Shown here: positions 1 to 64,000 of the stretch, one piece after another
Layout of the letters: the number at the start of each line of letters is the position of its first letter
Numbering within the stretch: the first letter of the stretch is position 1
From: Pecten maximus
Lineage: Eukaryota
DNA: 64,000 nt
Reading direction: 5' to 3'
Assembly (NCBI RefSeq): GCF_902652985.1
Contig: NW_022979575.1
Location: forward strand, 1-64,000
Position numbers and translations under genes: made by a program
The notes under the pieces: model-generated
Told to the model about the DNA's origin: nothing
Databases searched by the model: none
What the model saw: the letters and a program-made list of their open reading frames with translations, nothing else

Positions 1-426
1 TAATTTTTTTGGGTTCAAAATTTTTTCCGGTTTTTGATAAAACAGGTTTACAAAAACAATGGGTTTAAGGGGGAAGAACCTCCCGGGGAAAAAATAAGTA
101 GATAGGAAAATCAAACCTGCAGCCAGATTCCCTCCTTAAAAAAATGTGTGAAATATTAAATGTGGAGACAAATTATACATTTAAAATTCATATTGTGTTT
201 ATGATATTCCAGTTACGAGTGTTGTGGTTAAAGTGAAGCGTGAAAGTACTAATGATAAATATTCTTCTGTCATGAATATGTTCACTTCACTTGATAGTTG
301 AGGTACAATTGTGATTGTGGGCCACCCCTCGAAAAGGAAATGAACTGAGATGTTTTCTTCTTTTACTCAACAGCTAGTCTTCACTGGTGAGAATTATCAG
401 CTACCATGGATATACTGGACCTGTTT

Positions 427-640
427 GTGTCACCCTTGGAGCGGGAGTACTTGGACGAAGACATCCGTCCTGACTGATCGAGGACATGAGGTGTCCAGCG
501 TTGACATGTACTAGACCTGATTGTGTCACCCTTGGAGCCGGAGTACTTGGACGAAGACATCCGTCCTGACTGGATCAAGGGTATGAGATGTCCAGTGTTG
601 GCATGTACTGGATCTGATTGTGCCACCCCAGAAGTACATT
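427..640. repeat. ~96-bp tandem repeat, ~2.3 copies (mirrored at ~3750-3960)
   Basis: gtgtcacccttggagc..gagtacttggacgaagacatccgtcctgactg recurs at ~427 and ~523. Confidence 0.85.
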
Positions 641-1442
641 TGACATCCATCACTTACTTCTCTGGGCAATGTGTTTTCCGCTCGAACCGCCGAAATCAAC
701 TTACCCTTGGTAAGTGTCATCACAGTCAGAGGCACCATCTATCTGCAGAGGAAGGGAGTTTCCATAGTGTACGGTACAACACAAAATTCATAGACCCAAG
801 GGGTAAACTTATGCCCATATTAAGGGTTTCAGTATGGCCGTACTTAGGGAGGAGGCCAGTGTCTGTCGTCGAGTGGAATCAACTATGGGTGTACTCACCT
901 CGCGGACATTACTGTGGGACTGCGGAAAACCTATCAGCTGATGGAGTTTGATTTGTGTTAATGTATTTATTCTGTTTGTTGTGAAACTGATTCATGAACT
1001 TGTTTGTTTAGTATAATGATTTCAGTCCTTACTAAATGTATATTTATCTGAATGAATTCATGAATATAATTCTGGTGATTAATTTGATCAATATTATTAT
1101 ACAGTATGCATTAATATTTTTTATCATCATCTGTATTTTTGGCACATTATTGGATTGTGAAGCAAGTACCAACTGAGAATTTTTGTGTTCATTTTACTTT
1201 TAAGATTATATTGTATCTTTTAAAGAGTTACCAAACTGTTGCAGTTTAGTGATTGCTCTAATTTGCCAGAGTTTTTCCTATATAAAAGTTGTTTGGATTT
1301 ATCTTCAAACAATGAAAAATTGTTTTGTTATGGGAACCATATAATGTGTTGAAAATGTTTGGTGTTTATATTTGGATACAACTGTATGATTAGAATTTTG
1401 ACGGTTGGAATCAAATGAATTGTATATACATGTATATATATA

Positions 1443-2945
1443 CAGTGCATTCCGCTTAATCGGGTTGCCTATTTGCGGGGACTTTTTACCCGATTAACCG
1501 ACTTACCCGATAAGCCGAAATGCTTGTCGCCATCTTGGATTTGGTCCGTAATGGTAGTCAGACTTGGGTCGATTTAGGATGAAAATATTTGCGTTATTAT
1601 TGTTAATAAACGGTGTTTTTGTTTGTGCTTTTACTGATGTCAAATTTTCAGATTACTATTACTAATTGTATAAAAATGTTTGTATTAAAATAACAAAACC
1701 TTAATGATTTTCTTATTCGCGGCACAGTACAATCGTAGCACCTCAAATCGGGGGGTCATACATCCCTGTTTCATCCGTGTGTTCCTAATTTGACATACGA
1801 TCTAAGGACTCGCCGACAATTACATCTAAAATCATTTATGTTTATCATAGAGACATTCTTATGTTCGCTTTGAAGTTTAAAATATTCCATATTATTTCCA
1901 ATTACCAAAGCACAGAGATCGGAGAAACCCGAGTTTATTTAGGTCGTTTCCTGTGGTATAAATTTATACGAACTTGACACTGGCAGTCACTGATAAAACA
2001 ACACGAAATCCAATGTAATGTTTTTTATTAACCAGTTCTAATCCTAACATGAATAGGAATTATGAGCTAACGTCGGGCGTCTGTCCTTTTACTGCTCGCT
2101 ACTGATTTTTAACTCACCTGTGTATCGGTGTCGTCACATTTCCCCGTGGCGAACCCCTCACTTTGGATTCGCCACATACAGTAAGCGGTGATATCAATCG
2201 ATCTGTAGCAATATCAGACCCAGGTAAAAACCTATTGTTTTGGTTTTTGCTTCGAAGATTTTACATCCCAGACGTAAAAGTTTAATTGTCTAGTCGCTTA
2301 ATTATGCTTTTAAAACCCCATTACGTTTTGCCTGCTGCTGACTCTAAAAATAACATTTAATTTTACCCACAATTCTTAGTCGACTTCCTGTTGGGGAAAA
2401 ACCACACGAGGCAGAATCAACAACAACACAGTTCTGAACATGACAAAACCCCGACATAACATTACCGTTTAAGGTAATATTTAACTGTTTTTTGACATTT
2501 GAACCATCAAAATTACACTATTTGTTGATAAATGTCTAAAACTTAAAGAAATACGCGATGACTTTCGTGAAAATCGGAGCATTTCTATTTTTTGTCCCGA
2601 TTGTTCTATTCGAATAACCGAAAAATACGACTTTTCCAACCCAATTAAACGAATTTTTTTAACATGATTTAAGAGAAAATGGTTTTGGTTTTTGAAATTT
2701 TACCCAATTAAACGAAATACCCAATTAATATATAATCTGAAAATTTGACATCAGTAAAAGCACAAACAAAAACACCGTTTATTAACAATAATAACGCAAA
2801 TATTTTCATCCTAAATCGACCCAAGTCTGACTACCATTACGGACCAAATCCAAGATGGCGACAAGCATTTCGGCTTATCGGGTAAGTCGGTTAATCGGGT
2901 AAAAAGTCCCCGCAAATAGGCAACCCGATTAAGCGGAATGCACTG
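1443..2945. mobile_element. Tc1/mariner (pogo/Tigger-like) non-autonomous element at the centre of the inverted duplication
   Basis: TA|CAGTGCATTCCGCTTAATCGGG ... CCCGATTAAGCGGAATGCACTG|TA in a (TA)n site. Subterminal cccgattaaccga / cccaattaaacga motifs occur near both ends. No ORF. Confidence 0.7.
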
Positions 2946-5580
2946 TATATATATACATGTATATACAATTCATTTGATTCCAACCGTCAAAATTCTAATC
3001 ATACAGTTGTATCCAAATATAAACACCAAACATTTTCAACACATTATATGGTTCCCATAACAAAACAATTTTTCATTGTTTGAAGATAAATCCAAACAAC
3101 TTTTATATAGGAAAAACTCTGGCAAATTAGAGCAATCACTAAACTGCAACAGTTTGGTAACTCTTTAAAAGATACAATATAATCTTAAAAGTAAAATGAA
3201 CACAAAAATTCTCAGTTGGTACTTGCTTCACAATCCAATAATGTGCCAAAAATACAGATGATGATAAAAAAAATTAATGCATACTGTATAATAATATTGA
3301 TCAAATTAATCACCAGAATTATATTCATGAATTCATTCAGATAAATATACATTTAGTAAGGACTGAAATCATTATACTAAACAAACAAGTTCATGAATCA
3401 GTTTCACAACAAACAGAATAAATACATTAACACAAATCAAACTCCATCAGCTGATAGGTTTTCCGCAGTCCCACAGTAATGTCCGCGAGGTGAGTACACC
3501 CATAGTTGATTCCACTCGACGACAGACACTGGCCTCCTCCCTAAGTACGGCCATACTGAAACCCTTAATATGGGCATAAGTTTACCCCTTGGGTCTATGA
3601 ATTTTGTGTTGTACCGTACACTATGGAAACTCCCTTCCTCTGCAGATAGATGGTGCCTCTGAATGTGATGACACTTACCAAGGGTAAGTTGATTTCGGCA
3701 GTTCGAGCGGAAAACACATTGCCCAGAGAAGTAAGTGATGGATGTCAAATGTACTTCTGGGGTGGCACAATCAGATCCAGTACATGCCAACACTGGACAT
3801 CTCATACCCTTGATCCAGTCAGGACGGATGTCTTCGTCCAAGTACTCCAGCTCCAAGGGTGACACAATCAGGTCTAGTACATGTCAACGCTGGACACCTC
3901 ATGTCCTCGGTCTGTCAGGACGGATGTCTTCGTCCAAGTACTCCCGCTCCAAGGGTGACACAAACAGGTCCAGTATATCCATGGTAGCTGATAATTCTCA
4001 CCAGTGAAGACTAGCTGTTGAGTAAAAGAAGAAAACATCTCAGTTCATTTCCTTTTCGAGGGGTGGCCCACAATCACAATTGTACCTCAACTATCAAGTG
4101 AAGTGAACATATTCATGACAGAAGAATATTTATCATTAGTACTTTCACGCTTCACTTTAACCACAACACTCGTAACTGGAATATCATAAACACAATATGA
4201 ATTTTAAATGTATAATTTGTCTCCACATTTAATATTTCACACATTTTTTTAAGGAGGGAATCTGGCTGCAGGTTTGATTTTCCTATCTACTCTAGTTTAC
4301 CGAGGAGTTGTCTCCCTTAGATTGCTATGTACCTGGTTATCAATATCGAGCCAATCTGACTAATCACATTTACTCTCATTCTCAGTATCTAAATGCATCC
4401 AAGCCTGCGGTGTTTCACTATCTATCAAATCAAAGCTGCTAAAAATATTTACAGATTTATGTCTCTCATAAAACAACATCTCATGGAAACAGCAAGAATG
4501 GAATTCAATAGTGATTTTAGTAATTATTAAATTTGATTTCTTTCTATTGTAATATCATTATATGCCAATTTTCCTGTAAAATCAAATAACTGGTGTTCAG
4601 TCAAATTTCAGGTAGTAACAACCACATAAGTCCCAAAATGTTAAATTAAACTATTTCCAGAAATTCTGTCCCATCAAAATTTGATCAATACAGGACTCAA
4701 GATTCACATGTAGGTCCATCAGTAAGTTAATTTCATGCATACTGTATACATCGTATAAATGCACATTTTTTGCACACTGACATTTTAACAGACTGGAGTA
4801 AACAAACTATGACAATGTAATCATATCGAATCTTCAGTTGGCACAAAACTAATTTAGAGCATCATGGTAATATGCTCAATTTATCTCTTCATAAACAACC
4901 AGGCTCTTTTTGAGGTGGGCTCTCCTTGTAGTAGCTGGTGACTACCTCACTAAAACAACATATAGGAGACCTGTCCCATATCATCCAGAGCAATTCAGGT
5001 AAATTATAAAGGACACAACCATGACAGCACAGACCGGCCCAAGCTTTCCAAGAAACATAAACCTGACAGTGATACTGACGGAGCTATCATGGCCCCTTAA
5101 AGGAATAGAGATAATTTGGATTACAGACCACAGATGAAGACGAGTGAACAACCCTTCACCACCTGATGATGGGGCTCAGAAATAAGAAATACACACATTC
5201 CTTTCCCAGCGGGTGTGGTCTGCCTCGTATCTCATACCTCATCTGTTCAAGTTATAGGGGTGTTGCTCCTCGGTAAACTCATTAGTTACCACACCTGACA
5301 GAAATACAGCCGAATTCTCTGGGCACCAGAACCTGACAGGTTACCAATAAAGAAGTTTTATTTTTTTATTCTTACCGGTAATTCAAATATCTGGAATATT
5401 GTCATAAAAATGAAAATGATTATTATTATTAAAACCACACTGTATAACAATGAAGCAGGCATTAGCACTTTTCAAAATTGCTCCAAAAAACTTTCAAAAT
5501 GAAAATAAAGGATACTACTGTAAGTATAGGTTTAATTTGATTCAAATATTTTTAAACAGTTCTATAACTGACCTCTTACC

Positions 5581-5793
5581 AAACAAGAGGCACATGGGCC
5601 TCCCAACTATGTATCCCTAAAGTGGTTCATGACACACTGTCTTGGCCTCCCAACTATGTATCCCTAAAGTGGTTCATGACACACTGTCTTGGCCTCCCAA
5701 CTATGTATCCCTAAAGTGGTTCATGACACACTGTATTGGCCTCCCAACTATGTATCCCTAAAGTGGTTCATGACACACCACCTTGGCCTCCCA
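5581..5793. repeat. 52-bp tandem repeat (~4 copies) starting at a Helentron/HINE-type end hairpin
   Basis: aacaagaggcacatgggcctc is followed by repeats of ggcctcccaactatgtatccctaaagtggttcatgacacactgtctt. Confidence 0.8.
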
Positions 5794-6415
5794 TGTAAGT
5801 AACCTTAAAAGCTTCATTATCCATGTCATAGGTTATGCCCCAGTTACATATGGCAAAACACAAATGGGGCAAATTAAAAGAAAATAATGAAAAGGTACAT
5901 AAATGAGACAATGACTTCTCACCTGAAGATCTTTATCTTTTCAATTACATAATGTCATAACAAACTAATTCAGAGACAAAAATATTACCTTGATCTTTGA
6001 ACACTTGACCTATGGATCTGGTGACCTTGAAGCAATAATGTTAACGTCAAAATCTGTACAGACAGATGAGAGGATTTTTATTGTACAGTTAAAAGCCCAG
6101 AGATCTGAGACCCTGATTTTCTTGCCTTTGCGCAAATTAATGACACTGGAATGACAAAACAATTAGTCATTAATCTACAGATCTTTGGTTTACATAGATA
6201 ACATCTTGCCTACTGTATTGGATTTGATCCATTCAGTACTTCTCCAAATAAAGTGATAATGAGAATGCTGACAGGTTAACAAGGGCCCCCTCATATGACT
6301 ATTTATCTCCCATAATCATCAATCCTTGAGCTATGGAACCAATAATCAGACCAAGTGACTTTATCTTTGCCAATTGACTCCTTTTGAATTCTGACAAACT
6401 TCACGATGTCATAAC

Positions 6416-7218
6416 TAGTGCTGCAGCGGTAATCCGTGGTATGGTATATCGTGGTATAAATGGCACGGTTCGGTTCACAGTATTTTGATCTCGCAGCGCG
6501 GTAATTTGTATCGCTCCTTTAAATTTTATATATATATAGGAATTTTTCTTTCAGACGACCCTTAACCAGAGACAAAGACTTCTTAGGCATGTGTCGCCGT
6601 CGGAAAAATCATATCAGATAGGAAAAGAGCCCACCAGCGGCCTGTTATGTTATGTGAGTAGTATTAACATGTATTTGCAAGTCCTTTAAGATAGGCCTAA
6701 TGTTACTATCAGTATTATGTTTGAAATATTACATTTGAATACTGACGGACCAGTTTGTTCTCATAAACAAACAGGCCCAGATCAATCGGAAATCGAATAG
6801 AATTCTAATTGAAAACAAAATAATTCAAGATTTAAATTAGATGATTTAAGAAGAAAACAATTAAGAAAAAATGTAAAACATATATTAACCCAATGTGTCA
6901 AGTGTACTAATAGTATATAGGTCTCTGATAATAATAAACATGTCAAAGCTTCTAAGAGTATTTTATTTTAATTAAACTTTATTAACATTTTTTATAATTA
7001 CAGCTGTAATGTGATGGCTAAATTTGTACAAATACTAGTAACCTAATTAGTGAATTCGTGATAGTACCCCTGGATTTATGTTTGTATCCCTCCAATTTTC
7101 AGACAGGATAAAATAACTAATGGGGCACTCTGTAAATGTACCGTGATATGTACCGTACCGTGAGACAAGTATCGTGATACGTATCGTATCGTGAGGGAAG
7201 CGTATCGTTGCAGCACTA
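6416..7218. mobile_element. hAT-type MITE (803 bp)
   Basis: TIR TAGTGCTGCAGCG / CGTTGCAGCACTA. Perfect 8-bp TSD GTCATAAC at 6408-6415 and 7219-7226. Confidence 0.9.
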
Positions 7219-7295
7219 GTCATAACAAAATGTTCATAAGCGAAAATAAAGTTACAAAATTTGGCCTTGACCTTTGACCCAGTAACCTTGAAAGA

Positions 7296-7514
7296 TTTTT
7301 GTTTGTTTTTGTTTAACGTCCTATTAACAGCCAGGGTCATTTAAGGACGTGCCAGGTTTTGGAGGTGGAGGACAGCCAGAGTACCCGGAAAAAACCACCG
7401 GCCTACGGTCAGTACCTGGCAACTGCCCCACGTAGGTTTCAAACTCGCAACCCAGTGGTGGAGGGCTAGTGATAAAGTGTCGGGACACCTTAACCACTCG
7501 GCCACCGCAGCCCC
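7296..7514 (-). mobile_element. tRNA-derived SINE
   Basis: On the minus strand: GGGGCTGCGGTGGCCGAGTGGTTAAGG (A box), GAGTTTGAAACC (B box), a ggttttttccgggtactc core resembling the V-SINE type, and an A-rich (AAAC)n tail. Confidence 0.85.
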
Positions 7515-9209
7515 ACATTGTTATAACAAAATGTTTATCAGTGAAAAGGTAAAAAATTTGACCTTGACCTGGTGATTTGACTTAGCTATAACCATGCAAC
7601 CTTGATGCTTGGTCAACTTTGTTACATTGTTTTATTCTGACCCAAATTTGATTACAGGTGTATTGGTGTGCTCTTATATGCCATTTACATTATTTTTCAG
7701 GTAGTGAAATCTTCAAACTTTCATTTGATATAGATTTCACATCATTTGAACTTTAAATGAGCAATTGAGGGGATTGAGTCCTTGGTAATAACATATAGTG
7801 AAATAATTTGTGTGAGACCTTTATTAGAGACTGGACACATATTAGAACAAATACAAAATAGATTAGAAAGGCCACATATTCTATTTATCACAACAGTAAC
7901 CTTGATCTTGAAAACAAACCCATATTTCACATTTCTGTATCAATAAGTCTAAAAGCATGTGAAGTTTGAAAACATCTACCCTTACTGTTTTTGAGATGTG
8001 TCCTAGAATGGAATTGCTGACGGACTACTTATAATAAATTAGGATGACTCTCTATCAAGATACAAGATTGTATTAATCTAATCATGGTTCTGAACAGACT
8101 ATTGTTCATGTAAAAAAATGCTGCATGAAAAATAAATAAAGTCAAATTTCACCTGTCAAACTACATAAAACTACCATATGATACAGTGGATTATCTCCCT
8201 TACACAGTCAAGGGAAAGTCCACTGGTGAAGAATGAAGTGTCAGTAAAAACTAAACCTTACAGTATCTGTATGCTATGGTGTAGTTATCATACAGTTAGC
8301 AGGCTATTGTTTATACTTTGTGTGACTGTGTGGTTAACCAGCAGCTTTCTTCTCAGAATCCTCCTCCCCTTTCCTCAATTCTTTCTGATAACCTAAAGTA
8401 AAACAAGAAGGTACATATTAAATCTACCAACTTTTCTGTTTCTCATCACATTTATTTTTTTAACAGACATTCTCTGCAAGAGTTGCTTTAAAATGCTTTA
8501 AATGATAATAACCAATTACAATTTTTTTTTAAATTCAGCTACCAATTTATAACTTATAATCTGCTAAACTGTGTATTTCAAGCCCCTTTATGAGAAAGTC
8601 AAAAATTATTACAAATATATATGTACGTTGTACACTAAAATATATCTGGGAATTCTAAACAACAGGGCCATTGCCCTTAAACGTCATCTGACAATTGAAC
8701 CGTTATATATAGAGGATCTAACAGGAGTGTCTGTGTGATATGCGTTCCTTTGTGGGGTTACAGCTGCCTCATTTATATAATGTATGATTGCCCTCTCCCA
8801 ATGATGTTTTACACCTATTTGGTAGAAATCCACTCAGAGGTTTAGGAGCAGTAGGGTTTTAAAGCAAAATTACAATAAAGTTCCCCATTTGAGGCCCCAC
8901 CACTCAGGCCCCATGGGTCACACGTACCAGCCTCTTCTACAAAAAAATATGAACGCCCTTCCTCAATGATGCTTTACACCAAATTTGGTAGTAATCTGAT
9001 TTGGGGTTCAGGAAGAGTAGTGTTTTGAAAGTAAAAGTTTAACAGCGGCGGCTTTTAGTGATGTACTATGTATGTTAAAGTTTATAACTTTTAATAGTTG
9101 AGAAAAATACAAGTCCCATTAACATTTGTTTTTACACATGACGCACGGCATAAAAAGTACCCAAATACTTTTTATACACTTACCAAAACATATCCCCCCC
9201 CCCCCCCTT

Positions 9210-9313
9210 GACAGGAGTATCTCAACCCTCATGTAAGAGTTTGACTGGTCAGCACTCGGCAAGACTCGTGCTGACTGGCCAAACTCTTAAACTTGGGTTG
9301 ATAATATTCCTGT
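9210..9313. repeat. ~100-bp imperfect hairpin, probably a non-autonomous element
   Basis: gacaggagtatctcaaccc..aagagtttgactggtcagcac / gtgctgactggccaaactctt..gggttgataatattcctgtc. Confidence 0.6.
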
Positions 9314-9519
9314 CCACGGAACAGACCCATGTTAGATTCTATTAATCTTAACTTTATCATCTAAATTGTGTGAAGATATGATAAGAGGACACAGGGGGTG
9401 TCATTTACAATGTTTCTGACCCCACCCAACCAAATCCCCACCAAAGGGCCAAAACAATTTTTTTTATCCAACCTTCATATGCATATAAGATATCTCACAA
9501 CTCATGGTAGATGGAAAGA

Positions 9520-11040
9520 AACAAGAGGCCCAGAGGGCCTGTATCGCTCACCTGGTTTCATGAGATATGAAACAAAAATGATGCTTAAGTATATTTGTCG
9601 CTGGTATTGCTATGTCAATATATATCATAAGCATTTTATATGGGTACATGTACATTGGTTTTAGGGATGTTACCACACAAATGTGAGTGATATCCATTGC
9701 TTAATTTCAGAGAAGATCTTGTTTAGACCAATTGACTCCTTTTGACCCTGCCCTCTGCCCCCTGGGGGGTCATCTCCTTCCTTTATACAATTTTGAATCC
9801 CTACCCCAATAGGATGCTAATAGTCAAATATGAGCTGTTTCAGAGAAGTTGTTCATATCAATTTAGCCAAATTGACCCCTTTTGACCAAGCCCCTCAGCC
9901 TCCAGGGGGACTCGGCCCCATCATGTGTACAATTTTGAATCCTTAACCCAAGGGAATGCTACCAGTCACATATTAAAGATATCCATTGCTTAGTTTCAGA
10001 GAAAAAGTTGTTTATATCAATTCTGCCAAAATAACCCCTTTTGGCCCCGCTTCTTAGCTAGGTCCCCTGGGGTCAGCCCTGTCATATGTACAATTTTGAA
10101 TCCCTACCCTAGGGGTTGCTACCAGGCAAATATGAGCGATATCCATTGCTTAGTTTCCGAGAAGAAGTTGTTCATATCAATTTAGCCGAATTGACCCCTT
10201 TTGGTCCCGCCCCTCAGCCCCCAGGGAGGTAGACCCCACCATTTGTACAATTTTGAATCCCTACCCCAAAGGGATTCTCACAGTCAAAATTGAGCAATAT
10301 ATATTGCTTAGTTTCAGAGGAGAAGTTGTTCATATCAATTTAGCCAAATTGACCCCTCTTGGCCCCGCCCCTCAGGCCCCCCGGAGGTCAGCCACACCAT
10401 TTGTACAATTTTGAATCTCCATCCCATAGTGTTGCTACAAGGCAAATATGAGCCATATCCTTTGCTCGGTTTCAGAGAAGAAGTCAATTATATCAATATA
10501 GCCCAATTGACCACATTTGGCCCCATCCCTCAGGCCCCTAGGGAGTCAGCACCACCATTTGTACAATTTTGAATCCCCACCCCAAAGTGATGCTAACACG
10601 CAAATATGAGTGATATCCATTGCTCGGTTTCAGAGATGAAGTTGTTAATATCAATATATCTATATTGACCCAGTTTGGCCCCGTCCCTCAGGCCCCTAGG
10701 GGGTCAGCAACACCATTTGTACAATTTTGAATCCCCACCCCATAGTGATGCTTCCAGGCAAATAGGGGCAATATCCTTTGCACGGTTTCAGAGAAGTCGT
10801 TTATATCAATATAGCCAAATTGACCCCTTTTGGCCCCGCCCCTCAGGCCCCTGGGGAGTCAGCCCCATCATTTGTACAATTTTGAGTCCCCTACCCATAG
10901 GGATGCTTCTGACCAAATTTGGTCAAATTCTGATCAGTGGTTATGAAGAAGAAGTCAATTGTTGACGGACGGACGGACGACAGACGGCGGACACCACGGT
11001 ATGGCATAAGCTCACCTTGGTCCTTCAGACCAGGTGAGCT
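9520..11040 (-). mobile_element. Helentron-associated non-autonomous element (HINE/DINE-1-like) with a ~160-bp internal satellite (~8 copies)
   Basis: End hairpin aacaagaggcccagagggcct plus subTIR gctcacctgg at 9520-9555. The other end has a (GGAC)n microsatellite and agctcacc..caggtgagct. Tandem units run ~9680-10950. Confidence 0.85.
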
Positions 11041-14000
11041 AAAAAACTATGGTCCGGTATCAGCAGATGTGAAAGATCAAAATGTGGGTCAAGTGACCCC
11101 TACATTGGTACATGGAGTAAAGTGTAGGTGAACCCAAAGTATGAAGTTTCTGAGACAATTCAGTAGTGTAGGAGGTAGAGCCTGGACAAGATAAAATACA
11201 GAAGGCAGACTAAAGATGGACAAAATACAGCACTATAGATATCCATGATAATTGTCTTCTATCACAACTCATGATACAGCCAACTGTCTAACTTGATAAT
11301 GAAGACCTTAACTAATACTGTGACCCTGACCGTGACGTTAACACCTCAATCTGACCTTGGCCAAAAAAATCACTATGATCTTGACCTCTTGAGAATTGAG
11401 TAGTCTAGACACCTTATTTAAAGAACTTCAATTTACATATACAGATATTTATTGATGATTCCTCTATTCCCATGGCAAGCTTGTTAGACTTGTAACACAT
11501 AATAAATTAACAAACACCAAATTGAATTGAAATTAACAAACACCAAATTGAATTGAAATAAGGCCGTTTTATTAACGACGTAAGGATATCAATAATGTAT
11601 ATATACATTTTACATACATTGTTACATCAAGTCTAAGATGGGGATATGCAAAACGCCCATCAAAAATATGTTTACATACATTGTTACATAATATAAAGTC
11701 TAAGATGGGGATATGCAAAACGCCCCATGGATCTAGGTGGATTGAAGGGGAGGTGGTGGGAAAAGATATAGAGCTTCCAGCTAAACTATAATTAGTAATC
11801 ACGAATTATAAAAATTAACAAACGTGTACAGACCTTGTTCCTCCATATCTCAGCGGCCTCTGACCTCTGCGACCAGTGGCCCTGTACTTATATAGGAGCT
11901 ATAAATAGAAGCAGACTAACTCTGCATCCTTAGCCAATCACCTCACTTCAAATTCTAAAATGGTCAGCATCCATATGATGCACAAAAACTTGAAATAATT
12001 ACGAATGAAATAATCCATTATATAAATGACATGATAAAGTGGAACATATATAAATGACATTAAACAAAGTTTAATTTGTATTTATAAGGAGACACAAAGC
12101 ATGGCAATTATCCCTCCTGCCAAGCTGGTAAAATTTTACCTTTAATTCTCAAATTATTTTTACAATACTAACTTTAGAATAAGTGCCCAGTTAAATGAAC
12201 TGTAACTAAAATCTAGAATCATGTTTGAAATCAGTACCTGCTCTTGTTCCTTCCATTTGCGTATTCTTACTTTCTTACTCTCGTTTACGTCTAGATAAGT
12301 TTGGTACCATTTCGTCATGATTCGTGATCTCTTCCTACGTGTGGGTTCAGGTACAGCTATGAGACTTGCTTTAGGAAGACTGGTCGGCCCTGAAAAGTTC
12401 ATCTCATCTTTAGACTTATTCATCTTTAACAGTTTTGTTTTCTCGTTAAGATACAATATAACATCAGAGCATGTCTCTAGTTTGTACACAATTTCAATTC
12501 CAAAAAGAGAGAGAGAACATCCTGTTTATCTGAATGAAGTAAATTTTGAATTTGGTAAAGTGTTTTGTTTGGCATTAGAAAATATAACTTAGAGAAAAGC
12601 AATACACAAACCAATCATTATAATCACAGGTAACATTTAGTTATGGAAGAATCTTAATCAATTAAAGATCCAGTAGTAGTTGTTAATTGACAAATCAATA
12701 ATCTTAATCACAGAGTCAATTGTGGTAAAACTTATAACACTACAGGATATAGAACGGGCATTATATATTACTGGATGTTTTGTCCACATTCCTTTTGACT
12801 TGATTGAACAAATGAAGATTGGTGATTCAATGAATGTAATTTCTATTTTTATTGATGTAAAAAAGGAGATAAATTTTATATAAAATATCAATTAAGGATT
12901 TTTGTTTTGGCAGAGACCTATATACTAGGGATTCGCAACAAGCTCATTGGCTTACCAAACGTCACCGCCGAGCGGAAGTTCGGGTGATTTATCCCAGAGT
13001 GCATTGCTGCTCCTACTGTTTAGACGCCATATTGAAAGTACGCCTGAAACACGGTCAGCTTTATCACAGCTCATAGAAGACTATTGTCCGATAACCAATC
13101 ACGGGAATTAAACGTAAGTGTAATTTTTTTATGTAAACTGGTGTTTCAAACGTATTCCGTCGTACTTTATGTTCGGAAGACTGCACATGTGACCGTTCAA
13201 CTTCTTTTCATGGCGATTACCGTGCTGGTTAGCTTATGTCGGGCCGCTTAAGTCTGGTGTTAAGGACAGTGCTACATGGTTTCAGTTTAACTCCTTTTTT
13301 ATTTATTGACCAATTTCAAAATGGTTTTTAAATAAGTGTTGCTCGATAGTTACTGTATCGCGTTTAGTCAAATTTGTTGTGTAATTCATTGTGAACATTT
13401 AGTTATTGCCCAGTGAAAATAAGTAAACAAAACAAATGATGGTTATACTGTGAATGTCTGGTGTTAAGGACATGTACAGTGCTACATGGTTTCAGTTAAA
13501 CTCCTTTTTTATTTATTGACCAATTTCAAAATGGTTTTCAAATAAGTGTTGCTCGATAGTTACTGTATCGCGTTTAGTCAAATTTGTTGTGTAATTCATT
13601 GTGAATATTTAGTTATTGCCCGGTGAAAATTAGTAAACAAAACAAGAGAAAAAGATGGCTGGTATATATATATATACTATCGTCTATTTTGTTTTTAACT
13701 GGAAGGTGTATATAATTCAAACTATCCATTAACTATATTCAATTCAACTTTAATATCATATTTATGATTAGATTAGTGATTTGATAGCTATAATCTGTAG
13801 AATTTTATATAGTATAATCATGACTTCTGTTAACATTGATCTCATGAATAATAAAGCCATTTTTGAAAGAAATGCATTAATTGAAACTAATTGATAAAAG
13901 CATAAATCAGTCTAATGTAAATTAAATATTTTGTAAATTATTTAGTGTTTCAACACAGATATTTGATACAGAATTGCAGGGATTGATCGAGGAATGAGTG

Positions 14001-15109
14001 TGTTGGGATATAATAGCTATATCTTTTGCACATAGCAAAACATTAAATACTGCGGTATATATTTTATTGTATTGTGTGGGAAATTAATAAAATCAAAATG
14101 TTATATACTTTTTTCCCCATTATGACCGATATATATATAACACCCCCCCCCCCCCCCCCCCCCCAAACCTTTGGGGCATTGATCACACCTCACCTTTGAT
14201 AAAGACATTAACACCTAGTCATGGGGCATCTCCTAATAAACTCAAAGGGGGTCCATTCAGACTGTAGAGTATATACCTGTATGTACCTGTACTTCTGGGT
14301 CTACAGGAAAAAATATTGTCATGGTGATCACCTGGGCTGCCCCACTCCATCCAAACCATAAGGACATTGGCCACACCTTTATTACCTTTGAGATATACAT
14401 CAATCAACAGGTGTGTCTCTTTGTCAACACCTGTCCTGAGGCTGGCCATGTCCATCTCCCCAAAATACCAGAGTTCACTAAAGGCATGCTGTGCAGTATA
14501 CAATCTAAATATTTACCTGTACTCTGGAAGACAAAAATCCCTCAGGTGTGTCCTCATTCCCTAATTAAACTTAAATGTGTCCATTCATATTTAGATATAT
14601 ATGTTTTAGGTTAATTTTGAATTTACGAATCTGTTTAATCAACATTTGGGGTATATGAATTATCTGCAGGGTATTTGAAATTTGAATGTTTCAAATTTAA
14701 AAGAAGCTTCTCTGCCTATTCTATACCATAATGTATCAATACTTATTAAACTTGATTTTTTTTTCAGAAAGCCAAAGAAGAAAAGATCTACCATTGGCAC
14801 ATGACCTATCAAAGTTTTCAATACTAAATAATAAAATATTATCAATCATCAAACATGACGGTGTTTTTTTTTGTTTTTTTTTTCATTTTACTTAAGACTT
14901 TTGCTATAGCATTTGTCTAATAAACAAGAAATATCTCTAAAAAAAGATAAAAGGCATAGTTTTATTGCTGGTTTTTATACTGTAAAACTGCTGGTGAAAT
15001 AAATCAACGAATCACTGGTCTAGTGGTGGGTGCAGATGAGCTCTAAGGCCTATAGGTATACAAGATATATAACATTAAACAACTACAGATGTGTACATGA
15101 AAACTGTTC

Positions 15110-16490
15110 AATATAAAATTATCTACACTAATAAATTTTGTCTTTTGCAAGCCAAGTATAGATATTAACCTAAATTTGACAACTCTCTAACATTATTAAC
15201 AGATAATAGTTGGATTAATTTAAAAACAGAATGTCTTTTGTAGTAATATTGTTTTATACATTTTACCCTCAGACCTGTATATAATGGACACATCAAAATA
15301 AAATGAAACTCGCCCTCGATGTCACCCAAATCACAATTGTTACAGGTTCTATTTCTTTGGGTAATATTATTATGTCTACCTATTTCTATATTTAATTTGT
15401 GTGAGGATGCTCCACATACATTTATATTTAGTTTCTATAGGTTTAAAACTGTACACAGTGGCTATCTATCAGATATCGATATATAATCTAACTTTCGAAG
15501 AACTAGATGTCTGTTAACATGTTTTGTTTTGTAACATCGGTCAATCTCTGCTCAATGCTTTTAAAAGCATAGTCTACTGGTGATTTAGAATAAAACATGT
15601 ACTCAATACCTAAAGCGGCTAATTCATTCTTAATGTCACATATCCACACGTCATTCTCATTTACCATTTCATCAAGACATGTTTTCAATACCAGATTACC
15701 CGACTGTTTCACCAATATTTGAACACTCTTAATTTTCTCATAATAGTTAATTGTAATCTACCCAATTCACAGTAAACAAAGTCATTGCAAACTGATTTAG
15801 GCACCTTATTAAGTTCAGTATTTTTTTGTTACAGAATTTCTAATGTACGCTTTCGACATCTGGTGCTTTATGAAATCCCTATATTTCCGATGCATAACGT
15901 AAAATACTGTTTACATACGAATCAAATATAGAACAATGAGTTTCTACATTCAAGCAATGATTTCTAAGAGAAGTTGTCAGAGAAAATAAAGCTTTTCTGC
16001 CTTGTTCTGCAAAATGTTTTTGTGTTTTGTAAAACTTCCCATTGTAGTTGAACAGCATACCCAATAATTTAAAACTGTCAACAATTTCTATATTGTCATT
16101 ATTATTCATTATTATATTTCCATGGCTCATTATTTCTTATTTGTCCACAATTTCTAAACACCATGATTTTAGTTATATCCACATTGACCACCAGATTCCA
16201 TTTTATGATATATGCATATAAAAGAATCCAACATAATTTGTAAATCTTCTGGGCAGTTAACAAATAAAGCCATGTCGTCGGTATACATTAGCAAGAAAAG
16301 ATCAAGCATCTGTAATTCAATCACAGGGGCATGTCTAGTTTTATATTACAGAAATAGTCATAAATACCTATATATATTGTCAATATATATAGGTATTTAT
16401 GACTATTTCTGTAATATAAAACTAGACATGCCCCTGTGATTCAATACTTGGACAGTTGTCATTAATAAAGTGTATTTAGATACAAAGAAA
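15110..16490 (-). pseudogene. Decayed non-LTR retrotransposon (LINE, RTE-X-like): RT C-terminal half and 3' region
   Basis: Minus-strand fragments LLMYTDDMALF (YxDD), VDSFKLLGMLF, ILRYASEI, IEIGRH and CNNCDLGDIEGEFHFILMCP, with stops and frameshifts. Confidence 0.8.
16322..16438. mobile_element. 117-bp palindromic P-like MITE
   Basis: CACAGGGGCATGTCTAG...CTAGACATGCCCCTGTG forms a whole-element hairpin. 7-bp TSD ATTCAAT. Confidence 0.9.
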
Positions 16491-17956
16491 ATAACACAGG
16501 TGATTATATTTCCCCTTGTAAGAGTCCGGTATAATTAGGGAAGCACCGACTGAAGTCAGTATCACTATCGAAAATATAAAAATCGTCGTCAGTATATTTC
16601 TCTATACATCGAAATTTAGATCATCGTCTAATGGCAGAAAATCGGACGACATTTTCCATATGTTTCTATATGAATCTTTAACGGAAAAATGGTGCTTTTT
16701 TCGGTAAGACACTATACTTAAATATCGTTGTTCACATCTGCCGATATACATTACAGTGCAAAGGTATAACTATCGCCAGTATGAAGTTATCTCGGCCAAA
16801 CGCGGTGACACTCTTGGCACGGCACATATGTCACTAATATAAACAACTCTGATATCCACCTATTGCGCAGCCGCAGCGCTTGGTCTCGCTAGATCTCGTG
16901 CTAAATATACCTCCGGTTATGAGAACAATAGGTGAGGTCGTGACTCTGCGAGAAAAGCGGTTGTCGCGAATCCCTAGTATATAGGTCTCTGGTTTTGGTA
17001 AATCAAATTTTAATCCTGGGTCAATATCTCTTCCTTGTGCCCATATATGGTAACTACATACAAACCTAAACAAAGGTCCATAACTACTATCAATAATGAT
17101 TAACAAACCCAATGTGTTACCTTGTACCTTTGTCTATAAACTTCAGGAATGTCTGATGATGATACTCGTCCCATCCTCCTCGTACACCTCCAGTTTACCA
17201 AAGAAATATCTAGAAATGACAGAATACACAACTGTTTCATCAAAGCAAAACGTTCAACTACAACTCCCATTATATTTTTAGATATATTAACAGTTTCAAT
17301 TACAAAATTTTAAAAGTACAGCCAGAAAATATACATTGTAATTACTGAATGTGAGACATTAAACAAGAGGCCCATAGGGCCTGTATTTCTCACCTGGTTG
17401 GATTTGACCAAACATCAAAATAATATCAAAAGATCCGGCCTATCACAAGGAGACTTAACAAGAACATACCGCAGCCTCCCAAAACACACATACGCACTCG
17501 TTACACGCATACATGTCGCACGCACGGGAGGCCGTCATTAAATGACCTTAGCTGTTAATAATATTTATGTTAATGGAAGTATGGAAAGGACCTATATAGG
17601 CTAAGCCTGTTGTCCAATCCAATGTGTATATCTATCTCTATTATGAAATATTGTTTTTGAATTAATTCAAACGCTTGATTGAATAAAATATTTTGAAATG
17701 AAATTAATTAATAAGTTCACGTTGAGATCAGCTATACATCCATGGATTTCTAAGACATGACAATCTACCTAACAGAATATGGCACATTAAGTAGCCGTAT
17801 TCACAACAAACCAAAGACTGTCAGATAACAATCAAACATGCGAGTAATGAGTATACTTGCCCTTGTATAACTGGAAATAACATGACGTCATACATAATTA
17901 ACAATTTAAAAGTTATCCTCCTGAAGAGTACCTCAGGGGGACTTTCATGTATAACA

Positions 17957-18001
17957 TTGTCCTGATGAAGACCACACGACTTGGTCAAAAGTAGTCGACA
18001 A
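17957..18001 (+). ncRNA. Degenerate minimal hammerhead ribozyme (Penelope-type)
   Basis: Helix I TTGTC/GACAA, core CTGATGA at 17962, helix II GACCA/TGGTC, AAAA in place of GAAA, and a TC cleavage site. Confidence 0.55.
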
Positions 18002-19227
18002 ATAAATTTTAATCTTAACAGTGTACGCTTGAGTATGTTGCGGTTAATCCCTGATTAAAAATATTCCAATTGTAAAAGTGTATGTAGTCATGAGCACTGA
18101 GGACGTTCATGGTAGCTAGGAGACTGCAATAAATATTATCATGGACATTCCAGATTTTGTATATTGCCTCTGTCATGGATGATACAGTTATTGTAAACAT
18201 CATGATTGACCACTACGACCAACAGATGCGCTATAGTTTTGAGAGTTTTATAAAAGAAAATATTTCATCATGTTATCACTGATCCATGATACACATTTTA
18301 TAGGAAAAACATGTGATTTTGCGTCTGACTAGGCTCTGTATAAATTACCACCAACAAAGTATGGTCCTAAAAGAAAACAAAGAATATTTACATTCTGTGT
18401 GACAGTCTCCCATTACTCCTGTGTTAAACCAGATGGTATTGATCACCGTATAAATGCAGCCCAGATCACATGACGTCACTTCCGTCAGCGTCAAAAAAAT
18501 GTTTGGCAATGTGTTGCGGGTGAATCAAACCTAGCAAGGATTTCGACTTAGAACAATCTCGTAAATATGACATCATTGTGGTGCTTTGTTGATCATAGTC
18601 AAGCCGAGGCTTTGTATTACACATCAATTTGAATGCAAACCAAGCACTACAATAAAATCAATTTCACGTGTGCTGTTCTTTCAATGGAACAATCAGGAAA
18701 ATAGCTGAACTTAAACCCCAGATTTAGCAAAGAGAAATTGAAGTTTAACGTATCTTAATGTAAATATAACAATTGATACTCAAAATACTCATACTCGCAT
18801 CAATCATGCAGGTAAAACCAATTTTTAGCAGATTATACTCATGTCACGGTGACACTTGTGACGTCAGATAAGCGTTTTATTATAAAGTGTTTTAATGATC
18901 ATGAATAGTAAGAAAAAATGGCGCCTTCCAAGTGAAAACCACTGTCGTTATTTATAAAGTTTCTGCATGCAGTTTTCGCAGAAGGGAATAAAGTCTGAAA
19001 AGGAGTCAAAACATATATAAAAAAATAACAAGTTATATTATAGGTAGGAACAAATACTGAACTTTATCTAAACATGAAAAGATTGATTCATGGACCTAAT
19101 GTTACCTGAACATGGACGAGAAGCATTACTGTTAGGTCTATTTTTAGATCACATCTCTGCTATTGCTACAAATGCTTGAATTAAATAAAAGGCAACAAAA
19201 ATATTAATCCTTGTCCACTTGTTGTAC

Positions 19228-20174
19228 AGAGTAAGGGTACGTGATTTCATACAGGACGTGATTTCGTACAATAAATTGTTTTTTCCAATGTTTCAATCGA
19301 TCGCCTGCGATGAAGGCTTAAAATCATTTCGATGGCAAACAACCGCCATAGTCTCTCTTCGGTGATGCTAAATATAGAATTTCAGAATAACCTCATTTTC
19401 AAAAGGAAACTAGAATTTGCATTTTGTCGTCTGCAGAATCGGACCAGGGTAGCTTAAAAACATAATTTGAAATATAATCTAGCCAGCTGACCTATGATAA
19501 TTTTGAGATAATTGAAATAAGATCATACTTTACCATTTTCATCAAAATTGTTTTAATATGAAGCTCAAATAATTTGATAACACCGTATATTGATGTAACA
19601 AGCCCAATCATCGACAGGGCAGATATCGTAGGGAGCCTTCATTATTCCGAAAATGGTTGACATGATTGATTGTTTTTTGGTCTTAAAAACTGTATGGAGC
19701 TTTAAAATTGATTATTACAATTCTAGCCAGATAATCCTTATAAACAAAAATATATATAGTAAGTGCTATATTCCCACAGAATGGGTCGATGGCATGCTAA
19801 AAGTGACACGTTTTTTTTCAAAAGTTCATATTTCTTTCAAAAAACATTTCTGTCGTTTGAAAATCGGCAGACCTGATTAAAATATGCTGAATTAAATCTG
19901 CATATACTTATATTTGCCATATTTACTAAGAATCACACATTTGAAGGGTGTACGAAATGACGTTCCCAACTGCCGCTAAACACAGAAGTAAAGAATGGTA
20001 AAGGAAAGATCCCCTGCGCAGTGCATTTCTGCGCATATGACGTCACATTACCAAAAATATCGCAGATTGTGTACATCTTTTAGGTCGATGTAGATAAAAA
20101 CGTCTTCTAGCTGCATTTAAGAAAAAAAATGCAAATATATGTGAAAAGTGTACAAAATCAGGTACCCTCACTCT
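19228..20174. mobile_element. Non-autonomous TIR element, superfamily unclear (second copy at 49612-50558)
   Basis: AGAGTAAGGGTACGTGATTTC versus AAATCAGGTACCCTCACTCT. No clear TSD. Confidence 0.6.
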
Positions 20175-21689
20175 ATTATATGTTATAGATCTTTGTAACA
20201 ACTATTGTGACCTTCCATATCAATAGCAAAATTAAGGTATTGAAAATTGTGAGAAGTAAAAGTTATATATTTTGAAGATAAAGGTCACTACACTGTCTAA
20301 GATACGAGTGAAAAAAAACCACCATTTTCCTAAGGTATGGATAAAAACCACACCTGTTCAAAAGTTATCTGGAGCACTGCAGATTAGCAGCAGGTCACAT
20401 ATATGATAGTACTTTTTTGTGACCAACTGGGATGGGGAACCAGTCTGTCTCTGAGGACAAGGTTATATCTCTTATCAAATCAATTGATAACAGCTTCGTA
20501 TTCCATTAATTTGCATCAGGAATGTTTGCAGAATTTAAGTAAGATATTCATTGTACCCGCACATACAATATTGTCTAATAATTGGCCTACTGTAATTACA
20601 ATGTATGTAGCTATTCCTCAACCGAATTACATCAAATGATTTATATTAGAATTTGTATTTTAAAATGCTACAACTTTTAAGTGATTACATTGTTGTACTA
20701 GGTTATTATCTTATTATTGGTTAGAATCACGTCACTTGATAAATATACTGTTTGATTAAAATGAATAAACTTGTACATTATAAATAAAATTAGCTCATTA
20801 TTGTTAGTTAGAATCAGGTCACTTGATAAATATACTGTTTGATTAAAATGAATAAACTTGTACATTATAAATAGAATTAGCTCATTATTGTTAAACAAAT
20901 AAAGTTACTACCTGGTTTATATGTGTTTTTTAAGTAGGCAATATTTAGTCCAAATCTCTAAAGTATCATGCAAACTATGACTAGGCCTATGTAATATAAA
21001 TTATAATGTGTTCCCTCCATCCCCCTCTCCAAAATGTCAGCGGTCCATTACCTGATCCAAGACTCAGCTGGTGGTGATCACAACGATTCCGTTAATAAAA
21101 AAAGGTGGGGGTTGAGGAAAAACCTTCCAAAGATTTTAATTTTTAAATCTCTAATTTAGGGGGTTTATGATGAACTATAATGAATCAGAGCTTTAGTGTA
21201 GTCTATATATTACATTTTTTTTCGGAGGAGAACCCCCGAACCCCCCCCACCCGGATAAGTAGAGCCGCAAAAACCCAACCCCTTCTCAAAATCCTGTATC
21301 CGCCTCATTATAACACACTAAACATCGGGTATCTAGGTAAATAATCTGTTTACCTCCAGCAAACGGCGTTGTTCCATGTCCAGCAAAGCCAGGTGCCGAT
21401 GTTGTTGAGTGTCCAGGGCAGTCTGAGTCTCCGACGAATGTTGGAGCAGACGTTAACAAATATGCCTAAGCTTAGTGCCTAGATCTACTCCAAATCCAAA
21501 CTGTGCCCCTAGTTAAGTTAGACAAGATATATGATATACTTCTCTGGTTAGTACTAATGACATGATGAATACATCGTCGGATGTTACTGTGTTTGGGGTT
21601 TCCCTCGACTGGTAACACAGAGTACGCAAAACCCATGTTGATGTTGATGTTGCTCCACACAGCCTGGGGACACTCAACAGACAAAACGT

Positions 21690-21730
21690 TTCTGATTGGC
21701 TGACGAATCAGTGTACATAACCAATAGACG
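21690..21730. promoter_or_regulatory. Putative Pol II promoter: opposed CCAAT boxes in a CpG-richer patch
   Basis: ctgattggctg at ~21692 and aaccaatag at ~21719. A minus-strand splice donor lies at 21352-21353. Function is inferred. Confidence 0.35.
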
Positions 21731-22131
21731 TTTTGCATACTTCCCCTCCGCCCTCTTTGATCCAGGTCATTTGCCGCAGGTCAAAGGTCAAACGGTTAAA
21801 CTTTTCCCAGCAACAACACTGGAACACTACGGAGTTTAGCTGCGATAACGTAGCTCTGGACGACGGACGGACAATTTCTGAAAGATGGTCGTCGTCAGAG
21901 CTACGATTCCCTCCCATTGCTCGTAATGTAGCAAAACGGTTAAACCTCGAAAATGCTACAAATAGCGGATATTGTTTAATTTTGGAGTAATAGTAATAAG
22001 TAGTAATAGTAAATAAGGGATTTCCGCCGTGACGTCACGAAAAGTCACGTGACACGACTGGTTGGCAAAAGTGGTTGTTTACAAAATGGCTTCCCATTGA
22101 TTGAAAAGAACGGCGTTTCATCCGAATTAAG

Positions 22132-25100
22132 ATGGTTGTCTCGTGTTGGGTGATTAACTGTGCAAACAGATTTGACAAAGCAGACCCTAAGAGTTTTTAT
22201 AGAATACCTAAGAAGCCTGATCAGCGCAGGGAACTGTGGATTAAAGCAATCAAGCGAGTGACCAACGACGGTCAACCCTGGATCCCCTCTGACCATGATC
22301 GAGTTTGCTATCTGCATTTCATTCAGGGTATGTAGTTAACCATTAATAATCCAAGTCAATTTTCAGTGAAATATAATATACATGCCACTTGGGTGTGCCT
22401 AATGAGTGTCCTGTGAGGAATGAGTGTCCTGTGAGAGTTTTTTCACGCCCCGCAATTCGTTAAGTGATATTTTTAAATATTTTTTTCTGTATCATACAGA
22501 TGAACATCGAACCCATTAACATGCAAAATTTGACTTTGATTGGACGTGTGCATATTATGCATTTTTAACGACATAGTTACGGTGCAGTGCACATGCGAGT
22601 GTCCTGTGAGGTTTTCGCACGCCCCGCAATTCATTAAACGATATTTTAAAATTATTTTTTCTGTATCATACAGATGAATATTAAACCTAATAACCTGCAA
22701 AATTTGACTTTGATTGGACGGGTGCATAACATGCAAATGTAACGGCGAAGACGAAGTAACGGTGCCATAAAACTGCGAGTGTCCTGCGAGGAATGTGACC
22801 TGTGAGGAATGAGTGTCCTGTTAGTGTTTTTGCACGCCCCGCAATTCATTAAATGATATTTTAGAATTATTTTTTCTGTATCATACAGATGAATATCTAA
22901 CCTATTAACATGTAACATTTGACTGTGATATAACGAGTGCATACTATACAAATGTACCGGCGAACACGAAGTTACGGTGCCATAAACATATGAGTGTCCT
23001 GTGAGGAATGAGTGTATTGTGATTGTTTTTGCACGCCCCGCAACTCATTAAATGATATTTTAGAATTATTTTTTCTGTATCATACAAATGCACATTGAGC
23101 CTATTACCATGCAAAAGTTGACCTTGATTGCACGAGTGCATATTATATAAATGCACCGTCAAAGTTACATTGCAGGGTGTCCCGCGAGGTGTTCGCACGC
23201 CCCGTGATTTTGTTTACCTTTCGAATACAGTGTGTACTAGGCTAACTAGCTATATATAGTGAGTGTCCTGTGGCGCCGTGCCAACCTCGGGTACCTTGCC
23301 GCAGGCATGGTCACTGGTGATTGAACTGCTCAAACTTCAAAACTATGTCCGTTATATAAGAAATACAAATACACCTATTTTCTCCCAAAGTCCGTTTATA
23401 AGAATTATACAATAAATAACTTTATTACGCCTGAAATATACGTATTTTCTCCCCAAGTCCGTATATAATAATTAAACATGTATATGTATATAAAGTGAGT
23501 TAGTTGGCATCACTAATCAATTCATATACACTGTACTGTTAATTACCTTTTGAAAAAGGAACGATGTAAACAAATAATTATGGTTAATAAAATATAATGA
23601 AAAGTAAAATCCTTCAATATTTAACTAACGCTCACGATCAACATGTACACCAAGAAAATGCACAGTCTTAACTTTTAATGTAATTTCTAATTACACGTAT
23701 TTAGTAAAAGTGCAAATACACTGTCTACATCGTTAACGCACTTTAAAGTTTAAATACATTTAAACATATAATTGACGGCAGTACTGCTTTTCGTACATTA
23801 CCAATAACAGTTGTTTTTAACATTTAAAATTTAAGGCCTTTATTTCGTAGAGCAGCGCAAAAATCTTAACCTATTTACCCTTTACTCAGTGATGACTTCA
23901 AAATAGTTATACTATTAGTTAATATTCATATATATTACACGCCTATCAATTCAACAAAACGTGCAAAAAACTGACATGACACTCACCTTAAACTTACTGT
24001 AAATTCGTCGTAGCATTTATTTTATCCAAATATATTTTATTGACAAAAAGTACAGGGGGATTTGGCACAAGTTTTTGCAACTTATCAACGCCCTTTCCCA
24101 AAACAAATACAAAATTACAATATTTGACAAAATAAAGACTAAAGGTCACCAATTCAATATTTTTGTAATATCTTTGTAACATTGCTCTCCGATTTGTCAA
24201 GCGGCAGGAAGTACAGAACAAACAAATATCATGCATTTTAAAATCTATTACTTGTTTTTCGTAGCATTTGCTAAAATGTACTTGTTGATAGTAATAGACA
24301 TCGCGTATATGTACGAATTGTGGGGTGTGCAAAAACCGCACTGGACACTGCACCGAAAATGAATAAATTTTCGATGTTCATCTGTATGGTACAGAAGGAG
24401 TTAACAGAAAGTACTACTTATCGAATTGTGGGGCGTACAAAAACTCTCACAGGACACTCATTCCTCACGGGACACTCATTCCTCACAGGACACTCATTCT
24501 TCTCAGGACGCTCACATGTGTAATGCATCGTAACTTTGGCGGTACATTAGCATAATATGCACACGTCCAATCCATGTCAAATTTGGCAGATTAATCGGTT
24601 AGATGTTCATCTGTATGATACAGAAAAAAATATTTAAAAATATCACTTAACGAATTGCGGGGCGTGAAAAAATTTTCACAGGACACTCATTCCTCACGGG
24701 ACACTCATTCCTCTCAGGACGCTCACATCGTAACTTTAGCGGTACATTAGCATAATATGCACACGTCCCATCTAAGTTAAATTTGGCATATTAATCGGTT
24801 AGATGTTTTTCTGTATGATACAGAATTTTTTTTTTTTAAATATCACTTAACGAATTGCGGGGCAGATCAATCGATTAGATGTCCATCTTTATTATACAGC
24901 AAACATAATTTTAAAACATCAGATAATGAATTGCGGGGCGTGAACAAAAACGCTCAAATTTTATTAACATGACAATATATCACCTGTCGACCTGTTTGTG
25001 ATTGTACATTACAAGTTTTCAGACTGAGATTAACAAATTCTATGTATTAATAACAGTTTACCATTATATTTGGTTATATATTATGTACAAGTTATATTGT

Positions 25101-28100
25101 TCAATTCTATATTAATACGTCTAACTCAAGTAGCTTAAACAATGCATTAAGTTATCATATGTGCGTAAATTACATGTAAAAGGAGCAGCACAAACCGGCC
25201 CGCACATTTAAGAAAAAAAGGTTTCAGCAGTTTAATTAACAGTGATCCATGCCTGCGGCAAGGATATATAACTAACACGTCAAGGTACCCGAGGTTCGCA
25301 CGGCGCCACAGGACACAGGTGGTACATGTGTATAACCATCGGTAAATGGGGCGTGCGAACAAATTGATCAGCACCGTACGTAACTTTGTCGTAAAAAATG
25401 CATCATATGCACACGTCCAATCGAAGTCAAATTTGGCATGGTTATGGGTTAGATGTTCATCTGTATGAAACAGAAAAAAAAAATTAAAAATATCACTTAA
25501 CGAATTGCGGGGCGTGTAAAATCACTCGCAGGACACTCATTCCTCACAGGACACTCGCGTGTGTAGTGCACCGTAACTTCGCCGATAGATTTGCATATAT
25601 TTGCATTATATGCCCTTGTCCAATCATAGTCAAATTTTGCGTGCTAATATGTTCTATGTTCATCTGTATGCTAGAGAAAAAATAATTTTAAAATGTCTAT
25701 TAATGAATCGCGGGGCGTGAAAAAACTCTCACAGGACACTCATTCCTCACAGGACGCTCACATGTGTAATGCATCGTAACTTTGCCGGTACATTAGCATA
25801 ATATGCACTCGTTCAATCAAAGTCAAATTTGGCAAATTAATCGGTTAGATGTTTATCTGTATGATACAGAAAAAAATATTCGAAAATGTCACTTAAAGAA
25901 TTGCGGGGCGTGAAAAAACCTACAGGACACTCGCATGTGCGCTGCACCGTAACTTTGTCGTAAAAAATGCATAATATGCACACGCCCAATCAAAGTGAAA
26001 TTTGGCATGGTAATGGGTTCGACGTTCATCTGTATGATACAGTAAAAATTATTTAAAAATATTACTTAACGAATTGCGGGGCGTGAAAAAAGTCTCACAG
26101 GACACTCATTCCCCACAGGTCACTCATTAGGTGGACCGTGCCACTTAAGTAAATTTGAAACCGAAAAGGCAGTATGTTGTTGCTGTTAGTCCACAGACTA
26201 CAGACTGAGTGTGCGCTGGGCTGTAATCACTGGTTGACATCGAAATGTGTCGCGTTATGACTTCTAGCTACCCTTATAAGTAATAACAGGCCTGTATGTT
26301 ATAGGCCTAATGTTAGCTTTATAGGCTAAGATCTGACGGGGTTCCAGAGTGGGTAAACATTTAACGTATATTACAAACAACGATTTGTAGATTATGTATA
26401 TATCTATCAGTGTACAGTACTGATTTCATCCACAATCGTGTATCATGTGTATATGATTATTCATTTCATTTGTGTTTACCATAATTACTGACATGATTTA
26501 GAAAAAAAAATTATATATGCACAGGATATCAATGTAAATTTAAGGGGTGGGTGGTGGTATGTGTACATGGGTCATTTCTCAGTTTTGGAGATAATTAAAA
26601 CACTAGAACAATTTTGATTGTGAACACTCTGACTCTGCAAATGTACAGGGAAAGTGTTGCATAAATTTGGGCAGAGAGAAATAATTCTTCTTATTCATGA
26701 AGTAGCAGTAATTATTATAAATTGGAAATCAAAATTTATTAATTGAATTTTCTTTTTTAATAGGTGAGAAGAGCAGTGACAAACACAGTCCTGATTATGT
26801 CCCTTCTGTGAACATGGGTTATAAAGTTTCTCAAGTGAGAGGAGATCTCCGCTTTGCCAGACACAAAAGGGTTGATAATAGGACAGCTGAGAAGGAGAAG
26901 CGAGATGTAGCTGCTGCTCTGTTAGATTTGTCAAACAAAGAAAATGCACCTGAACCTGAAGGTATTGATATTTTTTCAAATAATGTTAAGTACATAGTTG
27001 AAATATCACTGACATGATTTAGAACAGGTAAAATAATGACTTGGTTGATTTGTTATTTTAACAAAGTCCACAGACAATTTGTCTACAGAAAATTGAAATC
27101 CCATAGCCCAAATCATTTTTCTATAGACCCATTTTGTAAACATAATGTTGAAAGTAGCATAACTGTCACGCAAACACTTGCATCATCCAGTTCATACTCA
27201 CTTAATTTTTTTTCAGATTTTCTATAGTCTCTGACTATTGGACCACCTTTACTTTCAAACACAAATTTCATTAATTATATGAACTTACTTATAAAGTAAT
27301 GACTAAAATAAAACCTTTGAAATGACAAATGAATTTGATTTTACATGATGCACACACATATATCAGGGTGGATGAATTATGTACTCACTGTTTTTAATAA
27401 ATTCAATTTCAGAACCTCAGCCATATGTTGACTGCCATGAGACATGTATAAAGAAAATAGCAGATCTTCGCATCGAAAATCAGCAACTTCATGGTGAACT
27501 TGCTAGGCTTCAAGCTGAAAATGAAGAGCTGCTAAAGAGAACTTCCACTATGGATTTTGCAGACCAAGTGCTAATGACAGACCGGAAAACTTCATTTTAC
27601 ACTGGGACATCTTCAGCTGTGTTTATGTGGTTACTCTCATTCTGTTCTTGTATTCTGCCCACATGTAAAGTTTTGACTCCAAAGAGCATACTTTTGTGTT
27701 TACTAATGAAGTTGAGACTTAATCTTCAGCACCAAGATTTGGCCTACCGCTTTAATGTGTCCGTCACCACAATATCGGAAGTAATGAACCAAGGCCTGCC
27801 AAAACTTGCAGAAAAATTTGCTTTCCTAATTCAATGGCCAGACAAAGAGAGTTTGATAAGGAGCATGCCAAGTGTATTTAAGAAAATCTATCCGAAATGT
27901 GTCAGTATCATTGATTGCTTTGAAGTGTTCATCCAGAGGCCTGGACAGTTAACAGCTCGATGCCAAACATGGTCAAACTATAAACATAATAACACCGTGA
28001 AATTTCTAGTCTCAATAGCGCCTACTGGTGCTATCACATATGTGTCTAAAGCCTATGGTGGAAGGACATCTAACAAAGTTATCACCCAGAGAAGTGGATA

Positions 28101-28413
28101 TTTAGACAAACTTGTGCATGGGGATCAAGTATTGGCAGACAGAGGATTTTTAATCTCGGAAGATGTAACAAGTCGCAATGCCTCACTGGTTATTCCTGCT
28201 TTCACCAAAGGGAAATCACAGTTAAGTGCTAAGGAGGTTGAACAAACACGCAAAATTGCTCATGTGCGCATTCATGTTGAACGGGCAATAGGGAGACTAA
28301 AAAATTACAATATTCTGAGCAGTTCATTGAGTATGCACATGGTTCCTCACATTGACAGCATTGTAACTATATGTTCATCTCTTTGTAATTTGCAACCAAA
28401 GCTAGTTACATAG
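22132..28413 (+). CDS. THAP-domain DDE transposase (DDE_Tnp_4, ISL2EU type), 3 exons, 464 aa
   Basis: Exons 22132-22327, 26764-26961 and 27413-28413 with GT-AG introns and matching phases (1395 nt). THAP C2CH finger (CWVINC..RIP..W..VCYLHF..DYVPSV), coiled coil, HTH (DLAYRFNVSVTTIS), catalytic IIDCFE / ADRGF / HVERAIG. Confidence 0.92.
22391..26138. mobile_element. Foldback-type non-autonomous element (Merlin-like, 8-bp TSD) in transposase intron 1
   Basis: Absent from copy 2, whose empty site reads tacatgccacttaag at ~52780. TSD TGCCACTT. Ends GGGTGTGCCTAATGAGTG / CACTCATTAGGTGGACCG. ~170-200-bp modules are arrayed in opposite orientation in the two arms. Confidence 0.85.
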
Positions 28414-29240
28414 TGTATATATGTGCATGTGGCCTTTTACCTTTGATGAATGTTATTGTATAGAGGCATGTACATAGCCTTCAATTTGGACTGAATTATT
28501 CCAGATAGATACATGTAAAATGCAACAGAACATTGACCAATATATATGTTTGCTCTCATGTAAAAGATTTTTTTGTGCATGTGATGTGAATTAAATTTGA
28601 TTAATTTAAAATTCTTGTTGTTGTTTTCTTTCTAAGGTATGTATATCTACAATACATGTTATACTGTTAAATATATGATTCTTAAGAGTATACATACATA
28701 AAACATTAAAAAAAAATGCCTTTGTCTGCTAACCTGATCAACCCCTATTTTTGAGCAAACAATTTTAATATTCCAGGAATGATCTGAAGTCAAAATTTAA
28801 TGTATATAATATATTCAGTATTTGAATTGAATATTAACGTAGAAATATATGGGGAAGGCTAGCGGAAAACCATGCATTTTTTTTTTAACAATTATCAATG
28901 TATGAAAAATATAACAGAAACCACAGTATGCTGCTCCAATATATTTTTATTTGTATTTTCCCTAATAATTATATGAACATGGTCATATGTGTATCCAAAC
29001 ATTACTGTATTTCTAATTCACAAATCATTATAATTATGATCCGACTCATGATACAGTATTATCAAAATGAACATTATGAATCAAGAATTGATGACAGACT
29101 TGTATTCACTACAAGGTAAACTATTTTGCAGCATAATATATTTCAATTTCACACTTTCAATTTAATAACTTGTTACTAAGAGTTCAATATTCAGTTCACA
29201 TTCAAGCCTATGATTTAAAGCTCCACACAGTTCTGAAACT

Positions 29241-31664
29241 TTAACTGTCACATGATGTACAGAACCATTTCCCTCTTGGCTTTCTACGAATATTTACACA
29301 TTTGTAGTGGAACCACTGGTAGGGACAGTCATTACTGTCACACTTGATCATCCTCCCGTATTCTGGTTCAGAACATAAACACCAGGTGTCTTCGTTGTTG
29401 AGAGGAGTATCAGCTGTAGCACGTGAAATCACGCTTTCCAGTTGGCGGGTTATCAGTTCCTGTTGAACATGCTTTTTCATGAACAGTTCACATTTTCCCA
29501 CAACATTCTTACAAAAGTTAATGTCAATCGGAACACGCACAATAACCATGCTTGGCGCAGGTTTACACTTTGTGTACACCACAAAATCACAATATGTGTA
29601 ACCACAAATAGCCATTTGAAATTGGACTTGTGTATAATACCTGTGTGTTGTTTTCAGGTGCAGGCTGGAATCCAGGCAAAAGTCTTTGTCAGTTGCAGCA
29701 GCAGTCTGCACAGTAGAGTTCCTGTGTTTGAATGGGCACTTGATTTCCAGTGTTCCCTTTCCACAACACTGACAGTTAATAATTCCATCAGGACTGGCTC
29801 CGAGAAATGGGTGTTTATGATTGATGTTAAATCCCGACTCCTCACAGTGGAATTCAATGTGTTGATGAGCAGAGTGTTTGGTGTACAAAAGTCTGCACTC
29901 GTCTTCATTTTCTATACCCCATCTCACGGAGTCTTTTTTGGAAAGATCATACGTTGAGTATCCCATGATTCTCTTAACCAGGTTGTCTGGGGATGTGGTG
30001 TCCTTTCTTACTAGAACATCATGTGCCTTGGATGCAGTTATCCTGCCCATCCTATGTTGGTACCACAAAGGGCTAACTGCCTGGTTCCTGGTGGCCTTCT
30101 CTAGGTTATGACATTGAGCCTCTGTCACCACATATTCAAACAATGTCTTTTTGCTCTCCTCACTAGTTGAGTCACTGATTGTTGTCAATAGCACCGGGTA
30201 TTTTTCCTTTGTCGTGACGTTCTGTTCAATCAGATGCATGTCAGAATCATTGTCATTAACATCAGCAATAGTGACACATGTGAAAAAAGCAGCATTAGGA
30301 ACTATGGAATACAAGTCCTGTAGGTCATGTTTTGGTGGTAGTGGGGCTGATCCATTTGCCTGAACAGACTGTATTTCCCTGGTTCGCTTACCCTCGATGT
30401 CATCAAATATTTCGGATATCGTTGCGGGTTTAATCTAAAAAAACATTACAAATGTGTAAGATTCCTGGTTTTGATATAGCTGACAAGAAAGATTATACCA
30501 CAAGCCATATATATGGATATTTAATGAGCAGTGATCATGACTTAATCAAAATCGTCACTGACATAACATATATCATGTTTTCAGGCTGTTATAAATGCAT
30601 AAAGAGTTCATTATTGAACTTGGATAAAGGCTCTATATTACAATGATATTAGCACATTTATAGACTGCATTTTTATGGAAAGATGTGTTCTTATAATACT
30701 TACTTCCTTTCGAAAAGAGGTGTTCCACTGACAAGCCTTGCTGGTCGAGCTTGTCTGAGTGACACCAATCTTGACACCAATTTCAATCTTAAATAGAAGT
30801 GCTCCAACATGACTGCACACTTCACCCAACCTGAAAAATGAAGAAATAAAATAAAATTAATATGTGAAATGCAATGTTTTATAATAAATAATTCAAAATC
30901 CCTGATTATGTTCAATATTTTTTCTAGTTCCGTCAGAGAGATCACCTAGTTTGCATGCTCCATACATGTTTTGATGGAGTTTAGTTTACTTCATTTCATT
31001 AAATTTATATGTTTTCCTCGTTGTAATGGAAGCTGTATGTAATTGATAAAGCATTTGCATTAGAGCTCAAATTATACAGATACAGAATCTTTATTTAAAA
31101 GTCGAGCATGTTTGACATGTTACACAAGCTGATAAGTTTTGAAGAGCTTGTATTCGACATGCAAATTTGAAATATGGAGTAACATAATGTATTAAATGAA
31201 AACATACCCTGCCATACATGTGCAATGAGCACAGTAAACTGTACCACTGGATTTCTGCAAGTAAACCCATGGTTCATGAGGCTTGTCTCTTGCATGTTGT
31301 GAAGGAGTCACCTTGGCCTTTAATGCAACAAAAGGACAGTCATCATCAATTGGATTTGAAATGACTACTTGCACGTGACCACTAACCACATACCTGAAAG
31401 AAAATAAAAACAAAAATCAGTTTATGAAAACAAGGTGTACACTAATCACAGGGGCATGTCTTGTTTTATATTACAAAAAATATTCAGAAATACCTATATA
31501 TATTGACAATATATATAGGTATTTCTGACTATTTTTTGTTATATAAAACTAGACATGCCCCTGTGCACTAATTAAGGTCTAAACAATAATATACATGTTT
31601 CTGGTAACATGACATGAAAATATATTGGGTAGGTAGAACCAAGATCTTATAGGTAGGTGATTTA

Positions 31665-31699
<35 letters not shown>

Positions 31700-32316
31700 C
31701 TGAAATCATATAGACAAGCAAGCAATCTTGACAATGATAGACAATGAGAGGGGGTGGGTAGGGTTCACGGAAACACCTGTAATTTTTAGGCCTTAGCTAA
31801 TCAGAATCAAAACGTCACATGTACAGTACAGCTATTTACTTCGCCCCGTTACATTTTTTCGCTGACATTTTGAATTTATCACGTGACTCCATTGTATAAA
31901 CACACCTGCAATGACATGCTACCTAGCCTAGACCTCGTTAGGTTGGAACAATATTATACTTCTTCCTGTAGATCTTATATAGAATTTATTATTTTTTATT
32001 CACTGAAAAACACTTTAACAGCATATTATGAAACTTACTTGTATGAATCAAGCGATTTGTATGCCTTCATCGACTCCTTCGTGTAATTCGACGGGGTGTC
32101 AATCAAATAAAGGTAGATGTCGCCAAAGGTAAGATCAGGCCACGTGTTGGGATTTGTTGACCACTTCTCACTGATTTTGTACGGATCTGGTAGAGTCTTT
32201 GTACCACTGTCATATTTAAGCTTTCTGCAATACCTTTCACGAGCTTCCGTTGAAAGGCTGATAGCGTAGTCAGACAGGTAAACAGAGAAATCGGAGTTAA
32301 CCTTGCCCTTGGCCAT
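29241..32316 (-). CDS. SWIM zinc finger + YqaJ/lambda-exonuclease-like nuclease + ING-type PHD finger protein, 4 exons, 594 aa
   Basis: Exons 32316-32039, 31393-31208, 30830-30704 and 30434-29241 (1785 nt, open). SWIM CTCMAGLGEVCSH. YqaJ motifs WYQHRMGRITAS, WGIENE, LGASPDG, LEIKCP, YYTQVQFQM. PHD WCLC..YGRMIKCD..C..WFHYKC..GKWFCTSC. Confidence 0.92.
31447..31565. mobile_element. 119-bp palindromic P-like MITE in intron 1 of the YqaJ gene (also at 59186-59304)
   Basis: Same family as 16322-16438. 7-bp TSD CACTAAT. Confidence 0.9.
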
Positions 32317-32436
32317 TGTTATAATGCGACACGCTTACCTGAGGCGTGTTCAGGATGGCGAGCGATCGCGCGAGCGCTCTCGTGATAATAAATCGGCGAT
32401 CCTGAACGGTAGTGTGCGCTCACGCATGTATTCAAA

Positions 32437-35400
32437 ATAGCGGCCTCCCGTGCTGTTGCACTACAATTTCTGTTAACGGAGTTCGAAACTCCACCACAGT
32501 ATGAGAGCGACGGTCTTTATAAAGAAGCCAGCAACATTATACCCGCTATTATTGCTTCTGGTACTTCGGGTGAGCCTCTTGGGACAACCAGAATAGAGGA
32601 TTATGTGGAGAAGACTGTTCCCCAGTACAGCGACCCTCTGTTCAAGGCACATTTTCGAATGACCAGAGCATCATTTGAGGTGAATAAAAATAACCACAAA
32701 GCACAGCCTGCACTCTATCGTCCAATCACAAATTACAACAAACCCATCAGAATCTAGGGGCGGGGCTTACCATCAGTCTATCAGTCACCACAATTGGCTG
32801 CGCCGTACATTAGATACATTGTACATTGGATAGTTTTGCTTGATATATCCCAGTCGCAAATGACGCTGACTAAATAATTGTTTTGTCGCGTTGTGATTTT
32901 AATTTTCGCTCTACTTTGTAAAATTGATGATGAATTTCATGATGTAAAATTATTAGAATGTCCAGAATTTCGTATCCAAAGAAAATTATTGCTTCATAAA
33001 TACTGTTGTGAACGAGTCAATATTTGGAAATTTTCTTCTGTAATTAATTGCCTAAATACAAGAAAGCTAATGTATTAACGATAAAGTATGGTCTCCTGAA
33101 AATGTGTAAATTTAAAACTATAATAAAGTTCTGTTCCTTACAGTTACGGTTAAAGTTTTCTTTCTGGATTTTCTTGCATTTACTCTCCCATTAATTCATT
33201 GACCGTGGATTTAAGTGTTTTTGAAATGTATGTATTCTGCACGTCAATCCCTAGGTTTAGTCCTACTCTATACCAGCGGATACCCATTTATAGTATTTAT
33301 ATTTATAGTATAGGCGTATACTTTACGAAATGTAAATATATGATCATCTTATCTAAATTAAAGTGCTAAAATATTTATGTGCAGCAACTGTTTACAACTA
33401 TCTAAACATCCCATATTTTAGCATGCTTAAAACAACGACAAAACAAATTATTCATCTACAAAGATATAGAAAATATAAGTGCTAGATCACAAATTTTCTC
33501 TGGCTTTCTTTTTATTCAAGAAAACAGTAGTCATTGAAGATAACAAAAATCAGGCTTCATATATATATACCAAAACATTTTCTTTGAAACGGAAGCAAAT
33601 GTCTCTAAGATAGGCCCACGTCCTCATTTTACGTGTCAAATTCAACAACGGATATCCTAAAAAATGAAAGAGGAAAACAAATCCTAATTTACATGAAGAG
33701 TTCATAACTATGAACACATGTCACACCATTAGGGTAATTGGAGATTATAATAAAGAATAGCATAAAGAATAGTATGTCGCACGTGAAAATGACATCCCTC
33801 CGTGTTCACATTACAAATCATGTTATATCCTAATTCACTAATTATCAACTAGTAGAATCCAAATAATTCGGGAGTTTTCACCGTTAAAAATTAACACAGT
33901 TCCTGGGAAGGTGAATGATATATAGAGGTTACACAACGAATGGTTGTTGGATATGGAATTCATTTCACACGAGTAGGTTATTTTTTAAAGTTACAAAAGA
34001 CACGAGCTTTAGCGAGTGTCATTTGTAACTTTTAAAAAATAACTTGCGAGTGTGAAATGAATTCCATATCCAACAATTACGAGTCGTGTAACCTCTTAAT
34101 ATCATTCACCTCCCCAGGAACTGTGTTAATTTTAAGGTGTACAAGTGACGGCCGGGACCCGATGTGACGTCATTCGATTAATGATGACGTCATAACAATT
34201 GCAGTTCGGGTCAAAGTTCGAATTCCTGACCAATCAAAATATCGGAAGGTCATATAAATAGAGGTTACACAACGAGTGGTTGTTGGATATGGAATTTATT
34301 TCACACGAGTAAGTTATTTTTTAAAAGTTACAAAAGACACGAGCTTTAGCGAGTGTTTTTTGCAACTTTTAAAAAATAACTTACGAGTGTGAAATAAATT
34401 CCATATCCAACAATTTCGAGTCGTGTGACCTGTTTCTACCACAATAATATCGGTTTGAATCAAAGGGAAACGTGGCCAAGTATAATTTCATGTATGCAAA
34501 TAAAGTGTACCGGTGACGTCCGGGACCCGGTGATGTGACGTCATTAGATTATTGATGACGTCAATAACAATTGCAGCTTGGGTCAAAGTTCACCGTGTTA
34601 GCCAATCGAAATGCGTACAGAGTTTATACCACGTGTGGTATAAACAGATTGTTAATCAACAGCTGTAATGATTAACTGATGGTCTGAGAGTTGAATAACA
34701 CAGGGTATTGTGGTAGAAAATATATTTATCCAACAGTTTATAAATGACCTGAGAGTGGAATAACAAAGGGTATTGTGGTAGATATATATATATACGTACC
34801 CGATTAACACTTGATTATCCTGCTAGGTTTACCTTACCTAAAGCCAAAGGAAATTTCCAGCGAACTTTAGAGTCTTGTTTAACAGCGTGACATTTAGCAG
34901 AGTGACACTTAACTGTCATTTGCGAACATAGTATCAGTTAACAGCTTCTCTGTATTTTGGCTCTTCAGCTTACGAACATGATCCTTTCCAATATTTTTTG
35001 TAAAAGTCTAGTCATTTTAACTCTAGATCTTCAGAGCGGTCTCAAGTTGATAGACAATCACTTTCACTTGGTGTTAATTAGATGGGTTAATTGGTAAACA
35101 CGACATTTTGATTGGTCGCTACGGATGCACAATGCTGCTTTTTCCGATTGAATGTAGCCGTGACCACGTGTACGTCACCTGTAGGCAGGATAATTACACG
35201 TTAGGGCATCTTGGATTTAATAGTGGATGGAGCTTAACGCTAGGCTTCACAATTCTTTACTAAAAGTAACTTGTTATACTGATGAATCACTGCAATTCGA
35301 TATCGGTTGATGGAAGTCCCGCCCCTACAGTTTGTACTTTTTTTGAAATTTTATCATTGGGTTCAAAATTGACGATCAATACTCAATAATTGAAACATCT

Positions 35401-35921
35401 TGAGTGGATTAATAACATTAACATGTAGAAATGCTGTTTCATCAATTCACTTAATTTATGAATACCAAAATATTGACCCGTTTTATACGTCCTCATACAC
35501 GATTTCATTAATGCTGATGAACCAAACAGTTTAAAGTAAAAAAATCAACTGAACTATAGCTGACAGTGCCTTAGGATAAACACACATAAACTCTCGTATT
35601 ATTACGTCACGTCATTGTCCAAATCATGACGTCACAATCGATTTCATACTGGCAAAACCAATGAAATCCATACAGAATACAACACTACGTCTGTCCGTCC
35701 TACAGGGACCTGGGATTTAATTACAGTGTACATTTATTTGGACATATCATAGTGTCTTTAGAATATTTCAAGACGTTTGGGAGGTCTAAACATTTTATAA
35801 TTTTTTTTTTTAATTGTTTAATTTTTCAAGATTTTTTTTCATAAATACAAAACATTTGAAACATATATGCACATACATTCTCACTCTTACACCCACAGTA
35901 ACTATACTCATGATTCAATAA

Positions 35922-35960
<39 letters not shown>

Positions 35961-36053
35961 ACATAATCAAACATCATCATCATCATATCAGCATCATCAT
36001 CTTCATCATCATCCTACTCCTCCTCCTCATCATCATCGGTTCATCACCACCAC

Positions 36054-36085
<32 letters not shown>

Positions 36086-37989
36086 CCATTCATTCATCAT
36101 CATCATCATCATCAAAAGAATCACACTTAATCATCATCATCTATCATGATATCATCATCCATACTTAAATCATTTTCATTTTTTTCATCACAATAAAACA
36201 TCATCATCCTTATCATCACACAAAAAACATCATCTTCATCACGATTATTTTAAGCTTGAACCACAAGCCTCACATCTACTTACATTATTACATATTAATT
36301 AACACACATATATAACCTAACCTAAATTTATACAGAGTGAGAAAGAAGCAGACAGACATACCATCACACAGACAAGACAGACAGATAGACACAGACAGAC
36401 GCACCATTACACAGACAGACACACACACACACAGACACCGACAGACACACACATAGACGCATCATCACACAACACAAAACGGACAGACGCACAGACAGAC
36501 GCATACTCGGACACACCATCACACATAGAACGCACACACACACACACAAAAATAAACACGACTGAAGCATGGGAGAAAATTTCTTTAAATGGTAAAAATA
36601 AAAAGTAATGGAAAGGAGCTAGAAACAGGCGATGTCAGTCTTTTATAATTTTTATAATTTGATAAAAATGTATACCTTTGCGTGTTATACATGTATGAAC
36701 AGAATGGACATTCATGAATATTCACGTAGAGGTATAATTTTAATCTGGACCTCCTTGATATCATAGGATAGGTCCAAATACATGTAGACTGTAACCAATT
36801 CCCATGTCTCAATTCTTGTACCCGCTATTTCTCAAAAAGTCATGCAGATCTCTCTCTCAAATTTCACGTGTAGGTTCTCCTTGACACAGGAACCTGCTAT
36901 AAATGATGAATAACATATATAGATCGATACAGTAGCATGTGAGCCATTCGACCTTCCTTAGTTTGTCGACTGATAATTATTTTTAAGACAATAGAAATTG
37001 TTTGTTACAAGTACACTAGTAGATATCCGTATGCAGCTTACATTATTTTTTATTTAACACTTTGTCTATTTCGTTTACAGGAGCTATTGGAGCTTGTAGG
37101 TCCACGTACTGAGGTGAAAACAATATCTTTGGAAAGAAGAACGTTAGCATGTGTGTGGTACCTCAGCAACCAGGAAACATTCAGAAGTATTGTAGACAGG
37201 TTTGGATTAAGTAAGGGATCCCTACATTATTTTTTGAGAAAATTCTGTAACATTATTACGAGCAATGAAATACTCCAGCAGTTGATCCGCTGGCCAAGTA
37301 GTGATTCGGAGTTCCAAAATATATCAGAAAACTTTACGCAGAGGGCAGGTTTCCCAAATGTAATTGGTGCACTAGATGGTACTTATATCCCTATATTAGG
37401 ACCAACTGCATTTCGCGAGTCCTATATCTGTAGGAAAGGCTTTCCTGCCCTTCACCTTCAGGCTGTTTGTGACACCGATTTGAAATTTTTGGATGTGTTT
37501 TGTGCCTATCCCGGATCTGTTCATGATTCAAGGGTGTTTAAAAACAGTCCTCTATATACGGAACTTCAGAACAACCCTGTTCCGCGACAATATCATTTGC
37601 TAGGAGATTCCGCATATGGCAATTCGGAAACTGTTTTGGTCCCCTTTAGGGACAACGGTCACCTCAACGCCGATGAGAAAAGGTATAACAATGCCCACAG
37701 TTCGACAAGAGTCGACATAGAACGCAGCTTCGGGCTACTGAAAGGAAAGTTCCGGAGATTAAGATACGTTGAGATGAAGAGGGTTGAGGACATACCAAGT
37801 TTGGTTGTGACGTGTTGTGGACTCCACAATTTTATTATTCAGAGGGAAAGATACACAGATGAAGACATAGACATGGATGCTGCTGATGGTGATGGTCCCC
37901 CTGGAACCTGCAGTGTAGCACGTGATACTGGCGCCGTGGATAAATCTGGACATGAAAAGAGGCTTCAGGTCATGCACAGTCTACAATAA
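32437..37989 (+). CDS. Harbinger (HARBI1-like) DDE transposase, 2 exons, ~383 aa; start codon appears mutated (ATA)
   Basis: Exon 1 32437-32679 ends FKAHFRMTRASFE|gt. Exon 2 37081-37989 is phase 0 and has GALDGTYIPI, YICRKG, PGSVHDSRV, LLGDSAY and DIERSFGLLKGKFR. Confidence 0.88.
33887..34432. repeat. Two related long hairpins (~33887-34132 and ~34260-34432) in the Harbinger intron
   Basis: gaggttacacaacga..gttggatatggaatt...cacgagctttagcgagtg...aattccatatccaac..gtcgtgtaacctc occurs twice. Confidence 0.8.
35921..36240. repeat. (CAT)n microsatellite / low-complexity tract
   Basis: Long runs of catcatcat. Confidence 0.95.
36348..36548. repeat. (CA)n/(CAGA)n microsatellite
   Basis: cagacagac and cacacac runs. 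Confidence 0.9.
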
Positions 37990-49567: not shown

Positions 49568-52528
49568 AATAAAAGGCAACAAAAATATTAATCCTTGTCC
49601 ACTTGTTGTACAGAGTAAGGGTACGTGATTTCATACAGGACGTGATTTCGTACAATAAATTGTTTTTTCCAATGTTTCAATCGATCGCCTGCGATGAAGG
49701 CTTAAAATCATTTCGATGGCAAACAACCGCCATAGTCTCTCTTCGGTGAAGCTAAATATAGAATTTCAGAATAACCTCATTTTCAAAACGAAACTAGAAT
49801 TTGCATTTTGTCGTCTGCAGAATCGGACCAGGGTAGCTTAAAAACATAATTTGAAATATAATCTAGCCAGCTGACCTATGATAATTTTGAGATAATTGAA
49901 ATAAGATCATACTTTACCATTTTCATCAAAATTGTTTTAATATGAAGCTCAAATAATTTGATAACACCGTATATTGATGTAACAAGCCCAATCATCGACA
50001 GGGCAGATATCGTAGGGAGCCTTCATTATTCCGAAAATGGTTGACATGATTGATTGTTTTTTGGTCTTAAAAACTGTATGGAGCTTTAAAATTGTTTATT
50101 ACAATTCTAGCCAGATAATCCTTATAAACAAAAATATATATAGTAAGTGCTATATTCCCACAGAATGGGTCGATGGCATGCTAAAAGTGACACGTTTTTT
50201 TTCAAAAGTTCATATTTCTTTCAAAAAACATTTCTGTCGTTTGAAAATCGGCAGACCTGATTAAAATATGCTGAATTAAATCTGCATATACTTATATTTG
50301 CCATATTTACTAAGAATCACACATTTGAAGGCTGTACGAAATGACGTTCCCAACTGCCGCTAAACACAGAAGTAAAGAATGGTAAAGGAAAGATCCCCTG
50401 CGCAGTGCATTTCTGCGCATATGACGTCACATTACCAAAAATATCGCAGATTGTGTACATCTTTTAGGTCGATGTAGATAAAAACGTCTTCTAGCTGCAT
50501 TTAAGAAAAAAAATGCAAATATATGTGAAAAGTGTACGAAATCAGGTACCCTCACTCTATTATATGTTATAGATCTTTGTAACAACTATTGTGACCTTCC
50601 ATATCAATAGCAAAATTAAGGTATTGAAAATTGTGAGAAGTAAAAGTTATATATTTTGAAGATAAAGGTCACTACACTGTCTAAGATACGAGTGAAAAAA
50701 ACCCACCATTTTCCTAAGGTATGGATAAAAACCACACCTGTTCAAAAGTTATCTGGAGCACTGCAGATTAGCAGCAGGTCACATATATGATAGTACTTTT
50801 TTGTGACCAACTGGGATGGGGAACCAGTCTGTCTCTGAGGACAAGGTTATATCTCTTATCAAATCAATTGATAACAGCTTGGTATTCCATTAATTTGCAT
50901 CAGGAATGTTTGCAGAGTTTAAGTAAGATATTCATTGTACCCGCACATACAATATTGTCTAATAATTGGCCTACTGTAATCACAATGTATGTAGCTATTC
51001 CTCAACCGAATTACATCAAATGATTTATATTAGAATTTGTATTTTAAAATGCTACAACTTTTAAGTGATTACATTGTTGTACTAGGTTATTATCTTATTA
51101 TTGGTTAGAATCGCGTCACTTGATAAATATACTGTTTGATTAAAATGAATAAACTTGTACATTATAAATAAAATTAGCTCATTATTGTTAGTTAGAATCA
51201 GGTCACTTGATAAATATACTGTTTGATTAAAATGAATAAACTTGTACATTATAAATAGAATTAGCTCATTATTGTTAGACAAATAAAGTTACTACCTGGT
51301 TTATATGTGTTTTTTAAGTAGGCAATATTTAGTCCAAATCTCTAAAGTATCATGCAAACTATGACTAGGCCTATGTAATATAAATTATAATGTGTTCCCT
51401 CCATCCCCCTCTCCAAAATGTCAGCGGTCCATTACCTGATCCAAGACTCAGCTGGTGGTGATCACAACGATTCCGTTAATAAAAAAAGGTGGGGGTTGAG
51501 GAAAAACCTTCCAAAGATTTTAATTTTTAAATCTCTAATTTAGGGGGTTTATGATGAACTATAATGAATCACAGAGCTTTAGTGTAGTCTATATATTACA
51601 TTTTTTTCGGAGGAGAACCCCCGAACCCCCTCACCCGGATAAGTAGAGCCGCAAAAACCCAACCCCTTCTCAAAATCCTGTATCCGCCTCATTATAACAC
51701 ACTAAACATCGGGTATCTAGGTAAATAATCTGTTTACCTCCAGCAAACGGCGTTGTTCCATGTCCAGCAAAGCCAGGTGCCGATGTTGTTGAGTGTCCAG
51801 GGCAGTCTGAGTCTCCGACGAATGTTGGAGCAGACGTTAACAAATATGCCTAAGCTTAGTGCCTAGATCTACTCCAAATCCAAACTGTGCCCCTAGTTAA
51901 GTTAGACAAGATATATGATATACTTCTCTGGTTAGTACTAATGACATGATGAATACATCGTCGGATGTTACTGTGTTTGGGGTTTCCCTCGACTGGTAAC
52001 ACAGAGTACGCAAAACCCATGTTGATGTTGATGTTGCTCCACACAGCCTGCCAGGGACACTCAACAGACAAAACGTTTCTGATTGGCTGACGAATCAGTG
52101 TACATAACCAATAGACGTTTTGCATACTTCCCCTCCGCGCTCTTTGATCCAGGTCATTTGCCGCAGGTCCAAAGGTCAAACGGTTAAACTTTTCCCAGCA
52201 ACAACACTGGAACACTACGGAGTTTAGCTGCGATAACGTAGCTCTGGACGACGGACGGACAATTTCTGAAAGATGGTCGTCGTCAGAGCTACGATTCCCT
52301 CCCATTGCTCGTAATGTAGCAAAACGGTTAAACCTCGAAAATGCTACAAATAGCGGATATTGTTTAATTTTGGAGTAATAGTAATAAGTAGAAAATCTAG
52401 TAATAGTAAATAAGGGATTTCCGCCGTGACGTCACGAAAAGTCACGTGACACGACTGGTTGGCAAAAGTGGTTGTTTACAAAATGGCTTCCCATTGATTG
52501 AAAAGAACGGCGTTTCATCCGAATTAAG

Positions 52529-55500
52529 ATGGTTGTCTCGTGTTGTGTGATTAACTGTGCAAACAGATTTGACAAAGCAGACCCTAAGAGTTTTTATAGA
52601 ATACCTAAGAAGCCTGATCAGCGCAGGGAACTGTGGATTAAAGCAATCAAGCGAGTGACCAACGACGGTCAACCCTGGATCCCCTCTGACCATGATCGAG
52701 TTTGCTATCTGCATTTCATTCAGGGTATGTAGTTAACCATTAATAATCCAAGTCAATTTTCAGTGAAATATAATATACATGCCACTTAAGTAAATTTGAA
52801 ACCGAAAAGGCAGTATGTTGTTGCTGTTAGTCCACAGACTACAGGCTGAGTGTGCGCTGGGCTGTAATCACTGGTTGACATCGAAATGTGTCGCGTTATG
52901 ACTTCTAGCTACCCTTATAAGTAATAACAGGCCTGTATGTTATAGGCCTAATGTTAGCTTTATAGGCTAAGATCTGACGGGGTTCCAGAGTGGGTAAACA
53001 TTTAACGTATATTACAAACAACGATTTGTAGATTATGTATATATCTATCAGTGTACAGTACTGATTTCATCCACAATCGTGTATCATGTGTATATGATTG
53101 TTCATTTCATTTGTGTTTACCATAATTACTGACATGATTTAGAAAAAAAAAATTATATATGCACAGGATATCAATGTAAATTTAAGGGGTGGGTGGTGGT
53201 ATGTGTACATGGGTCATTTCTCAGTTTTGGAGATAATTAAAACACTAGAACAATTTTGATTGTGAACACTCTGACTCTGCAAATGTACAGGGAAAGTGTT
53301 GCATAAATTTGGGCAGAGAGAAATAATTCTTCTTATTCATGAAGTAGCAGTAATTATTATCAATTGGAAATCAAAATTTATTAATTGAATTTACTTTTTT
53401 AATAGGTGAGAAGAGCAGTGACAAACACAGTCCTGATTATGTCCCTTCTGTGAACATGGGTTATAAAGTTTCTCAAGTGAGAGGAGATCTCCGCTTTGCC
53501 AGACACAAAAGGGTTGATAATAGGACAGCTGAGAAGGAGAAGCGAGATGTAGCTGCTGCTCTGTTAGATTTGTCAAACAAAGAAAATGCACCTGAACCTG
53601 AAGGTATTGATATTTTTTCAAATAATGTTAAGTACATAGTTGAAATATCACTGACATGATTTAGAACAGGTAAAATAATGACTTGGTTGATTTGTTATTT
53701 TAACAAAGTCCACAGACAATTTGTCTACAGAAAATTGAAATCCCATAGCCCAAATCATTTTTCTATAGACCCATTTTGTAAACATAATGTTGAAAGTAGC
53801 ATAACTGTCACGCAAACACTTGCATCATCCAGTTCATACTCACTTAATTTTTTTTCAGATTTTCTATAGTCTCTGACTATTGGACCACCTTTACTTTCAA
53901 ACACAAATTTCATTAATTATATGAACTTACTTATAAAGTAATGACTAAAATAAAACCTTTGAAATGACAAATGAATTTGATTTTACATGATGCACACACA
54001 TATACCAGGGTGGATGAATTATGTACTCACTGTTTTTAATAAATTCAATTTCAGAACCTCAGCCATATGTTGACTGCCATGAGACATGTATAAAGAAAAT
54101 AGCAGATCTTCGCATCGAAAATCAGCAACTTCATGGTGAACTTGCTAGGCTTCAAGCTGAAAATGAAGAGCTGCTAAAGAGAACTTCCACTATGGATTTT
54201 GCAGACCAAGTGCTAATGACAGACCGGAAAACTTCATTTTACACTGGGACATCTTCAGCTGTGTTTATGTGGTTACTCTCATTCTGTTCTTGTATTCTGC
54301 CCACATGTAAAGTTTTGACTCCAAAGAGCATACAGTCAAATCTGTCTATAGCGACCGCCCAAGGGGAGGCAGAAAAACGGTCACTATAGACAGGTTGCCT
54401 TTATAGACAGGTCAAAATTATTGCACCAACCAATTTACTTAAACCTGCCATAAATAAATTGTCATTGAACAGGGCATTCAGAAGACCAGTCAGAAGTTAA
54501 ATAAATGCATAAACTTTATAAATCTGAAGGGTTTGATATTTAATGATTTGTGGACCCAAACACAAAATATAACTCAAAATGGTCTTATGGATAATTTTTT
54601 TTTAAATATTTTGTTCTGAAATAATGCTATATGTATCTATCAAATTATCTCCCTTTCTTTCATAAATAAAGAAAAAGAATACACAATAATTAATAAATTA
54701 ATTATATTTGTGTTACTACTAATTATTTTGTGTTATAGTCTTACCTCTTAAAACCAAAATATTTTTTTTTCTGACCCAAATTGAAATCCGGATATTTGTG
54801 TCAGTTTACGACTTTTTATTAGTATTGACTAATTAAAGATGGCGGCAGTACAAACGCTAGTACCGACAGCTACGATTAAGAAAGGCATTATTGGCTTTCA
54901 TGTGAGTAAATCTTGTTGACAGATATGACCAGTGTTTGTTATTGAAGTGATGTATCCTAGTTGTAATCACAAAATTAACTGACCGTGTCAAATGAAGCCA
55001 CCTGTGCACAGTTGCAATGTAATACCGACACGCATGGTGACCCGACTCCCCTCTTACCGAGCCCCAGGCCAGGGCAGCTACAGTAATTATAGGCTAACAG
55101 GTGGTAGGGGTCTTTTGTTTGTATACTCAGGCCAGGGTTGTGGTGGTCCTTTGTTTGTATAATCAAGCCAGAGTCGATGTGTCTGAATTTTCCGGGGATT
55201 TTATGAGGGATGACTGCCGAGAGCAGAAGATGGCTGACAGAAATCGGTCGCTATAGAAAACAAATTAGCGACCGCCGTTCCGAAATCACCGGTCGTTAGC
55301 CACATTAGACAGGTAGTCGCTATACAGAGGGTCGTTATATAGTAAAATCTCACGGGGAATCTTAAAACCGGTCGTTATAGACAGGCAGTCGTTATATACA
55401 GGGGGTCGTTAGAGCAGGTTTGACTGTACTTTTGTGTTTACTAATGAAGTTGAGACTTAATCTTCAGCACCAAGATTTGGCCTACCGCTTTAATGTGTCC

Positions 55501-56150
55501 GTCACCACAATATCGGAAGTAATGAACCAAGGCCTGCCAAAACTTGCAGAAAAACTTGCTTTCCTAATTCAATGGCCAGACAAAGAGAGTTTGGTAAGGA
55601 GCATGCCAAGTGTATTTAAGAAAATCTATCCGAAATGTGTCAGTATCATTGATTGCTTTGAAGTGTTCATCCAGAGGCCTGGACAGTTAACAGCTCGATG
55701 CCAAACATGGTCAAACTATAAACATAATAACACCGTGAAATTTCTAGTCTCAATAGCGCCTACTGGTGCTATCACATATGTGTCTAAAGCCTATGGTGGA
55801 AGGACATCTGACAAAGTTATCACCCAGAGAAGTGGATATTTAGACAAACTTGTGCATGGGGATCAAGTATTGACAGACAGAGGATTTTTAATCTCGGAAG
55901 ATGTAACAAGTCGCAATGCCTCACTGGTTATTCCTGCTTTCACCAAAGGGAAATCACAGTTAAGTGCTAAGGAGGTTGAACAAACACGCAAAATTGCTCA
56001 TGTGCGCATTCATGTTGAACGGGCAATAGGGAGACTAAAAAATACAATATTCTGAGCAGTTCATTGAGTATGCACATGGTTCCTCACATTGACAGCATTG
56101 TAACTATATGTTCATCTCTTTGTAATTTGCAACCAAAGCTAGTTACATAG
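52529..56150 (+). pseudogene. THAP-DDE transposase copy 2, disrupted
   Basis: Exons 52529-52724, 53406-53603 and 54055-56150. Exon 3 is split by the MITE at 54333-55426 and has a 1-bp deletion near 56043. Confidence 0.9.
54333..55426. mobile_element. pogo/Tigger-like MITE (1094 bp) in transposase exon 3
   Basis: TA|CAGTCAAATCTG ... CAGGTTTGACTG|TA. Copy 1 has the empty site agcatacttttg at ~27690. Confidence 0.92.
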
Positions 56151-56979
56151 TGTATATATGTGCATGTGGCCTTTTACCTTTGATGAATGTTATTGTATAG
56201 AGGCATGTACATAGCCTTCAATTTGGACTGAATTATTCCAGATAGATACATGTAAAATGCAACAGAACATTGACCAATATATATGTTTGCTCTCATGTAA
56301 AAGATTTTTTGTGCATGTGATGTGAATTAAATTTGATTAATTTAAAATTCTTGTTGTTGTTTTCTTTCTAAGGTATGTATATCTACAATACATGTTATAC
56401 TGTTAAATATATGATTCTTAAGAGTATACATACATAAAACATTAAAAAAAAATGCCTTTGTCTGCTAACCTGATCAACCCCTATTTTTGAGCAAACAATT
56501 TTAATATTCCACGAATGATCTGAAGTCAAAATTTAATGTATATAATATATTCAGTATATATTTGAATTGAATATTAACGTAGAAATATATGGGGAAGGCT
56601 AGCGGAAAACCATGCATTTTTTTTTAACAATTATCAATGTATGAAAAATATAACAGAAACCACAGTATGCTGCTCCAATATATTTTAATTTGTATTTTCC
56701 CTAATAATTATATGAACATGGTCATATGTGTATCCAAACATTACTGTATTTCTAATTCACAAATCATTATAATTATGATCCGACTCATGATACAGTATTA
56801 TCAAAATGAACATTATGAATCAAGAATTGATGACAGACTTGTATTCACTACAAGGTAAACTATTTTGCAGCATAATATATTTCAATTTCACACTTTCAAT
56901 TTAATAACTTGTTACTAAGAGTTCAATATTCAGTTCACATTCAAGCCTATGATTTAAAGCTCCACACAGTTCTGAAACT

Positions 56980-59859
56980 TTAACTGTCACATGATGTACA
57001 GAACCATTTCCCTCTTGGCTTTCTACGAATATTTACACATTTGTAGTGGAACCACTGGTAGGGACAGTCATTACTGTCACACTTGATCATCCTCCCGTAT
57101 TCTGGTTCAGAACATAAACACCAGGTGTCTTCGTTGTTGAGAGGAGTATCAGCTGTAGCACGTGAAATCACGCTTTCCAGTTGGCGGGTTATCAGTTCCT
57201 GTTGAACATGCTTTTTCATGAACAGTTCACATTTTCCCACAACATTCTTACAAAAGTTAATGTCAATCGGAACACGCACAATAACCATGCTTGGCGCAGG
57301 TTTACACTTTGTGTACACCACAAAATCACAATATGTGTAACCACAAATAGCCATTTGAAATTGGACTTGTGTATAATACCTGTGTGTTGTTTTCAGGTGC
57401 AGGCTGGAATCCAGGCAAAAGTCTTTGTCAGTTGCAGCAGCAGTCTGCACAGTAGAGTTCCTGTGTTTGAATGGGCACTTGATTTCCAGTGTTCCCTTTC
57501 CACAACACTGACAGTTAATAATTCCATCAGGACTGGCTCCGAGAAATGGGTGTTTAGGATTGATGTTAAATCCCGACTCCTCACAGTGGAATTCAATGTG
57601 TTGATGAGCAGAGTGTTTGGTGTACAAAAGTCTGCACTCGTCTTCATTTTCTATACCCCATCTCACAGAGTCTTTTTTGGAAAGATCATACGTTGAGTAT
57701 CCCATGATTCTCTTAACCAGGTTGTCTGGGGATGTGGTGTCCTTTCTTACTAGAACATCATGTGCCTTGGATGCAGTTATCCTGCCCATCCTATGTTGGT
57801 ACCACAAAGGGCTAACTGCCTGGTTCCTGGTGGCCTTCTCTAGGTTATGACATTGAGCCTCTGTCACCACATATTCAAACAATGTCTTTTTGCTCTCCTC
57901 ACTAGTTGAGTCACTGATTGTTGTCAATAGCACCGGGTATTTTTCCTTTGTCGTGACGTTCTGTTCAATCTGATGCATGTCGGAATCATTGTCATTAACA
58001 TCAGCAATAGTGACACATGTGAAAAAAGCAGCATTAGGAACTATGGAATACAAGTCCTGTAGGTCATGTTTTGGTGGCAGTGGGGCTGATCCATTTGCCT
58101 GAACAGACTGTATTTCCCTGGTTCGCTTACCCTTGATGTCATCAAATATTTCGGTTATCGTGGCGGGTTTAATCTAAAAAAACAATACAAATGTGTAAGA
58201 TTCCTGGTTTTGATATAGCTGACAAGAAAGATTATACCACAAGCCATATATATGGATATTTAATGAGCAGTGATCATGACTTAATCAAAATCGTCACTGA
58301 CATAACATATATCATGTTTTCAGGCTGTTATAAATGCATAAAGAGTTCATTATTGAACTTGGATAAAGGCTCTATATTACAATGATATTAGCACATTTAT
58401 AGACTGCATTTTTATGGAAAGATGTGTTCTTATAATACTTACTTCCTTTCGAAAAGAGGTGTTCCACTGACAAGCCTTGCTGGTCGAGCTTGTCTGAGTG
58501 ACACCAATCTTGACACCAATTTCAATCTTAAATAGAAGTGCTCCAACATGACTGCACACTTCACCCAACCTGAAAAATGAAGAAATAAAATAAAATAAAT
58601 ATGTGAAATGCAATGTTTTATAATCAATAATTCAAAATCCCTGATTATGTTCAATATTTTTTCTAGTTCCGTCAGAGAGATCACCTAGTTTGCATGCTCC
58701 ATACATGTTTTGATGGAGTTTAGTTTACTTCATTTCATTAAATTTATATGTTTTCCTCGTTGTAATGGAAGCTGTATGTAATTGATAAAGCATTTGCATT
58801 AGAGCTCAAATTATACAGATACAGAATCTTTATTTAAAAGTCGAGCATGTTTGACATGTTACACAAGCTCATAAGTTTTGAAGAGCTTGTATTCGACATG
58901 CAAATTTGAAATATGGAGTAACATAATGTATTAAATGAAAACATACCCTGCCATACATGTGCAATGAGCACAGTAAACTGTACCACTGGATTTCTGCAAG
59001 TAAACCCATGGTTCATGAGGCTTGTCTCTTGCACGTTGTGAAGGAGTCACCTTGGCCTTTAATGCAACAAAAGGACAGTCATCAGCAATTGGATTTGAAA
59101 TGACTACTTGCACGTGACCACTAACCACATACCTGAAAGAAAATAAAAACAAAAATCAGTTTATGAAAACAAGGTGTACACTAATCACAGGGGCATGTCT
59201 TGTTTTATATTACAAAAAATATTCAGAAATACCTATATATATTGACAATATATATAGGTATTTCTGACTATTTTTTGTTATATAAAACTAGACATGCCCC
59301 TGTGCACTAATTAAGGTCTAAACAATAATATACATGTTTCTGGTAACATGACATGAAAATATATTGGGTAGGTAGAACCAAGATCTTATAGGTAGGTGAT
59401 TTATATATATATTTTTTTTTTTACTGAAATCATATAGACAAGCAAGCAATCTTGACAATGATAGACAATGAGAGGGGGTGGGTAGGGTTCACGGAAACAC
59501 CTGTAATTTTTAGGCCTTAGCTAATCAGAATCAAAACGTCACATGTACAGTACAGCTATTTACTTCGCCCCGTTACATTTTTTCGCTGACATTTTGAATT
59601 TATCACGTGACTCCATTGTATAAACACACCTGCAATGACATGCTACCTAGCCTAGACCTTGTTAGGTTGGAACAATATTATACTTCTTCCTGTAGATCTT
59701 ATATAGAATTTATTATTTTTTATTCACTGAAAAACACTTTCACAGCATATTATGAAACTTACTTGTATGAATCAAGCGATTTGTATGCCTTCATCGACTC
59801 CTTCGTGTAAATCGACGGGGTGTCAATCAAATAAAGGTAGATGTCGCCAAAGGTAAGAT
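56980..59859 (-). pseudogene. SWIM-YqaJ-PHD gene copy 2; exon 1 interrupted by a P-like element
   Basis: Exons 59859-59763 (partial), 59132-58947, 58569-58443 and 58173-56980. The last three are open. Confidence 0.88.
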
Positions 59860-60987
59860 CAGAGACATATATACAGAGAGATTAGTAACATCGCTATTTC
59901 CCCGTACAGATAGTGGCTCCCTTTATTCGTGACCACTCAAGCATATCCCTTATCGAGAGCGTCCTGTCTCCTATCAAACACACGCGAGCGCAGGTAAATC
60001 GGGCTATGCGCATGTGTGTATCGTAGTATTGGAACTTATTCGACATGTTCTGGTTAATCCGCCATTACGTCAGACCAAAACATCGTCATTTTAAATACAC
60101 ACAGAAAGCACATCGTTTTATTTTGGCCACTACAAAAGTTACCACATTAACCAAAAACTATCAAACTTATGGGATATAGTCTTATTGATCATGCATATTG
60201 TTGTCATTTATCCGTATTTTCGAAAATCCATTGGGTCCTATTCGACATGCCCAAGTTTGTAATTAAGCCGCCATTACGTCAGACCAAAACATCGTCAATT
60301 TTAAACGCACACAAAAAGCACATCGTTTTATTTAGGCCACCACAAAAGTTACCACATTAACCAAAAACTATCATACTTATGGGATATAGTCTTATTGATC
60401 GTGCACATTGTTGCCATTTATCCGTATTTTCCAAAATCCATTGGGTCCTATTCGACATGTCCAAGTTTTGTAATTAAGCAGCCATTACGTCCGACCAAAA
60501 CATCGTCAATTTTAAACGCACACAAAAAGCACATTGTTTTATCTAAGCCACTACAAAAGTTACCACATTAAGCAAAAACTATCATACTTATGGAATGTGG
60601 TCTTGATTATCATGCACATTGTTGTCATTTATCCGTATTCTCGAAAACCCCATAGGGACTTTTCGAAAATTGGAGATTCCCGCCGATCTTTCCTGCGTTG
60701 TGCTTGACTTTCATACTCAAAATACAAACACTTGGACAGCAAATTGTGATATATTTCATATTGATGACACTTCTGCACTTTGATATTAATAAAATTAAAG
60801 CACATAATTGGATCTTGGTGATGATTTCAAATAGAAATTATCGATAATTATGTGTCTGGTTTTCAAGTTTTCTCCAATATGGCGTCTAGTTAAGACTGAA
60901 CCGAGTGACCGCAAAGGATTGTGGGAAGGTCAGGGGCCACTATGTAAACACAAGGGCAAATAGAGAGCTGCCAATCTCTCTGTATAT
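59860..60987. mobile_element. P-like non-autonomous element with ~205-bp internal repeats; right TIR interrupted by Gypsy
   Basis: Starts CAGAGACATATATACAGAGAGATT. Its partial inverse AATCTCTCTGTATAT ends at 60987. Repeats begin at 60038, 60240 and 60450. Confidence 0.8.
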
Positions 60988-63900
60988 TGTAGAGTTATGC
61001 ATAGATTTATGAAACAGACTATAGGTTCAGTGTAAGCGTTATGCGATACAGACTATAACAGCCTCGTTCTGGAGTCCTGTACAAATGGCCGGCATGTAAA
61101 CATACAGTGTTTTATCAATACAGCTTATGAATGTTTCCTATGTCTCTTGTCGACTGTCATCCCATTCAACATGGTGTCAGAAGTCGGTCAACATCTTCTT
61201 AAGCGGTAAGAGTAAACCATCGCAGTGAAGTCATGTTGAATAGACAGATTTTATGAGATTTACACACGATAAGGCAGCAGTGTTCTCGCGCACGTGGTTG
61301 ACTCAAATTCTCAGAACAGTCGGAGATGACGACTATGATAGATTCCATCATTTATTTGAACTTTCATATATTATGATCGAACACTGAGATACCTGGCGTT
61401 ATCATATCATCAAGTATTGTTAAGAATTTCGTCGTCATGGCAACATATCAGGTGCAACCCCCAGAAAATTTTACGTTCAATAAACCAGAGGAATGGCCGA
61501 AATGGTTAATGAGGTTCGAACGGTTTCGAGTAGCGGCGGGATTAGGAGCCAAGGAGGGCCCAATCCAGGTTAATACTTTTATCTACTCTATGGGAGGTCA
61601 GGCAGAAGATATTATCAAGTCATTTGGATTGTCAGATGAGGATGCCAAAAAGTATGAGAAAGTTGTTGAGAAATTTGACAATTACTTTATTACCAGACGA
61701 AATACGATATTTGAAAGAGCTAGGTTCAATCACCGAAAGCAGAATGAGGGAGAAACTGCAGAAAGTTTTATCATGGCCTTATATTCACTAGTTGAGCACT
61801 GTGAGTATGGAGATTTGAAGTCTGAGATGATAAGGGACCGTATTGTCGTGGGTATTCGCGATAGTAGATTATCGGAGAAACTCCAGCTTGACGCAACACT
61901 TACTCTAGAGAAGGCTGTAAACCAGGTTCGCCAATCTGAGGCAGTCAAGCAACAACAGTCAATTGTTAGGGACAGAGATCCTATTGCGAGTAGTAGTCAG
62001 GCAGATAGTAATGTGGATGCAGTATTCCAGAAAGGTCCAAAACATAAGTTCTCAGGAAACCGGAAGTCGTCTGAAAACCGGAAGTCATCTGAAAACCGGA
62101 AGGCATCCGAAAACCGGAAGTCATTTAATAATCAGACGAATCCAGAGTGTCACAGGTGTGGATTTAGACACAGGAAAGGAAGCTGTCCTGCAAAAGATGC
62201 CGAGTGTCGGAAATGTCGCAAAAAGGGTCACTATGCCAAGAAATGCCGATCAACAGTTGGCGAGGTACAAAGCTTTTTAGGAGCGGTAGAAAGCAAAGGA
62301 TCCCTACCATGGAACATAGATCTGGTTATTCAGACAGGTCAAACACACACACCGGTAAATTTTAAGATAGATACAGGGGCAGATGTTACAGCTATACCTG
62401 AGAGTGTCTTTCAACGAATCGGTCAGAAGTTAGAATCCTCGACAAGAGTTCTACAAGGTCCAGGTCAGAACCGTCTCAAAGTGTTGGGAAAATTTTCAAG
62501 TAAATTATGTACAGAGAAGGGAACTCGGGCTGAGACAGATATTTATGTCATCAAGACATTGAGTAAGCCATTGTTAGGTCGTCCAGCTATTGAAAAACTC
62601 AACCTTGTGAAAACTGTGGCTTCAGTACAGTCAGCCGGTAGTATCCAGGAAAGGTATCCAAAACTGTTTAGTGGACTAGGTAAAATTGAAGGCGACTACA
62701 CCATTAAACTTCGCGACAACGCCACACCGTTTGCTCTCACTTCGCCAAGGCGCGTGGCGCTACCACTATTGGACAAGGTAAAGGATGAACTTGCCAGGAT
62801 GGAGAGCTTGGGGGTTATCTCCCCTGTTGAGGAACCGACAGATTGGTGCTCTGGTCTTGTCGTGGTACCTAAAAAGGATGGAACTGTACGTATATGCGTT
62901 GATCTTACACAGTTGAACAAATCGGTTCGCAGGGAACACCTACAGTTACCTAGTGTAGAACAGACTTTACACCGATTGACAGGAGCAAAGGTATTCTCTA
63001 AAATTGACGCAAACTCAGGATTCTGGCAGATCCCGCTAGAACAATCTTCGAGATTGTTGACAACTTTTATTACTCCATGTGGGCGTTATTGTTTCAACCG
63101 TCTACCCTTCGGTATTTCATCGGCGCCAGAACATTTCCAGCGAAGGATGTGCAACCTGCTAGACAATGTACCAGGAGTAGTGTGTCAGATGGACGACATG
63201 TTGATATTTGGAACCTCACAGGAGGAACATGATAAGCGTCTGAATACTGTGTTACAGAAGGTTGAGAAAGCCGGGATTACCTTAAACAGTGATAAGTGCG
63301 AGTTCTCAAAGAAAAGTGTCACATTCGTCGGTCACGTCATAGATGAGACAGGAATACGTCCAGACCCTGCTAAGGTGAAAGCTATCGTGAACTTTGAAGC
63401 TCCTACTAATGTCAGTGAGGTCAGGAGATTCATGGGAATGGTTAATCAACTTGGGAGATTCTCCCCGAACATAGCAGAACATTCCAAGCCAATTCGTGAT
63501 TTACTACAGAAGGATAGTGCATGGACGTGGGACATACCTCAAGAGCACGCATTTGAGCTGATCAAGCAAGAACTCAGCTCTACACCGGTACTGTCATTAT
63601 ACGATCCTAGGGCAACCACCAAAATCTCTGCTGACGCATCATCTTATGGTATTGGAGGCGTCATACTTCAACGTCCTAAGGACAGTAGTGAGGACGATTG
63701 GAGGCCAGTCGGATACGCGTCACGATCTATGAGCGCTACAGAACAGCGATACGCGCAGCTGGAAAAGGAAGCACTCGCTGTAACGTGGATGTGCGAGAAG
63801 TCGTCAGACTTGCTCACAGGAATACACTTCCAAATTGAGACGGATCACAAGCCGTTAGTTCCGTTACTAGGTTCCAAGGCGATATCTGAGTTACCCCCGA

Positions 63901-64000
63901 GGGTTCAGAGATTTAGGATGCGTCTCATGCGATATGACTACAGCATCATGCATGTGCCCGGTAAACTACTGTATACCGCAGATGCTCTATCCAGAGCCCC
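60988..64000 (+). mobile_element. Ty3/Gypsy (Mag-like) LTR retrotransposon, 5' part
   Basis: Putative 184-bp LTR TG(60988)..CA(61171). PBS TGGTGTCAGAAGT at 61172, complementary to a tRNA-Leu 3' end. Single gag-pol ORF. Confidence 0.93.
61437..64000 (+). CDS. gag-pol: Gag-Pol polyprotein (Gag with zinc knuckles, protease, RT, RNase H), truncated by the window end
   Basis: MATYQVQPPENF..EEWPKW..RFERFR; CHRCG..H..CPAK..CRKCRKKGHYAKKC; FKIDTGADVT; RLPFG; QMDD; ADASSYGIGG; ETDHKPL; ADALSR. The ATG, protease and QMDD were checked to share a frame. Missing from the ORF track, consistent with no stop in the window. Confidence 0.95.
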   Translation, partial: MATYQVQPPENFTFNKPEEWPKWLMRFERFRVAAGLGAKEGPIQVNTFIYSMGGQAEDIIKSFGLSDEDAKKYEKVVEKFDNYFITRRNTIFERARFNHRKQNEGETAESFIMALYSLVEHCEYGDLKSEMIRDRIVVGIRDSRLSEKLQLDATLTLEKAVNQVRQSEAVKQQQSIVRDRDPIASSSQADSNVDAVFQKGPKHKFSGNRKSSENRKSSENRKASENRKSFNNQTNPECHRCGFRHRKGSCPAKDAECRKCRKKGHYAKKCRSTVGEVQSFLGAVESKGSLPWNIDLVIQTGQTHTPVNFKIDTGADVTAIPESVFQRIGQKLESSTRVLQGPGQNRLKVLGKFSSKLCTEKGTRAETDIYVIKTLSKPLLGRPAIEKLNLVKTVASVQSAGSIQERYPKLFSGLGKIEGDYTIKLRDNATPFALTSPRRVALPLLDKVKDELARMESLGVISPVEEPTDWCSGLVVVPKKDGTVRICVDLTQLNKSVRREHLQLPSVEQTLHRLTGAKVFSKIDANSGFWQIPLEQSSRLLTTFITPCGRYCFNRLPFGISSAPEHFQRRMCNLLDNVPGVVCQMDDMLIFGTSQEEHDKRLNTVLQKVEKAGITLNSDKCEFSKKSVTFVGHVIDETGIRPDPAKVKAIVNFEAPTNVSEVRRFMGMVNQLGRFSPNIAEHSKPIRDLLQKDSAWTWDIPQEHAFELIKQELSSTPVLSLYDPRATTKISADASSYGIGGVILQRPKDSSEDDWRPVGYASRSMSATEQRYAQLEKEALAVTWMCEKSSDLLTGIHFQIETDHKPLVPLLGSKAISELPPRVQRFRMRLMRYDYSIMHVPGKLLYTADALSRA

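Follow-up and report, generated by a model that had tools for sequence, protein, structure and literature searches.

A minus-strand gene of the window (the whole 64,000-nucleotide stretch analysed, positions 1 to 64,000 of contig NW_022979575.1 of the scallop Pecten maximus) is ORF2 of an ISL2EU-type cut-and-paste DNA transposon. Judged from its sequence, the accessory protein that it encodes combines a putative SWIM-type N-terminal domain, a nuclease of the lambda-exonuclease type and an ING-type PHD finger with a complete histone H3 pocket. The YqaJ nuclease domain of ISL2EU ORF2 is already known, while its ING-type PHD finger goes unmentioned in the ISL2EU papers. The predicted PHD-bearing nuclease suggests that this transposon family senses H3K4-methylated, i.e., active, chromatin. 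Chromatin-guided action of the putative reader is well founded at the level of its domains, and a chromatin-tethered DNA-end-processing nuclease that cooperates with the THAP-DDE transposase is the likeliest mechanism, which we regard as moderately probable.

The element and its two convergent genes

ISL2EU elements (PHIS / Harbinger-like superfamily) are found only in animals. The first-pass annotation had noted that they carry a YqaJ ORF of unresolved role, and the published surveys say the same, the role of ORF2 being stated as unknown (PMC4482050, PMC9179366, PMC4122938). According to the same surveys, ISL2EU TIRs measure 6-259 bp and usually start with GG, to which the scallop TIR of 14 nt, starting AGGGAT, conforms. 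The likeness extends to two convergent genes between short TIRs beginning (A)GG, one encoding a transposase with THAP, HTH and DDE_Tnp_4 domains and the other a YqaJ protein. The published target duplication is a 2-bp AT within A/AT/T, whereas the scallop flanks read ATA; this duplication is read from one complete insertion, on which 2 bp and 3 bp are indistinguishable. The ISL2EU papers describe the YqaJ domain alone, and the ING-type PHD and SWIM domains go unmentioned. Literature searches on ISL2EU with PHD, on YqaJ with PHD and transposon, and on Mutator with YqaJ found nothing relevant. The features of the locus are as follows.

22013-22015, no strand: left flank ATA, mirrored by ATA at 41820-41822; ATA also flanks the one intact end, the right, of the copy on contig C476
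22016-22029, plus strand: left TIR AGGGATTTCCGCCG, 12 of 14 positions matching the reverse complement of 41806-41819
22132-22327, plus strand: transposase exon 1, THAP zinc finger (Pfam THAP 2.1e-10, 41.6 bits)
22391-26138, no strand: nested transposon X in transposase intron 1, foreign to the element, with the 8-bp duplication TGCCACTT (22383-22390 and 26139-26146)
26764-26961, plus strand: predicted transposase exon 2 (open frame, AG/GT boundaries, phase fitting exons 1 and 3)
27413-28413, plus strand: transposase exon 3, HTH_Tnp_4 (2.3e-13) and DDE_Tnp_4 (3e-49 over the whole profile)
30434-29241, minus strand: accessory exon 4 with linker, nuclease, PHD and stop, 1194 nt (Pfam YqaJ 1.5e-21; RNA joint 30434/30704)
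30830-30704, minus strand: accessory exon 3, second half of the SWIM motif, 127 nt (RNA joints at both edges; colinear with homologues)
31393-31208, minus strand: accessory exon 2, first half of the SWIM motif, 186 nt (RNA joints at both edges; colinear with homologues)
32316-32039, minus strand: accessory exon 1 with the ATG, 278 nt (colinear with the N-termini of 590-602-aa homologues; RNA joint 31393/32039)
32342-41747, no strand: nested composite insertion Z, foreign to the element, with a perfect 24-nt TIR AGGCGTGTTCAGGATGGCGAGCGC and CTG at both sides
41748-41819, minus strand: terminal segment of the right side, which includes the right TIR (41806-41819) and shares 96% identity with the corresponding, intact end of the C476 copy
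52413-59862, no strand: copy B of this insertion, a segmental duplicate or second haplotype, 99% identical, with a common left flank (19184-22390 = 49568-52787)

The true ends of the element, 22016 and 41819, were set with the help of the C476 copy. Positions 26139 and 32342, which at first looked like repeat boundaries, were ruled out as ends: no TIR was found at them or in their surroundings, and both are junctions of nested insertions, X and Z, respectively. The 11-nt motif ACTGGTTGGCA occurs 42-52 nt inside the left end and, inverted, 53-63 nt inside the right end.

The scallop copy is split by these two nested transposons. Transposon X has inverted ends of ~750 bp, of which the terminal 640 bp are present in more than 100 genomic copies, and is missing from copy B. 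Insertion Z sits 25 nt upstream of the accessory ATG; the C476 copy is free of it, and RNA contigs skip it by joining 32342 directly to the terminal segment. After removal of the nested insertions, the element measures ~6.6 kb, with the transposase ATG 116 nt from the left end and the accessory ATG ~98 nt (Z removed) from the right end. Copy B is itself damaged, its DDE exon being broken by a 1.1-kb insertion (54333-55427) and its accessory exon 1 being cut at 59862, while exon 4 is open. A run of N lies inside the window at 46326-46825.

The accessory gene occupies 32316-29241 in four exons of 278, 186, 127 and 1194 nt (stop included), i.e., 1785 nt or 594 codons and a stop, and its frame is open throughout. 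Its three introns are all GT..AG, with junction codons AAG and GGG, and every exon translation is colinear with homologues of 590-602 aa from Gigantopelta, Argopecten, Mizuhopecten, Mytilus and Dreissena. RNA contigs from four runs of three studies, two of these being recorded as RNA-Seq, contain exactly three joints, which delimit the predicted introns 30435-30703, 30831-31207 and 31394-32038. Introns, homologues and RNA joints hence agree with the first-pass annotation, which had spliced four exons into an open protein of 594 aa. It had also placed this gene convergently with a THAP-DDE transposase inside one TIR pair. The convergent transposase is confirmed by the Pfam matches to THAP on exon 1 and to HTH_Tnp_4 and DDE_Tnp_4 on exon 3 of its three predicted exons, which together encode 464 aa; a TIR pair does exist at 22016/41819, but it encloses the two genes as a single element only once X and Z are removed.

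The nuclease, the PHD finger and a putative SWIM domain

Two continuous proteins served as stand-ins for the spliced product, namely P0003, a homologue of full length, and P0001, the database's 512-aa model of the copy that is 99% identical. The AlphaFold model covering the exon 4 region has a mean pLDDT of 87. When Pfam and structure models were applied, as the first-pass annotation had proposed, YqaJ and PHD were recovered on exon 4 and the folds matched lambda-type exonucleases and ING fingers.

The N-terminal part carries a CxC..CxH motif that bridges the exon 2/3 junction (CxC from 31224, CxH ending at 30809) and shows no variation across 22 homologues. In the model of P0003, the N-terminal domain resembles the SWIM region of ZSWIM8 (Z 7.7, rmsd 2.8 Å over 96 residues, 21% identity). 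For the putative SWIM domain of the first-pass annotation, motif and model stand beside a Pfam score below threshold (16.6 bits, in one of eight whole homologues). Pfam gave no matches on accessory exons 1-3 taken singly, and when the atlas was searched with the first 185 residues of P0003, every cluster retrieved was an unnamed animal one, apart from a cluster in which 12% of the members have SWIM. Several homologues carry the source name "SWIM-type domain-containing".

The two domains encoded by exon 4 are located as follows.

29598-30065, minus strand: YqaJ / lambda-exonuclease nuclease core (Pfam, Foldseek, VIA-align, conserved active site)
29250-29384, minus strand: ING-type PHD finger (phmmer against solved structures, fold match, invariant zinc ligands)

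The YqaJ (PD-(D/E)XK) assignment made at first pass was corroborated by sequence and fold. Pfam YqaJ matches exon 4 at 1.5e-21 (77.7 bits, the cut-off being 22), and the family profile matches lambda exonuclease at 1.4e-11. In Foldseek, LHK-Exo and lambda exonuclease are recovered with E values between 6e-10 and 5e-9, and VIA-align scores the P0003 model at Z 18.5 and 18.4 against the same two enzymes. The SPDG and LEIK motifs line up with their lambda exonuclease counterparts; among 88 aligned homologues, the positions aligned to WxxxRxG, SPDG and ELK of lambda exonuclease are invariant or nearly so, D216 and K232 being invariant and E230 nearly invariant. The predicted nuclease thus has a complete PD-(D/E)XK active site, in which the catalytic Asp, Glu and Lys are all kept. 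The PD-(D/E)XK fold and this catalytic triad are common to lambda exonuclease, LHK-Exo and the herpesvirus alkaline nucleases (Pfam YqaJ, Viral_alk_exo). The N-terminal WxxxRxG motif of lambda exonuclease, whose Arg is the 5′-phosphate-binding Arg28, can also be aligned with the accessory protein. Unlike these nucleases, the present one lies on a eukaryotic transposon, between SWIM and PHD domains and without a partner gene for an annealase.

The PHD finger is the best-conserved segment of the protein (mean column conservation 0.64; nuclease 0.53, linkers 0.21-0.29). It is carried by 97 of 120 homologues, and is hence neither absent nor degenerate in most members of the family. Although the Pfam PHD match on exon 4 (4e-4) is below the curated cut-off, the 20 best phmmer matches among solved structures all belong to ING, Yng, Pho23 or Png2 proteins (1e-19 to 1e-11), in line with the ING pattern noted at first pass. 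ING5, ING1, ING4, ING2 and ING3 are matched at 1e-19 to 1e-17, the best non-ING protein being SPP1 at 1e-5, and the family profile matches ING4 at 2.7e-24. The modelled fold superimposes on ING4, ING5 and ING2 solved with H3K4me3 with TM 0.8-0.89 and rmsd ~2 Å. The E value of 1e-19 obtained with ING fingers rules out a chance cysteine-rich tail, as do the zinc ligands, all eight of which are, like W390, invariant among the 88 aligned homologues.

The PHDs of ING1-5, Yng1/2, Pho23 and Png2 are 51-56% identical to the accessory finger and have in common with it a gap-free Cys4-His-Cys3 spacing, the cage Met and Trp, and the Cys-Asp and Trp of the Arg2 pocket. In contrast to ING proteins, the accessory protein has neither the ING N-terminal domain nor the polybasic tail, and its finger is joined to a nuclease; Pfam detected no ING or leucine-zipper-like N-terminal domain in any of the exons or in eight homologues. 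Two Mya arenaria homologues are labelled "ING4-like", which fits their PHD only, Pfam listing no ING domain for them. The PHDs of the host ING3/4/5 genes are divided among exons.

In ING3, the H3K4me3 cage is formed by Tyr8, Ser15, Met19 and Trp31 and the Arg2 pocket by Cys22, Asp23 and Trp47 (PMC5000080). The register to ING3 is gap-free and gives W, E, M and W for the cage of the accessory PHD and C, D and W for its Arg2 pocket. The histone-pocket residues are invariant or nearly invariant in the 88 aligned homologues. Of 97 homologues, 90 have an aromatic residue at the first cage position (Trp in the scallop copy, Tyr in the family consensus), 95 keep the Met and 91 the cage Trp. The aromatic (W for Y), M, D and W positions are thus kept, as the first-pass annotation had claimed, while the cage Ser is replaced by Glu. 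This Glu is found in the accessory PHD and in 70 of the 97 homologues, Ser in only 7; hence a preference for the trimethylated form is not assured. In the fish sub-lineage of P0092 and P0116, the zinc ligands are kept and the cage Met and Trp are missing.

Linkage to transposases in other genomes

A convergent THAP/HTH/DDE_Tnp_4 gene adjoins the accessory homologue in all five loci from other species, which represent a gastropod (Gigantopelta), a bivalve (Dreissena), a tick (Ixodes hexagonus) and two fishes (Kryptolebias and Fundulus). By tblastn, a THAP exon lies beside the homologous genes with 71% identity in Fundulus, 67% in Gigantopelta and 45% in Dreissena, the match in the tick being weaker (28%, E 3e-5). 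Several divergent families of the accessory gene are present in the P. maximus genome, and a second one, 34% identical, displays the same pairing of transposase and accessory gene.

These data bear on the reading that the PHD does not read histones here, or that the protein serves otherwise, in counter-silencing or host DNA repair, or that it is an immobilised domesticated gene. Such a reading could draw on the replacement of the cage Ser by Glu, on the loss of cage residues in some lineages and on the copies at this locus, which are crippled by nested insertions and still transcribed. However, all solved relatives better than E 1e-11 are of the ING/Yng family, several of them with an H3K4me3 peptide, and the Arg2 pocket, which is specific for the H3 tail, is kept. 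The TIRs and target duplication, the several divergent families and the transposase alongside in 5/5 other species lead us to reject a domesticated host gene. As a whole, this reading is considered very improbable.

Another multi-copy element of P. maximus encodes a Mutator-like DDE transposase and a YqaJ nuclease in a single ORF of 961 aa. A fusion of this "Rosetta stone" type ties such a nuclease directly to DDE transposition. It also favours a second reading, modelled on Tn7, in which TnsA is the PD-(D/E)XK partner of a DDE transposase (review PMC3424549). Like TnsA beside TnsB, the accessory protein would then act on the second strand: the DDE enzyme would cut and join the 3′ ends, the PD-(D/E)XK protein would cut or remove the 5′ strands, and the PHD would provide an allosteric or positional licence. 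The invariant nuclease active site and the union of both domains in one Mutator-YqaJ polypeptide are consistent with this proposal. Nevertheless, the fold is that of processive 5′-3′ exonucleases (lambda exonuclease, LHK-Exo) and not of a restriction-type endonuclease, and the second ORF of the related PIF/Harbinger elements encodes a Myb/SANT DNA-binding protein instead of a nuclease. TnsA is bacterial, restriction-endonuclease-like and devoid of a chromatin reader, and has no sequence or close fold relationship to the accessory protein. A TnsA-like role is considered doubtful.

Proposed chromatin tethering and possible role of the accessory protein

In RAG1/RAG2 and ProtoRAG/Transib, a DDE-type recombinase is associated with an accessory protein that ends in an H3K4me3-reading PHD. 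The RAG genes are convergent, in ProtoRAG they lie between TIRs, and cleavage is licensed in active chromatin through the histone mark. The scallop element resembles these systems in its DDE enzyme, its PHD-ended accessory protein and its convergent genes. The RAG2 core, however, is a Kelch propeller that lacks a nuclease, and RAG2 ends in a PHD outside the ING type, whereas Pfam and fold searches of the accessory protein found neither Kelch nor propeller. There is no homology to RAG2, the accessory protein is predicted to be an enzyme itself, and the resemblance is functional only. The RAG2 analogy drawn by the first-pass annotation therefore keeps its logic, but it points to licensing of donor-end cleavage rather than to target-site choice.

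In the mechanism that we prefer, the PHD would dock the accessory protein onto H3K4me2/3 nucleosomes. Both genes begin ~100 nt inside the ends and read inwards, which would place the H3K4-methylated nucleosomes of a transcribed copy at the termini of that very element. There, wherever the transposase has made a break, the nuclease would degrade the 5′ strands. This digestion may complete cleavage or, as we favour, may resect the donor break and thus lead to homology repair. In this scheme, the binding of histones, the polarity of the nuclease, the cooperation with the transposase and the place of action on chromatin are inferred, while domain identities, the conservation of catalytic and pocket residues, the two-gene linkage across phyla and spliced expression are observed. 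Several observations count against this mechanism: the cage Ser is replaced by Glu, the fish sub-lineage of P0092 and P0116 lacks the cage Met and Trp, the RNA contigs reach ~70 nt past the element, so that transcription may be initiated in the flanking DNA, and the element encodes no annealing protein, the usual partner of lambda-type exonucleases.

The first-pass annotation had proposed that the protein reads active-promoter marks and resects or processes DNA. In this version, the PHD would steer target-site choice, bringing the complex to H3K4me3 promoter nucleosomes, where insertions would accumulate near transcription start sites and the nuclease would process DNA. The same PHD domain evidence is compatible with this proposal, and chromatin-reader-guided integration has precedents in the chromodomain integrases and in the LEDGF and BET tethering of retroviral integrases, which count in its favour. 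However, nothing ties ORF2 to target capture, and in RAG, as generally understood, H3K4me3 licenses signal-end cleavage and not target choice. In addition, the five loci from other species have no called gene start within ~4 kb of the element and one copy is intronic, which is weak evidence given the few loci and the age of the insertions. Steering to promoters is judged unlikely, albeit worth serious consideration, and tethering at the element's own active ends is favoured over promoter-targeted insertion.

The preferred mechanism could be carried further, to a RAG-like two-component system in which the reader finds active copies through the marks on their own ends, licenses DDE cleavage and resects the donor break. 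Repair from the sister copy would then amount to a chromatin-sensing, replicative cut-and-paste, which would have arisen independently of RAG2 and would recur in the Mutator-YqaJ fusions. This extension is speculative and improbable.

To our knowledge, few transposable elements are known to carry their own histone-mark reader, the textbook cases being the chromodomain integrases and the RAG2 PHD. If the PHD finger binds no histones, the finding shrinks to an unremarked domain of a known transposon protein. As it stands, molluscs, teleosts and a tick harbour a whole group of DNA transposons in which a near-canonical ING-type PHD is fused to a predicted intact lambda-type exonuclease, and the open question of the role of ISL2EU ORF2 becomes experimentally addressable. 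The fusion would constitute a compact natural module of a chromatin reader and a DNA-end-processing enzyme. It would also be an independent parallel to the RAG2 PHD, and hence bears on the evolution of the chromatin licensing of DDE recombinases.

A transcribed accessory gene in a split ISL2EU element

The accessory gene (ORF2) is the second gene of an ISL2EU-type transposon, the parts of which are as follows:

22016-41819, whole element, ends AGGGATTTCCGCCG and AGGGATATTCGCCG, matching at 12 of 14 positions
22132-22327, predicted transposase exon 1, THAP domain (2e-10)
22391-26138, insertion X, in transposase intron 1, 8-bp duplication TGCCACTT, inverted ends of ~750 bp
26764-26961, predicted transposase exon 2
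27413-28413, predicted transposase exon 3, HTH_Tnp_4 and DDE_Tnp_4
30434-29241, minus strand, accessory exon 4, 1194 nt including the stop (397 aa)
29250-29384, minus strand, ING-type PHD finger, C-terminal part of exon 4
30830-30704, minus strand, accessory exon 3, 127 nt
31393-31208, minus strand, accessory exon 2, 186 nt
32316-32039, minus strand, accessory exon 1, 278 nt
32342-41747, insertion Z, 25 nt upstream of the accessory ATG, 24-nt perfect TIR AGGCGTGTTCAGGATGGCGAGCGC, CTG on both sides
52413-59862, copy B, DDE exon broken by a 1.1-kb insertion, accessory exon 1 cut

The first-pass annotation described a four-exon gene encoding an open 594-aa protein, which is borne out by splice phases, homologue colinearity and RNA contigs. 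The CDS totals 1785 nt (594 codons and a stop), all introns are GT..AG with consistent phases (codons across junctions AAG and GGG), and the exon translations are all open, with no gaps at the junctions relative to 590-602-aa proteins of Gigantopelta, Argopecten, Mizuhopecten, Mytilus and Dreissena. Contigs from four public runs of three studies, two of the runs being recorded as RNA-Seq, lack exactly the three predicted introns (30435-30703, 30831-31207 and 31394-32038), which confirms the gene model and shows that transcription and splicing take place. The closest database protein is P0001 (“uncharacterized protein LOC117318968 [Pecten maximus]”, 512 aa), with 99% identity. The scallop exons were searched individually, and P0001 or the full-length homologue P0003 stood in wherever an analysis required an uninterrupted protein.

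The transcript contigs stop ~290 nt past the stop codon. At the other end, in all four runs, they reach 148 nt past 32342, covering a 72-77-nt terminal segment and ~70 nt outside the element, so transcription of the accessory gene may start outside the element. Because they pass from 32342 directly into the terminal segment, the expressed copies lack insertion Z, and a contig carrying the copy B junction indicates that copy B is transcribed too. Intron 1 contains a MITE-like perfect-hairpin repeat (31447-31565; arms of 59 nt, 95% complementary, 1 nt apart), which is found in all three element copies, with related copies at 16313-16441.

The repeat boundaries at 26139 and 32342, where no TIRs of the element were found, were rejected as its ends because they are junctions of nested insertions. 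The true ends were located by comparing the window (contig C446 of the 918-Mb, 3983-contig assembly searched) with itself and with a copy of the element on contig C476. Near both ends the 11-nt motif ACTGGTTGGCA recurs in inverted orientation (42-52 nt inside one, 53-63 nt inside the other; estimated chance expectation ~0.001), and ATA stands on both flanks. The predicted 464-aa transposase is convergent with the accessory gene, their stop codons being 827 nt apart. The earlier description of a convergent THAP-DDE transposase inside one TIR pair therefore stands as to orientation and to real TIRs at 22016/41819, but two nested insertions split the element, which measures ~6.6 kb without them.

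The terminal 640 bp of insertion X (3.75 kb) occur in >100 genome copies with 97-99% identity, many adjoining internal tandem repeats; insertion Z is a 9.4-kb composite with a related copy on contig C11 (L007). The whole locus and its left flank are present twice (18711-32138 and 47862-59862, ~99% identity, differing nested insertions), separated by an N run (46326-46825) that is preceded by a tandem array of diverged repeats (44654-46152, ~82-85% identity between shifted copies). Since copy B shares the left flank, it is the same insertion, and the doubled locus reflects either a segmental duplication of recent date or the tandem assembly of two haplotypes on this unplaced contig. In the C476 copy the right end is intact, and the left-side homology to the window ends at the equivalent of 26981. 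Two further fragments are found on contig C17.

Nuclease, PHD finger and N-terminal domain

In exon 4, Pfam detects YqaJ (1.5e-21) and Viral_alk_exo (1e-10), in agreement with the proposed PD-(D/E)XK nuclease. The nuclease part of an AlphaFold model of the exon 4 product (alignment of 88 homologues, mean pLDDT 87) matches the Laribacter alkaline and lambda exonucleases (Foldseek E 6e-10 to 5e-9), as does the P0003 model (VIA-align Z 18.5 and 18.4), followed by herpesvirus alkaline nucleases. The sequence alignment with lambda exonuclease covers the WxxxRxG, SPDG and L-E-x-K motifs, the Lys of the latter aligning with K131, the residue mutated in PDB 3sm4. D216, K232, W124, R128, G130 and R131 are invariant across the 88 sequences and E230 nearly so. 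On these residues, ORF2 carries a predicted lambda-type nuclease with an intact active site.

The Pfam PHD match on exon 4 (4e-4) is slightly below the Pfam cut-off. The ING-family pattern proposed for the finger is nevertheless confirmed: the 20 top-scoring solved structures are fingers of ING1-5, Yng1, Yng2, Pho23 and Png2 (E 1e-19 to 1e-11), the top non-ING structure being SPP1 (1e-5), and the family profile matches ING4 at 2.7e-24. The predicted model superposes on H3K4me3-bound ING4, ING5 and ING2 (TM 0.8-0.89, ~2 Å rmsd). The ING3 residues that build the H3K4me3 cage are Tyr8, Ser15, Met19 and Trp31, and the Arg2 pocket, conserved in ING1-5, consists of Cys22, Asp23 and Trp47 (PMC5000080). 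In a gap-free register with ING3, the scallop finger has W, E, M and W in the cage and C, D and W in the pocket. The aromatic (W for Y), M, D and W positions were thus correctly noted as kept; however, the cage serine of ING fingers is replaced by Glu. The predicted ING-type H3-tail pocket is intact by residue comparison. The cage Glu could move the preference toward lower methylation states, an idea that reportedly comes from an engineered BPTF finger.

Of the three domain assignments, SWIM is the least secure. Pfam detects nothing in exons 1-3, but they contain a CxC..CxH motif identical in 22 homologues, and residues 61-177 of the P0003 model match the SWIM region of ZSWIM8 (Z 7.7, rmsd 2.8 Å, 21% identity), which makes “SWIM-type” a reasonable label.

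Conservation of the fusion

A PHD finger absent or degenerate in most family members would have contradicted the first-pass annotation, by its own account; the finger is instead present in 97 of the 120 best homologues (full motif in 93), the others being mostly truncated models or last-Cys-pair variants. An aromatic residue (Y, W or F) fills the first cage position in 90 of these 97; 95 retain the cage Met and 91 the cage Trp, 75 have D or E at the Arg2-pocket Asp position, and 70 have Glu at the serine position. Mean column conservation is highest in the PHD (0.64), with 0.53 in the nuclease and 0.21-0.29 in the linkers. In a fish sub-lineage (P0092, P0116), the cage Met and Trp have been lost but all zinc ligands are retained.

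Linkage of ORF2 to a THAP-DDE transposase is conserved, and ORF2 is expressed. The called gene next to the homologue in Gigantopelta, Ixodes hexagonus, Dreissena and Kryptolebias encodes an HTH/DDE_Tnp_4 transposase in convergent orientation, and those of the first three species also have a THAP domain; in Fundulus the adjoining transposase was found although it is not annotated as a gene. The scallop genome also contains an intronless YqaJ-PHD family, 34% identical, which is likewise accompanied by a transposase of this kind.

The Fundulus heteroclitus element (L034, CM022123.2, 9001-13359) is as near to that of the scallop as those of other molluscs (60% identity in the accessory protein, 68% in the DDE exon, 71% in THAP), which suggests, from sequence identity, that this ISL2EU family has moved horizontally between molluscs and teleosts. 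On contig C6 (28850842-28850988, L047), a PHD exon that shares 51% identity with the transposon PHD and is preceded by lysine-rich sequence probably belongs to the host's own ING1/2-type gene.

Possible role of ORF2 in transposition

Surveys of ISL2EU elements report, besides a THAP/HTH/DDE transposase, a second ORF “with a YqaJ exonuclease domain”, and they give the function of the extra ORFs as unknown (PMC4482050, PMC4122938, PMC9179366), in line with the first-pass annotation. We propose that ORF2 would act as a chromatin-tethered end-processing nuclease. Both ATGs lie ~100 nt inside the element ends and the genes read inward, so in a copy that is transcribed the 5′ nucleosomes, on which H3K4me3 accumulates, would sit on the element's own termini. 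ORF2 would then recognise donor ends and promote 5′ resection, which could steer donor-break repair to homology.

The first-pass annotation invoked a chromatin-guided system in which the PHD protein reads active-promoter marks and resects or otherwise processes DNA, by analogy with the RAG2 PHD; read as target steering, this would place insertions at promoters. RAG2, however, uses H3K4me3 to license cleavage at signal ends rather than to select targets. Given this and the position of the 5′ nucleosomes, we favour a model in which ORF2 recognises the donor ends and promotes their 5′ resection, rather than one in which insertion is directed to promoters. The earlier interpretation is partly supported: the architecture, the conservation and the RAG2 analogy hold, and the proposed function and targeting stay putative. 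ORF2 may alternatively steer insertion, as in the earlier version, or have a TnsA-like role in second-strand cleavage.

A 961-aa intronless ORF of the same genome (C2:2655252-2658137; L063:1753-4638, plus strand), for which no paper on a Mutator-YqaJ fusion was found in the literature, carries a Mutator-like transposase (PF20700, 2e-82) and a C-terminal YqaJ nuclease (3e-13) that keeps the SPDG and LEIK motifs, is 29% identical to the ISL2EU nuclease, and exists in at least 9 equal-scoring copies. The presence of both activities in one predicted polypeptide argues that the YqaJ nuclease takes a direct part in DDE transposition.

In the open literature, no paper was found that connects a PHD finger with ISL2EU elements or with YqaJ proteins of eukaryotes. 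Automatic homologue names (“ING4-like protein [Mya arenaria]”, “Zinc finger PHD-type domain-containing protein”) mention ING4 or PHD, so the domain is already visible in databases. The capture of the PHD could be dated by using the probable host ING1/2-type gene as an outgroup. The known ISL2EU group thus gains a new member, and the conserved reader-nuclease fusion is a so far undescribed feature of that group.
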